64,000 nt of DNA from a virus (IMGVR_UViG_3300020411_003161:260-64259), one strand, 5' to 3'. Shown: positions 1 through 64,000, numbered from the stretch's first letter. A program made the numbers and translations. Notes: generated by a model not told the origin, from the letters alone.

Positions 1-1165
1 AGTGTGAATTTCTATATCTTTTTATTACATGGTTATAATGTTTCTGTGTCATCTTAATAGCATCTGATTTTGTATTGCCATACTTGACCAATTGTTGTAC
101 AATAAAATTCATTTCTTGCCAGCCCGATTGGTATTGTCGTCTTTCATTTATGGATTCTATTATAGTAGGGTACAACTTACCCCCTAAAGCTATTTCAGCA
201 CCAAATTTATGATTCCAAATAGTTCTGTAAGCATCTTTCATTCTTTTTATTGCAGCCTTTGATGGTTTAGAAGCAACAACATCTGCTATTTTTTGAAATT
301 TTTTAAGTTCTGATTGGAATGTTTTAATTTTAACATCTGCACCATCAGCCTTTGGGTGTGGTTTATATTTATGTTTTATACCTGCTTTAATAGAATTTTT
401 AAGTGGTCCTTCAAAAGCTCTCATTACCTCTTTAGGGTCTTTACCATCTTTAATCACTAACTCATATATACCATCAACATTATTATGGATTGCCTGAGCA
501 ATTCTCACACCACCCTTATCTTTTGCTTTTCTGTAACCTTCATTTACGGATTCTTTCGCATACCCTTTCATCTTTTTAGCATATTTAGTAAGTTTAGCTA
601 TATTTTTTTTCATATCCTCACCACCTCTATAATCATTATAAAAACTAGCAATCGTATCTGGTAAAGAACTACCTTTACTGAATTTATCTTTTAAATATTT
701 ACTTACTTTGCCAAAATGTTGAATTCTTGTATGATCATATTGTTTAAATGTTTTATCTAAATCTTTATAGATTTGTGTCATTTGATTAGTACCTTCATTC
801 AATTGATACTCATCAATAACTTCATCTAAAATCTTATCAATCATTGGATTAAAATCAGGACTCTCTTTTTTTAAACGACTCTTTTCAGCTCTTCCACGAT
901 TTTTGGATTGTGATTCAAAACCTACAATCTTCCCACCCTTATGTGATGCATCTTTACCATCACCATTTCCATAAGTACCTTTCTTACGATTGTACTTATT
1001 TAGTTCTGCTCTGTATTTTTTGGCTTTGGTGGATGATTGGAACTTCTTATATTCGTCTTTATAATCCCTTTCGGCTTCATTCTTCTTTTTCTTTTCCCAC
1101 TTTTTAGCCATTTCGGGTTCATTAGCATGCATCCATTTCCGTTGTTTTTCAGATTTGAAGGGCAT
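1..1165 (-). CDS. Lys-rich modular protein, probable internal head protein (partial, runs off the left edge); HNH-like segment near the N-terminus
   Basis: Not in the ORF track. ATG at 1165 gives MPFKSEKQRKWMHANEPEMAKKWE... and the frame stays open to the window edge. It contains GDGKDASH...SKNRGR (HNH-like) and modules separated by YQLNE, ESVNE and ESINE. It lies directly downstream of the prohead protease. Confidence 0.75.
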   Translation of the reverse strand, partial: MPFKSEKQRKWMHANEPEMAKKWEKKKKNEAERDYKDEYKKFQSSTKAKKYRAELNKYNRKKGTYGNGDGKDASHKGGKIVGFESQSKNRGRAEKSRLKKESPDFNPMIDKILDEVIDEYQLNEGTNQMTQIYKDLDKTFKQYDHTRIQHFGKVSKYLKDKFSKGSSLPDTIASFYNDYRGGEDMKKNIAKLTKYAKKMKGYAKESVNEGYRKAKDKGGVRIAQAIHNNVDGIYELVIKDGKDPKEVMRAFEGPLKNSIKAGIKHKYKPHPKADGADVKIKTFQSELKKFQKIADVVASKPSKAAIKRMKDAYRTIWNHKFGAEIALGGKLYPTIIESINERRQYQSGWQEMNFIVQQLVKYGNTKSDAIKMTQKHYNHVIKRYRNSH

Positions 1166-1166
1166 T

Positions 1167-1766
1167 TTAACCCCTCATTATATCAGAAACAATTTGTTCT
1201 ATCTTACCATATTTAGTAACTTTTTTCTGAACGCCTTCATTTACGGGTCTCATAAATGCACCATGCGTAGATGGATTAGAAACGAAATCAAAAGCAATTA
1301 ATTCAAAATCAGGTTGGACTTCAACAGTATCATCTCCCGCTTCCTGCATAGGTTCTACACTACCCAATCCTCTAGAACTAATTCCTAATTTGATTCCTGA
1401 TTTAAATAATTCTTTTAATATATTTCCAGCAGGTGTTGAAAGAACTTCAACAGTACCTAATAAATCATCACCATCCCAATGCATCTCAACGATGTTATGT
1501 GAAGCGTTATTTAGATTCACAACAGATGATTCTGGATGATCGAGTTCACCTAATGCTCTTCTTTCTTGAACATTCGTATCCAAATATTTTCCTACTTCTC
1601 GTAATAATACATCTCTTGGATATACTCTTCCATTCTGATTTTTAGACTCAGCTCTTTGTAAGACACCTTTAACAACCAACTTACCACCATTCTTCTCCAT
1701 CGACTCATGGATTTGTGTTGGTGATATTTCAAAAGGCCTTACATCTACTAATAATTGTTTATTCAT
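1167..1766 (-). CDS. gp21: Prohead core protease, T4 gp21-like
   Basis: Motifs NQNGRVYP, GELDHP, GISSRGLGS and FDFVSNPS. Likely true start is ATG 1766 (MNKQLL), preceded by an AGGGA RBS; the ORF track starts at 1793. Confidence 0.95.
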   Translation of the reverse strand: MNKQLLVDVRPFEISPTQIHESMEKNGGKLVVKGVLQRAESKNQNGRVYPRDVLLREVGKYLDTNVQERRALGELDHPESSVVNLNNASHNIVEMHWDGDDLLGTVEVLSTPAGNILKELFKSGIKLGISSRGLGSVEPMQEAGDDTVEVQPDFELIAFDFVSNPSTHGAFMRPVNEGVQKKVTKYGKIEQIVSDIMRG

Positions 1767-1768
1767 AA

Positions 1769-1972
1769 TTAATCCCTTGTAAAAGTTTTCCAATCAGCTC
1801 CATTGTATATGTAAATTTTATCACTAGCCGTACTATAGGTCATCGAACCCTTTACTGGATTAGCTACTTGTGCATCTGCATTTGTAGCAAAGGTTTGTAT
1901 AAAACTTGGATTATGTCTAACCAATTGTTTTGGAACCTGTTTTTTATTATTATTAGGATCTACTTTATACAA
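1769..1972 (-). CDS. Small hypothetical protein (67 aa)
   Basis: TTG-start ORF tightly packed between head genes on the coding strand. Confidence 0.6.
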   Translation of the reverse strand: MYKVDPNNNKKQVPKQLVRHNPSFIQTFATNADAQVANPVKGSMTYSTASDKIYIYNGADWKTFTRD

Positions 1973-2278
1973 TTATTTTCCTCCCCAAGAATTTCGTTTA
2001 ATCCAAATATCTCTAAGGATATCTGATACTTCTTTTCTTATTTGTTTTCTAATTTCATCCATGTCACTACTACTGATACCTTCATCTACAAACTTATATC
2101 CAGTTTGTTTTTCAATATTTTTCTTTTTCTTCCTACTAATACCTTTAAAAGCATTAGGTGTTTCATACCCATCAATACTAGCAGTTGTAGTCATCTCTTT
2201 TAACTTTTTACGAAATAAACTACTTGCCAATTCCTTAACTAAAGAATTAAATTTTGTTGAGTTCTTTGTCAAGTTCAT
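1973..2278 (-). CDS. Small prohead-core-like protein
   Basis: Sits between portal and protease, where T4 has gp67/gp68. Contains LKEMTTTASIDGYETPNAF with possible L-x-E processing sites. Confidence 0.6.
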   Translation of the reverse strand: MNLTKNSTKFNSLVKELASSLFRKKLKEMTTTASIDGYETPNAFKGISRKKKKNIEKQTGYKFVDEGISSSDMDEIRKQIRKEVSDILRDIWIKRNSWGGK

Positions 2279-3089
2279 AATATCTCAATAATTGAATTAC
2301 AGATTTATCTTCTGCTGTTTTAGATTCAGCAATACAAAATTTATCCATACAATTAACTGCCTCATTTAACTTTATCTTTAAAACTTTATCTTTCACGTCA
2401 GGTATTTTTTTGGACAAAGTTCCTTTAAGAGTATTTAGCTTTTCCTCAACTTTCGAATAAAAATTATTCGTATTTGAGATATTATTTATATATTCTTTTA
2501 ATATGTTTTTTTGTTCTTTCGATAAATTGGTATATTTCTTATTAAATTTTTCCAATAATACACGATAAGACAAAATCCTAACATCCTTATCCAACTCTGT
2601 AGGAACGAATGATTTATTTTCAAGTTTTGTATTTGTTGTTATTTGTTCAACTATATTAAAATAACTTTCAGTTTTCTCGTCGGCTGAAATTGTATTGATA
2701 CCTTCGAATAATTTATAGATGGAAGCATAGACAACATAATTATTAACCTTTGATGAAAATAAATTTTTTGAATTATAAATAGTTGAAATCTCTTTCACTA
2801 TATTATATTTTTCTCTCTTTAATTGAGTATTATTTAATGATGATCTTTGCCTCAAGACCTCACTTAAAAAATAATCTGCTTTTTTATCACTTTTGAATTT
2901 TTTATTCATAAGTGCATTATACAGAGCCAGCTCTTTACCAACCTCTGTATGTTCATTAAATCTTTTTTTAATTAACTGAAGAGCTTTAGAATTTTTTTGT
3001 TTGTTGAGAACATCTACGGTAACTTGTCTGAGTAAAAACTCGAACAATAAACCCGTATTTCTCAGCTTGCTATGCTTGAAATTACTCAT
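2247..3089 (-). CDS. Conserved head-module hypothetical protein (280 aa)
   Basis: KHSKLRNTGLLFEFLLRQ N-terminus, helical, directly downstream of the portal and preceded by an ATATTTAT motif. Confidence 0.75.
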   Translation of the reverse strand: MSNFKHSKLRNTGLLFEFLLRQVTVDVLNKQKNSKALQLIKKRFNEHTEVGKELALYNALMNKKFKSDKKADYFLSEVLRQRSSLNNTQLKREKYNIVKEISTIYNSKNLFSSKVNNYVVYASIYKLFEGINTISADEKTESYFNIVEQITTNTKLENKSFVPTELDKDVRILSYRVLLEKFNKKYTNLSKEQKNILKEYINNISNTNNFYSKVEEKLNTLKGTLSKKIPDVKDKVLKIKLNEAVNCMDKFCIAESKTAEDKSVIQLLRYYELDKELNKI

Positions 3090-3126
3090 AATATTCCTAT
3101 TAATATATCAATACAATTTTTCATAT

Positions 3127-3134
3127 ATAAATAT
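3127..3134 (-). promoter_or_regulatory. ATATTTAT putative late promoter
   Basis: In the gap upstream of the 3089 gene; the motif recurs in most larger intergenic gaps. Confidence 0.6.
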
Positions 3135-3156
3135 AAACTAATTTTTATTAAAGAAA

Positions 3157-4914
3157 TTACTCTTCAATTATATTCTCCTCAGATAGTAAATCGGTTTCCT
3201 CAAATGGTACTTTTTGTGGAAATTTATCCTTCAATTGTGATAAAATACCTTCTCTCGCTACAACTGTGGAAGCTTTTGATTGTGCTAATGGTGAACCACC
3301 TTTAAATTCTCTTTTACCAAAACTTCTGTGTCTTTTTTCTACCTTTCCATCATCTTCTCGCGGTTCGTTTCCGTTAAAATGAGACTTCTCACTACCACCC
3401 CAATCATCAGGTCTTGCCATTTCATCATCCATTGGTTCATCTGGTTCTTGTGGGTTTTCAGCTGGATCTTGACCTTCAGTTTCAATTTGTTCAAATCTAA
3501 ACCTCTGTTTTGTATCCTCAACCATTTCTTCAAATACAGTTTCTTTTTCCCCATCATTTAAATCAAATATATTTTCATAAATCCAATTACGACTAAACAA
3601 TTTCACATCCATAGCCGTTGTTGCAGCTTCTAATCTCTGATTCAGCAACTCTAATTTTTCTTGTTCATGTATCATAGATGGATTCTGTAATTCCAAGTCG
3701 AAATCAATCAATGATTCATCCGCAAAACCTTGAGTGTATAAATGTATAATACCTATTTTTGTTAATTCACTTACAACAATCTTTTGAATTCTTTCTATGG
3801 TTCGAGCAAACCTAACATCTTCAGCAGCCAATGTAGCCTTACCACCACTTAATCCTTCTTCATAACCTAAGAAAGCCTTTGGTATCCTTAGAGCCGCCAT
3901 CATCTTATTTCTCAAATATTCAACATCTTCTATTTGGTCATTATTTGAAAGACCTGGCAGAGTATCAACCTCTGTTCCACTATCACCACCACGAACAGGT
4001 AGAAAGTAATCTTCGGTTACACTCTCTATATTATATTTTAAATTGTAATCACCTGTCTTTTGGTCAATTACAGGAACCTTTTTCAACTTACTAACAATTT
4101 TATTCATAAATTGTTCAACTTCTCTCGGTGGTATGTTTCCAACATCAACCTTAAATATTCTTTTTTCCGGCGCCCTCATGATTCTGTGAATCAACATCGC
4201 ATCTTCCATTAAGGTTAACTGCTTAAAAAGCCGCCTTGCTCCCTCAAGCATACTCTTACCATATGGTAGAAAGTTTGAATCGGAAAGTAATCTGAAATGT
4301 GCTACCTCATAGTTTTCTAAAAGTTCTTTTCTATCCCTTTCTAACTCAAATTGTATCAATTGTGGTTGTCTAGGATCATGATCTTCAAGTCTAACTACAT
4401 CATAACTAGAAAGTGGTTTTACACCAATTACTCCATGTTTATCAACTATGTCTAATTGAAGAAAAAAGTCCCCATACTTCGTAAGATTTCGTATCCAACT
4501 CCATAGATTAAATTCAACATTTAAAATATCATAAAAAAGATTATGAAGTATCTTCTCCACTTTAGTATTATTAGTTCTTATCTTTAATATCTCACCCTCA
4601 ATATTATCAACAGTACACTCATCTGAATAAATGTCCAATGCAGAAGATATAATTGAGTCTTGATCCATAAATTCATAATCTTTAAACAAATCTCTTTTTT
4701 GTACCTCATAATTAGCTCTTTGATTCTGAGCTGCACTATATGGTGAATTATAAGTTTGTTGTACTAACCTATCATATCTATCAATGAAATTTGAAGCATA
4801 TGCTTTTTGTGAATGATCTATGTCTTTAACAATCAATCTATCATCATCAGTTTTTCTGATAATTACTTGTGATTGAAATAATCTACCTAGTCGTTTAAAA
4901 ATATTATCTGCCAT
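3157..4914 (-). CDS. gp20: Portal vertex protein, T4 gp20-like
   Basis: MEDAMLIHRIMRAPEKRIFKVDVGNIP, EDYFLPVRG, GTEVDTLPG and EDVRFARTIERIQ motifs; adjacent to the terminase. Confidence 0.95.
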   Translation of the reverse strand: MADNIFKRLGRLFQSQVIIRKTDDDRLIVKDIDHSQKAYASNFIDRYDRLVQQTYNSPYSAAQNQRANYEVQKRDLFKDYEFMDQDSIISSALDIYSDECTVDNIEGEILKIRTNNTKVEKILHNLFYDILNVEFNLWSWIRNLTKYGDFFLQLDIVDKHGVIGVKPLSSYDVVRLEDHDPRQPQLIQFELERDRKELLENYEVAHFRLLSDSNFLPYGKSMLEGARRLFKQLTLMEDAMLIHRIMRAPEKRIFKVDVGNIPPREVEQFMNKIVSKLKKVPVIDQKTGDYNLKYNIESVTEDYFLPVRGGDSGTEVDTLPGLSNNDQIEDVEYLRNKMMAALRIPKAFLGYEEGLSGGKATLAAEDVRFARTIERIQKIVVSELTKIGIIHLYTQGFADESLIDFDLELQNPSMIHEQEKLELLNQRLEAATTAMDVKLFSRNWIYENIFDLNDGEKETVFEEMVEDTKQRFRFEQIETEGQDPAENPQEPDEPMDDEMARPDDWGGSEKSHFNGNEPREDDGKVEKRHRSFGKREFKGGSPLAQSKASTVVAREGILSQLKDKFPQKVPFEETDLLSEENIIEE

Positions 4915-4920
4915 AATTTA

Positions 4921-6498
4921 TTATCCTAATAACCAACTTAAATCTTCTTTTTCTCCATTAATTTCCATCTCGTATGGATTATTTTTTGGTTTATTGTTAG
5001 TAATTATTGGTGTTCTCTCATTTAAATTTCCAATTGAATCCACTATACTACTTTGAAATTCATTTCTCTCTGATTGTATTCTAATAGCAGTATCTCTTAT
5101 CCATAATAATATAGAGTAAGACATCACCAAATCATCATTATACCCATCAAGAGCTTCAGTTTTCGTATTCTTATATATAAATACAAAAAGTTCATCAATT
5201 AACCTCGTTGACTTTAACTTAACCATCTTCTCTCTTGTGTATTCTTCCATTTTAGCAACAACCAATGGTTTAGTTTTCATTGTTGTTGTAAAACCAGGAA
5301 CTTTATTTCTATCAATACTACGATACCTATTTGTATAATGGTGTTCTTCATCAACTACCAAATGATTTTTTTCTTGATAAAATAAATTTTCATATCCCCT
5401 ATCAATAATTGTTTGTAATGTAGCCCATCCTATATTGTTATTCTCAACAACCAAAAGGGCATCATTATATTTAGTGGCAAGTTCAATTAAGAAATTACCA
5501 AATTCTGTTGTGCCGAGTTGTCCTTTATATTCCGCAACTTGCTCCATTTCCTCTAAATCGAAAACCTGTGCTGCACTAAAATCTGTCCCATCTCCCCTTG
5601 CAACATCGGCACATATTAAATAATTTTTTGAATAATTTGGATAATCCCAAATCCAAAGATTTCTATCAAAACCACTTTTTTCTACTGGTTCACAACACAT
5701 CTTTTCTTTATACCACTCTAAGATAGCAGGATCAACAACAGAACGACCAGAACTTAGAAAATCAGCATCACATTCTTGTGCGGCCTGTGAAGGACCTAAT
5801 ATTTTATCCTGCTCTCTTCTCCAATCCTCATCTCTTTCAGGATGTTCAGACCAATGTAATTTTACTGTATTAAATTTATTTACTTCATCTGTAGCATCAA
5901 TCCAAGTTTTATGAAACCAATTACCAACACCATTTGGTGTGGATATGGCTAAACATTTACCACCAGTAGCCAATGTCTGTTGAGCGGCAGTCCATATAGT
6001 ATCAATTTTTTCAATAAAAGCGGCCTCATCTAATATTAATAAAGATAGCGCTTCTGAACGACCTGCACTTTCATTAGAAGCAATAGCTTTGATTTGTGAA
6101 CCATTTTTAAACACTAATGATAGTTTATTGTTCTCAACAATAGCAGTTTTCAACCAGGCTGGCAAACCATCATACATAACACGAACTTTTGTAATTAAAT
6201 TTTTAGCAGTATCTTTGGTGGTAGCAATTACCAAAATATTTTTATCATTTTGGAACAACATCATCCATAAAGAATAAGCAGCACTTAATGTAGATATACC
6301 TAATTGTCTTGATTTTAATACAATATTATATTCATTCTTTTGATATTCATTTAACACATCATATTGAAATGGATATAATTTAAACTTTATCTTACCTCTT
6401 TGTGGATGTTGAATCGTACAATATTGATTAATAAAGTATGAAGGATCTTTAGCACATTTAAGATAATTTTGTTTTATTGCTTGTTTTAAATCACTCAT
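4921..6498 (-). CDS. gp17: Terminase large subunit, T4 gp17-like
   Basis: Walker A-like KSRQLGIST, Walker B LLILDEAAF, STPNG coupling motif, and nuclease motifs ADVARG and NDDLVMS. Confidence 0.96.
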   Translation of the reverse strand: MSDLKQAIKQNYLKCAKDPSYFINQYCTIQHPQRGKIKFKLYPFQYDVLNEYQKNEYNIVLKSRQLGISTLSAAYSLWMMLFQNDKNILVIATTKDTAKNLITKVRVMYDGLPAWLKTAIVENNKLSLVFKNGSQIKAIASNESAGRSEALSLLILDEAAFIEKIDTIWTAAQQTLATGGKCLAISTPNGVGNWFHKTWIDATDEVNKFNTVKLHWSEHPERDEDWRREQDKILGPSQAAQECDADFLSSGRSVVDPAILEWYKEKMCCEPVEKSGFDRNLWIWDYPNYSKNYLICADVARGDGTDFSAAQVFDLEEMEQVAEYKGQLGTTEFGNFLIELATKYNDALLVVENNNIGWATLQTIIDRGYENLFYQEKNHLVVDEEHHYTNRYRSIDRNKVPGFTTTMKTKPLVVAKMEEYTREKMVKLKSTRLIDELFVFIYKNTKTEALDGYNDDLVMSYSILLWIRDTAIRIQSERNEFQSSIVDSIGNLNERTPIITNNKPKNNPYEMEINGEKEDLSWLLG

Positions 6499-6977
6499 TT
6501 TCTATGCTCATGTCCAGCTAATGCAGTAGCTACTTTCTTATCAAATTTTAAAGCTTTTGAATTTTGAACTTCTTCAAATTCTTGCTCATACTCTTTAAGT
6601 ATAGTTTCCCATCTTTTTTCTTCCATCTCTTTAACCCAATCTTGCCATTCCCCCTTACGATGTAAATCAGCCTCAAATTCCATTTGACAAACTCTACATC
6701 TTTGAAATCTATTATAAGTCTGTTGGTCTAAAGTTTTTAAAATAAGTTTTTTACAATCACTACCTTCCCAACCACTACACTTATCAAATCCCTTTGGTGG
6801 AATTTTAGTAATCTGTTTTCTCTCACCATTCTCCATAACAAATTTTCTACCACTTGGTTCTTCCCAAATCTCACCCTCTCTTCTCATATGGATAGTTTTT
6901 GGTGTGTACCCAATTCTCGGAGTTCCTCTACCACCAACACCAGCTACTAATTTTTTAATTTTTTCTATCTTATTCAT
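6495..6977 (-). CDS. Hypothetical protein with Cys cluster (possible Zn finger)
   Basis: 160 aa, C..C..CRVC pattern, overlaps the terminase start by 4 nt. Confidence 0.7.
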   Translation of the reverse strand: MNKIEKIKKLVAGVGGRGTPRIGYTPKTIHMRREGEIWEEPSGRKFVMENGERKQITKIPPKGFDKCSGWEGSDCKKLILKTLDQQTYNRFQRCRVCQMEFEADLHRKGEWQDWVKEMEEKRWETILKEYEQEFEEVQNSKALKFDKKVATALAGHEHRK

Positions 6978-8560
6978 ACTCTTCCACCCTTATCCATTGT
7001 AGAAAACTTTTTAAGTTTATCAAATGCTCTAAACTTTTTCATCTTATCTTGTTTAGTCCATTTCATCTTATCAAATACCTTCATTCTCATATGTTGTTTT
7101 ACTATATAATAAATGTCTAATACATTACCACCCATCGATTTTATCCACTTAGCATATTTCTTAACGAGTTTTGCTGATACATGCTCGTGTCCGTAATGTG
7201 TCCAAAAACCTTTCTTTGGATGTAAAGCCGCAGTTTCATCTTTTCCTATGTCGTGAAATAAAGCTGCAAGTGCAAAGTCTATATCACCTGTTTTTAATGC
7301 TCTATTAGTTACAGCTATAGTATGTTTTAAAACATTACCCTCTGGATGTGCATCTCTTCTTTGATCATAATTTTTAAGATTATAAACCCTCTTCTTTAAA
7401 TCAATTGGTAGTGCATTATAAATGTCTCTAAATTTTTTTGGTTTAGGTCTTGCTGCAATTTCATTTAAGAATTTATCCTTTTCCATTTTTTGTATTGCTT
7501 TACCTATATCCTTTCCTTTTAAATTACTTGGAACATCACTACCTTTTACTGATAATTTAAATGTGACTAATTTTTTAAAATCTTTTCCTATGTATTTACC
7601 CCATTTAAGAATTTGAACTTTACTCAATTTAGTTTTTTCTTGAAACTTTTTAATCAAAAAAATATTATCAGGTTTGAAATTCTGTAATAAATTCAAAAAC
7701 TGAATATCAACTATTTCTTGATTAGGATAGGCTAAGCCATTCAATTTCCTTATTGAATTTACATTATTTTTTCGTAAAATCCAAGCTAAAAATAAAATAT
7801 AATCGTTTTCGTTTATATATGGAGCATTAACTTGAAAACCAGGTAATATCTGTTTTGTAAATCCTAATGAATCAGCTAATTGTAAATACCTTTTAGTTGA
7901 TTTTGCCTTTTTGATTGATTTAACAAATTCATCTCTTACTCTTTCTTTACTAACACCTTTAAGACTTGGATTTTGTCTTAGTGCCTTTTCTGTTTCTTTT
8001 CCTAACTTACCACCAAGTGCACCTTGAAATCTTAATGCTCTCATCTTTCTCAACGGATCCTCATCAAATCTTTCGATTGGTTTTCCAACTGTTCTGATTT
8101 TCTTTTTTTGTAAATCCTCAATTCCACCAACTAAATCAACTATCTCATCCCTATCCAAATCATAGAATAAAGCGTTGATAGTTAAATCTCTCCGTTTAAC
8201 ATCACCTTCGATGTCGGTATAATCAACTGAACTTGGGCGTCTTCCCTTACCAATATCCTTTCTGAATGTTGCTATTTCATGTCCACCAACTATCACGACA
8301 CCGAATTGTTTTCCAACCTCTACGGTTTTCAACCCACCTTTCTTTGCTATCTTTAATACCTCGTCAGGTTTGGCATCGGTGGCTAAATCAAAATCTTTTG
8401 GGTTCTTTCCTAATATTGCATCCCTAACTGCTCCACCAACAACAAAAAGTTTTTTCTTGTTTTTCTTAAAAAGTCTGTGTATATTCTTTATGTCACTGGG
8501 GACTTTAAGCTTTAATTTAGAATATTCATTCAACGGAATTAAATTGGAAAGAGAAATCAT
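6974..8560 (-). CDS. cca: Class II tRNA nucleotidyltransferase (CCA-adding/poly(A) polymerase family) with appended HD phosphohydrolase
   Basis: VGGAVRD...DFDLAT, RRDLTINAL, EDPLRKMRALRF and SKERVRDEF motifs. C-terminal HPEGNVLKHT...LFHDIGK...HYGHE is an HD domain. Confidence 0.9.
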   Translation of the reverse strand: MISLSNLIPLNEYSKLKLKVPSDIKNIHRLFKKNKKKLFVVGGAVRDAILGKNPKDFDLATDAKPDEVLKIAKKGGLKTVEVGKQFGVVIVGGHEIATFRKDIGKGRRPSSVDYTDIEGDVKRRDLTINALFYDLDRDEIVDLVGGIEDLQKKKIRTVGKPIERFDEDPLRKMRALRFQGALGGKLGKETEKALRQNPSLKGVSKERVRDEFVKSIKKAKSTKRYLQLADSLGFTKQILPGFQVNAPYINENDYILFLAWILRKNNVNSIRKLNGLAYPNQEIVDIQFLNLLQNFKPDNIFLIKKFQEKTKLSKVQILKWGKYIGKDFKKLVTFKLSVKGSDVPSNLKGKDIGKAIQKMEKDKFLNEIAARPKPKKFRDIYNALPIDLKKRVYNLKNYDQRRDAHPEGNVLKHTIAVTNRALKTGDIDFALAALFHDIGKDETAALHPKKGFWTHYGHEHVSAKLVKKYAKWIKSMGGNVLDIYYIVKQHMRMKVFDKMKWTKQDKMKKFRAFDKLKKFSTMDKGGRV

Positions 8561-11500
8561 CTTCCAAATGTCATCATACCAGTTATTTGATTAACTGGAG
8601 CAAATGCTCCTGTAAATTTGTAAGTTTTACCATTATATTTAAAAACTATACCCTCTGATGGTATTATAGCATCCAACCCACCTATAGCATTCAACCTATC
8701 CAATTGAACTTTTAGTTTACTTAATTTATTTAAATCACCACCACTTCGTATCGTAGATATTGCAGCTTTTACTTTTGCTCTAATACTTTGTATCGACTTA
8801 TCTGGATTTACTGCTAACCAACCCTCTACATTTTTCATTATCTCAGCACCAACACCAAAAAATAATTCCTCAAATGGTTTCATATTATCTTTGACCATCT
8901 TAGAATGATCCATTTTATCTGTAGTTAATACCCAATCTAAAAACTTTGGGTAGTCTTTAAAATCTTTTTTAATCATTGGTATGGTATATGATTTATCAAA
9001 AAATGCCCATCGTTTTGTTAATTTAATCAATATATCATTTGTTAACTTTGGATTATCGGTTTGTTTAGCACCATTCATAATCCACTCCTGCCAATAATGT
9101 TGATGATATAAAGCTAGGGTATCATTATCCTTCAATCCATATGTTGATTGTAACTTCTTCAATTGCCCTAAAAACTTATCCTTCATCTTTCCAAAGTCTT
9201 GATGTTTAGGAACATTGAGAAAATTTGGTTTCCCAATCTTATATTTTTTCTGTATGTTTTGATTTATTTGTTTTATCATTCCAGCTAACATTCTTGCACT
9301 ATCTTTTGCCTGTCCGACAACTCTTGCACTATCATCATATTCCAACGCTCCATGAAATATAATTTGAGTAACATCATAATTAATTACATTCTCACTAGCA
9401 GGCCACAAAACCTCTAAGTTCATCCATTTATTACCATTACCGAAAATCTTAACCTGTTGTTTCTTACTTAAAGAACCTATAGCCTTTTGTAAGTCCCTAA
9501 CAGCAAATACGAAAGCATCTCTTATCTTTCCCCTACCTTTGAATTTAGATTGAACACCCTTAACACTTAAAGCACTTTTACCACTATTTTTTATATGTCC
9601 TTTATTACGAGCAACAATTAATCTCCCATCTCTCCAACTAACCATAAGATTTTGCCCATCTAATTTTTCTGTAACTCCATCTTCTCTATTTAATTGTCCA
9701 CCCAAACCCATAGTGATAATTTTTTTCAAATCACCAAATGTTAAATCTTTGTCATCAAAAGGATGTGCCATATGTCCGTATGCTCCACCCATTAATAATA
9801 ACTCCTTTCCGTTTCTTGATTTTTTTGAATTTAATATTTCTTGATAAACAACTTTTAATCTTCCTTTGTCTATTTCTTTATCTTTATGTAATTTTTCCAT
9901 TTCTGGTTTATTAATCACAAGTTTTGGTTTTTCGCCCGGTTTATTACTACCAACAGTCGGTACAGCATAATAGGCTTTTCTAAATCCAAACTTTTTAGCA
10001 GCTATATGACCTTTACCACCATATTTTTTAACCAAATCTTTTTCTGCCTCTTCTCTGGAATATCTAATCTTAATACCTCTACGCATCAATCTTTGTTTCC
10101 AAATCTTGACTTTCTTAGATACTTCTGCTAGTGACTTCACTTCTTTTACTATCGACAATTCATCATGTTGTTCATCACCAACTCTTTCAGGTGTTTGTTC
10201 TGGCTCTTCAGCATCCATTTGTTTTGCTGTATCTCGACTATGTTTCACTACAGATTTTCTTGTATTTGCCAAATCATCAACATACTCATAATCTTGATTA
10301 GATAAAATCATATCAATGTGGTCTAACCAACGATTCCACAATTCAGTACCTACATAATCTGATAAATTTTGAGCACTTGGTTCATTAATACCAGCTGGAC
10401 CAAACGAAACAGAATCCACTGGACCTTTTGGATAATCAGTGTCTTTTCTATAATCTCTGTATTGTGATTTGTAACTATCAAAATCTACTAACATATCAGA
10501 TAGTTCCCACCCCAATCTTCCGGCCTCAATAGCAGCTCTTTTTTCATAAGCACTTAAACTTGAAAACATAGAAGGACCGTCATCTACTTCACCCGCAGTA
10601 TTTAAATTGCTATTTTCAAACAAATGATTATAAAACTCAAACAACTTTTTAAACTTATTTGTCATCATATTATACACATTCTTATCGTAATATCCAAATG
10701 CCTTTTTAAATAATTTTTGTCGTTTTTTATCATCAAATTCAGAAGAACCTAATAACTGTCTCATCACAGTTCCACTAACTTCCTTACCAGCAACACTTAC
10801 ACTCTGATGTGGTGCTGTCATAATATATCCGTGCTCTTTGTGTCCCTTTAAATTACCTTTATTCTTTTTATAATCCTGATAATAAGTTAAACCACCACTC
10901 TTCTTTTTTCCACCAATTAATCTACCAGCATCTTTCTTACCAAAAATATAAATAACTGCAGTTGTTTCTGGGTCGTATTTCTTTAATAAATTATTTGCAA
11001 CATATGGCATTTTCTCTTGAACTATACGATTCTTTGGTACACCCATCTTTATCATATGTTGAACCTTTTCTTTAAAGTTCATTGGATGTCTTGGTGGTTT
11101 CTTTATATTCGATGTAGTGATATAAACCTCATCCACTTTACTCTCTAACCATTTATAAGTTTTTAAATGATGTGGACCAAATGGTTGAAATCTTCCAGGA
11201 TATATACCAATTACTTTTTTAATTTTAGATGGAGCTTCATTTACCCTTTTATAACCACTCATTGAATTGGTTTTATTTTTATTAATCTTTTTTCTTTTTG
11301 GGCTACCTTGAATTACACCATCACCACCAACAATTCCCTCTTCATCAAAAATATTAACTCGACTATGAATCCTAAATGTAGCAGCTTTTCTTCCATTTAT
11401 TGTTGGCATTCCATGTTTATCTTTACCGATACTTTTGACTTTCATCTTTTTATTTTTAAATTTACCAACAAGGATAGTATCACCAACTTTAATTGGTATA

Positions 11501-20307: not shown

Positions 20308-20336
20308 AATATAACAATTTTTTTGTAAAAAAACAA
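20308..20336 (-). promoter_or_regulatory. Sigma70-type promoter of the oxygenase/glycosyltransferase cassette
   Basis: Minus strand reads TTGTTT-N17-TATATT with TG at the extended -10 position, 26 nt upstream of ATG 20281, followed by an AAGGA RBS. Confidence 0.6.
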
Positions 20337-20343
20337 CTAAAAT

Positions 20344-20664
20344 TTAAGGTAAATTTGCATAAACTTCTAAATCTGAACCAAATACTGGATGATCTATTCT
20401 ATTTCCACTTTCGTCAATAGAAGAAGATACGCTTTCTAAAACACGCATCCTACTACCAGTTTCATCAACTAGTGTAGCATCACAAAGAGCTTGTGCTTCC
20501 TCTTTTGTCTTCTCTACAGCACCAACACGTGCCACCCAAGCTGTATGATCGTGTTCAGTAGTAAATACACCACCTGGATGTTCAGCTATATGACCAGCAG
20601 CTGAATCAGCATGGGTTATAAATCCCTTTCCAGTGTTTGTAGCTAAATAATATTTAATAGCCAT
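20344..20664 (-). CDS. Small virion-associated hypothetical protein
   Basis: Likely start is ATG 20664 (MAIKYY) with a GGAG RBS; ATATTTAT motif upstream. Confidence 0.7.
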   Translation of the reverse strand: MAIKYYLATNTGKGFITHADSAAGHIAEHPGGVFTTEHDHTAWVARVGAVEKTKEEAQALCDATLVDETGSRMRVLESVSSSIDESGNRIDHPVFGSDLEVYANLP

Positions 20665-20693
20665 TAGTTTCTCCAAAAAATAAGTTGTTTCCT

Positions 20694-20701
20694 ATAAATA
20701 T
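20694..20701 (-). promoter_or_regulatory. ATATTTAT putative late promoter
   Basis: Intergenic, upstream of ATG 20664. Confidence 0.6.
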
Positions 20702-20715
20702 AAGTATGTTTTAAT

Positions 20716-23700
20716 TTACGATTTTTTTTCTAATTTTTCAAGTCTTTTATGAAGTTGTATGATGTAAAGTGACATCTCTTCAATCTTTTCTAATAACAAC
20801 ATATCCCTATCACCCATACTTAATTGTTTCCATTCTTCTATAGCATTCATATCAGGAACATTTGGTAAATGTTTGGATTGTGATATATGTACATCTAATT
20901 CAGAAATTGATTTCAATTCATATTCTGGTTCAAATACATAGTCAGGTACACTTAACTTCGTACCACCATCATAAAAACCATCTTGAACATCCACCCTACC
21001 AAAAGAACCAGTTGATGTTAATGAACCACTAAGATTACCACCCATAGAGAATATAGCTCTACCAGCAGTAGCCGCTGAAAATGTTACTGTTGCAGTATCT
21101 AAAGTATCAGCTTTAATACTTGTTGGTATAATTACTTCATCAGAATCATCATAAACCGTTACATTCGGATACTTACTATTTAATGAATGTGTTATAACCC
21201 AATTAGTAGAATCACCTGATTGATGATGTACATGACTACCATCTGTAGAAATTCGTGTGACAGTACCAGTTGTTCCACCTGAATTTATAACTGCATATCC
21301 AGAAGTTGCTGAAGAAAATCCTATTGTTGTTTTATTAGCATCATCAGCGGTTATAGAAGTTGGAATCACAACTTGATGTGAATCATCATAAACAGTTACA
21401 GCATTATGTTTAGTCCCCAATGAATGAGTTATTGCCCAACTTGTAGAATCCCCTGCCTGTGTGAATGTATAACTTCCACTATTAGTTCCACTTCCACCGC
21501 CACCACCAGATGAAGCAAAGGTTATAGAATCACCACCAGCACTTGTGGTGAGTGTCATATTGGAACCAGCAACTAATGTCAAAGTATCAGTAGCAGAATC
21601 AGCAACTACATCGGATTGACCAGAAACAGATATTGTTTTAAATGCATTTGAAGCACCACCACCACCGCCACCAGCAGCTAATGAAGCAGATGTAAAATTA
21701 CCACCACCAACCATAATGTGACCAAATGAGCCAGTTGAAACTGATGAACCACTCACGCCACCACCAACAACTTTAACAAGACTTGAACTTAACTCACCTT
21801 TCCAAGATCCTGAAACTTGAGCAGCTGAAGGACCACTTCCACCACCACCACCTGCTGCGAGTGAAGCAGATGTGAAGTTTCCACCACCAACTTTAAGATG
21901 AGCAAATGAACCAGTTGAGGTTGCTGAACCACTTATATCACCTTTAAATTCAGCATCATATCCATTAACTTTTCCATGAACATCTAAATTTTGATAAATT
22001 ATTGCATCACCACCAATTCCAGTCTTACCTATAATATCAATAGAAGATGTCTGATGTGCTGATGGACCACCATTCCAAGAATATTGATTTATTCTCTCAT
22101 TACCATAATCCAAACCAAATAATCTAGTACCTTCTGGATTTCCCCATACTTTAATGAGACCAGACATATTAGTATTTTTACCAGTATAAGCAGCTGTACT
22201 AAATTTCCAAGGTGTAGATAATTTCCACTCATGTAAATCTTTAGCATTCTTATCAAATAAATAAGCGAATCTACCATCAGGCCTAAAGAAAATATCAGAA
22301 TGTTCTGTACCACCATCACCTGATACACTTGTTGTTGATGTTACACTTATTGTTGAAACATCCCATGCTGTGGTCATTCCCAATTCAAGTACAGAATCAT
22401 TTTCTCCAATTTGATATAGAGCTGAACCATCTGGTTTAGCAGTTATACCTTGTTGTGAACTACCCTGTAAGGTTGCATTTTGAACATAAGTTAATGTTGT
22501 TATATCCCAAGGTTTGGTTAAATTGTATTCATTATATTTGCTGTTATCCGTATCCATGGTTATCAGCTTCGTACCATCTGGAGAAAATACCATAGCCCTA
22601 TGTAAACTACCTTGTGAAGAAATATCTTTTGAACCATGAAGGGTTCTACTACCTATATCCCAAGATCCAGATAAAGAATATTGTGCTATAGAATCTGCTA
22701 AATCTCCACTACCAATTAAACTGACATAAACATTTCTACCATCTGGTGAAGCGGTGATTCCCCAACCATCACCCCACTCATCACTAACACCACCATCCTG
22801 CATATATTTATCCAAAGATACAGTAGATAAATCCCAATCTCTCGTAATAACCTGTGTCTCTAAATCACTATCTATTATTTTTACACCACCCTTACCAAAG
22901 GAAGCCGATGAGGCAAGCGAACCACTAAATAAAGTAGCAGCACCAGTTTTCCACGATGTATCATCAGAACCACCACCACCACCGCCACCAGCAGCAAGGG
23001 AAGCTGAAGTGAAGTTACCACCCCCGACCATAAGATGACCGAATGAACCAGTTGAAGTTAATGAACTACTAACATTACCCGTTGCAGTAATGGTTGTAAA
23101 CGAACCTGCGGCTTTTGTAGAACCACCGATTACTGTATTGTCTATCGTACCACCATCGATATCAGGTGTGTTTATATCAGGACTTGTTAAAGTCTTATTA
23201 GTAAGGGTATCCGTCGTTGTCCTACCAACTATCGTATCGGTTGTGGCAGGTAGGGTTAGTGTCACATTACCTTCGAAGGCCGAATGGGCTGGTGCTTTTA
23301 ATGAAGCATAATGAGCATTACTACTTTCACAATAAAGTCTAATCTCTGATTGTGCGCCATTATTTTTTAAATCAATAATACCACCATTAACACCTAAATT
23401 GCCAGCAGTTTGTAATCTACCAAACGAACCAGTTGAAGTTAATGAACTACTAACATTTCCTGTTGCAGTTATTGCACCAGTAACACCTAATGTTGAACCA
23501 TCAAAAGTAAGATTAGCTTCACCATTTAAAGCATCAGCCGATGAAAATGTTGCTATTCTATTATTTGAACCATTTGCAACAGCAGAAACAGCTCCGCCAC
23601 CACCACCACCGGAACCAAATCCTGCAGCTGCAACAGATGCTGAAATATTTGCATAGTGTCCAAATGAAGCAGTTGAAGCGGAACTACCACTAATCATTCC

Positions 23701-25818
23701 ACTACCACTTATAATAATAGGATCAGCATAAGCACCAATTTTTACAATATTATCACTAAATGCTTCTATAACAGGTAAGCCAGATACTAAGTTAGCACTA
23801 AAAACACTACCCGACATCTCATCACTTACAGAAAACAATCTCCCATTAGTACCATCTACAGTGAATATATTTGAACCACTTCCTATTATATCCATACTTC
23901 CACTTAAACCAGCAGAACCTGTGAATGGAAAACCAGTTCCACTTCCACCACCAGCCAATGACGCTGATGTGAAGTTACCACCCCCGACCATAAGATGACC
24001 GAATGAACCAGTAGAAGCGACTGAGCCACTCACGTTTCCAGCAAAGTTTGTGTCTTTTGCGATTTCTACTTTTGTAGTAGAACCATCTAAAGTTATATAC
24101 GCAGTAGTTCCACCACTTCCATCATCCGTACTTAATATAATATCCTTATCGTTGGCATAATTAATTAATTGTATATTACCAGTGGTTTCAAGTATTTGAA
24201 GATTAGTTCCAGTATGTTTTATGCTCCCGTCATTATCAGAACCAAGGGATATTTTATTACCATCAATTAATGTAATTCCCCCACCATCACCTTCTATTCT
24301 ACCGAATGAACCAGTTGAAGCAGCTGAACCACTTACTCTAGTTACATCATCTATCGTACCACCATTAATGTCAGGACTTGTTAAAGTTTTATTAGTAAGA
24401 GTATCTGTAGATGAAATTGTTACTAAATTAACCTCTGAATCTTTTAATCCACCCATCCATCTATTTTCACTAACATCCCATAGTAATGAACCAGTCTGAC
24501 TACCAGTGGCATCTCTTACATATATTCCAGCATCACTAGTGGCTGAACCAGCAATTTCTATTATCCTATCACCAATATTTAAAGTAGTTGAGTTGATGGA
24601 TGTGGTTGTACCAGTTACAGTTAAATTTCCACTAACAGTAACATTATCTACAGTTAATGTATCTGAACTTGGATTAAATTTAAAAGTATTACCAGAATCA
24701 GTCCGCATTGTATGATGACCACTTAGATAACTTCCTATAAATGGTATAGCATAATCTGCATCAGTAGATGAATGAGTGTTTTGTACTTTTGAAGCACTAT
24801 TAGCAGTAGTTACAGTGCCAACAATATTTGATACAGTTAATGTATCTGAATCTGGATTAAATTTAAAATTATTACTAGAATCAGTAAACATTTTACGATG
24901 ACCACTTAAATAACTTGATAAAAATGGTACAGCATAATCTGTATCAGTAGATGTATGAGTGTTTTGTACTTTTGAAGCACTATGAGCATTTGGTATCGTA
25001 GCACCTGCAATATTTGATACAGTTAATGTATCTGAATCTGGATTGTATTTGAAACTATTACTAGAATCAGTATACATTACCCTATGACCACTTAAATAAC
25101 TTGATAAAAATGGTATAGCATAATCTGCATCAGTAGCTGTATGGGTATTCTGTACCTTTGAAGCACTATTAGCACTCGTTGCAGTACCAACAATATTTGA
25201 TACAGTTAATGTATCCGAATCTGGATTGTATTTGAAACTATTACTAGAATCAGTATATAAAGTATGTGTTCCACTTAGATAACTTCCTATAAATGGTACA
25301 GCAAAATCTGTATCAGTAGCTGTATGGGTATTAGATACCTTAGAAGCGGTTTCGACACTAGCACCACCTGCTGAAGCAAAAGTTATCGTATCACTACCCG
25401 CATTTGTAGTGATTGTCATATTGGAACCAGCAGCGAATGTTAATGTATCTGTTGTTGTGTCTGCTACTACATCGGATTGACCAGAAACAGATATCGTCTT
25501 AAATGAAAATTCATTATCCTCTCCACTACCACCACCAGCAGCTAACGAAGCAGATGTAAAATTACCACCACCAACCATAATGTGACCAAATGAACCAGTT
25601 GATGCTGCTGAACCACTAATATTACCTGTTATTTCAATAGAACCTGTTGTTTGGGAATTGGTTGTTAGTATGGTTTGAACGGAAGGAGAACCATCGTTCT
25701 TTTCGAAATATATTTTACCATCTGCGGTATTTACAGCTATCTCACCAAGCTGTAAATCAGAAGTTGAAGGTGCTTTCCCAGCAACTGAAGATCGTTTTAA
25801 TTTAATAACTTGAGCCAT
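20716..25818 (-). CDS. Long modular tail fibre (1700 aa)
   Basis: N-terminal IKLKRS..GKAP...LGEIAVNTADGKIY (Mtd_N/gp34-like), four tandem repeats, Y.L..PWD.ST propeller repeats, W.ITHSL modules, and a C-terminal PDYVF...LLEKIEE chaperone-like domain. Confidence 0.88.
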   Translation of the reverse strand: MAQVIKLKRSSVAGKAPSTSDLQLGEIAVNTADGKIYFEKNDGSPSVQTILTTNSQTTGSIEITGNISGSAASTGSFGHIMVGGGNFTSASLAAGGGSGEDNEFSFKTISVSGQSDVVADTTTDTLTFAAGSNMTITTNAGSDTITFASAGGASVETASKVSNTHTATDTDFAVPFIGSYLSGTHTLYTDSSNSFKYNPDSDTLTVSNIVGTATSANSASKVQNTHTATDADYAIPFLSSYLSGHRVMYTDSSNSFKYNPDSDTLTVSNIAGATIPNAHSASKVQNTHTSTDTDYAVPFLSSYLSGHRKMFTDSSNNFKFNPDSDTLTVSNIVGTVTTANSASKVQNTHSSTDADYAIPFIGSYLSGHHTMRTDSGNTFKFNPSSDTLTVDNVTVSGNLTVTGTTTSINSTTLNIGDRIIEIAGSATSDAGIYVRDATGSQTGSLLWDVSENRWMGGLKDSEVNLVTISSTDTLTNKTLTSPDINGGTIDDVTRVSGSAASTGSFGRIEGDGGGITLIDGNKISLGSDNDGSIKHTGTNLQILETTGNIQLINYANDKDIILSTDDGSGGTTAYITLDGSTTKVEIAKDTNFAGNVSGSVASTGSFGHLMVGGGNFTSASLAGGGSGTGFPFTGSAGLSGSMDIIGSGSNIFTVDGTNGRLFSVSDEMSGSVFSANLVSGLPVIEAFSDNIVKIGAYADPIIISGSGMISGSSASTASFGHYANISASVAAAGFGSGGGGGGAVSAVANGSNNRIATFSSADALNGEANLTFDGSTLGVTGAITATGNVSSSLTSTGSFGRLQTAGNLGVNGGIIDLKNNGAQSEIRLYCESSNAHYASLKAPAHSAFEGNVTLTLPATTDTIVGRTTTDTLTNKTLTSPDINTPDIDGGTIDNTVIGGSTKAAGSFTTITATGNVSSSLTSTGSFGHLMVGGGNFTSASLAAGGGGGGGSDDTSWKTGAATLFSGSLASSASFGKGGVKIIDSDLETQVITRDWDLSTVSLDKYMQDGGVSDEWGDGWGITASPDGRNVYVSLIGSGDLADSIAQYSLSGSWDIGSRTLHGSKDISSQGSLHRAMVFSPDGTKLITMDTDNSKYNEYNLTKPWDITTLTYVQNATLQGSSQQGITAKPDGSALYQIGENDSVLELGMTTAWDVSTISVTSTTSVSGDGGTEHSDIFFRPDGRFAYLFDKNAKDLHEWKLSTPWKFSTAAYTGKNTNMSGLIKVWGNPEGTRLFGLDYGNERINQYSWNGGPSAHQTSSIDIIGKTGIGGDAIIYQNLDVHGKVNGYDAEFKGDISGSATSTGSFAHLKVGGGNFTSASLAAGGGGGSGPSAAQVSGSWKGELSSSLVKVVGGGVSGSSVSTGSFGHIMVGGGNFTSASLAAGGGGGGASNAFKTISVSGQSDVVADSATDTLTLVAGSNMTLTTSAGGDSITFASSGGGGGSGTNSGSYTFTQAGDSTSWAITHSLGTKHNAVTVYDDSHQVVIPTSITADDANKTTIGFSSATSGYAVINSGGTTGTVTRISTDGSHVHHQSGDSTNWVITHSLNSKYPNVTVYDDSDEVIIPTSIKADTLDTATVTFSAATAGRAIFSMGGNLSGSLTSTGSFGRVDVQDGFYDGGTKLSVPDYVFEPEYELKSISELDVHISQSKHLPNVPDMNAIEEWKQLSMGDRDMLLLEKIEEMSLYIIQLHKRLEKLEKKS
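24640..25350 (-). repeat. Four tandem intragenic repeats of about 62 aa (about 186 bp)
   Basis: ASKVxNTHxxTDxDxAxPFxxSYLSGxxxxxTDSxNxFKxNPxSDTLTV occurs four times, with high identity at the DNA level. Confidence 0.9.
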
Positions 25819-25879
25819 ATGGCTAAATCCTCAACAATATTGTTTTTAAAAAAGGTATATATATACCTAAAAATTTTTA
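25813..25879. promoter_or_regulatory. Cluster of five short perfect palindromes in the leader of the 1700-aa fibre gene
   Basis: AGCCATATGGCT 25813-25824 (spans the start codon), AACAATATTGTT 25833-25844, TTTTTAAAAA 25843-25852, AGGTATATATATACCT 25853-25868 and TAAAAATTTTTA 25868-25879. Confidence 0.5.
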
Positions 25880-25880
25880 T

Positions 25881-27674
25881 CTAAAATGAACCACCATCAA
25901 TAGTTCCACTATCAAAAATCAAATGCCCAAAAGAACCAGTTGAAGCTGCAGAACCAGTTACATTACCACTAACAGTTATTGCTCCAGTAACACCCAATGT
26001 AGAACCATTAAAAGTTAAATTACCTTCCCCCACAATTGAATCCGAATCAGACCAAGTTGCAATTTCATTATTATTACCAGAACCATCAGTATCTACCAAT
26101 GATGTTCCCCAAACTCTCGAATCAATTTCATCTGTTTTAACAACATTATCTGAATTTAAAACAAGAACAGTATTATCCGTACCAGCTGCAACTCCATTCA
26201 TAACAATACTTTTAGTATTACTTTCACCTAAAGTCACAGAACCTGAAAGTACTGCATTACCAGTTGAAGTTAAGGTTGTAACAGTACCAGCAGCTGGAGT
26301 TGTACCACCTATTATAACACCATCAATAGTTCCATCACCACCAGTATCTGTTAAAGAAACAGTAGCTCCATTTACTGTCAATCCAGTTAAAGTTCCAACA
26401 GATGTAATATTTGGTTGTGCTGCTGTTGTTAATGTTCCTGCAAGATTAGTAGCAGAGAATGTTGTTGATTGAACTCTACCAAATGAACCAGTAGAGGTTA
26501 ATGAACTACTTACATTACCTGTAGCAGTAAGAGTTGTAAATGTACCTGCCGCGGCCGTAGTAGCACCAATTATAAATCCATCTATATTTGCAGAACCACC
26601 AAACCCAGTTGCTGTGGTTATACTTTTTCCACTAGCAGGTTGAATTGTAACTGTAGTCAACCCAGTCATTGTAGTAACATTTGGTTGACTTACTGTTCCT
26701 ATTGTTCCATTTAGATTTCCATTATCTACTGTCAAACCACCACTTACCTGTAAAGAACCAGTAAACTTATGTGTATCAGTTGAATTATCACCAAATATGG
26801 TTGAACCACTACTAAATGATTGAGTCATATTGGTTACAGAAGAACTTATTATTAATTGCCTAGCAATAATATCCCCACGAGTTTCTATATCACCCGTAGC
26901 ATTTATTGTGGTAAAATTACCAGCAGCTGCACTATTAGCACCAATAGGTGTACCATCAATAGCACCACCATCTATATTAACACTGGCTAATGTTCCAACA
27001 GAAGTTATGTTTGGTTGTGCCGCAGTAACTATCGTTCCACCAATATTCGTAGCTTGTACCCTACCAAATGAACCAGTAGAAGCAATAGAACCACTAAAAG
27101 ATGTCAAAGTACCTGAAGGTATTGCACCCTGCCAAGAACCACTTATCTGAGCGGCTGAAAAATCTGTAATTGTTTCCTCTGTGGTTATCCTACTAGCTAA
27201 ACTAGCGGATATGGTTGAGAAAGAACCACTTATTTGACTAGCTAAAGTTGAACCAAATGAAGCGGCATTTATTGAAGTAGTTCCTACTATGGAACCAGTA
27301 ACAGAAAAAGCCCCATTTATACCAAGTGTTCCACCAACTATTTTATTAGCTATGTTTCCAGTTAAATCTAAAGTTGTATTCCCACCAGTATTTAAAACCA
27401 ATAAAGTTTTTGCATCTGTTTCGTGATACAACATATCGTTAAAATTTGCACCACCTGTTATACCACTCAAATTAGGTGTTGAATTTCCTTGTGGTAATCT
27501 AGAAAAAGTTAATCTATTTGTTCCATCAGTATTTCCAATAACAAGTCCAGTTTTTAATACTGAATCGCCGATATTATTAGCCGAACTACTTACTATACCG
27601 ATTTCACCATTAGCTAAAGTTACACCCTGTAACTGTGGTAGTGTACCTCTTCTATGTTTTATTATTTGAGCCAT
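25881..27674 (-). CDS. Tail fibre protein with Mtd_N-like N-terminus
   Basis: MAQIIKHRRG..LANGEIG N-terminus, TAAQPNITSVGTL repeats, IDG..IG...AAG.FTT repeats and a C-terminal IDGGSF. Confidence 0.85.
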   Translation of the reverse strand: MAQIIKHRRGTLPQLQGVTLANGEIGIVSSSANNIGDSVLKTGLVIGNTDGTNRLTFSRLPQGNSTPNLSGITGGANFNDMLYHETDAKTLLVLNTGGNTTLDLTGNIANKIVGGTLGINGAFSVTGSIVGTTSINAASFGSTLASQISGSFSTISASLASRITTEETITDFSAAQISGSWQGAIPSGTLTSFSGSIASTGSFGRVQATNIGGTIVTAAQPNITSVGTLASVNIDGGAIDGTPIGANSAAAGNFTTINATGDIETRGDIIARQLIISSSVTNMTQSFSSGSTIFGDNSTDTHKFTGSLQVSGGLTVDNGNLNGTIGTVSQPNVTTMTGLTTVTIQPASGKSITTATGFGGSANIDGFIIGATTAAAGTFTTLTATGNVSSSLTSTGSFGRVQSTTFSATNLAGTLTTAAQPNITSVGTLTGLTVNGATVSLTDTGGDGTIDGVIIGGTTPAAGTVTTLTSTGNAVLSGSVTLGESNTKSIVMNGVAAGTDNTVLVLNSDNVVKTDEIDSRVWGTSLVDTDGSGNNNEIATWSDSDSIVGEGNLTFNGSTLGVTGAITVSGNVTGSAASTGSFGHLIFDSGTIDGGSF

Positions 27675-27708
27675 AATTGATTCCCATTGAGAGTAAATTT
27701 ACTCATCT

Positions 27709-27716
27709 ATAAATAT
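27709..27716 (-). promoter_or_regulatory. ATATTTAT putative late promoter followed by the palindrome GAGTAAATTTACTC (27691-27704)
   Basis: Intergenic, upstream of the 27674 fibre gene. Confidence 0.6.
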
Positions 27717-27734
27717 AAATCCATATCTTTATCA

Positions 27735-28187
27735 TTAGTTAAATCCATCACCACAGTCAATAACTCCTGCCTGATCTGTACTAGCTATAGTCCCTAATCC
27801 CTTTACAAATATAGAAGCACTAGCTATTTTATTTGATACTTTTTGGTCAACTACTTGCATAGCACCACTAACTATCAAACTATTACTAGCTGTATCCATA
27901 CTATCAATAATTGTCTGACCAGAAATCTTCAATGAACCTGATATACTCATTGAACCAGTAAATTGATGTGTATCATCTAAGGAATCACCAAATCTAGTTG
28001 AACCACTTAATTCTTGCGTTGTTATGTTAGTTACAGATGATGAAACAATAAATCTTTTTGCTTCTACAGTTTCAGCATTCATTCTACCAAAAGATCCAGT
28101 TACAGCTATATGCTTTAACCACTTCTTTGTAGTAGTTCCTATTTGTCCTTGTGAACCTGTTCTTGGTACTATGTTTCTTGTTGCCAT
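27735..28187 (-). CDS. Short tail-fibre-related protein
   Basis: MATRNIVPR..GQIGT..KKW N-terminus and an SGSTRFGDSLDDTHQFTGS module shared with other fibres. Confidence 0.75.
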   Translation of the reverse strand: MATRNIVPRTGSQGQIGTTTKKWLKHIAVTGSFGRMNAETVEAKRFIVSSSVTNITTQELSGSTRFGDSLDDTHQFTGSMSISGSLKISGQTIIDSMDTASNSLIVSGAMQVVDQKVSNKIASASIFVKGLGTIASTDQAGVIDCGDGFN

Positions 28188-28188
28188 A

Positions 28189-28836
28189 TTATATCAATGA
28201 TGATGCTCTTGGCATTATATCACCATTATCATCCGTTTCATAATTAAAATCTGATATGTTAACCACACTACTATCATTTGGCATTAAATCCAAATTTCCA
28301 TCAATCTCAAATGCGGAAATAACATTTGCTATCCCAAAAGGACCTAATTTTTCACCATTAACTTCCAATACTCCAAACGAACCAGTACTAGCATTTTTTA
28401 TATCATTATCATTCATATCTAAATCTAATGAAGCTGTATGGTTTCCTAGATTATCTGCACCAGCAATAGCAGTAGCCAATGATGAAGATACATTTGATAT
28501 TCCAGGTATGGATAAAACTCCCCCAACATCTAAATTACTACTCATATCAAAAGAACCAGTAAGTTTTAAATTATTAGTTGTAGAATAATAAGAACCAGTT
28601 TGTGTAAATATTCCAGATACTTCTGCTCCACCACCACCACTTCCAAATCCAGCAGCTGCAGCTGATGAACTAACAGCTGTTGAAAAATTACTACCACCTA
28701 ATATTATATGCCCAAAAGATGCTGTTGATACTGCAGAACCACTTAGAAATCCATGTAATGCATGTATATCCTCAGGGCCATCTCCAAGAGTTATCGCTCC
28801 AGTAGTCTTTATCTGTGATGAACCTATAATTGGCAT
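28189..28836 (-). CDS. Short virion structural protein
   Basis: SGSAVSTASFG, DNLGNHTA..DLDM and (F/Y)E.D.NGD.MP motifs. Confidence 0.75.
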   Translation of the reverse strand: MPIIGSSQIKTTGAITLGDGPEDIHALHGFLSGSAVSTASFGHIILGGSNFSTAVSSSAAAAGFGSGGGGAEVSGIFTQTGSYYSTTNNLKLTGSFDMSSNLDVGGVLSIPGISNVSSSLATAIAGADNLGNHTASLDLDMNDNDIKNASTGSFGVLEVNGEKLGPFGIANVISAFEIDGNLDLMPNDSSVVNISDFNYETDDNGDIMPRASSLI

Positions 28837-28859
28837 TTATTCAATCCTATTTGTTTAAT

Positions 28860-28867
28860 ATAAATAT
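28860..28867 (-). promoter_or_regulatory. ATATTTAT putative late promoter
   Basis: Intergenic, upstream of the 28836 gene. Confidence 0.6.
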
Positions 28868-28870
28868 TGT

Positions 28871-29122
28871 TTATACATCATTTAATGGTTCATACCACTC
28901 ACTACCTGTTAAAACATTTAAAATTTCTGAATGTGTATATTCAGATGTTTTTGATGATAGTGATGAAACAGAAGATGGCATTGAACCTTCATATTTAACA
29001 AAGGTTCTGCTCCCACTTAGGTTCAATCTCAATGTATCTTTGCTTGTTTCATGTACTTGCGAAAAATCTATTGAACCAGTTTCATTTGTATTGAATATTA
29101 CATATTTTCTATTTTCATACAT
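28871..29122 (-). CDS. Small conserved phage protein (83 aa)
   Basis: YVIF....IDFSQVHETSKDTLR...TFVKYEG..P...YTHSEIL..L...EW pattern, which I recall next to LamG genes in marine phages. Confidence 0.75.
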   Translation of the reverse strand: MYENRKYVIFNTNETGSIDFSQVHETSKDTLRLNLSGSRTFVKYEGSMPSSVSSLSSKTSEYTHSEILNVLTGSEWYEPLNDV

Positions 29123-29123
29123 A

Positions 29124-29873
29124 TTATACTCCGAATCTGTTTTTATGTGCGTTAAAATTTTGTGTTATTTCAGTTGCTGTAAGTGATCTGTTATACATAT
29201 GTACACTTGCAATTCTTCCATCAAACTCGGCATGACTACCATCGTGTTGTGAACCATATGCTAATTTAAATTCATCCATTGTCATCAAAGGTACATGCCC
29301 CGCTGCTGTGCCAGATAATGGATTATTAATAGCATTAGAGTCACTTGAAGCATATGTTGTCTTTGAACTAGCATTAACATAAATGTCATATTTATTACTA
29401 TTCCAATTAAGACTCACATAATGCCAACCTGCAGCAAAATTATCCCTAATATATGTTCTGTAATATGGATCACCACCGATAGAATCATCAGTACAATACA
29501 AAAAGGTTAATGTTTCATTTGTTGCATAACCAGTAGTTGATCCAAAATGCACACCTGCTTGGTCTGTATTTTTATATCTGAATAAACCATAAAATGTAGT
29601 TGATGAATCAACAGATGATTCTAAGTAAAACCAAATACTAAAATGATATGCATCACCAACCCCCAAATCACCAAAATCAACATAATCATTAGTTCCATCA
29701 AAGGTAAAATAACCATCGGAACTAAAAACCGGACCATTTGTCACTGTTCCATTTTTAGGTATTGCTAAATCAGTCCAAGTCGTTCCAGAACCGATATAAC
29801 TATTTTTATCCAAAGCATCTATAGAAAATGTCAAACCATTGTTTATTAAATCAGGATTTCCGTGAGCAGCCAT
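29124..29873 (-). CDS. LamG/concanavalin-like lectin domain virion protein
   Basis: DALDKNSY.GSGTTWTDL, FDGTNDYV and YNRSLTATEITQNFNA..RF. Confidence 0.88.
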   Translation of the reverse strand: MAAHGNPDLINNGLTFSIDALDKNSYIGSGTTWTDLAIPKNGTVTNGPVFSSDGYFTFDGTNDYVDFGDLGVGDAYHFSIWFYLESSVDSSTTFYGLFRYKNTDQAGVHFGSTTGYATNETLTFLYCTDDSIGGDPYYRTYIRDNFAAGWHYVSLNWNSNKYDIYVNASSKTTYASSDSNAINNPLSGTAAGHVPLMTMDEFKLAYGSQHDGSHAEFDGRIASVHMYNRSLTATEITQNFNAHKNRFGV

Positions 29874-30544
29874 TATACCCCAAACCTACCTTTAGTTGCG
29901 TTAAAATTTTGTAAAATCTCTTCGGCTGATAAATCCCTATTGTAATAATGAGCCGTAGCCATCTGCCCATTGAATTGATTAGCACTACCACCCTCATTCT
30001 TTCCAAAAAATACTGTTGCCGAACCAGTTTTTACAGTGTATGTGCTTGAATTTGATTTAACCAAAGAACCATTTATATAAATTTTTACATTACCATTAGA
30101 GTGTTGAACTGCTGTAGCATTAACCCAAACAGAATTTGCTATAGAACTATCTGTTTGAACAGTGGTTGGACTATTACTGCTGTTAAATCCAACAAACATA
30201 ATAGTTCCTCCTGATTTTTTTTTTAATTGTAAAAATCGATTAGAACCACTTGCATCAACTGATATAAAACTACCATTATGGTTGGAATCTGAATTTATCC
30301 AAGCTGATATGGTTTTTGCCGCTGTAATGCTATGGTCGGATGTCATTTCCATATAATCGTTAGAACCATCAAAGTCAAAGTAACCAGCAGAATTAAAGGT
30401 TGGTGAGTTTGTCAATGTGGTGGTAGCATCGGAAATCATATCGGTCCAGGTTGTTCCCGTACCAGGATAACTATTTTTATCTAAAGCATCAAAACAGAAT
30501 ATTAAGTCTTTATGTACTATTTGTGGGTTGTGATTGAAAGCCAT
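29873..30544 (-). CDS. LamG/concanavalin-like lectin domain virion protein
   Basis: DALDKNSYPGTGTTWTD, FDGSNDY, TISAWI and YNRDLSAEEILQNFNA..RF. Confidence 0.88.
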   Translation of the reverse strand: MAFNHNPQIVHKDLIFCFDALDKNSYPGTGTTWTDMISDATTTLTNSPTFNSAGYFDFDGSNDYMEMTSDHSITAAKTISAWINSDSNHNGSFISVDASGSNRFLQLKKKSGGTIMFVGFNSSNSPTTVQTDSSIANSVWVNATAVQHSNGNVKIYINGSLVKSNSSTYTVKTGSATVFFGKNEGGSANQFNGQMATAHYYNRDLSAEEILQNFNATKGRFGV

Positions 30545-30551
30545 ATCATAT

Positions 30552-30559
30552 ATAAATAT
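30552..30559 (-). promoter_or_regulatory. ATATTTAT putative late promoter
   Basis: 7 nt upstream of ATG 30544. Confidence 0.6.
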
Positions 30560-30592
30560 GGAAAAAATTATAACTAATTAAAAGACAAATAT

Positions 30593-32941
30593 TTATTTTC
30601 CTTCGAATCTACTTTTTAAAGCGTAATAATTACCTTTTACATCTGCATCATGTAATGCTTGATTATAGATACTAAAATGTCCTATCTTACCTCTCCAATA
30701 CTTTGGTGTAGCACCCGTTGACCTACCTATAATTAAATCACCATTATGTCTTCTTTCTGATGAACCACTACTTGTTCCACTATCACCTATCGAACCAGTC
30801 CAAGTGGAATGTTGTATAGGTTCAAAATTCCTATCTCCATGTGGTCGAAATGGTACTAAATATCCATTTACAGCAGAACCAGAATCTATTATATACCCCT
30901 TATCTTCAAACTCATTTATCAATACACCATTTTTATAAATCTTATGTTTTTGTCCAATCACTGAACTAACTCTTAATCTTACATCCGAATGGTTATTATC
31001 AAGGTGGTATTCTGTACCTGGAGCTTGACCATAACCCATAATACCTTGGGTATCATAAGCTCCACCTATTCTAACAGAAACAAAGTTTTCATATGCGTGT
31101 CTGACATGATTTTTAGCTGCGTCATTTTGATAACCTTCTGGATCTGTAGTTGGTGAACCACTTATTGAACATGGAACTACTGATAATATCTTATGTTTTC
31201 CTTTATATATAAAACCATCTTCATTAGTTGATGTCCAAACCTCTAAATCCTTACCTATATGTGATTGCCAATAGTTTAATGACGCGGTATCCACTGAACC
31301 TGAAGCAGAAGTAGTACCAGTAGTAAAACTAGATCCTGCTGATGTATCTATACCTCTCACACCCAACACAAAACCTGGTCCATTATTTAAACCAGCTTCA
31401 CCTGAGTAGTCAGTGGTATAGGTATTTCCATATACTGTATTAATATTCTCTCCACGTATAAATGTTCCACCACTTACAGTAACCTCTTCAGTTCCAGCAC
31501 CTATTAATTGAATAGTCCCATGTGTTTGGTTCGATGCTACACCACTATGTTCTGGAACATAAACTGCACTACCAGTCCAATCTCCAGCACTACTTGGTTT
31601 CATCTCACCTGGTGTACTTCCAGTATTAACATTAAGTACCACATCCAATGATGTTGATATGATACCCTCAGATACGAAAGCCATATTAACCCATGGTGCA
31701 TTAGGATTTTTTGAAGCATCCAAAGGCCCATCTGAACCACTTCTAAAACTTCCACTTACAACATTCTCATAACCACCTCTATAAAGTGCTGTCCTATTCT
31801 CACCACTATTCAATACAAATGAAAAAATATCACCCGTTTCCCCATAATTTCCAGACAATTTTCTCATAGTTTCCAATGAAGCAGATGTTATGGAATCGGA
31901 ATGGTCGAGCCAAACCTTTGCTGTATCACCATCCCTATCACTTTCTGCCTCACGATTCCAATCAGGAAAGGTATCCTGGTTAGATGAACAACTTACTTTA
32001 AAATTCAATTCTAAATTTGTAGCTCCAGCTCCTGCAGTGGTTGTGTATAAACACTTTAGATAACTACCAGACTCTGGTCCCTTTCCAGTTCCCCATTTTC
32101 CCAACATATTAAAATCAAAAGTTAAGTCATATCCGTCATGGCTTGTAGTTGAAGTCCTTCCACTGTAGCTTGATGAAGCATTTGGATTAGGATTATCCAC
32201 ATGAGCAGTTTTTCTGGTTCCCCAAGTACCATATATATTGGCGTGACCTTCTGCTGCTGTTGAACTATCAGGTTTTGGATAATTAAATTCAAAATAGGAT
32301 AAAGAAGCGGTAGCACCAGCTGCAGCTGAGTAGGTTCTGTGTTCGCTTATGTTATTAAGGATTCTAATATCCCTAGGCCTCAAAATAGTGGAATGGTCGG
32401 TGTGCTTCAACATCAAAGACCTTTGATCCTGTGTGAATTCATGAGCTGTTGAATCCATACCGAACAATGTAGCTCTCTGCTTATCACTACCCGTCACATC
32501 ATTCCAATTGAATTGTGAACCGCTGGGTGCAATCGGCGACTCCTTCAACCAAAAGGATAAAGTGGTTCCAGTGGAGAAATTCTCACCGAAGTTTGCCTCC
32601 GTACCATAGGCTGTTGTTGTACTTAATGCATTTGTATTACCATCAAATTCCCAATAAGAAGCTGTTCCATTTGAACCAGTTACATAAGTAGGCATTGTAC
32701 TCACACCATCATCTGGCTCTTTAAGGAAAAACTTACCTGAACTTTGATTATAATCTCTAGGTAAAGCAGTTGTAGCAATAGTATTGAAATACTTCTCTAA
32801 AGAAGCACTAACCATCCCATTAGTTACAGGATCGGCATTTGCATCAATCACCATTTTAGTATTTTCATTAACAACATGTGATGGTTCTAAACCCTTAGTT
32901 CCACCAGGCGCTTGATAATGTCTACCTACATAATTACCCAT
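30593..32941 (-). CDS. LamG-domain protein with large internal insertions
   Basis: LamG N-part (WEFDG...TLSFWLK) and C-part (KIYKNG...IGR..YWRGKIGHFSIYNQAL...NY..LKSRF) are separated by several hundred residues. Confidence 0.75.
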   Translation of the reverse strand: MGNYVGRHYQAPGGTKGLEPSHVVNENTKMVIDANADPVTNGMVSASLEKYFNTIATTALPRDYNQSSGKFFLKEPDDGVSTMPTYVTGSNGTASYWEFDGNTNALSTTTAYGTEANFGENFSTGTTLSFWLKESPIAPSGSQFNWNDVTGSDKQRATLFGMDSTAHEFTQDQRSLMLKHTDHSTILRPRDIRILNNISEHRTYSAAAGATASLSYFEFNYPKPDSSTAAEGHANIYGTWGTRKTAHVDNPNPNASSSYSGRTSTTSHDGYDLTFDFNMLGKWGTGKGPESGSYLKCLYTTTAGAGATNLELNFKVSCSSNQDTFPDWNREAESDRDGDTAKVWLDHSDSITSASLETMRKLSGNYGETGDIFSFVLNSGENRTALYRGGYENVVSGSFRSGSDGPLDASKNPNAPWVNMAFVSEGIISTSLDVVLNVNTGSTPGEMKPSSAGDWTGSAVYVPEHSGVASNQTHGTIQLIGAGTEEVTVSGGTFIRGENINTVYGNTYTTDYSGEAGLNNGPGFVLGVRGIDTSAGSSFTTGTTSASGSVDTASLNYWQSHIGKDLEVWTSTNEDGFIYKGKHKILSVVPCSISGSPTTDPEGYQNDAAKNHVRHAYENFVSVRIGGAYDTQGIMGYGQAPGTEYHLDNNHSDVRLRVSSVIGQKHKIYKNGVLINEFEDKGYIIDSGSAVNGYLVPFRPHGDRNFEPIQHSTWTGSIGDSGTSSGSSERRHNGDLIIGRSTGATPKYWRGKIGHFSIYNQALHDADVKGNYYALKSRFEGK

Positions 32942-32956
32942 TCAAATTCTCCAATT

Positions 32957-35900
32957 TTAAATAAATCTCGGTAATAAAGTTTTATAATTTTGTGTCACCT
33001 CATCATCACTCAATTGTCGAGTATAGTACATAACATTAGCAACATCTAATTGATATTTTCTTCCAGCAAATCTACCAATTCTAAATTTAGAAGTATAGTT
33101 TCCTGGATATCTAACATCTTCAAATGTTGTTGATGTCTGTCCAGATAATGCGAGTGTTTGTTTAACACCATTTACAAATATTTTGTTTGTTGTGTCACTC
33201 CTTTCAAAAGAAACAACAGCGACAATATTATACCAATCAGTTTGAGTGAAAGTTTGGTCAGTTGATGTTTGGAAATAACTTATTATTTCTTGACTACCAT
33301 TAACATCCCAATTATATAAAGAACTACCTAAACCAGTCGTTGACCTATTTTGCCATTCCACTCTTAATCTATCACCAGAACCAGTATAATATCTCAACAA
33401 TCTAACACCAGACCTAGGTACATCATCTGTAGCAGCAATAAATGGAGAAGCCACATCAACATCTGCATTAGCCATAAGATAAAGTTTATTATCCCAAGCA
33501 GCAGATGCGTCACTATAAGAATCAGCAGTTCTTGGCATCCTCACCCACATAGATATGGTTAATCCACCACTCGACTTATCAGCCGCAATCCTTTTATCAA
33601 TTGCTTTATGTTTGTAATCTGAGTATATAAAACTCATCGATTGTCCAGCAATATAAGTAGCTCCACCACCCAAGGCCATAGCAGAATTTTGCATATCACC
33701 CAATCCATCAGTTGCAGCAGAATTAGAAGTAGATGTCACCCCACCTATCGAATTCTGTACAGGTAATCTTGCAGCATTTGTAAATGCTGTTCCATCAAAT
33801 TCTTGAACTGTTGGTTCATATCCACTATTTGAAGCATCTTTAGCATTACCAACTGGTGGAGCACTGCTATCAAATATTCCATTACAAACAGAAGGTGAGG
33901 AATACAATGCAGGTGAAGCATTTCCACCCCAAAACACAGATGCATTCTGTGTTCCAGCACCAGTATTCATAAAGATACATTTCAATGAATCAGGACCAGC
34001 ACTCCATGAAGTTCCATCCCATTTGAGAGTAGCACAAGTTAAATCTGTTGATGGATTTATTGTAGCCGTATTGGAATTATTAGCATTAAGTCCAGCAACA
34101 TTTAGTGCTGCATTTTGACTTCCGATACCTGCCGCTTGACCAAGAACAGTTGGTGTGTTTGTTCCAGCACTAACGGTTTGACCATTATATACTTCCACAC
34201 AGTCAGTTAAATTCTGACCATAAAAATTATTAGTACAACCAGTTGTATGTCCACCCCATATCATCCAACCACCAGCTTTTCCAGCACCCATACCATGAGC
34301 ACGAGGTTGTGATAAAGTAGCAATTTCCCCACTCCATGAACCATTTAAATATTCTTGAATACTATCCTGTAGATTTGTAGATGCAGGAGAACTACCTGGA
34401 CAATATCCACCCATAACATGTGCGTGATTCTTTGAACCCAATGTGACATGCCTTCTCGTTGAAGCAGGTAAATTAGGACCAGATGAAAATTGTTGTCCAT
34501 CCCATAACTCTGTATTGTTGTATGTATCTATTGAAGCATTACCTGGCGATACACTTTGCCCACCAGCAACTATAGCTCCATCCGGAGTTCCAGCTCCATT
34601 CATTAAAATTCTATGTTGACTTAATCCATTCTCTACAGACCAAATGCGAGGATAATTTGCATTTTCAAAACCAGTATCACCTGAACCAACTCCAGTGCTA
34701 TCAATCGACATATAATAATCAGATTCCAAGCTTCCACTTCCATCCAATTCAATATAATGATTTTTATCTTGATAAGTAGTGTCGATTCTTGCATCATTCA
34801 TATCAGCAGCGAATCCAGTTCCATAACTAAGAGATCCCGTACCACTATCCAGTACTGTAGTGCAATCCAACAACGCATCTTTAGGTTGAAAGGATGAACC
34901 AGTAGCAGTAAAATGTAAGTTATTCTTTATATCCTTAACTTTTATATCATTCCAAAATGTAGTCTGCATTGAACCACCAGTAACTCTCACCCCATCATTA
35001 TCTGCATTATCAAAAGCACGACCTAATTTCCATGTTGGTATTACAAAACCAGTAGCTGCAAAAGCAGAATTGGTTGTACCTAAACCATGTGCTGTCCAAG
35101 ACTCTGATAATCCTTTATTATCTGTACTTTCATTTGCATTATAATCATCAGTTCCAGATATAGTCCCCACACCAGCTCTTGAAATCTGAGCTCTCTGTGG
35201 ACCTTCAGCTGGACTTTGCTTACCTTCTTGTATTTCTTGCCGTGCAGCACTAGAAGGGTTAGCTGGAAGATTACCACCAACTATAGTTCTTGGTATATGT
35301 TGTATCATAGCACAAGAAGCTGCCCAAGCATTTCCATCCCAACTATCAGACCTTGCATAGTTATCAGCACCAATAACAGCTTTACCAGAACCACCCCATA
35401 TATGTCCAGATAACGAACTATTTCCAGTCCATCCAGCATAATTTCTTGGAAGCAATTGATTTGGTAGTTGTGACCAAACTACACCATCATATTCTTCAGT
35501 TTTACAATCATTTACACTTCCATCAGTATGTGGACCTTTAACTGCCGCACCCACAACTCTTACACTAGATTCTGGATTTCCAGCCATAGCATTTCCACGA
35601 AATAATCCACTGTGTAATGGATGATTAACTGCCGACCAAGTAGAACCATCATAATTTACAGCCTTATCTGATCTTAAATAAGGAGATGCGATATAAGAAA
35701 CATCATTTGTTAAACTTTGTCCATTGGAATCACATATAAAAAGTGCATTGGTAGGACCACCTACTACATATCTCGCTCCTATAAATGAATGAGCTCCCGC
35801 ATGTTCACCGTTATGATCATAAGATCCTTTACCATAAGCCTTACCAGTACCCCCCACATCACCAGTACATGAGTAGGCAATATCTGGACTTCTCATTGTT

Positions 35901-38221
35901 CCATATACACCAACAGGTAAGGCACCACCATCAGACCAAGTCGTTCCATCTAAATGTGAAGTTTGATTCATCATATGTATACAAGCATCTGCTAAAGTTG
36001 GAGCTTGTGGATGTTTAAATGGTGTGTTATATCCACCCTTATCACCAGTCCAATCATTCAATGTTGGTGCATTTACATTTACATCACCAGGTGTGGCACC
36101 TGCATGACATCCAGCATCAACACAAGCTTGAAAGCTCGATTCACTATCTATATTTGCATTATGACCAATAAAATGCGACTCAGCTTGCCATCCATAGACA
36201 TCATTATTTCTTACAAATGTGCATCCTTCTGCATCCCGACAACAATCACCACAACCACCAGTAGCAAAAGCACCCTTTAATGAAGTAAACATTGAACCTA
36301 CAATTATTGCACTTTCAGAATTCTTCCCAGCAGCTGCTCCATGACTTATTGCTCTATGCATTTTTGGCCCATCAGTATAAGATGTTCCATCATAAATACT
36401 TGATTCATTAAAAACATAATATAATTGACCATTTGTACCATCGCCATTAGCACCACCCATAGCTATCATAGAATCTTGCTTTCCAGCAGCCATTATACCA
36501 CGAGATCTCGCCATTCTATTACTTAAAATACAACCTTGTTGTTTTGTAATAGGTAAATCAGGACCAACACTCCACCCTTTAAATTGTACAGAACCACTCA
36601 CATATCCAGTTCCAAATAAACCACCACCACGAGATACACATTCTTGAAATGGTGCACCAGCTGTATATTGTCCATAATCCGTACCAGCAGTTGAGCCAGA
36701 AAATTGGCTAGCAGTCATATTAGTATTAGCATAAAAATCAGTTGTTCCTAATCTTCCATGTATACCATCAGTAACATTATCTTTCCTATCTGGAGCAAAG
36801 AAACTCTTATAATTTCCAGCATCCCACATAGTAGATAAATTAAATGGTGTAATTCTTGGACCAAATTGCACCCCACCAGTTGTTGTATTATATTCCTCTA
36901 CAGTGTTTATATAAGATGTTGCTCTAGCTGTATATGAACTCCCATGAGCTATATGATAATCCGAATATTCATTATACCAAGCAGCTGTTGTTTGAGAATC
37001 AGTACCCCTACCCGAAGAATCTTTAATATTAGGATAAACACCTTCTGCAGTGGTTCTACCCATTCCAACTCCACCCAAAGCATTTCCTGGAGATCCACCA
37101 GTTCCTTGAACACCCCATCTGTGATTATTCATTAATCCTGATGCATTTTTCCAAGTAACTCCATCATAATGTTGTGTATATAATCCATAATAAGTAGATT
37201 TACCTTCTCCACATACGCCACCAGTGTCTATATCACCATCATCATCACCAGTTCCTGGACTAGCAGAAGTGCATCTTATATTATGTCCACCAAAAACGAT
37301 TCCATCATTCTGTGTTCCAGCTCCACCACCATCATGTCTCGGTGTTGGTAAATTATTAACTGCAGACCAACTCGTTCCATTATATTCTTCAACACAAGAT
37401 CTTGAATTTCCTGCAGCCCATAAACTCATGATGTAACTACCACCTATACGATGTCCACCTGCGTAAACTGCTGATTCAGCAGTTCCAAATGATTGTCCAG
37501 TAAACCGATTTGTATTCAATGTATTTCCAGTTACAGACCAACTGGTTCCATTATAAAGTCTATCTTGAGTTGTACAAGTATGGTCATGTGTATTTGATAC
37601 TGTATATGGAGTTACAATACAGTAACCACCACCACCAAAAACCATAGCATTTGTCATCTCACCAACGATACCACCATTTAAGTTCTGGCATCTTGTACCA
37701 TCTGCAGCGGCTATATCGGTTGCGGTTGCATCCCAACTCGTTCCATTATACTCAAGACTCCCATCTCCTCGAAACCTACTAGTTGTTTCTGCTGCGGGAG
37801 TACAATGGTTATTAACCATATCAATAAAATCTGATTCCGTAGAGTTATCACAGCTGGTATCAACAGTTGTTCCTGAAAATCTATGTGAACCAAAAGTTGT
37901 AGATAATGTTGCATTCTGCGAACCAACACCACTGGTGAAAAGACCACATGTTGTCATTGCATTTGATGTAGCCCAAGTTGAACCATCATACTCTTCAGTA
38001 GCATCTAAAGCTGTTCCACTTAGGTTATGACCCGTTCCACCAAATAATAACCCTGAATTTTTATCTCCGCTTAATCCGTATCGTTGAAAACATACTGCTT
38101 CCGTCATAAGTCGGACTCCCTCAAAAGGCTCACCATCAGATGTATTTCTATTACCTGATCTTGGTGTTGATACACCTGGTCCTGTAGACCAAGCGGAAAG
38201 TTGCTGAAATTTAACAGCCAT
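32957..38221 (-). CDS. Large Cys/Gly-rich Kelch-like multi-propeller protein with C-terminal LamG
   Basis: Many GTQN...GG...EEY(D/N)G..W blades, and a C-terminal LTISMWVR...YTRQLSDDEVTQNY..RF LamG region. Confidence 0.82.
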   Translation of the reverse strand: MAVKFQQLSAWSTGPGVSTPRSGNRNTSDGEPFEGVRLMTEAVCFQRYGLSGDKNSGLLFGGTGHNLSGTALDATEEYDGSTWATSNAMTTCGLFTSGVGSQNATLSTTFGSHRFSGTTVDTSCDNSTESDFIDMVNNHCTPAAETTSRFRGDGSLEYNGTSWDATATDIAAADGTRCQNLNGGIVGEMTNAMVFGGGGYCIVTPYTVSNTHDHTCTTQDRLYNGTSWSVTGNTLNTNRFTGQSFGTAESAVYAGGHRIGGSYIMSLWAAGNSRSCVEEYNGTSWSAVNNLPTPRHDGGGAGTQNDGIVFGGHNIRCTSASPGTGDDDGDIDTGGVCGEGKSTYYGLYTQHYDGVTWKNASGLMNNHRWGVQGTGGSPGNALGGVGMGRTTAEGVYPNIKDSSGRGTDSQTTAAWYNEYSDYHIAHGSSYTARATSYINTVEEYNTTTGGVQFGPRITPFNLSTMWDAGNYKSFFAPDRKDNVTDGIHGRLGTTDFYANTNMTASQFSGSTAGTDYGQYTAGAPFQECVSRGGGLFGTGYVSGSVQFKGWSVGPDLPITKQQGCILSNRMARSRGIMAAGKQDSMIAMGGANGDGTNGQLYYVFNESSIYDGTSYTDGPKMHRAISHGAAAGKNSESAIIVGSMFTSLKGAFATGGCGDCCRDAEGCTFVRNNDVYGWQAESHFIGHNANIDSESSFQACVDAGCHAGATPGDVNVNAPTLNDWTGDKGGYNTPFKHPQAPTLADACIHMMNQTSHLDGTTWSDGGALPVGVYGTMRSPDIAYSCTGDVGGTGKAYGKGSYDHNGEHAGAHSFIGARYVVGGPTNALFICDSNGQSLTNDVSYIASPYLRSDKAVNYDGSTWSAVNHPLHSGLFRGNAMAGNPESSVRVVGAAVKGPHTDGSVNDCKTEEYDGVVWSQLPNQLLPRNYAGWTGNSSLSGHIWGGSGKAVIGADNYARSDSWDGNAWAASCAMIQHIPRTIVGGNLPANPSSAARQEIQEGKQSPAEGPQRAQISRAGVGTISGTDDYNANESTDNKGLSESWTAHGLGTTNSAFAATGFVIPTWKLGRAFDNADNDGVRVTGGSMQTTFWNDIKVKDIKNNLHFTATGSSFQPKDALLDCTTVLDSGTGSLSYGTGFAADMNDARIDTTYQDKNHYIELDGSGSLESDYYMSIDSTGVGSGDTGFENANYPRIWSVENGLSQHRILMNGAGTPDGAIVAGGQSVSPGNASIDTYNNTELWDGQQFSSGPNLPASTRRHVTLGSKNHAHVMGGYCPGSSPASTNLQDSIQEYLNGSWSGEIATLSQPRAHGMGAGKAGGWMIWGGHTTGCTNNFYGQNLTDCVEVYNGQTVSAGTNTPTVLGQAAGIGSQNAALNVAGLNANNSNTATINPSTDLTCATLKWDGTSWSAGPDSLKCIFMNTGAGTQNASVFWGGNASPALYSSPSVCNGIFDSSAPPVGNAKDASNSGYEPTVQEFDGTAFTNAARLPVQNSIGGVTSTSNSAATDGLGDMQNSAMALGGGATYIAGQSMSFIYSDYKHKAIDKRIAADKSSGGLTISMWVRMPRTADSYSDASAAWDNKLYLMANADVDVASPFIAATDDVPRSGVRLLRYYTGSGDRLRVEWQNRSTTGLGSSLYNWDVNGSQEIISYFQTSTDQTFTQTDWYNIVAVVSFERSDTTNKIFVNGVKQTLALSGQTSTTFEDVRYPGNYTSKFRIGRFAGRKYQLDVANVMYYTRQLSDDEVTQNYKTLLPRFI

Positions 38222-38224
38222 AGT

Positions 38225-41161
38225 TTACAACTCCTCTGTTTTAACTTCCTGTAAAACGAACCTAAATGTTTTTCCCGTTCTTTTGTTTTCTATAAAGAGA
38301 TCTTCATGACCCTCTTGCAGTTGATAGTCACCCCATGTTCCATCGATAGAGTTACCTATCCTTTCGGTATCAGGGTTGATACGCGTTTTGTTACTTAGTA
38401 ACAAGTCACCAACGAACAAGTTAGCAAATCTCTTATTAGCCGAACCCAAGTCCGTAGCCACATCTGTGGTTGGAACTAAGTTGCCCGATAAATCCACATC
38501 CTTCAACACAGCCTTATCAGCAGCAACAACCTGTCCAAAAGAAGCAGTTGATTGTAATGAACCACTTATTTGAGCAGAGTTATTAGTTATGTTTGTCTCA
38601 ACAACGATAGGATTAGTATTTAATCCTAATGTAATTCTATCATTATCAAAAACCTCTAAAGCTGCAAGTCCAGAGAAGTCAGCAACACTAAATAGTGAAC
38701 CACTCATTGTATCGGATATTGTGAACAATCTTCCAGCAGTACCATCTACATTGAATACATTCTCACCCTGACCTTGCACAGTTAATGAAGCACTCGTAGC
38801 ATGCGAAGCACTTACTGTCAATGAACCACTTATTCTTGTAGATTTAACCGATTGTATGTCATTTCCAACTACAGTAAATTGCCCCTCAATATCATCCATC
38901 TCATCTGCAAGTCTTTGTGCAACAGAAGCAGAGAATGCAAGTAAACCACTACCGTGATTTGTACTAACCCTATCAACCTCAGCTGCAGAAAATCCTCTGA
39001 TTCCTACATTATCAAATGAAGCGGTAGTTCCTGCTGAAGCACTCAATGATGTCGCAAAAGCCATATGTCCAAATGAACCAGTAGATGTTAGTGAACCACT
39101 TACACCATTACCAAGACTAGCACCTTCTACAGTTTCTAATCTACCAAATGAACCAGTAGAAACAGCCGAACCACTAATAGCATAATACTTACCACTATCT
39201 GTAGTACCAACATGTGTTTTTTGATTATCTTTTAAATGATTAGCAATTTGAACTCCACCTACCCCAACTTTAAATGTAGAAGCGGCAGAACCACTAACTC
39301 CACCACCAACTACAGTTGAATTTGATGATGAAAGTTGACCTTGCCAAGAACCACTTACAACAGCTTTTAATGTAGCATCTGCAAAATCAATAGCTAATGT
39401 TTTATCGTTTGTTCCACTATCACTTAAACCAGTTCCACCAGTTACTGTGTTAACACCACCAGCAACAGCTGATTGTACTCTTGATGCTATTGAAGATGAG
39501 AAGAAAGTTAAATTCTTATTCTCTTCAGCAAATCCAGCAATCTGCATTGTTCCGAATGAACCAGTTGATACTAATGAACTACTTACATGACCTTCTAATG
39601 TCATGTGGCTTCCTGATAAGAAAGTTCCACTAGCCATTTCCAATCTACCAAATGAACCAGTTGATATCAATGAACCACTAATCAAACTAGCTCCACCAGC
39701 AGCACCTTCTTTTACTAACTTAGCACCAGAAGCATCATCACCCTCTGTCTTATCATAATATGTTAAGAGTCCAGGTGTTTGTGAAGTTACAACCAATTCT
39801 GTATAAACAGATTGTGCCTTTCCTGCAACAGCAGAACCAGCAGTTCCTACATTCCTAACACCAGTTGTGTAATCACTCCCAGCATTTTTAAATCCTATGA
39901 GGTGTGAAGCATTTGAAGAATCTTCCTGATTGAACCTATAGGTGTAGCCTGGTAAAAGAGTAAAGTTAGGTTTAGTATCACCATTAAATAAAAAGTCATT
40001 ACCACTAAAAGTTACATTAATGGTTTGTACTAAGTTACCAGCGATATTACCATCTTTAGCTGCTTCAATATAATCAATAGAAGCACTAGCACCAGCGGAA
40101 CCTGATATAGTATTTACATTATGTACTTCTCTTACATGTAATTCATTATCATTTACACTACCAATACTCAAATCACCAATTGCTAACTTTGTAATTGTAG
40201 TTGAATCGATTGTTCCACCACTTATCTTATCACCACTAAGTGCGTTAGCCGCAAGATTTGTAGCTACATAAGCGGGTATTGCATCTAAGGAAGTATCATC
40301 CAATAAGTCAGCATTAAGATTAGCAACTTTATTTGTATTACCATTAACAGTAAAAGGAGCATCTGAACCACCATTGTTCGATATGCTTAATTGAACACCC
40401 GAACCTGATAATTGGATTGAACCAGTAAAAGTATGCGTATCATCTACTGTATCCCCAAACACAGTTGAACCACTTGAGAACGATTGGGTAAAGTGGACAA
40501 TTGATGATGAGACAATTATATTTTCAGCAGTTAAATCACCTTGTATAGTCATTCCAGCAAAAGTTGGAGAATTTGTGGTAGCCAAGCCCTGTGCATTTGC
40601 AGCGTCACCTTCCATAACTGCAATTCTTGAAGATAATCCACCACTTGCCTGAGAAAAAGCTCCACTAATGTTGCTTTGTAGTGTAGCATCTGTGAAATCA
40701 ACAGCTAATGTTCTATCACTTGATAAATCACCACCTCCACTTAATCCAGTACCAGTTGCTATACTTCTACCTTGTAAAGTAGTTATATTTCCAGTATTTG
40801 TACTGATATTCCCAGTATTTGTGGATATATTTGATGTATTAGTTGTAGTTGTTGTTGCAAAACTAGCACTAGCTGCAGCAAACGAACCACTTATATCTTC
40901 TGCAATTTGAGCAGAACTACTAATTAATGTTTTCGTTGTTGTTCCTGATTCCAAAGAACTCAATCTCGTTGAGACTGAACCACTTACTGTAGCTATGGAA
41001 GCGGAAAAATCTAATAAATTTGTTTGACCAGAAAAGCCGGCGATCTCAACCGAACCAAAAGAAGCAGAAGACACCAATGAGCCACTAAGGCTATTGACAG
41101 TCATGCTACTGGCTGATATATGATTGGCTCTAAATCCAGTATTACTTTCTATAAATGCCAC
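38225..41161 (-). CDS. Modular tail fibre protein (978 aa)
   Basis: GTG start with a GGAG RBS. Contains a TNTGNIS coiled coil, GTGLSGGGDL, a GYTYRFNQEDSSN.SH domain, and a C-terminal DL.LSN..GN.IDGT.G.Y.LQEG.EDLF..N..TGK domain. Confidence 0.85.
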   Translation of the reverse strand: MAFIESNTGFRANHISASSMTVNSLSGSLVSSASFGSVEIAGFSGQTNLLDFSASIATVSGSVSTRLSSLESGTTTKTLISSSAQIAEDISGSFAAASASFATTTTTNTSNISTNTGNISTNTGNITTLQGRSIATGTGLSGGGDLSSDRTLAVDFTDATLQSNISGAFSQASGGLSSRIAVMEGDAANAQGLATTNSPTFAGMTIQGDLTAENIIVSSSIVHFTQSFSSGSTVFGDTVDDTHTFTGSIQLSGSGVQLSISNNGGSDAPFTVNGNTNKVANLNADLLDDTSLDAIPAYVATNLAANALSGDKISGGTIDSTTITKLAIGDLSIGSVNDNELHVREVHNVNTISGSAGASASIDYIEAAKDGNIAGNLVQTINVTFSGNDFLFNGDTKPNFTLLPGYTYRFNQEDSSNASHLIGFKNAGSDYTTGVRNVGTAGSAVAGKAQSVYTELVVTSQTPGLLTYYDKTEGDDASGAKLVKEGAAGGASLISGSLISTGSFGRLEMASGTFLSGSHMTLEGHVSSSLVSTGSFGTMQIAGFAEENKNLTFFSSSIASRVQSAVAGGVNTVTGGTGLSDSGTNDKTLAIDFADATLKAVVSGSWQGQLSSSNSTVVGGGVSGSAASTFKVGVGGVQIANHLKDNQKTHVGTTDSGKYYAISGSAVSTGSFGRLETVEGASLGNGVSGSLTSTGSFGHMAFATSLSASAGTTASFDNVGIRGFSAAEVDRVSTNHGSGLLAFSASVAQRLADEMDDIEGQFTVVGNDIQSVKSTRISGSLTVSASHATSASLTVQGQGENVFNVDGTAGRLFTISDTMSGSLFSVADFSGLAALEVFDNDRITLGLNTNPIVVETNITNNSAQISGSLQSTASFGQVVAADKAVLKDVDLSGNLVPTTDVATDLGSANKRFANLFVGDLLLSNKTRINPDTERIGNSIDGTWGDYQLQEGHEDLFIENKRTGKTFRFVLQEVKTEEL

Positions 41162-41212
41162 TATCGTTCTCCATTATGACTTTTAATTACGCATGGTTAT
41201 AAATACTCATTA

Positions 41213-41220
41213 ATAAATAT
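41213..41220 (-). promoter_or_regulatory. ATATTTAT putative late promoter
   Basis: Upstream of the 41161 gene; a second near-copy, GTATTTATA, lies at 41198-41206. Confidence 0.6.
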
Positions 41221-41242
41221 AGATTAAATCTTAAATCATTAC

Positions 41243-42127
41243 TCATTCATCTATGTTTTGTAATAAAAATTTATACCTTTTTCCATTCTTTCTATTTAAT
41301 AAATATAGGTCTTCTTCACCTTCCTGTATAGTCCAGTTACCAGTTGTACCATCAACTTCATTACCACCCTTTGGATGATGTTCATTACTTAATTCCAAGT
41401 CACCAGCGTATATATTAGCAAATCTTCGCTGCTCTGAACCCAAATTACTTCCTTTGTCAGTAGATGGTAATATATCCCCATTATTAACAAATAAAGAACC
41501 AGACTCAAATAGAAAATCTTCTCTAACAACAAAACCAGGTTCTTTTATTTTAAATTCAATTTCATTTAAATAACCAGAAGTTTCTCTACTAAATTCTATC
41601 TTCCAAAACCTACCAACATATTGTCTCATTGGTTCAAATATAAATGTATTTGTTGAACCTGAAACATTTTGGTTAGCATTATCCACTACTGTTACATCAT
41701 TGACATCATAAACCTTAGTAAAATCCGAACCATTCAAACTATAATGTACTACGCTTATATCAACATCATTAGGATATACTCTTATTTCACTTATATACTT
41801 ATTCGAACCAAAATCCAAAACCACATCTAAATTATTTATACCTGGTGGTAAAAAATAAACAGAACCGATAAATTGATTACCATCTACTATTCTTGTATCA
41901 TTTATTTCACCACTAATAGTAATACTTTGGTCTCTATCACCCATACCACCATCATTACTATAAAGTGGATTAGATATGTCGTATTGGTTACTCCCTACAG
42001 AAAAACTACCCGTTGATTGAAACTTTTGTGCTTCCATAGAAACGGAATTTCCACTTATTTTCTCAGTCTGTACCGATTTTAATTCAGCACTAGATCCAGA
42101 TGTGATAATTTGTTTCCAACCAGCCAT
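41243..42127 (-). CDS. Short fibre protein with discoidin (F5/8)-like domain
   Basis: VVLDFGS...ISEIRVY...YSLNG.DFT...RFWKIEF..LNEIEF, plus the shared C-terminal GNEVDGTTGNWTIQEG domain. Confidence 0.75.
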   Translation of the reverse strand: MAGWKQIITSGSSAELKSVQTEKISGNSVSMEAQKFQSTGSFSVGSNQYDISNPLYSNDGGMGDRDQSITISGEINDTRIVDGNQFIGSVYFLPPGINNLDVVLDFGSNKYISEIRVYPNDVDISVVHYSLNGSDFTKVYDVNDVTVVDNANQNVSGSTNTFIFEPMRQYVGRFWKIEFSRETSGYLNEIEFKIKEPGFVVREDFLFESGSLFVNNGDILPSTDKGSNLGSEQRRFANIYAGDLELSNEHHPKGGNEVDGTTGNWTIQEGEEDLYLLNRKNGKRYKFLLQNIDE

Positions 42128-42137
42128 TGATAAACCT

Positions 42138-42159
42138 TATATAGTTAATTAACTATATA
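42138..42159. promoter_or_regulatory. 22-bp perfect palindrome between the late-promoter motif and the RBS
   Basis: TATATAGTTAATTAACTATATA is its own reverse complement and abuts the AAGG RBS of the gene starting at 42127. Confidence 0.55.
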
Positions 42160-42166
42160 TAAATAT
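42159..42166 (-). promoter_or_regulatory. ATATTTAT putative late promoter
   Basis: Upstream of the 42127 gene. Confidence 0.6.
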
Positions 42167-42167
42167 A

Positions 42168-42410
42168 TTATTTTGATTCTTTAGTTAAAAGGTATTGTAA
42201 ATGATTTTGTAATTTTTGTAGTAAGTGATATATAAATTCTATTTCAACCCCCTTATACTCCATTTGTGCAAGTTTGGCTAAAACAAACTTAGTTTCATCC
42301 AAATTCAAACCCAAACCTACATCTACTTTTTCCGTTGGTTTTGGTTGTTCTTTCACAGAGTCTTCTACTTTTATTTTTTCTACTGTATCACCTAATGTTG
42401 TTGCACCCAT
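42168..42410 (-). CDS. Small helical hypothetical protein (possible fibre assembly chaperone)
   Basis: 80 aa, L.L.E..F.L..L....KG..IE..Y.L..KLQ, located among fibre genes. Confidence 0.65.
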   Translation of the reverse strand: MGATTLGDTVEKIKVEDSVKEQPKPTEKVDVGLGLNLDETKFVLAKLAQMEYKGVEIEFIYHLLQKLQNHLQYLLTKESK

Positions 42411-42429
42411 TTATAACCCTTTGTTTAAA

Positions 42430-43428
42430 TTATGAATAAATAAATATTTCCCCATCACCATTTATAAAAATCTCACCCTTTCCATATTTTTTATCACTAT
42501 CGGATGGAACATAATTACTAGCGGAATTGTGTAATTCTGGAGCATTTACTGTAGCTACATATTGTTCTGGATCTACAGCTGTATCACCAGTTGCAACATT
42601 TTCTGTTATAGACCATCTATTGTTTTTTGAACCTACACTATTTTTAAAAAGTAAACTTCCCTTTCCAGCAACAGAACCACTTTGTATTAAAATACCAGAA
42701 TCTAAGTTTGAACCCTCAGAGCCAGATGCTAGAAAGATAAATTGATCTGTTATAGTGGATGAATTAGCACTTATAGTAGAACCCGTTACAATCAAATCAC
42801 CAGCTATAACTGCATTTCCAGTTAAACTTACACTAGCAAAAGTCACATCATTAGTAGTCCCAACTCTTTGATTTCCAAACGAACCACTTATTGCATCACC
42901 TATTTGTTGAGAAGAACTTACTAATGTTTTACCATTAAGTGTGTCAATACTATTTTTATTTGTTGCAACTCTACTAGCTAAACTAGAACTTGTAGTGTTA
43001 AATGAACCACTTATTTTTACACCTGTTAAACTTCTTATGAATTCTTGATTTTCACCCAATGAACCACTTATCTGTGCTGCAGTGTAACTACTGAAAGTAA
43101 TTTTGTCGGTTGTGCTATTGGTTGTTATGGTTACACCACTACCACCTTCTAAAGTTAATGTATCAGTAGTAGAATCTGCTGTAACATCCGATTGACCAGA
43201 AACAGCTACAGTAGAAAATAAATTTTGACTTCCACCACCACCGCCACCACTTCCAAATCCAGAAGCTGCAGCTGATGAACTAACAGCTGTTGAAAAATCA
43301 TTACCACCTACCTTTATATGTCCAAATGAACCCGTAGAAGTTAATGAACCTGAAATATTACTATCAGTAGTTATCGCTTGTAAATGAGCGGAACTTCCGC
43401 TCGTTATAATCTTCTTCCAACTTGCCAT
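42430..43428 (-). CDS. Tail-fibre-related structural protein
   Basis: MASWKKIITSGSSA N-terminus shared with the 42127 gene, VSGQSDV.AD module, and C-terminal GEIFIYS. Confidence 0.8.
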   Translation of the reverse strand: MASWKKIITSGSSAHLQAITTDSNISGSLTSTGSFGHIKVGGNDFSTAVSSSAAASGFGSGGGGGGSQNLFSTVAVSGQSDVTADSTTDTLTLEGGSGVTITTNSTTDKITFSSYTAAQISGSLGENQEFIRSLTGVKISGSFNTTSSSLASRVATNKNSIDTLNGKTLVSSSQQIGDAISGSFGNQRVGTTNDVTFASVSLTGNAVIAGDLIVTGSTISANSSTITDQFIFLASGSEGSNLDSGILIQSGSVAGKGSLLFKNSVGSKNNRWSITENVATGDTAVDPEQYVATVNAPELHNSASNYVPSDSDKKYGKGEIFINGDGEIFIYS

Positions 43429-43431
43429 GAT

Positions 43432-44004
43432 TTATTTCCCTAAATAAAATTCCTTATCGGTTGAATTATAATACATAGCACCTTCCACTATGGTTGGTTC
43501 TGAATCAAAAGAACCAAATTTAACCACTCCTTCTTGATTAATATTAAGTGCTTCTTGAGCTCCACTCTTAATGGATACCAAATCTTTATCTACAGTAGTT
43601 GGTGCCAATCTAAAAAACGAATCAAAAGTATTTTGATGTTCACCAATATTCATTTCTTTGAAACTACCAGACCCATTTCCCACTATATTAAATGAATTTA
43701 AATCTAAATCACCACCTAATTGTGGAGTGGCATCTTCAACAATATTTGACATGCCAGCACCGCCAGTTTCTAAATTTGTGTTACCCCAATAAAGAGTTCC
43801 ACCTCTACTATGTAATTTATTTCCAGTCTGAGATGTTCCATTCTCTATCTCTAAATATTCACTTGTAGTGAAACTACCAGATACTCTAAAATCATCTAAT
43901 AAATCACCATCTCCATCGAAGATAGTCTTATCATCATCACGAACTTGAAGTAAGTGCTTAAAAGTATCTGAAATTAATGTTGGTCCTAAATTGTTAGTAG
44001 ACAT
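43432..44004 (-). CDS. Virion structural protein
   Basis: DATPQLGGDLDLN motif and C-terminal P..VEGAMYYNS...FYLG. Confidence 0.75.
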   Translation of the reverse strand: MSTNNLGPTLISDTFKHLLQVRDDDKTIFDGDGDLLDDFRVSGSFTTSEYLEIENGTSQTGNKLHSRGGTLYWGNTNLETGGAGMSNIVEDATPQLGGDLDLNSFNIVGNGSGSFKEMNIGEHQNTFDSFFRLAPTTVDKDLVSIKSGAQEALNINQEGVVKFGSFDSEPTIVEGAMYYNSTDKEFYLGK

Positions 44005-44010
44005 AACCTA

Positions 44011-44535
44011 TTATATTCTTCCAATAACCATATTATAAAAAGAGTCAAATTTTTCATTTAAATTAGCCTCTCTATAATAAGTATATAGAATATCCCTAAA
44101 AGTTTTTTTATTATTTACCATTTGTTTTTTGGTAATACCCATTTCTTTTAAAATTTTTATAAAATCATTGTGTTTATTTGATTTATCAATTTTTTCTATC
44201 ATAATTTTTGGTTTTACTGATTTAGTTCCTATTGATTCTACTTTAGCTTTTTTACTTGTCAAAACACTAAAAGCTTCCTCATAAGGTTGAAAATAAGCAT
44301 CCTCAGCAATTACTTCCAATTCCATTATCCCAGCTTCACCATCCTTTGAAATGTTTTTAAGCTTTGGCAATAAAATATTTCCCTTACCATTAGAATCTAT
44401 TGTTCCCTCAACCATAAGATTTTTATCATCAAATTTTAAGATAGCTCTTAACTTTGAATCACTTATAGCAGCCCCCTCTAATGCCACATTACATTCAAAT
44501 AATTCCGTTTTATCTGTATAAAGTTTAAGCGACAC
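44011..44535 (-). CDS. Hypothetical protein (beta-sandwich N-terminus)
   Basis: 174-aa ORF in the late operon, containing LEVIAEDAYFQP. Confidence 0.7.
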   Translation of the reverse strand: MSLKLYTDKTELFECNVALEGAAISDSKLRAILKFDDKNLMVEGTIDSNGKGNILLPKLKNISKDGEAGIMELEVIAEDAYFQPYEEAFSVLTSKKAKVESIGTKSVKPKIMIEKIDKSNKHNDFIKILKEMGITKKQMVNNKKTFRDILYTYYREANLNEKFDSFYNMVIGRI

Positions 44536-44845
44536 TTATAGATACCGTTGGTTTTTGTAATATTTCTTGTATCACTAAATCTATATCAGATACATCTACA
44601 TCTACATCTGGTGATATTTTCGCTGTATGTTTCACATCAACTCCATTTACCTTTAAAAAGAGTTCAATAAATCTCTCTTTCTTCTCAGGAGACTTCTTCC
44701 AAAGTTCAGCGTATTTTCTCCTTCGTCTTGAAGAACTACCACGTATTTGATCTAACTCATATGCTAAACTAAATTCAGCAAAAGTATACCTAGCCAAACT
44801 CCATTTAATATTTGACTGCGACCAAGTTGTTCCTCTAACACTCAT
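44525..44845 (-). CDS. Hypothetical protein
   Basis: 106 aa with an AAGGA RBS and an ATATTTAT motif upstream. Confidence 0.7.
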   Translation of the reverse strand: MSVRGTTWSQSNIKWSLARYTFAEFSLAYELDQIRGSSSRRRRKYAELWKKSPEKKERFIELFLKVNGVDVKHTAKISPDVDVDVSDIDLVIQEILQKPTVSISVA

Positions 44846-44864
44846 AATACACTATTCCTTATGT

Positions 44865-44872
44865 ATAAATAT
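44865..44872 (-). promoter_or_regulatory. ATATTTAT putative late promoter
   Basis: Upstream of the 44845 gene. Confidence 0.6.
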
Positions 44873-44902
44873 GTTGGTTGTTGTAAAAGATTGATGTAGA
44901 TT

Positions 44903-45631
44903 TTATATTCCATATATTCCTCTATACACATTAAAATTTTGGTTTATTTGATTTTCATTTAATGCAATTCCATTATAAAACAACACCGGACCAACATAAC
45001 CTGTAATCTCATCAGTTGTTGCAGTAGTTGATGTGTTACTATAACCACTTATGTAAGTATAATAACTTGTATTAATAGCTGAAGTAACAATTGTTCCATA
45101 ATCTGTATTAGCTAATACTCCATTATGATATAATTTAGTGCTCCCATCTCTATCACAAGTCCATGCAACATTTACCCAATTACCAGTCCATGTTTTAACT
45201 GAATCTACATTTACATAAACATCATTCATTCTACACCTCATCGAACCACTATAAAAAACCATCAAATATCCTGAGAAAGGGCTCCATTTATTAAAAATAT
45301 AAGCTGTATCTGTAGTTGTTAATTTTATCCACATTTGAATAGTAAAATCATTAGTACCTATATCAAAATCACTATCATCAATTATATAAGCAAAATCATC
45401 CGTTCCATCAAAACTCCAATGTCCTTCTGATTTTGAATCAGCACCATTTATCATGGTAAAATCATTTTCATATGCACTCAAATCTCTAATATAATTAGGA
45501 GGAGTTCCACCATTCTCACCCATCGAACCATAATCATATGGATCCAAATGTAATACAAGATTATCATTTTGTACAACCTCACCACCACCAATGAAGTGTC
45601 CATCGCTATCTATACCAATATTAATACCCAT
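44903..45631 (-). CDS. LamG domain virion protein
   Basis: LVLHLDP, FDGTDDF, DFTIQMWIK and YNG.ALNENQINQNFN. Confidence 0.87.
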   Translation of the reverse strand: MGINIGIDSDGHFIGGGEVVQNDNLVLHLDPYDYGSMGENGGTPPNYIRDLSAYENDFTMINGADSKSEGHWSFDGTDDFAYIIDDSDFDIGTNDFTIQMWIKLTTTDTAYIFNKWSPFSGYLMVFYSGSMRCRMNDVYVNVDSVKTWTGNWVNVAWTCDRDGSTKLYHNGVLANTDYGTIVTSAINTSYYTYISGYSNTSTTATTDEITGYVGPVLFYNGIALNENQINQNFNVYRGIYGI

Positions 45632-46362
45632 CAGATATCAAATCTCCCTCTATCAACACTAAAATTATAAGCAACCTCATCTGCAGATAGTGTTTTTTCG
45701 TAGACTCTAACGATAGCTATCTTACCATCAAAATATTTTGGTTTACTCGAACCACTCGTTTCATCCTTATGTCCTATTTTAAGATTTGTATTATCAAGAC
45801 CAGCAACAGTGAGATTTGGATTTGTTGTGCTTTGTGCCTCAAACTTACCATTCAAATATATTTTGGTTAATGGTGTTGTGGCATATGTACCAACAACACA
45901 ATAATATTTATTTGTAGTTAAAGTGCCCGTTGTCGAAGCTATAGCATGAGAAACACCATTAACACCCATTCTTAAAGTTCCATCATTTACTAAATCGATA
46001 CCAAAAGAACCTTGACCATCACCTTGTGTCACCAAACCACCCAACGAACCAATAACAGTATTCGATTTAAACCAAACTTCAATTGATAACTGTGATGTAG
46101 CACTAGCAAAAGATAGTTTTTGACCTATATCTACATAATCATTAGTACCATCAAACTCAAACATCGGACCTTTAATATCCGTAGTGTCTAACCCCAATCC
46201 ATTTACTAAGGTTGGATGTGTAGTGTTACCACTCAAATCAGTCCAAGTTGTACCTGTATTATCATATGATTTTTTATTACCAGCATCCAAATAAAGAAGT
46301 AGATTATCCCTTATAGGATGTTTTCCACCAATAAATCTTTCCGAAGTTGATTGTAACCCCAT
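45631..46362 (-). CDS. LamG domain virion protein
   Basis: LLLYLDAGNKKSY..TGTTWTDLSGN, FDGTNDYV and FDGKIAIVRVYEKTLS. Confidence 0.88.
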   Translation of the reverse strand: MGLQSTSERFIGGKHPIRDNLLLYLDAGNKKSYDNTGTTWTDLSGNTTHPTLVNGLGLDTTDIKGPMFEFDGTNDYVDIGQKLSFASATSQLSIEVWFKSNTVIGSLGGLVTQGDGQGSFGIDLVNDGTLRMGVNGVSHAIASTTGTLTTNKYYCVVGTYATTPLTKIYLNGKFEAQSTTNPNLTVAGLDNTNLKIGHKDETSGSSKPKYFDGKIAIVRVYEKTLSADEVAYNFSVDRGRFDI

Positions 46363-47171
46363 TATGTTAATCCATATCTGTTTGCATGTAATCTATAATT
46401 GTGTAAAATTTCAGTATTGTCTAATAATTTATTATAAAATAATATAGGACCAATCGCAGAACTTGAAGCATACCATGCACTAGCTGGTTTTCCATATAAT
46501 ATAGATCCAATAACAGCAACATCAGGATTACTTAAAGTACCAGCACTAGACCAATTACTTGAATTTCCCATTGTTTGTGTTGTTGATTGTGAAACCCCAT
46601 TTATATATAATTTATTATTCGAAACAGTTCTACTATATGTCCAAGCTATATTGTTCCATTGACCTGTAGCTAAATTTGATGTTGTTGCAAATGCATAAAA
46701 TGTATTTGTTGGTTTAATCAAACAAACTAATTTAGTACCAGTGGTTTCTTGGTCAGTATCTGTTGTCCCAAATGAAAAAGCCTTTGCATTACCAGAAGAA
46801 TAATTTCCTTTTGAAAAAAAAGTTTCTTCTATCTGACTTATCCGATATACCCACATCTGTATTGTAAAATCCCCTGTACTACCATTGACAAAAGAATTAC
46901 TAGTCATTGACATATAATCATTTGTACCATCAAATTTAAAATTATTATAATAACCACTTTGTAGTAAATCAGAATTATTTATATTAGCAAATGAAAAATC
47001 ATTTCCCGATGGACCATTTACTCCAGATAAATCTTCCAACTTCAATGCGGTGTCTCCACTATAAGATTTTTCGTCTGCGGGATCTAAAAACAATTGTAGA
47101 TTATCCCTTATTGGTCTGGTGGGTGTGACTAAATATCCACTGGTTGATGTACTTCCCATATTAACAGGCAT
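46362..47171 (-). CDS. LamG domain virion protein
   Basis: LQLFLDPA..SYSG, FDGTNDYM, DFTIQMWV and YNKLLDNTEILHNY. Confidence 0.87.
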   Translation of the reverse strand: MPVNMGSTSTSGYLVTPTRPIRDNLQLFLDPADEKSYSGDTALKLEDLSGVNGPSGNDFSFANINNSDLLQSGYYNNFKFDGTNDYMSMTSNSFVNGSTGDFTIQMWVYRISQIEETFFSKGNYSSGNAKAFSFGTTDTDQETTGTKLVCLIKPTNTFYAFATTSNLATGQWNNIAWTYSRTVSNNKLYINGVSQSTTQTMGNSSNWSSAGTLSNPDVAVIGSILYGKPASAWYASSSAIGPILFYNKLLDNTEILHNYRLHANRYGLT

Positions 47172-47173
47172 AA

Positions 47174-50100
47174 CTAATCCTCATCTACTGGTGTTAACGA
47201 TATCTTAAACTTCTTTCCAGTTAGATTATTAATTACATACAAATCATCCTTACCCTCTTGCAGTGTCCAATCACCTTTCGTACCATCAACCTTATTACCC
47301 TCTTCCCTATCCATATTGGAAAGCTGAAGGTCAGTGGTGTATACATTTCTCCATCTCAAAGTTGTTGAACCCAAATCATGAGTTGCAGAAGCACCAGGAT
47401 CTATATCACCAGTTACAGTTAATGTCGAACCATCGAAAGTTAGATTAGCCTCACCATCTAATTCAGTTGTAGTTGAACCTATGGTTACAAGTCTATTTTC
47501 AGTTTGATTATTTAAGGCTGTAATAGTTCCACCACTACCACCAGAACCACCAGCTCCCCATTCCAATGTTGTTCCACTTGATGGCCATTTCAATACATCA
47601 CCAGAAGTTCCTGTTGTATTTGGTATTGTATATTTCCCATCTATAGTTACAGAACCACTACTGAAGATACTACCCGTTATGTAGATGTTTCCAGGTGTTC
47701 CACTCGTTCCACCATCTGAATGTAATCCCCTATCCCCACTTCTCAAATATAAATCACCACCAACCCCAGCAGTAATTCCAGTAGCACCAGTATTAGCACC
47801 ATCTCCAGCGGCTATGATAATATCTCCACCCCTACCAACCTTTGTGTCGGTAGCAGATGATGAAGCGAAAGCGCCTTGCCCCTTTAGGGATATTGTATTT
47901 GGCGAACTAAAGGATGAGGTGTGTGATGAGTTGAAACTAATCTGTGGATTTAAATTTATACCATCAGCATTACTCGCCGATACATCAAACAACACAGCCT
48001 TTGGATTGACTTGTGTAAAAGATACGGACCTATTCGTAGCCAATTCCAAACCATCTCTGGTAAATTTAAAAAACTCACCTCTGTTTAGCTGTGCATTTAT
48101 ACCTTCAGGTGAAACCTCAACAACTGGTTTTGAACCCACAACAACACTAAAGTTATCAAATAAAACTATGGGTGTAAAAAATTCTCCCAATAGATCTTGG
48201 TTTGTGGTGACAGGATTGTATCCCAATCCCATACCGTGATATGCGTTATCATATCTCTCACCTGAATTGTTTTGGTCGAAAGTAGTTGCTCTTCCCCCAA
48301 TAAGTTCGTTTATCAAAACTAAGCTAACATTTCCAGTTTTGTCACTATTGGTGTTATTGGTGTAGTTAGATGAAAAGTTATGCCATTTATTCCAATCCTC
48401 ATGTGTGAAGGTTCTAGTAGGATGCTCATATGAGTAGGAGAATGCTGTTCTTTGTGCAACTACATCACTTCCTATTTTTAACTGTAGAATTATTCTAAAT
48501 GTCATACCTATTGTTCTATTCTGCCATGATGTGGAAACACCAGGTGTGATGCTAACCCCACTCAATGTTTTTCCAAAATGATTCTGAAAGACATAATCAT
48601 TATAAAGTAAATCTGGTATTAAGTAACTTCCACCAAAAGTTATACTAGAGCCAGGTTCCAAAGTCTGTGAGGTGGATGATTGTTGTGTCAATGTAGTTTT
48701 AAAGCTAAATCCCAATGCCGATGTACCATCTTTGATGTCATTATTGAAACTAGCAGAGACTGCTAGAAAGTTATCCCCAAATGGTGTCACATCCGAAGCC
48801 CTCTGAAATCTTCTATCCTCATTTGTCATTGATTTATTAGCAGGAGTATCAGCGTAGTCCTCACTTATAAGTTGATAATCCAAATCATTTCTACCAACGA
48901 CATAAGAGGAAGATACAGTTCCAAGACCACCAATACTTGGGTTGTTCAATGAATAAACCCCATCATCAGCAGCATTCCTTACAGTTGGTGTATCAATTGT
49001 CCACGAAGAAACATTATCAATAATCGGATATGATGCACCAGCACCAGGTCTTTCGAAAGATAGATTTGTCAATGGTTCGGATGTATCTGGTAAGGTAGAG
49101 AATTCAAAGTTAGCACCAACCCTCAATTGACTCGTATCATTATCCTTAAATTCCAATCCAACCATATTATCAGCAGAAGAGGTTAGAGCTATGGATTGTG
49201 TTAAACCAGCCCCAAAGGATTTAGATATAGCACTGTCACCCAATATCCATCCACCGATTGAACCACTATCAGCACTAATATTATTTGCAATTAAATCACC
49301 ACTTAGCTGTGCAGCTGAAGCTGTTATCTGTCCATTGGATTTCAATATTAAATTATTACCAGTGTCATTTATCTGTGTACCACTTATATCAAAACCACCG
49401 ATAACTCCTGAACCTGTTGCATTGATACTCTCAGCAGTCAACCTACCTTGTATCAAAGCATTTGAAGCCGTAAGTTGTCCAGTAGAACCTGTTATTGAAA
49501 ATACATCCCCACCACCAGCTCCAGCTGATAACTTACCCTCTTCTAATTTCAATCCACCTATGTTTCCAGCACTAGCACTTATGGTTCCAGCCAAATCTGC
49601 TCCGACAGCCGTTAGTATTCCACCATTGGTTAAACTAAAGGATCCAGCAGAAATCTGATTTGATGATATATTTATTCCACCAATATCACCACTACTTGCA
49701 GATACCTGACCTTCTATTGTCACATCACCATTCTGAGCTAATGTAAACTTATCTGATTGTATTTTTAGATTTCCATTTGAACCACTTATATATGTGCCTG
49801 TGGAAGAACCAAAATAAAATTTAGAAGAACTTATATCAAATCCACCCTCATCATATCGTAGATGTGAACCAGTCAATTCCCCAATATGTGCTTTTGTAAT
49901 GCTTTTACTTACTTCTAATTGAATTCCAGTTTCTCCAAACGAACCTGAACCTAAAGATATAGATGGTACAGAAGAATCAATTACTATTCCATTTTGTTCT
50001 GGCGAACTAACCTCATTAAGAGTTAGTCTCACTGTCATTTCATTTATAGCAAATGTTCCGCTTGATTGGTCTGGAAACCTTATTTTTGCACCAACAGTCT

Positions 50101-53100
50101 GCCCAGCCGTATATGAATAATTTGTTGTGTCTTCTCTTTCTATTTCATTTGTATTATTATCAGAACCAACTATATTTACAGGTGTTTGATCCACACCATC
50201 CAATATTACTATTAATTGAGCAACACCACTATCGCTGGTATCTGTAGTTGAACCTGTGTATTCAGCCTTTACTATCGTACCATCAAATTCCCTCTGTGAA
50301 GTTCCTATCATCGTCACATCCACATCACCAGATGTGTCACTACTACCATTTACACCAGAGGTTAATAAGAAGTCTGTCGATGAACCACTAGCTTTTATTT
50401 GTGTTGAATTTATTAAAAATCCACCTATGACACCAGCACTTGCAGTTATTGCACCACCTTTTAATGCAAATGTACTTGAACTTATTTCTAATTCACCATC
50501 AGAACCACTTATGAATTGTGAACCAACAGCACCTTTATTCCCAAAAACAAATGTCGAACCGCTAAATTCCAATTTAGATCCTGATATCTGTACTCCTGCT
50601 TGGTTTATGTTAAGAGCAGTTAAGTTTGAAGACGAATCATTATTAAGAGCAGTAACACTCAATTCTATACTACCAGTTGTAAGTTCAATCTGACTCAACC
50701 TTTGGTCTTGAGAACCCGTTGTATCGTTTATAGATGATACACTAAGATTAATGCTACCAGTCTCTAACTCTATCTCAGACAATCTTTGATTTTGAGAACC
50801 TGTAGCGGTGTTCAATGAGGATGTTGTAGCTTCTATCGCAGATACACTTAAATTTATACTACCAGTTGTCAACTCAATTTGACTCAACCTTTGGTCTTGT
50901 GAACCTGTCTCTTGATTTATTGAAGCCACACTTAGGTTTATGCTACCAGTCTCCAACTCTATTTGACTCAACCTTTGGTCTTGAGAACCCGTTGTATCGT
51001 TTATAGATGATACACTAAGGTTGATACTACCAGTTTCTAATTCGATTTGTGATAATCTATTATCCTGCGAACCTGTCGTCTGTTTTATCGATTCAACGCT
51101 TAGGTTTATGCTACCAGTGGTTAATTCAATTTGACTCAACCTTTGGTCTTGTGAACCTGTCTCTTGATTTATTGAAGCCACACTAAGATTAATGCTACCA
51201 GTCTCCAATTCGATTTGTGATAATCTATTGTCTTGTGAGGATGTAGTTTGATGTATTGAAGATACATTGAGATTAATACTACCAGTTTCTATTTCAATTT
51301 GACTTAACCTTTGGTCTTGGGAACCAGTTGTTTGTTTTATTGCTTCAACGCTTAATTCTATACTACCAGTTGTCAGTTCAATTTGCGACAACCTATCACT
51401 CTGCGAACCTGTTGTATCGTTTATAGATGATACACTAAGGTTGATACTACCAGTTTCTAATTCAATTTGACTTAACCTTTGGTCTTGGGAACCAGTTGTT
51501 TGTTTTATTGCCTCAACGCTTAGATTTATGCTACCAGTGGTTAATTCTATCTCAGCCAATCTCTGATTCTGTGTGGTTATGGAATCGTTTAATGAACCAG
51601 TTGTTGTGTTCAATGATGCTGTGGCACTTTCAATTGCAGATACACTTAGATTTATACTACCGGTAGTCAATTCTATGTCAGCTAATCTTTGATTTTGTGT
51701 AGCTATAGAAGTATTCAATGAGCCAGTTGTTGTGTTCAATGAGGCAGTGGCACTTTCAATAGCACTAACAGATAAGTTTATACTTCCTGTGGTTAGTTCT
51801 ATATCAGCCAATCTTTGATTCTGTGTAGCTATAGAAGTATTCAATGAACCAGTTGTCGTATTTAAAGAGGCTGTAGCAGTTTCAATAGCACTAACACTAA
51901 GATTAATACTACCAGTTGTCAACTCTATCTCAGCCAATCTTGCATCTTGTGTTGTTATTGAACTTTGTAATGAACCAGTTTCAGTATTCAAAGAAGTTGT
52001 TGTAGACTCAAGAGCACTCACAGACAAATTGATACTTCCAGTAGTTAATTCGATTGAACTTATTCTTGAATCTTGTGAAGTTATTGAATTTTGTAAAGAT
52101 GCTGTTGTAGCATTTAATGAACCAGTAGTTTGACCTACAGAAGCTGTGCTCTCATTTAATGATGATACACTAAGATTGATACTTCCAGTAGTTATTTCAA
52201 TTGCTGATATTCTAGCATTATGAGATCCCGTTGTATTATTTAATGAGGTAATTCCTAAATTTATACTTTGTGTGGTTGTGTTTATTGATGCTAAAGATTT
52301 AGATACATCACCATCTGATATGGCTAATGAACCAGTAATTGTTAGGGTGCTATTATCCCATTTAAATTTATCCTTTAAACTAAATTGTCCACTACTATCC
52401 AAATAAACACCAGTATCCGCTGTACCAAAAGTCCCCGCACCAGTGAACAACTTATTAGACTGCATTTTTATACCACCGATTGAACCAGTATTAGCAACTA
52501 TTCCACCCTGTAAGAAAACATTCTCCCCATACAAACCAAAACCAGCATTAGCAGGATTTGTACCATGTAGTTTTTCTTGACTTAATCCACTTAAATCTCC
52601 AAGTCTTGTTTTTAATTGTATATCATAAATAGCACTTCCAGTTCTTTCTACAACATCAATATAAGGTGTTGTAGAATCATTTGGATTTGCATTTAATCTT
52701 ATAAATCCCGTACCCTCTTTTCCAGTCGATACAATTACTTGTCCAGGTTCATAAGTTGTAGCAATTGAAGCGCTATCACCAAGGGAACTTGTATCATTTG
52801 TTCCAGGAAGTGAACCACTATATCCACGTTTCACATATAACTTACCACCAATATCTGTACCACTTTCTGGATTATTTCTTGACGAACTTTCAACCAACAT
52901 ATATTCTGTTGAGAAACCTGTATCTGTTACTTTCTTTGCAGATATTATTTCATTTGCCACAAATCCACCAATATTTGCAACACTCATAGTTGTAGCAGTA
53001 GAAGCTAATTGTGTAGAACCAGTAATAGTAGTTGAATTACCAACATATAATTGCCCACCAACTGCATTGACTGTTTCTTTTTCAAATACAGTTGTCGATA

Positions 53101-56100
53101 GTGTTCCCCTAATGGTTATGTTTTCAAATTCAGCACTTCCATTACCAGCAGAATCTAATCTAAATCCTTTAACTCCACTTGCAAAATCATTAGTTTCTAT
53201 AATACCACTAGATCTTAAAGTTAGATTTGAACCAACTATCGTTTCACTACCTAATGTCCAACCACCAATAGTTCCACTTGTTGAAGTTAAAACTCCAGCA
53301 CTTGTAACTTTAAATACTGAACTTGCGCCTAATGCAATTCCATCTGTCCCCAAATAAAGTCCCGTATTAGAGTCAGTTAATGTTGCTTTACTGCCAAGTG
53401 TTATTTTTGGAGTAGTAGGATCTAATAAAATATTCGTTGCTGATAGTGTAGAACCTATTGTCCACCCACCTATAGTACCTGATGTTGATTTTAAAACTCC
53501 AGCATTGGTTACACTGAAAGGTGCATCACCAAATGTAGAATCACCTAATTGTATTCCGGTTGAACCCAATTGAATATAATCAGAATCAGTTCCAGAATAG
53601 ATATCCGAAGTTCTTATATTCCAATTAGCAATTGTCCCAGCCTTAGCTGTTAATGAACCAGCATTGGTAACTTGAAATTCATTTTCATCACCAAGAGAAA
53701 TTCCATCTGAACTTATAAAAACTCCATCATTACCATCAGCAGCAAATGTAGCTTTATCTCCTATCTTTATGTTAGCACTAAAAGTACCAGTAGCACCAGT
53801 CAAATCCCCACTAAATACACCTGAAGTGAAATTGACAGCACCAGCAGAAGATATTGTAATTCCACCATTACTTACTGCTGTGCTATAATCAGCATCATTT
53901 CCCCACCACATATTACCTGAAGAATCCACACTCCAAGCATTAGTACCAATCTCTATTGAACCACCAGTAATAGATCCTTTAAAAGTAGCCGCACCATCTG
54001 CTGCTATTTTAAATTGATTAGAACCTAAAAAACCAGCCCCCAATGTTATATGACCTGCGCTTGTAAATGTATCATCAGCCACTTCAGTTCCGATATAAAT
54101 AGCATTACTATCTACAGTCCACCCACCAATACTACCCTCATTAGCAGTTATTTTTCCACTAATGTCAGCTGATGTCAACTTAGCTGCAGATGCTGTAATC
54201 TGTCCCGTTGAACCTGTAATTGAAAGTTGATGTGAATCGGAATGTATTCCTTGACTTTTAATAGTTATTCCACCAATACTACCTTCATCAGCTGTTATTT
54301 TTCCACTAATGTCAGCAGTTGTTAATTTAGCTGCAGAAGCTGTTATTTGTCCAGTTGAACCCGTAATTGAAAGTTGGTGTGAATCAGAATGTATTCCTGC
54401 ATTCTTAATTGTTATTCCACCAATCTGCCCAGTTGTGGCGGTTATATTACCTGATATTTTTGCAGCTGAAGCAGTTATTTGTCCCGTTGAACCTGTAATT
54501 GAAAGTTCATGTGAATCTGAATTTATTCCAGTACTATCAATTGTAATTCCACCAAAAGAACCCTTTGTAGCAGTTATATCACCATCTATCTTAGCTGCTG
54601 AAGCAGTTATTTTACCAGAAGAACTTAATACCAAATTCCCATCAGTACTTACAATCGCAATTGGATTTATTACAAAACCAGCAATAGATGCTGATTTGAA
54701 ACTTGCGAAACCTTTTGAGTCTATACTTGAAGAAGCATTTGTGGCAGTAGAAGCAACTCCCCCAATTAGTGCTGGAGTTCGTATAGCATTTGCAGTTAAA
54801 TCAGCATCAATAGTAACACCACTTCCAATTACTCCAGCACTCGCTTCAATAGTTCCATCTGCTTTGACTTGAAAATTAGAAGAAGATATAAAGTATTCTG
54901 TTCCAGTTGCAGCGCCACTTATGTAAAAATTAGGAGTTACAGGCTCATCAGGTGGTGAGAAAAAAGCATTATCACTAACACCAAAACTACCAATTGAAGC
55001 TGATACAAATCTGGCGAATCCCTTAGAATCTATAGATGATGAAGAGTTTTGTTCGGTTGATGCAACTCCACCGATTGTAGCAGGTGTTCTTAAACTATTT
55101 ACTGTCAATCCAGCATTAATTGTTGCATTAGCACCAATTACTAATGTATCATTATTTGGATCTAAATGAAAATCAGATGAACTTATCTCAATATTATTAT
55201 TAGCACCACTTATGAATTGAGTTGTAGTATTACCAACAAAAAATTTATCGGTTCTTATATCCAACTCAGATGGTATACTTCTAAATTTTAAAAATGAATT
55301 AGCGCTTCCATATAACTCTAATCCAACTCCTTTATAATCATCATCGGTAGCAGTTGGTAAAACAGAACCACTAAATAACATAACCCCCGTATTACCATTT
55401 GAAAAACCAGTATATTCTTTTGATTTTAAATAAGCACCACCATCTCTAGCAGCCATTTCAAAACCATCACCAACAGCATCACCAGTATATAATGAACCAC
55501 TTATTAAATTATCATTACCCTCAATAAAAAGAGCTGAACCTGTAAATGTTTGTTCTGATGAAGTTATTTCTATATCAGTATTTAATAAACTTCCCGTATA
55601 ATATTGTGCTATATCCCCATTTGGATTTTTAATTCTTAATCTAAAAACAACAGGAGTATTTCTTCTAAAATCATTTGGAACAGGAACTTTATATTGATGG
55701 GACAATATATTCAAACCAGCAGAATCATCTACTGGAACCTCATAATTACTTCCACTTATTTCATATGTAGATAATGTAGTATATTCTGTAGCTTGAGTAT
55801 TTGATTCTTTATATGAAAGTTCAGCAAATCTCGCTTGACCACCATTAGTTTGTAAATGTGAAGCACTAACATTGACATAACTTCTTGATACATGGGTATC
55901 ACCAGTATCAAATTCAATACTCTGATTAATCTCAAAACCACTCTGTAATAAAGTTGGTGTAGGAAAAAGTATTGGAGAAGTGTTTTGGTAATCTTTTCTT
56001 ATTTCATATTCAAAGGTACTTCTTATATTATATGCATCATCAAATTCACCTGGAGTATATTGTGAATCAAGAGAACTAACTATATAAAATTTAGCCATTC

Positions 56101-56416
56101 CATCAGCTATTTCTGCAGAAGTTCTCAATGGGTTTTTCTTTACCCAAACATATCCTATACCCCCACCACTAAGTGCAGTAGTTATTTCCGAATATATTAC
56201 AACACCTTTGGAATCAACAAATTCAAATAATAAATTTGCACCAGATTGTAGTGGTGGTAAATCTTCTGGTGGATTGTATGTTATTATAAATGGATGTTTA
56301 CCATAACCTAAAATATCTGGCAATAAACTTAAAGTAAAATATGTAGTATTATTAATTTCAGTATCAATATAATACCGATATGATTCTAAATCCAAAGTTT
56401 GTGAATATGTTGACAT
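47174..56416 (-). CDS. Giant virion protein (3080 aa), probable central tail fibre/spike
   Basis: G.IGG(W/F).I beta repeats, GSAEFENITIRGTL..TVFEK..VNAVGGQL motif, a long heptad-repeat stalk and the shared C-terminal GNKVDGTKGDWTLQEG domain. Confidence 0.85.
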   Translation of the reverse strand: MSTYSQTLDLESYRYYIDTEINNTTYFTLSLLPDILGYGKHPFIITYNPPEDLPPLQSGANLLFEFVDSKGVVIYSEITTALSGGGIGYVWVKKNPLRTSAEIADGMAKFYIVSSLDSQYTPGEFDDAYNIRSTFEYEIRKDYQNTSPILFPTPTLLQSGFEINQSIEFDTGDTHVSRSYVNVSASHLQTNGGQARFAELSYKESNTQATEYTTLSTYEISGSNYEVPVDDSAGLNILSHQYKVPVPNDFRRNTPVVFRLRIKNPNGDIAQYYTGSLLNTDIEITSSEQTFTGSALFIEGNDNLISGSLYTGDAVGDGFEMAARDGGAYLKSKEYTGFSNGNTGVMLFSGSVLPTATDDDYKGVGLELYGSANSFLKFRSIPSELDIRTDKFFVGNTTTQFISGANNNIEISSSDFHLDPNNDTLVIGANATINAGLTVNSLRTPATIGGVASTEQNSSSSIDSKGFARFVSASIGSFGVSDNAFFSPPDEPVTPNFYISGAATGTEYFISSSNFQVKADGTIEASAGVIGSGVTIDADLTANAIRTPALIGGVASTATNASSSIDSKGFASFKSASIAGFVINPIAIVSTDGNLVLSSSGKITASAAKIDGDITATKGSFGGITIDSTGINSDSHELSITGSTGQITASAAKISGNITATTGQIGGITIKNAGIHSDSHQLSITGSTGQITASAAKLTTADISGKITADEGSIGGITIKSQGIHSDSHQLSITGSTGQITASAAKLTSADISGKITANEGSIGGWTVDSNAIYIGTEVADDTFTSAGHITLGAGFLGSNQFKIAADGAATFKGSITGGSIEIGTNAWSVDSSGNMWWGNDADYSTAVSNGGITISSAGAVNFTSGVFSGDLTGATGTFSANIKIGDKATFAADGNDGVFISSDGISLGDENEFQVTNAGSLTAKAGTIANWNIRTSDIYSGTDSDYIQLGSTGIQLGDSTFGDAPFSVTNAGVLKSTSGTIGGWTIGSTLSATNILLDPTTPKITLGSKATLTDSNTGLYLGTDGIALGASSVFKVTSAGVLTSTSGTIGGWTLGSETIVGSNLTLRSSGIIETNDFASGVKGFRLDSAGNGSAEFENITIRGTLSTTVFEKETVNAVGGQLYVGNSTTITGSTQLASTATTMSVANIGGFVANEIISAKKVTDTGFSTEYMLVESSSRNNPESGTDIGGKLYVKRGYSGSLPGTNDTSSLGDSASIATTYEPGQVIVSTGKEGTGFIRLNANPNDSTTPYIDVVERTGSAIYDIQLKTRLGDLSGLSQEKLHGTNPANAGFGLYGENVFLQGGIVANTGSIGGIKMQSNKLFTGAGTFGTADTGVYLDSSGQFSLKDKFKWDNSTLTITGSLAISDGDVSKSLASINTTTQSINLGITSLNNTTGSHNARISAIEITTGSINLSVSSLNESTASVGQTTGSLNATTASLQNSITSQDSRISSIELTTGSINLSVSALESTTTSLNTETGSLQSSITTQDARLAEIELTTGSINLSVSAIETATASLNTTTGSLNTSIATQNQRLADIELTTGSINLSVSAIESATASLNTTTGSLNTSIATQNQRLADIELTTGSINLSVSAIESATASLNTTTGSLNDSITTQNQRLAEIELTTGSINLSVEAIKQTTGSQDQRLSQIELETGSINLSVSSINDTTGSQSDRLSQIELTTGSIELSVEAIKQTTGSQDQRLSQIEIETGSINLNVSSIHQTTSSQDNRLSQIELETGSINLSVASINQETGSQDQRLSQIELTTGSINLSVESIKQTTGSQDNRLSQIELETGSINLSVSSINDTTGSQDQRLSQIELETGSINLSVASINQETGSQDQRLSQIELTTGSINLSVSAIEATTSSLNTATGSQNQRLSEIELETGSINLSVSSINDTTGSQDQRLSQIELTTGSIELSVTALNNDSSSNLTALNINQAGVQISGSKLEFSGSTFVFGNKGAVGSQFISGSDGELEISSSTFALKGGAITASAGVIGGFLINSTQIKASGSSTDFLLTSGVNGSSDTSGDVDVTMIGTSQREFDGTIVKAEYTGSTTDTSDSGVAQLIVILDGVDQTPVNIVGSDNNTNEIEREDTTNYSYTAGQTVGAKIRFPDQSSGTFAINEMTVRLTLNEVSSPEQNGIVIDSSVPSISLGSGSFGETGIQLEVSKSITKAHIGELTGSHLRYDEGGFDISSSKFYFGSSTGTYISGSNGNLKIQSDKFTLAQNGDVTIEGQVSASSGDIGGINISSNQISAGSFSLTNGGILTAVGADLAGTISASAGNIGGLKLEEGKLSAGAGGGDVFSITGSTGQLTASNALIQGRLTAESINATGSGVIGGFDISGTQINDTGNNLILKSNGQITASAAQLSGDLIANNISADSGSIGGWILGDSAISKSFGAGLTQSIALTSSADNMVGLEFKDNDTSQLRVGANFEFSTLPDTSEPLTNLSFERPGAGASYPIIDNVSSWTIDTPTVRNAADDGVYSLNNPSIGGLGTVSSSYVVGRNDLDYQLISEDYADTPANKSMTNEDRRFQRASDVTPFGDNFLAVSASFNNDIKDGTSALGFSFKTTLTQQSSTSQTLEPGSSITFGGSYLIPDLLYNDYVFQNHFGKTLSGVSITPGVSTSWQNRTIGMTFRIILQLKIGSDVVAQRTAFSYSYEHPTRTFTHEDWNKWHNFSSNYTNNTNSDKTGNVSLVLINELIGGRATTFDQNNSGERYDNAYHGMGLGYNPVTTNQDLLGEFFTPIVLFDNFSVVVGSKPVVEVSPEGINAQLNRGEFFKFTRDGLELATNRSVSFTQVNPKAVLFDVSASNADGINLNPQISFNSSHTSSFSSPNTISLKGQGAFASSSATDTKVGRGGDIIIAAGDGANTGATGITAGVGGDLYLRSGDRGLHSDGGTSGTPGNIYITGSIFSSGSVTIDGKYTIPNTTGTSGDVLKWPSSGTTLEWGAGGSGGSGGTITALNNQTENRLVTIGSTTTELDGEANLTFDGSTLTVTGDIDPGASATHDLGSTTLRWRNVYTTDLQLSNMDREEGNKVDGTKGDWTLQEGKDDLYVINNLTGKKFKISLTPVDED
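50640..52300 (-). repeat. About 16 tandem repeats, mostly 28 or 42 aa (84/126 bp), forming a coiled-coil stalk
   Basis: RL..IE(L/I)(T/E)TGSI(N/E)L(S/N)V counted 16 times; unit lengths are multiples of 7. Confidence 0.9.
54150..55100 (-). repeat. Intragenic repeats: 3x GGITI..GI.SDSH.LSITGSTGQITASAAK and 2x RTPA.IGGVAST..N.SSSIDSKGFA
   Basis: Visible in both protein and DNA. Confidence 0.85.
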
Positions 56417-56438
56417 GTATTAATCCTAAATCTTATTA

Positions 56439-56471
56439 ATAAATATTTAAGAAATAATATATGATATTTAT
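56439..56471. promoter_or_regulatory. Back-to-back divergent ATATTTAT motifs
   Basis: The minus-strand copy (56439-56446) faces the 3080-aa gene and the plus-strand copy (56464-56471) faces the RHH gene. Confidence 0.65.
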
Positions 56472-56501
56472 TTATATGTATAAAATAAGGATAATATCGG
56501 T

Positions 56502-56678
56502 ATGAAAAGAAAATATTCTTTTACAATAGATGAAACGCTAATGGAATGGTTTAGACTTTATGTTAAAGATGAAAGCACTACTATGAGTGCTGTTTTAAAC
56601 CAACATATATTAAGTTTGAAAAGAGGTGGCAATAAACCTAAAAATATATTATACTCTAATAAAATAAATCAAAATTAA
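56502..56678 (+). CDS. Small ribbon-helix-helix (Arc/CopG-like) DNA-binding protein, 58 aa
   Basis: Below the ORF-track cutoff. MKRKYSFTIDETLMEWFRLYVKDESTTMSAVLNQHILSL... has an alternating beta strand followed by two helices. TAAGG RBS and ATATTTAT motif lie upstream on the plus strand, and its stop overlaps the convergent SbcDC stop. Confidence 0.75.
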   Translation: MKRKYSFTIDETLMEWFRLYVKDESTTMSAVLNQHILSLKRGGNKPKNILYSNKINQN

Positions 56679-59600
56679 GTATAAGTTATCTTAGAATAAC
56701 CACTCGTAGTTTTATTAATTGGTAGTAAATAATCCATAAAATCTTTTATAGTGTCTAAGTGTGTTATAATGAAAACAGATTGAAATCTGGTTTTTAAGTA
56801 ATCAAAAGCTCCTTTCATATTTGCTAAGTTTTCCGAATCCAATGTACCGAATCCCTCATCGATTACAAGAAAACTTGGATGTGGTAAATTAGATACATTG
56901 ATTAACCCAACTCTCAATGCGAGTGAAGATACGAACTTCTCCATTCCACTTGATAAATCCAATGCCCATTCATCCTCATCATACTTTATATAAATGTTTA
57001 TGTTCTTATCTTCATTTCTAAGTTTCAATTCAAACCCAACCATCATATGTTGTAATACTGCATTTACCTCATTCTCAATGATTGGTAAAGCATCATTTAT
57101 AATCAATCTAGGTATTCCATCTCGAGCAACAAGATTTAAATACAGAGAATAATCATTTATCTTTTGTTCAATTTCTATAAATTGTTTTATTTCATTTTCT
57201 ATATTCAATTTATTGGTTTCGATAACAGTTATATTTGTTTTTAATCTCTCAACTTTTTTACTCAAATCATCTCTTAGAGATATGTTAGAATCAAGCTCAG
57301 AAACAATCTCTTTTAGATTCTTATTAACTTCTTCGTTATGTTGGATTAAAGCTTTATTCTTATCGTAATTTTTCTTATCCTCATATAGTGAAGAAAGATT
57401 CATTTCATCTTCTGATATGTCTTTTTCTATCTGCTTCAACTTTGCATGATTTTTATAAGCATCACTCTCAACTCTTTTTAAATCCTCAGCAAGTTGTTCA
57501 TATTTTATCTTAATTTGTTCTGAATCACCCAATATAACAAGTTTATTAGAAACTCCCAATTTTGCAAGTTTTATTTTCTCCAACTTAACTTTCTTATCCT
57601 CTATCTCATTCTCCATAGATTTTTTATCTTCAATTTGATGTTTACCATTCTCTAAACAAAATTCGCAGTTTTCATCATATTCATATTTTTCTAAATGAGA
57701 TAACTTTTCTTCAGCCTCTTTTATTGTTGATTGTACTAATAAAATTGCATTAGAAAGTTCTTTTTCCTCTGATTGCATTTCTCTATATGCTTCGAAATCT
57801 TCAGCTATTTTATCTTCATCATAAGTCTTACTATCTTTCAATAATTGATTATATAGAGATCTTAAATCTTCTTTATATTCCAATTCAGTATTTAAAATTT
57901 CATTATTGGTTTCTATGTGAGTTTCCAATTTATTTATTTCTTCTTCAAAATTTGTTTTATCCAAAACAACATCTATATCTTTTAACTTCTTTATAAATCT
58001 TTCTTTTTTCTTACTATTTCTATCAATTATCTTATTAAATTTATTTAATTCTTTTTCCTCTATTTTAAGTGTAGATTGTTGTGCAATCAAATCCTCTTCC
58101 AATTTAGAAATTTGATAAAACAATTCTTTGTCTTTCATTCTTCTATGTAAAGCTTTTTCTTCAGCAACATCCTCTCTTGCTATATCGTATAATTTATCAA
58201 ACAATTCAATATCAAGAAATTGAGACAAAATTTGTTTTCTTTCCGATTGCTTCTTCTCTACAAAATTTTGTCCATTATTTTGTAAAGACATTGAAGTTAA
58301 AATAAAATCATCGAATGTTCCTAATATATTTCGTATCTCTTCATTAGTTCCAGTTCCATATTGTGAATTACTTCTTTGTGCTCCAGATAAATCAATCATT
58401 TCCCCATTCTCTTCCATATAAAATTTAACAGATACAGGGCAAGTCTTTGTAACTATTCCAGTCTTTCTGGCAGTTCTTCTTTTTAATGTACCAACTCTAT
58501 GTATAAAATATGTAACACCATTTACTTCTATAGCCAACTTTATTTCAAATTTCCTAGTTCTTCTATTCAAAACTTCCATAGCCTTATAAGTTCTAGAACA
58601 TGCATCAAATATAGCATAAGAAATAATATCAAATAATGCCGACTTACCACTATGGTTTGGAGCTATGAGTCCAACAATTCCATTTAATTTAGTGAAGTCA
58701 ATCTTATTACCTTTACCATAACTAAACATATTATCAAACTCAATATACTTTAATCTCCACTCTATATTCCGTGGTTTATCCTTCATCATAGAAACAGATG
58801 AATTTGTCTGTTCATTTATTTTATATATTCTATCTATTGTTTCATCATCTATATTAGGATTTTCTTCTTTCAATACCTTTGAAACAAGTTTATTCTGAAC
58901 ATCCAAATCATGTATATCATCTATTGATATTTTATTTTGACCTTGATGTAAGTGGGAATCAATACTTGTTATTTTTTCAGTAACTATTTGTTTTAATTTT
59001 CTATAGTTCTTTCTTAAATCTAATTCAATCAATCTCAATTCTTCTACTGAAGTATCTTTGTATTTTATTTTTATATTACCAAATTTTGGTATAAAAGACA
59101 TCTTACTTTTTATCTTACCATCTTCAACCAATATAGTTTTAAAACCATAATCATTTTCTACCCTGATGAATTCAGATTTTCTTTTTTCCACATCCCAAAG
59201 TAAAAATCCATGTTCTGGTGCCTCAGCAAAGTTCTGTTGAATCAATGAACCACAATATGCAATTGTTTCTCCTTTATTAAGAAATTGTCTTTTATGAATG
59301 TCACCCAATAGAACCATATCATATCCATCAAAATGTGAAACCTTCACATCGTCATCCTGCATCTCCAATCCAGTATCAACTTCAAAAGTACCCACACCAC
59401 CGTGATAAACAGCTATTTTTGTATCCCCCTCTATATCTGATGCTTTAGGTAAATTCTTTACATTTGGTTTACCTTCTTTATTTATATCAAATACTGATAA
59501 GAAACCAAATTTATGTCCACCCAACTCATATACACCACTTTTTTTCCAATAGTGTATATTTGGATTTATTTGTTTTACTAAATCTATTATTGGTGATAAA

Positions 59601-59887
59601 ACATCTTCACGTGATTTATTGTTTAAATTACAATCATGATTTCCAGGAATTATTAATGTGGGTGAGATAGCACTTAACTTTAAAAAGAAATCAGCAACTA
59701 ATCTAACTTCTTCTGGCGATGTATCAAGTTTTCCATGAACAATATCACCACCTATGTAAATTAAATCAGGCTTTACTTCCTTCAATTTTTTATATAATCT
59801 CTTAAACACATCTCGATATTCCACAAACCTATGTAGTTTTCTGATGTGAATATCTGCTAAGTGTGCTATAGTTTTAATTTTATCCAT
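56675..59887 (-). CDS. Fused Mre11/SbcD nuclease-Rad50/SbcC ATPase (T4 gp47+gp46 equivalent)
   Basis: Nuclease motifs DIH, GGD, PGNHD and LGDIH. ATPase motifs APNHSGKS, CEFC zinc hook within the coiled coil, LSSGME signature, IDEGFG and ITH. Confidence 0.93.
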   Translation of the reverse strand: MDKIKTIAHLADIHIRKLHRFVEYRDVFKRLYKKLKEVKPDLIYIGGDIVHGKLDTSPEEVRLVADFFLKLSAISPTLIIPGNHDCNLNNKSREDVLSPIIDLVKQINPNIHYWKKSGVYELGGHKFGFLSVFDINKEGKPNVKNLPKASDIEGDTKIAVYHGGVGTFEVDTGLEMQDDDVKVSHFDGYDMVLLGDIHKRQFLNKGETIAYCGSLIQQNFAEAPEHGFLLWDVEKRKSEFIRVENDYGFKTILVEDGKIKSKMSFIPKFGNIKIKYKDTSVEELRLIELDLRKNYRKLKQIVTEKITSIDSHLHQGQNKISIDDIHDLDVQNKLVSKVLKEENPNIDDETIDRIYKINEQTNSSVSMMKDKPRNIEWRLKYIEFDNMFSYGKGNKIDFTKLNGIVGLIAPNHSGKSALFDIISYAIFDACSRTYKAMEVLNRRTRKFEIKLAIEVNGVTYFIHRVGTLKRRTARKTGIVTKTCPVSVKFYMEENGEMIDLSGAQRSNSQYGTGTNEEIRNILGTFDDFILTSMSLQNNGQNFVEKKQSERKQILSQFLDIELFDKLYDIAREDVAEEKALHRRMKDKELFYQISKLEEDLIAQQSTLKIEEKELNKFNKIIDRNSKKKERFIKKLKDIDVVLDKTNFEEEINKLETHIETNNEILNTELEYKEDLRSLYNQLLKDSKTYDEDKIAEDFEAYREMQSEEKELSNAILLVQSTIKEAEEKLSHLEKYEYDENCEFCLENGKHQIEDKKSMENEIEDKKVKLEKIKLAKLGVSNKLVILGDSEQIKIKYEQLAEDLKRVESDAYKNHAKLKQIEKDISEDEMNLSSLYEDKKNYDKNKALIQHNEEVNKNLKEIVSELDSNISLRDDLSKKVERLKTNITVIETNKLNIENEIKQFIEIEQKINDYSLYLNLVARDGIPRLIINDALPIIENEVNAVLQHMMVGFELKLRNEDKNINIYIKYDEDEWALDLSSGMEKFVSSLALRVGLINVSNLPHPSFLVIDEGFGTLDSENLANMKGAFDYLKTRFQSVFIITHLDTIKDFMDYLLPINKTTSGYSKITYT

Positions 59888-60791
59888 ATAATTTTGCCTG
59901 TATCATATCTGAAAAACTTGATGATATTGTCTTATCAATTAAATTAGTCATATATTCAAATCCCAAATCATTAGGATCTTTATTCTTTGGTAATTTTACT
60001 ACTTTGGAATCTATACCAAAATCTTTAAAAAATTCTGATAGATTATAAGCATCTTTTTTAGCATCTTCATCTAAAGCAATATAAATTGTTTTTACTTTCT
60101 TTTCAAATATTTTTCTTAATAAACTCTTTGGTGGTTTTTTACTCAACATCGGTATTGCATTTGTTCTGATTGAAATAGCATCAAACATACCCTCACATAA
60201 TACAATTGGATAAGACCAAGCAATAAACCAATCAAATGGAACTATATCTCTTGATACATTTGGATTTTTATATTTCATTCCACCCATAAATGACCTACCT
60301 ACGAAATAATTCAATATACCATTATCATCATAGCTAGGAATAATAATCCTATTTTGATAAACACCAGTATCACAAAATCCAATTTTGTACTTTTTAATAT
60401 CAATACCATCCAATCCTCTTTTTTTTAAAAAACTTATTGCATGATTATAAAATAATGATTTTGATTTTTTCCACAATGGTTGGTATTCCATAGGTAAAGA
60501 AACAATAACCTTTGATTCCTTGTCACCCCCTTTGGTTGGAACAAATACAATATCCTTTAGTTCACTAAAATATTTAGTATCAGCGTTTATCTTTTTAAAT
60601 AATGAATATAAAGAATGCCCACCTTGATTACTAACCCAACAATGCCATTTCTGTGATGACATATTGATTTGTAATTTTGGTTTGTAATGACTAACAAAAG
60701 GTGAGAAAAACATATACTCATCCTGTTTTGTTAGTTTCTTACTTCGACTATTCAAAGCCCGTTCTAACAAATGTATTAATTTATTATTCAT
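59880..60791 (-). CDS. DNA primase (DnaG/TOPRIM type)
   Basis: Degenerate Zn domain SPF..H...WHCW, FLKKRG, RIIIP, KYKNP, TOPRIM CEGMFDA and LDEDA, KDPND. Confidence 0.9.
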   Translation of the reverse strand: MNNKLIHLLERALNSRSKKLTKQDEYMFFSPFVSHYKPKLQINMSSQKWHCWVSNQGGHSLYSLFKKINADTKYFSELKDIVFVPTKGGDKESKVIVSLPMEYQPLWKKSKSLFYNHAISFLKKRGLDGIDIKKYKIGFCDTGVYQNRIIIPSYDDNGILNYFVGRSFMGGMKYKNPNVSRDIVPFDWFIAWSYPIVLCEGMFDAISIRTNAIPMLSKKPPKSLLRKIFEKKVKTIYIALDEDAKKDAYNLSEFFKDFGIDSKVVKLPKNKDPNDLGFEYMTNLIDKTISSSFSDMIQAKLYG

Positions 60792-61287
60792 ATAAAGCGC
60801 AAACTAATGCGTCATAACCATCCAAATTCCGTTTATCCCACAAACCTGTTTTTGTTAATTTAATGTATTCTTCTAAATTATACAAGTTATTTATTTCTTC
60901 CTTTACAAAATCCTTTGCAGATACTCCTTGTTTACGAGCTTTGCCAAAAAGATGTTTTCTTGCTGTCATTGGATTAATACCATCTACTATTTCCCCATAG
61001 GCAAACTCTAAACAATATACCAATACAGCATTGAACTTTGCTAACTTTATTATCGTTTGTTGCGATGTTCTACCACGCATAAAACCAGAAAGATTATCTT
61101 CGATATATATTTTTTCAACTCTTTCAAATGGATCGATTTTAGTAATCTCATCCATTGTTAATTGAACTTTATCTCGAATTGTTTTTTCTTTTTCAATGGG
61201 GATAAACCCCATTTTAATAACCTCTTTACCATCTACGAATGCATAACCTACTGTTGTAGTTGATGCATCCAAACCTAATTTTTTCAA
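60784..61287 (-). CDS. RuvC-like Holliday junction resolvase
   Basis: LGLDASTTTVGYA, IYIED, P.TARK and DGYDALV RNase H-fold acidic residues. Confidence 0.82.
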   Translation of the reverse strand: MKKLGLDASTTTVGYAFVDGKEVIKMGFIPIEKEKTIRDKVQLTMDEITKIDPFERVEKIYIEDNLSGFMRGRTSQQTIIKLAKFNAVLVYCLEFAYGEIVDGINPMTARKHLFGKARKQGVSAKDFVKEEINNLYNLEEYIKLTKTGLWDKRNLDGYDALVCALYE

Positions 61288-61290
61288 ATG

Positions 61291-61668
61291 TTACTTCTTT
61301 TTTAGAAATTCCTTTGCCATCTTTTGACCATACTTTTCTGCTTTCTTTTCAAAGTAGTTATCATCGTGAGCGTCACCACCTTTATCAACAGCAATATTCA
61401 TTTCCGTTTCATATCTTTTTTTATATCCCTTCTTTCCATATTTTTTAGCATCAAGAGCATGGTCAATCTCGTGATATACTGTAACTAAAAAATCTTTAAA
61501 ATTGGAAGTTGGTTTAATGTTAATTATATCATCATCTACATTATAATCAGCTTTATTTTTTCCAGTGTTTTTAAATTTTATTTTTGATTTTAATCCAGCT
61601 TGTCTAACTATTTCTGTAGCAATTTGATGAAAATCCACCCTTTCATTTAATATATCCATTAATTTCAT
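61291..61668 (-). CDS. Small zincin-like (HExxH) metallopeptidase-domain protein with capsid-targeting-like N-terminus
   Basis: YHEIDHALD...NYFEKKAE; N-terminus MKLMDILNE; ATATTTAT motif 4 nt upstream of the ATG. Confidence 0.75.
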   Translation of the reverse strand: MKLMDILNERVDFHQIATEIVRQAGLKSKIKFKNTGKNKADYNVDDDIINIKPTSNFKDFLVTVYHEIDHALDAKKYGKKGYKKRYETEMNIAVDKGGDAHDDNYFEKKAEKYGQKMAKEFLKKK

Positions 61669-61672
61669 ACTA

Positions 61673-61680
61673 ATAAATAT
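61673..61680 (-). promoter_or_regulatory. ATATTTAT putative late promoter
   Basis: Fills the 16-nt gap, ending 4 nt upstream of ATG 61668. Confidence 0.6.
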
Positions 61681-61684
61681 ACTA

Positions 61685-62140
61685 TTAAATCGTTATAATA
61701 GTTGTTAAATTACCAAAACCAGCCCCATGTAATCCACCTATTTTTATCTCATAATTTCCAGGTGGAATGTATTGTGTTCTTTCTGTTTTATAAAGTTTCC
61801 ACACATAAGTGAAATCCCTATATCTACCATCGGGCCATGGATCTCTTTTCAATGGTTGTTCATGTACAAGTCTATTTGTTTCAGTATCATAAATCCACAA
61901 CTTAGTATTATTACTTGTTACTCTATATTTTATTTTCACTACAGCGCCTTCACCACCACTCCACTTTTCATGAGTATCTTTCCACGCTATTAGTGGAAAA
62001 TTATTAAATTCATTTTCATCAATTACAAATTCTTCCCTTTTAATTTCTCTCTTTTCTGTATAATTAAGATAGGTAAAAGCTAATGTAACAAAAATTAAAG
62101 TAAGAATTATTTTTTCTAATATTTTAACATCTAATTTCAT
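61685..62140 (-). CDS. Membrane-anchored protein with FlgD-like Ig domain
   Basis: N-terminal hydrophobic helix, then KIKYRV...LWIYD...LV...YVW......IPPGNYEIKI. Confidence 0.65.
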   Translation of the reverse strand: MKLDVKILEKIILTLIFVTLAFTYLNYTEKREIKREEFVIDENEFNNFPLIAWKDTHEKWSGGEGAVVKIKYRVTSNNTKLWIYDTETNRLVHEQPLKRDPWPDGRYRDFTYVWKLYKTERTQYIPPGNYEIKIGGLHGAGFGNLTTIITI

Positions 62141-62170
62141 AATGAAACTTACACAGAAAAACTATGAAAG

Positions 62171-62791
62171 TCAAGTTTTTTTCATTTTTATTTTTAATTG
62201 TGCCAATAGATTATCTATTTGTTTTAATTTAGGATGATTGATATCAGCATCCATAAACTCATCTCTTTTAATTTTTAACTTCCCATATGCTTTCTGTAAA
62301 TCTACTAAAGCAATACCTTTCATTGATTTCCTATAATATAAATGGTGTAATGCTTCATCTTCTGCTTCAGCACCACGAACACCAGCAACTGCAGTTATGT
62401 ATTCTGTTTCATATGGTTCTGAATCTACAACTTCTGTAATCTCTTCCCATACTGCTTGCTCCCACATAGCATCCATATCAAAGTCTATATCTTCTACAGA
62501 TGCAATATCAATACTATCTTGAATTGCTTTTTGTTTACTTTTTTCAGCTCTTTGTACTGCAAATACAGAATCATAATATGTGTCTGATAATGAATCACAT
62601 TCACTTAACCATTGTCCATAGTTTTTCCAATTAGGTCTACCATTATAATTTCTGTATTCTGTATCATCACATTCCTTACCCATGAATGTAGATGTCTTAA
62701 ACTCTGATACACGAGTTGCTTGACTATAACCTAATTGAATATTCAGACAAATAAAAAGTATTGGGATTATATTCGAAATACCAAATCTCAT
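62171..62791 (-). CDS. Secreted/periplasmic hypothetical protein
   Basis: Signal-peptide-like N-terminus (MRFGISNIIPILFICLNIQLGYSQ), TAVAGVRGAE motif; overlaps the upstream pilin by 68 nt. Confidence 0.7.
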   Translation of the reverse strand: MRFGISNIIPILFICLNIQLGYSQATRVSEFKTSTFMGKECDDTEYRNYNGRPNWKNYGQWLSECDSLSDTYYDSVFAVQRAEKSKQKAIQDSIDIASVEDIDFDMDAMWEQAVWEEITEVVDSEPYETEYITAVAGVRGAEAEDEALHHLYYRKSMKGIALVDLQKAYGKLKIKRDEFMDADINHPKLKQIDNLLAQLKIKMKKT

Positions 62792-63128
62792 TATTCATTC
62801 TCCTATGATATAGTTTAGTTCCATCGAATTGCCACTCATTATCTTCATCGGGTATTCCCAATTCATGAGTAACGATTACATTTCTCGTACGACCTAAAAC
62901 AGATAATGGGTGTTCAGGCCAACTTTGTTGTCCTGTTAACTCATATTGTTTCTTTGCATAAACTTCTAACTCTTTCCAAATCTGATATGTAAATTCCTTT
63001 TCATGTTTCAATTCTTCCAATTCAATCCTTTTTTCAAATCTTGGTACAGCCACTGCACTCATAATACCAATAATCAGAATCACTATCATCAACTCAATTA
63101 GAGTGAATCCTTTAAGTGATACTTTCAT
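62724..63128 (-). CDS. Type IV prepilin-like protein
   Basis: KG|FTLIELMIVILIIGIMSAVAVPRF class III signal peptide with E5. Confidence 0.92.
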   Translation of the reverse strand: MKVSLKGFTLIELMIVILIIGIMSAVAVPRFEKRIELEELKHEKEFTYQIWKELEVYAKKQYELTGQQSWPEHPLSVLGRTRNVIVTHELGIPDEDNEWQFDGTKLYHRRMNNEIWYFEYNPNTFYLSEYSIRL

Positions 63129-63571
63129 TAAATCTCCCCAACTACATAATCATTAAGAGATGGACTATCAGGGTCTGTATCTTTTATCACTATCCTTTTT
63201 GTTATAAATCCATATTCGCTTGTATCATCATCCCAGTAATAATTATATGGGTTCTTATTCTGATTGTATGGCAACTTGCCACTAAATAAATTATCTGGTG
63301 TTCTACCATCTTCTAAAGTAATTTCTCTGTATGTGGAATCCATTAAACCATTCTCTGGCAATTGTGGAAAGTGTGGATTACCTCGCATATGGTTTAAATA
63401 ATAATACTGCATAAAAGTATTCTTTATTGTTTCCATATTTGCTAAGTTCACTTGTTTTTGAGTTCGATTCGTTAAACTATTAAAAGTGGGGATCATCGAA
63501 CCAACGAGAATCCCCACTAATGTTATAGTTACGATCAACTCAACCAAAGTAAATCCGGCAGAGTTCTTCAT
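63128..63571 (-). CDS. Type IV prepilin-like protein
   Basis: AG|FTLVELIVTITLVGILVGSMIPTF class III signal peptide. Confidence 0.92.
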   Translation of the reverse strand: MKNSAGFTLVELIVTITLVGILVGSMIPTFNSLTNRTQKQVNLANMETIKNTFMQYYYLNHMRGNPHFPQLPENGLMDSTYREITLEDGRTPDNLFSGKLPYNQNKNPYNYYWDDDTSEYGFITKRIVIKDTDPDSPSLNDYVVGEI

Positions 63572-63580
63572 CGATAACTC

Positions 63581-64000
63581 CTATAGATCAGCTCTAGAAC
63601 CTAAAGTCCCTACATCAGCATTATCGCCTGTTTGTGTACCTTTATCATATGCCCAACCAACTCTAGAGTTGTCATTTCTTTGATGTGTGATTTTGTTAGA
63701 AGTAGTATTATATGTCCACTCACCATCAGAATCAGCATCATCGGTATCAGCACTCCATCCATTTGGTTTTGTATCTAAAGCATCCCATGGATTTGTTGGC
63801 CAACTTCTACGACCATTATCCATAAGTTGTTCTACAGCATATGTTTCTAAACCAGCTTTAATAGAAGATATTACAGCATCTTCTGCAGCTTCCTCAGCCT
63901 TAACAACAGTTGAGGCGTATCTCGGAATAGCGACAGCAGCGAGAATACCTAAAATGATTGTAACCATTATTAACTCAATAAGGGTAAATCCTTTGTTATT
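63581..64000 (-). CDS. Type IV prepilin (major-pilin-like), 5' end beyond the window
   Basis: The frame extends past the ORF-track start to the edge: ...NNKG|FTLIELIMVTIILGILAAVAIPRY. Confidence 0.92.
   Translation of the reverse strand, partial: NNKGFTLIELIMVTIILGILAAVAIPRYASTVVKAEEAAEDAVISSIKAGLETYAVEQLMDNGRRSWPTNPWDALDTKPNGWSADTDDADSDGEWTYNTTSNKITHQRNDNSRVGWAYDKGTQTGDNADVGTLGSRADL

Follow-up and report, generated by a model that had tools for sequence, protein, structure and literature searches.

Why would a marine tailed phage carry several genes for type IV pilins? The question is raised by positions 61685..64000 of a 64-kb stretch of viral DNA (the window, analysed over its full length), which represent the 3' two-thirds of a phage-borne pilin operon. 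The best explanation as a whole, to which we assign a probability of roughly one half, is that the phage captured a pilin operon from its host and uses it to re-surface the host pilus, a reading that favours the exclusion of competitors. Marinimicrobia (SAR406), the likely hosts, rank with the most abundant uncultured bacteria of the dark and the low-oxygen ocean, and very little is known of their viruses. The accessible text of the early single-cell study that reported the first Marinimicrobia viruses contains neither the word pilin nor the word pili (PMC4611503).

Gene content of the cassette

Within the window, all genes of the cassette are on the minus strand. Pilin A (63581..64000) is a prepilin that is cut at the 5' end by the end of the contig, which is also the end of the window, and lacks about 4 codons compared with the 144-aa protein encoded in a related contig (L002:9557-9991). 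It is followed by two more prepilins, pilin B (63128..63571), which is distantly GspG-like along the whole length, and pilin C (62724..63128), a pilin A paralog of the phage lineage, the start of which overlaps the stop of pilin B by 1 nt. The remaining genes encode sec206 (62171..62791), a 206-aa protein that is predicted to be exported and has an N-terminal signal-peptide-like segment, and TM151 (61685..62140), a 151-aa predicted bitopic membrane protein with an N-terminal transmembrane helix. The three tandem prepilins claimed in the preliminary description are all found at their places and in the same orientation; the count of three is right for the window, and a fourth pilin-like gene, X, which lies just beyond the window end and precedes pilin A in related contigs, has to be added to that account.

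The class III signal peptides that had been recognized in A, B and C are indeed intact, with a short basic leader, Gly at -1, Phe at +1, Glu at +5 and a hydrophobic helix (...NNKG/FTLIEL in A, MKNSAG/FTLVEL in B and MKVSLKG/FTLIEL in C, the slash separating positions -1 and +1), and G(-1), F/Y/N(+1) and E(+5) are intact also in the phage copies that were caught by a motif scan, a few copies being outside the scan pattern. By the leader motif and by family models above the curated cut-offs, A, B and C belong to the type IV pilin superfamily, with respective scores of 30.8, 30.7 and 29.2 bits for Pfam N_methyl (PF07963; cut-off 21.2) and 31.8, 22.0 and 31.1 bits for NCBIfam TIGR02532 (IV_pilin_GFxxxE; cut-off 16.3). 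The alpha-1 helix of pilin A (residues 3-61) matches 19 distinct pilin sequences in the PDB, the best match being Geobacter PilA-N (E 3.8e-11), with P. aeruginosa PilA, Neisseria PilE, MshA and GspG among the others. None of the NCBIfam PilA equivalogs reaches the cut-off for A, B or C, and the scores for GspG (TIGR01710) are 43.6, 35.4 and 30.9 bits, respectively, below the cut-off of 88.85 bits, the alignment of pilin B with this model covering profile positions 2-103 of 134. The translations of A, B and C contain no cysteine, so that the C-terminal disulfide of the D-region of classical type IVa major pilins is missing.

The paralogy of A and C, which had been proposed from a common SWP..P / EW / H.R motif, holds at 36% identity (E 3e-22), the motif being present in both with gaps, and A and B are more distant from each other (28% identity, E 5e-10). 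Pilin C is 70-79% identical in nine related viral loci (8 contigs; the values for L006 and L007 are identical) and absent from L009 and L012, and in cellular genomes, it matches nothing but sequence that overlaps the gene for host pilin A, with 28-39% identity. Among the phage copies of pilin B, the identity is 58-91%. In the collection of isolate phages that was searched, there is no match to the globular part of pilin A, and the matches, in 6 records, are limited to the N-terminal helix. Gene X can be considered pilin-like, judging from its N-terminal motif, position and promoter; it is unmatched by the Pfam and NCBIfam pilin models, with a weak match at most in Pfam, NCBIfam and PHROGs, and its structural model (pLDDT 71) has no significant match in the PDB (best E 2.0).

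Conservation in phage genomes

Copies of the cassette are present in 45 IMG/VR contigs, the longest of which is 132 kb. In 30 of these, X, sec206 and TM151 are found together with one or more A/C-type pilins; the loci in the other 15 end <3 kb past X, 13 of them at the contig end and two (L052 and L074) inside contigs. No part of the cassette is missing in any of those contigs, among the 45, that have at least 3 kb of room past X. Two to four different pilin-type genes are kept per cassette. The constant core, found in 30 of the 30 complete cassettes, consists of X, a C-type (A/C) pilin, TM151 and sec206, and in the commonest cassette type (17 of 30), X is accompanied by a C-type pilin only, without A or B, which implies that the host-like A and B of the window are dispensable for the core function. 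Pilin B is absent from 22 of the 30. The median pairwise dN/dS is within 0.14-0.32 across X, A, B, C, sec206 and TM151 (0.14 for A in 10 phage copies, 0.20 for B, 0.21 for C, and 0.32 each for sec206 and TM151), which indicates that all cassette genes are under purifying selection, i.e. functional.

The phage neighbourhood noticed at the outset was recovered with PHROGs, a RuvC-like resolvase (E 2e-8) and a primase (E 7e-31) being encoded downstream of the cassette together with a fused SbcD-SbcC (E 5e-34), and the window also holds genes for a portal (E 1e-73), a large terminase (E 4e-48) and other phage proteins. The nearest terminases of isolate phages, those of Microcystis phage Mel-JY01 (54%) and Flavobacterium phage immuto (53.5%), are too distant to inform on the host. 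Related contigs have conserved non-host genes upstream of the cassette and RuvC downstream. An artefact, either host chromosome mis-assembled onto phage DNA or a provirus-host junction, could be suspected because the contig ends inside pilin A, because 7 of the 29 related contigs of at least 20 kb end within 3 kb downstream of X, compared with 1.8 expected, and because pilin A resembles a cellular gene. Such an explanation is, however, hardly credible. The same gene order between phage genes recurs in separate contigs of many samples, the GC content does not shift at the cassette region, all 30 bins of 56000-64000 are covered in an independent DNA run, as had to be checked according to the preliminary description, cellular loci have only X, A and B in common with the phage, with different neighbours, and no Phage_integrase match was detected in five phage records, all fragments, 16-70% complete. 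The cassette is thus phage-borne rather than a host flank or a chimera.

In related contigs, the cassette adjoins genes for an outer-membrane-barrel-like protein, a lipoprotein and membrane proteins. The 432-aa barrel-like protein has autotransporter, Phage_OMP and OmpG entries as Atlas neighbours (scores 0.93-0.94), which are leads only. A 214-aa membrane protein encoded upstream of the cassette (L002) was considered as a relative of the MshEN N-domain of PilB and dismissed (BLASTP E 2.6, no Pfam match).

Origin of the pilin genes and the likely host

The likeness to Marinimicrobia pilins, initially suggested, is borne out by database comparison: in 21 of 22 genome loci, which belong to a conserved pilus operon, there is a pilin with 51-76% identity to pilin A. 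Six of the 22 matching loci are titled Marinimicrobia or Neomarinimicrobiota, and some of the titles name Balneolaceae, Nitrospinaceae or Dehalococcoidia, which we read as probable binning or labelling noise. The nine covering genome loci (L013-L020 and L025) share the order X paralogs-A-B-five minor pilin genes; in L025, PilD-PilB-PilR-PilC are directly upstream of the X paralogs, and L029 has the order PilD-PilB-PilR-PilC-A. Pfam detects an A24 peptidase, T2SSE with MshEN, Sigma54_activat with HTH_8, and T2SSF in the host operon.

The phage X is 43-47% identical to the last host X, phage A is 55-62% identical to host A and up to 76% identical at other loci, and phage B, which occupies the same position after A, is 28-34% identical to the B of L025 and 31-41% to others. 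Phage and host copies of pilin A have the same mature N-terminus, FTLIELIMVTIILGILAAVAIPRY. By segment, the phage-host identity of pilin A is 0.87, 0.75, 0.56 and 0.43, compared with 0.92, 0.78, 0.55 and 0.45 between hosts, so that phage A is no more divergent from the host alleles than these are from one another, which fits a working spare part and a disguised receptor equally well. In the tree of pilin A, the phage copies are found among the cellular ones; given the low resolution of this tree, in which good support is limited to 6 of the 28 inner branches and a single phage A clade is recovered in 16% of the bootstraps, it is from synteny that we judge how many transfers took place and in which direction. 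Homology and gene order indicate that X-A-B are of host origin, captured from a Marinimicrobia-type pilus operon, and on the strength of MAG and SAG titles combined with the gene transfer, the host is likely SAR406/Marinimicrobia (NCBI phylum Fidelibacterota).

Comparison with the Marinimicrobia-type operon (L025, which is contig 5 of G001, and L013, L017 and L020, titled Neomarinimicrobiota) brings out what was kept, lost and added. X, A and B have homologues in the same arrangement on both sides, pilin A has an identical N-terminal helix, and in both phage and host, a TGG-N9-TTG promoter motif and GTAAC boxes precede X. In contrast, the phage is without PilD, PilB, PilR, PilC and the five minor pilin genes, has one X compared with two to four, and GT instead of GC at -12, whereas C, TM151 and a sec206 that is extended by a Cys-containing part are additions of the phage.

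In agreement with the preliminary description, the window's own record has no Peptidase_A24, T2SSE, T2SSF or Secretin match, and neither Peptidase_A24, T2SSE above the cut-off, T2SSF nor Secretin was found in the five phage records (fragments, 16-70% complete). Secretins are present in four of the five host-type genomes, and the peptidase of the host-type operon scores 107.5 bits for A24_N_bact and 49.2 bits for Peptidase_A24. The partial phage records being without the machinery and the matching cellular genomes having it, the pilins appear to depend on the host, and very probably, it is the host machine that assembles them.

The putative promoter in front of X

Apparently, the phage kept a host-type sigma-54 promoter and the boxes upstream of it, with a phage-specific change of GC to GT at -12. 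The motif TGGYAY-N5-TTGY is found ahead of every host-locus X (or A where no X was seen), with TTGC in 28 of 29, and upstream of X in 36 of the 43 assessable viral contigs, 35 of these 36 having TGGTAY-N5-TTGT; it is missing in 7 of the 43. The sigma-54 consensus is GG at -24 and GC at -12 (TGGCAC-N5-TTGC), and with GT at -12 of the phage copies, not the canonical GC, the use of sigma-54 is not assured. The position of the motif is outside the window (for example, L002:8831-8845), and the single match inside the 64 kb compares with 1.27 expected by chance. GTAAC/GTTAC boxes are enriched in the 200 nt upstream, with 11.7 per kb compared with 1.9 in the phages and 8.9 compared with 1.4 in the hosts, and a terminator-like hairpin lies before the phage promoter. 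Sigma54_DBD is found in five of the five host-type genomes, and a Sigma54_activat+HTH_8 protein (216 bits) is encoded inside the host pilus operon. No true sigma-54 activator was found in the phage records searched. Promoter scans of the sigma-70 type gave nothing above chance, no terminator was found in 59500-64000 of the window, and no Rfam family in 55000-64000.

The Sigma54_activat (PF00158) matches in two phage records proved to be a 402-aa MoxR/CobS-like AAA+ protein, not a pilin regulator, and the 15.6-bit T2SSE match in G007 is the same gene. It adjoins the gene for a 703-aa protein that, by eye, resembles a VWA/CobT-type partner.

The two constant partners

The signal-peptide protein that had been described downstream of the pilins, sec206, is present as claimed, and it is also partly host-derived, which that account did not include. 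No Pfam, PHROG or NCBIfam family matches sec206. Its Cys-containing middle part is found only in phages, and the C-terminal domain is common to an exported protein of ~150 aa of the host lineage, residues 98-203 being 50-52% identical to ORFs in four of the five host-type genomes; in G001, the related ORF is the last gene of a secretin-led operon, and the contig also carries the pilus operon. Among 18 phage and 2 host sequences, the block TAVAGVRGAEAEDEAL..LYYR hardly varies.

For TM151, previously described as a membrane-anchored Ig-like protein, the N-terminal membrane helix stands, and 'Ig-like' is plausible but generic. The AlphaFold2 model (pLDDT 78) consists of a transmembrane helix (5-26) and a 7-strand beta-sandwich (50-150) that is predicted to face the periplasm. 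Foldseek yields no PDB match at E<=0.001 (best E 1.3e-3, TMq<=0.48), the top matches, with E>0.001, being Ig/FnIII-type sandwiches, and the Atlas structure neighbours are Ig-like (TM 0.46-0.60); neither search gave a link to secretin-binding domains. The 177 homologues at E<=1e-5 are all 149-156 aa long, and the best 120 of the 177 are 60-91% identical; as these matches indicate, TM151 is known only from this phage lineage. No host homologue of TM151 or of the 432-aa barrel-like protein was found in the five host-type genomes. A predicted complex of TM151 (40-151) with sec206 (95-206) scored 0.01, which speaks neither for nor against pairing.

What the phage might gain

The scenario that we favour is as follows. 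An abundant, uncultured lineage of marine tailed phages would have captured a contiguous piece of the host genome, comprising the last X with the sigma-54 promoter and boxes, pilin A and pilin B; pilin A would then have been duplicated, giving rise to pilin C, and the partly host-derived sec206 and TM151 would have joined as further envelope proteins. In the infected cell, the operon would be transcribed from the sigma-54-type promoter ahead of X, presumably in a sigma-54-dependent manner, the prepilins would be inserted in the inner membrane and cleaved by the host prepilin peptidase, and the host PilB/PilC machine would polymerise the pilins through the host secretin. The pilus of the infected cell would become wholly or partly phage-specified, such that pilus-binding phages, including own progeny and competitors, would no longer adsorb productively. 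That exclusion is the main pay-off is a tentative proposition, with somewhat less than an even chance.

The pay-off could, alternatively, be physiological, with the phage pilins sustaining or raising pilus functions, such as particle attachment, twitching or DNA uptake as a nucleotide source, while host expression declines, akin to auxiliary metabolic genes. The closeness of phage A to the host alleles, with an identical assembly helix, the retained host-type promoter and upstream boxes, and the purifying selection are all compatible with such a role, which we nevertheless regard as fairly unlikely because the 17 complete cassettes without A and B keep only the more diverged X and C-type pilins, because a simple refill needs neither of the partners that are always present, the phage-only TM151 and sec206, and because the -12 base differs from that of the host in 35 of 36 copies. 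Or else the core and the rewired promoter might make the cassette a self-contained 'pilus conversion module' that specifies a phage filament independent of the host PilR signal, which we consider unlikely. TM151 and sec206 would then couple the host assembly platform to a chosen secretin, and the filament would be an organ for holding particles or neighbour cells, for DNA uptake, or for opening the outer membrane; if true, this would be the first lytic phage to re-program a host nanomachine with a regulatory switch of its own.

A role of the secretin is also central to the idea that the pilins form a short periplasmic filament in the style of type II secretion, which, with TM151 and sec206, engages the host secretin for the export of a phage product or for gating or breaching the outer membrane late in infection. 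The GspG profile is matched along most of its length by pilin B of phages and hosts alike, the minor pilins of the host operon resemble GspH/ComGD, the host homologue of sec206 closes an operon that begins with a secretin, and genes for barrel-like, lipoprotein and membrane proteins adjoin the cassette in related contigs. Still, this appears improbable, with every GspG score far under the family cut-off, B missing from most of the complete cassettes, TM151 showing no link to secretin-binding domains, and no exported cargo identified. Even less probable is that phage pilins or TM151/sec206 act as dominant-negative subunits that stall assembly or retraction, so that the cell loses its pili. There are precedents in the accessible literature: the shutdown of type IV pili by Tip of D3112, which acts on PilB, and PfsE of Pf phages, which acts on PilC, is likewise phage interference with the pilus, the receptor of many phages, that leads to superinfection exclusion (PMC12426801), and truncated PilA-like proteins of Pseudomonas phages have been proposed to act in this way (PMC12952977). 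Tip and PfsE, however, are small inhibitors unrelated to pilins, whereas the cassette encodes structural subunits, all copies of which are full-length, with conserved globular parts under purifying selection, and the different pilins kept per cassette are more than a plug requires.

Relationship to known viral pilins

The proposed re-surfacing of the host pilus has counterparts in other viruses. As described in the accessible text of Sztanko et al. (Cell Rep 2026, PMC12952977), P-FimU of P. aeruginosa F10-like phages and the PilA-like proteins of Xylella prophages are, similarly, phage homologues of a host type IV pilus part that keep the pilin assembly features, use the host machinery, replace the host part and block adsorption, as shown for P-FimU, which becomes part of the Pseudomonas pilus and stops phages that bind the tip, and otherwise proposed; PilA-like genes are reported also in lytic (non-temperate) phages. 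In contrast to the single-gene P-FimU, the cassette is an operon of pilin-type genes with two constant non-pilin partners, apparently with a host-type sigma-54 promoter, in a phage that likely infects uncultured Marinimicrobia and in the partial records of which no integrase was found. Given the location in a phage genome and the homology to a structural gene of the host-lineage pilus, it qualifies as a putative phage-encoded mimic of pilus components.

The accessible text of Xiang et al. (Cell Rep 2025, PMC12426801) describes PilA1 and PilA2 of the archaeal provirus SNJ2, tandem, host-acquired pilins that hijack the host secretion machinery and are assembled into filaments dominating the cell surface, with similar pilin genes in related proviruses. 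SNJ2 differs in being an integrated pleolipovirus of archaea, the pili of which are the receptor of a second virus and aid biofilm formation and motility, whereas the cassette belongs to a large tailed phage, its pilins have class III signal peptides of the bacterial type, and additional partner proteins are encoded with them. In the accessible part of the literature on Marinimicrobia phage pilins and viral pilins, the cassette is not described, with a possible overlap with the PilA-like groups of PMC12952977. The viral replacement of pilus parts, a recently described idea, would extend from single genes in Pseudomonas prophages and from haloarchaeal proviruses to a multi-gene operon with captured host regulation, in an ocean phage that shows no sign of lysogeny in the fragmentary records. 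Parts of the cassette are also amenable to testing, namely, a pair of promoters between which a single key base differs, and the two partner proteins that invariably accompany the pilins.

Occurrence in marine data

Through the cassette, a phage lineage that is large and evidently abundant can be linked to a host from sequence. In two studies, metatranscriptome libraries yielded contigs that agree with pilin A, pilin B and the B/C junction to within 0-1 differences, which does not by itself prove transcription; these RNA-library contigs cover pilin genes and none is in 56000-62900, a gap that says nothing on expression levels. At E<=0.001, the database relatives of pilin A number 4362; the best 120, mostly from marine surveys, are 84-94% identical. 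The stretch, or part of it, is held by 20 marine runs from 12 studies.

Organization of the pilin cassette

The window comprises bases 260-64259 of a 64,259-base IMG/VR virus record that is classed as linear and 34% complete, and it ends at the last base of that record, so that position 64000 is the contig end. All long ORFs in the window are on the minus strand. Those with PHROGs matches include the portal (3157-4914; E 1e-73), the large terminase (4921-6498; E 4e-48), a tRNA nucleotidyltransferase (6974-8560; E 1e-66), a 1070-aa single-chain fusion of the SbcD and SbcC nuclease subunits (56675-59887) and two neighbours of the cassette, a primase (59880-60791; E 7e-31) and a RuvC-like resolvase (60784-61287; E 2e-8). 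The cassette itself consists of pilin A, which lacks its 5' end (63581-64000), the prepilins B (63128-63571) and C (62724-63128), the 206-aa protein sec206 with a signal-peptide-like N-terminus (62171-62791), and the 151-aa protein TM151 with a membrane helix at the N-terminus (61685-62140). These genes are tightly packed: a gap of 9 nt separates pilins A and B, one base belongs to both B and C, and C overlaps sec206 by 68 nt in a different frame (62724-62791). The final 68 nt of pilin C double as the start and signal-peptide-like segment of sec206; an overlap of about 62-71 nt is also found in five related contigs (L002, L004, L006, L007 and L008), and in L009, which has no C gene, the overlap of pilin B with sec206 is down to about 7-22 nt.

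Pilins A, B and C exceed the curated cut-offs of the Pfam N_methyl and NCBIfam TIGR02532 models, none of the three scores high enough for a named pilin equivalog of NCBIfam, and pilin B yields a weak alignment that spans most of the GspG profile. Pilins A and C form a paralogous pair (36% identity, E 3e-22), and the similarity of pilin A to solved type IV pilins is confined to the N-terminal helix. Together, the profile matches, the paralogy and the helix match confirm the presence of a pilin cassette that the preliminary description had proposed.

Related contigs reach beyond position 64000 and there contain gene X (212-229 aa) immediately before pilin A, with envelope genes further upstream. 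The N-terminus of X, KG|NSLAEFAVTTA.MATLA.TAAPKF, includes the glycine, a glutamate at +5 and a hydrophobic stretch, with Asn, not Phe, at +1. X matches no Pfam or NCBIfam model, and its AlphaFold2 model (pLDDT 71), in which a long N-terminal helix leads into an alpha/beta domain, has no significant match in the PDB. X is called pilin-like here because of its motif, position and promoter.

Phage location and variation of the cassette

Scans of IMG/VR with pilin B and gene X returned 10 and 44 related loci, respectively, on a combined 45 different contigs, the longest of 132 kb. These contigs place the cassette between phage-type neighbours: in L002 and L003, conserved non-host genes precede the cassette and the RuvC gene follows it, matching the arrangement in the window, and L004 is part of a 131-kb record with a completeness rating of 70%. 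Thirty of the 45 contigs have the full complement of X, one or more A/C-type pilins, sec206 and TM151. The remaining 15 loci end less than 3 kb past X, 13 of them at a contig end and two (L052 and L074) inside their contigs, and none of the 45 contigs that have enough room is missing a cassette part. There is no GC step at the cassette region, and assembly continuity is supported by contigs from an independent DNA run of another study, which span all 30 bins of the 56000-64000 segment. Thus, the feature is real and phage-borne, neither a chimera nor a host flank, two of the outcomes against which the preliminary description had set its claim. A 3.7-kb contig in a MAG titled Dehalococcoidia (L012) encodes a phage-type pilin B (74%) and sec206 (49%) and has the appearance of a phage fragment mis-binned into a cellular MAG.

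Among the 30 complete copies, 17 combine X, a C-type pilin, TM151 and sec206, seven are of the window's type, X-A-B-C, five have X-A-A'-C and one has X-A-B, the last three types likewise with both partners. The constant core therefore comprises X, one pilin of the A/C family, sec206 and TM151, and pilins A and B are optional. Contigs of at least 20 kb break at the cassette with inordinate frequency, 7 of 29 ending within 3 kb downstream of X compared with 1.8 expected (simulation P ~0.002), and the window's own contig likewise breaks there, in pilin A. Such breaks suggest that the population is highly diverse here or that host sequence causes confusion; the cassette spot could be a hypervariable island or a site of cross-similarity with host DNA.

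Cellular counterpart and origin

When one genome per prokaryotic species was scanned with pilin A, 22 loci matched, of which 21 encode a pilin 51-76% identical to A over most of its length; in the 22nd, the match is limited to the N-terminus. Six of the 22 bear the title Candidatus Marinimicrobia or Neomarinimicrobiota (a single-cell genome among them), 11 carry only the title 'uncultured bacterium', and the other titles are Balneolaceae, Nitrospinaceae, Dehalococcoidia, TMED46 and Bacilli. The two short contigs from the MAG titled Nitrospinaceae (L026 and L032; coverage of 0.2-0.3 in the contig names) have the gene order of the cellular Marinimicrobia type and are probably mis-binned.

The gene order is seen in full in L025, on a plainly cellular contig of 71.5 kb: a response regulator, prepilin peptidase, T2SSE ATPase with MshEN, sigma-54 activator and T2SSF platform protein are followed by four X paralogs, A, B and five minor-pilin-type genes, and then by a fucosidase, an oxidoreductase and a solute symporter. 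The order from X to the minor pilins is repeated in eight more loci, named Neomarinimicrobiota among them, and L029 has the order peptidase-ATPase-activator-platform-A. The phage and cellular loci have only X, A and B in common. In comparisons with L025, phage X best matches the last host X (43-47%), phage A is 55-62% identical to host A, phage B is 28-34% identical to host B (at most 41% to B of other loci), and phage C matches host A alone (34-40%). The mature N-terminus of pilin A is letter-for-letter equal in phage and host copies, and the phage-host identities by segment (0.87, 0.75, 0.56 and 0.43) are close to the host-host ones (0.92, 0.78, 0.55 and 0.45). In the pilin A tree, which is poorly resolved, phage copies are found among cellular ones. 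Because the X-A-B order is shared and the cellular genes belong to a full syntenic operon, the phage appears to have captured one contiguous X-A-B piece of that operon. The cassette derives from the host lineage, and the earlier suggestion of Marinimicrobia-like pilins as a host clue is verified by the 51-76% identity, the six loci so titled and the shared order.

Only a subgroup of the phylum, rather than all of it, is marked by this pilus type, given that a pilin A match at E<=1e-25 was found in 8 of 201 sampled genomes from the phylum to which the single-cell genome belongs. Two genomes of this phylum (G176:C65:107-3368 and G192:C1:19345-23200) have pilin A paralogs in tandem arrays of five or six, with 42-65% identity to phage A, which suggests rapid diversification of pilin A in the host lineage.

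A second gene derived in part from the host is sec206: four of the five Marinimicrobia-type cellular genomes searched (hereafter, host-type genomes) encode an exported protein of about 150 aa that shares 50-52% identity with its C-terminal half (residues 98-203). In genome G001, the homologue (L036:8618-9067, contig 5) is the last gene of an operon that opens with a secretin and also encodes a CHASE2-type cyclase, an FG-GAP repeat protein and a 910-aa protein (names read from translations). The pilus operon is about 19 kb away on this contig. The block TAVAGVRGAEAEDEAL..LYYR is near-invariant in 18 phage and two host sequences of this family of small exported proteins, for which there is no Pfam, NCBIfam or PHROG model. 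TM151 has no homologue in the five host-type genomes; its 177 database relatives are all phage-type in length, and the best 120 of these are 60-91% identical to it.

A putative sigma-54-type promoter with a phage-specific base

In the cellular loci, the motif TGGYAY-N5-TTGY precedes every X gene (or A where X is unseen), and 28 of the 29 motifs read TGG(C/T)A(C/T)-N5-TTGC, the classic sigma-54 -24/-12 arrangement. A motif of this type is located 40-80 nt before X in 36 of the 43 assessable viral contigs, and in 35 of these 36, it reads TGGTA(C/T)-N5-TTGT, with T replacing C at -12; the other seven contigs deviate by a TAG variant, another -12 part or an upstream region of unrelated sequence. 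The motif does not act as a general promoter in the phage: the 64-kb window contains one match, inside a gene, compared with 1.27 expected by chance. In phages and hosts alike, the 200 nt before the motif show an about 6-fold enrichment of GTAAC/GTTAC boxes, and in L002, a strong terminator-like hairpin lies between the preceding gene and the X regulatory region.

Sigma-54 is encoded in all five host-type genomes, and the activator gene is located within the host pilus operon; no activator of that kind was found in the phage records searched. Judging from these sequences, the phage probably acquired the regulatory region along with X. The fixed change at -12 may shift the stringency with which transcription requires the activator; in a review (PMC5095919), GC at -12 is described as important for sigma-54 promoters, and loss of tight binding at the -12 fork junction as accompanying activator bypass.

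Putative function of the cassette

The five phage records searched for pilus machinery (34, 70, 51, 16 and 18% complete) contain no match to Peptidase_A24, T2SSF or Secretin, no above-cut-off match to T2SSE and no match to integrase; secretins are found in four of the five host-type genomes. Weak T2SSE and Sigma54_activat matches in phage records were traced to a MoxR/CobS-like AAA+ protein. Among phage copies, pairwise dN/dS has a median of 0.14 for A, 0.20 for B, 0.21 for C, 0.22 for X, and 0.32 for both sec206 and TM151. Contigs from metatranscriptome libraries of two studies match pilin A (203 nt, 0 differences), pilin B (196 nt, 1 difference) and the B/C junction (218 nt, 1 difference), which is consistent with transcription at sea, short of proof.

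Under the best-supported reading, the infected cell would make phage prepilins that the host peptidase would cleave and the host machine would polymerise, so that the pilus is re-surfaced. Recent experimental precedents for virus-encoded pilus parts are described in two reports. In Pseudomonas, prophage FimU proteins are incorporated in the pilus tip and block tip-binding phages, and PilA-like genes are present in Xylella prophages and four non-temperate phage groups (PMC12952977). Two pilins of the haloarchaeal provirus SNJ2 hijack the host machinery and become dominant on the cell surface; they also favour biofilm formation and motility and act as the receptor for another virus (PMC12426801). 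By analogy with FimU and SNJ2, the favoured pay-off of re-surfacing is the exclusion of pilus-binding phages. The data fit almost as well with a role of the cassette as a spare part or booster of the pilus, and a secretion-type or jamming role is conceivable as well.

Mechanistically, the cassette would belong with these recently recognised virus-encoded pilus parts. Unlike the precedents, it is a multi-gene operon that includes two constant non-pilin partners and has apparently taken over regulation from the host, altered at one phage-specific base; furthermore, the marine phage shows no sign of lysogeny in five partial records, and its likely host is an uncultured ocean lineage. Literature searches found no published description of this cassette, and the words 'pilin' and 'pili' are absent from the accessible text of the first report of Marinimicrobia viruses (PMC4611503). 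The importance of the cassette is mainly for marine virus-host biology and for the questions it raises about the promoter and the partner proteins.

Other genes near the cassette

The envelope genes upstream of X are found in L002, L003, L004 and other contigs. In L002 (5225-8711), they encode membrane proteins of 96 and 89 aa, a 432-aa signal-peptide protein with an aromatic last residue, a 190-aa lipoprotein-like protein, a 214-aa membrane protein with a coiled-coil tail and a 124-aa exported thioredoxin-like protein (18.4 bits, below the cut-off). The nearest named Atlas clusters of the 432-aa protein are outer-membrane barrels, including a cyanophage OMP family (scores 0.93-0.94; leads only). 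This run could be either a lysis/spanin-type module or a piece of the pilus story.

Downstream of the cassette, at about 1-4 kb, the 94-kb viral contig L010 (5507-9242) encodes a 703-aa VWA/CobT-like protein and a 402-aa MoxR/CobS-like AAA+ protein (labels by eye), the latter being the source of the weak T2SSE and Sigma54_activat matches mentioned above. A 125-aa protein with an HExxH motif (HEIDH) is encoded at 61291-61668 of the window and gives a weak match to the zincin-like MPTase-PolyVal model (21.4 bits, cut-off 27.5); in L002, this protein has a longer form of 186 aa, and four additional genes lie between its gene and the cassette. The 3080-aa ORF at 47174-56416, presumably a fibre, contains long runs of near-identical repeats of about 28 residues (…LSQIELETGSINLSVSSIN.TTGSQDQR…) and has a Gly-rich C-terminal part.
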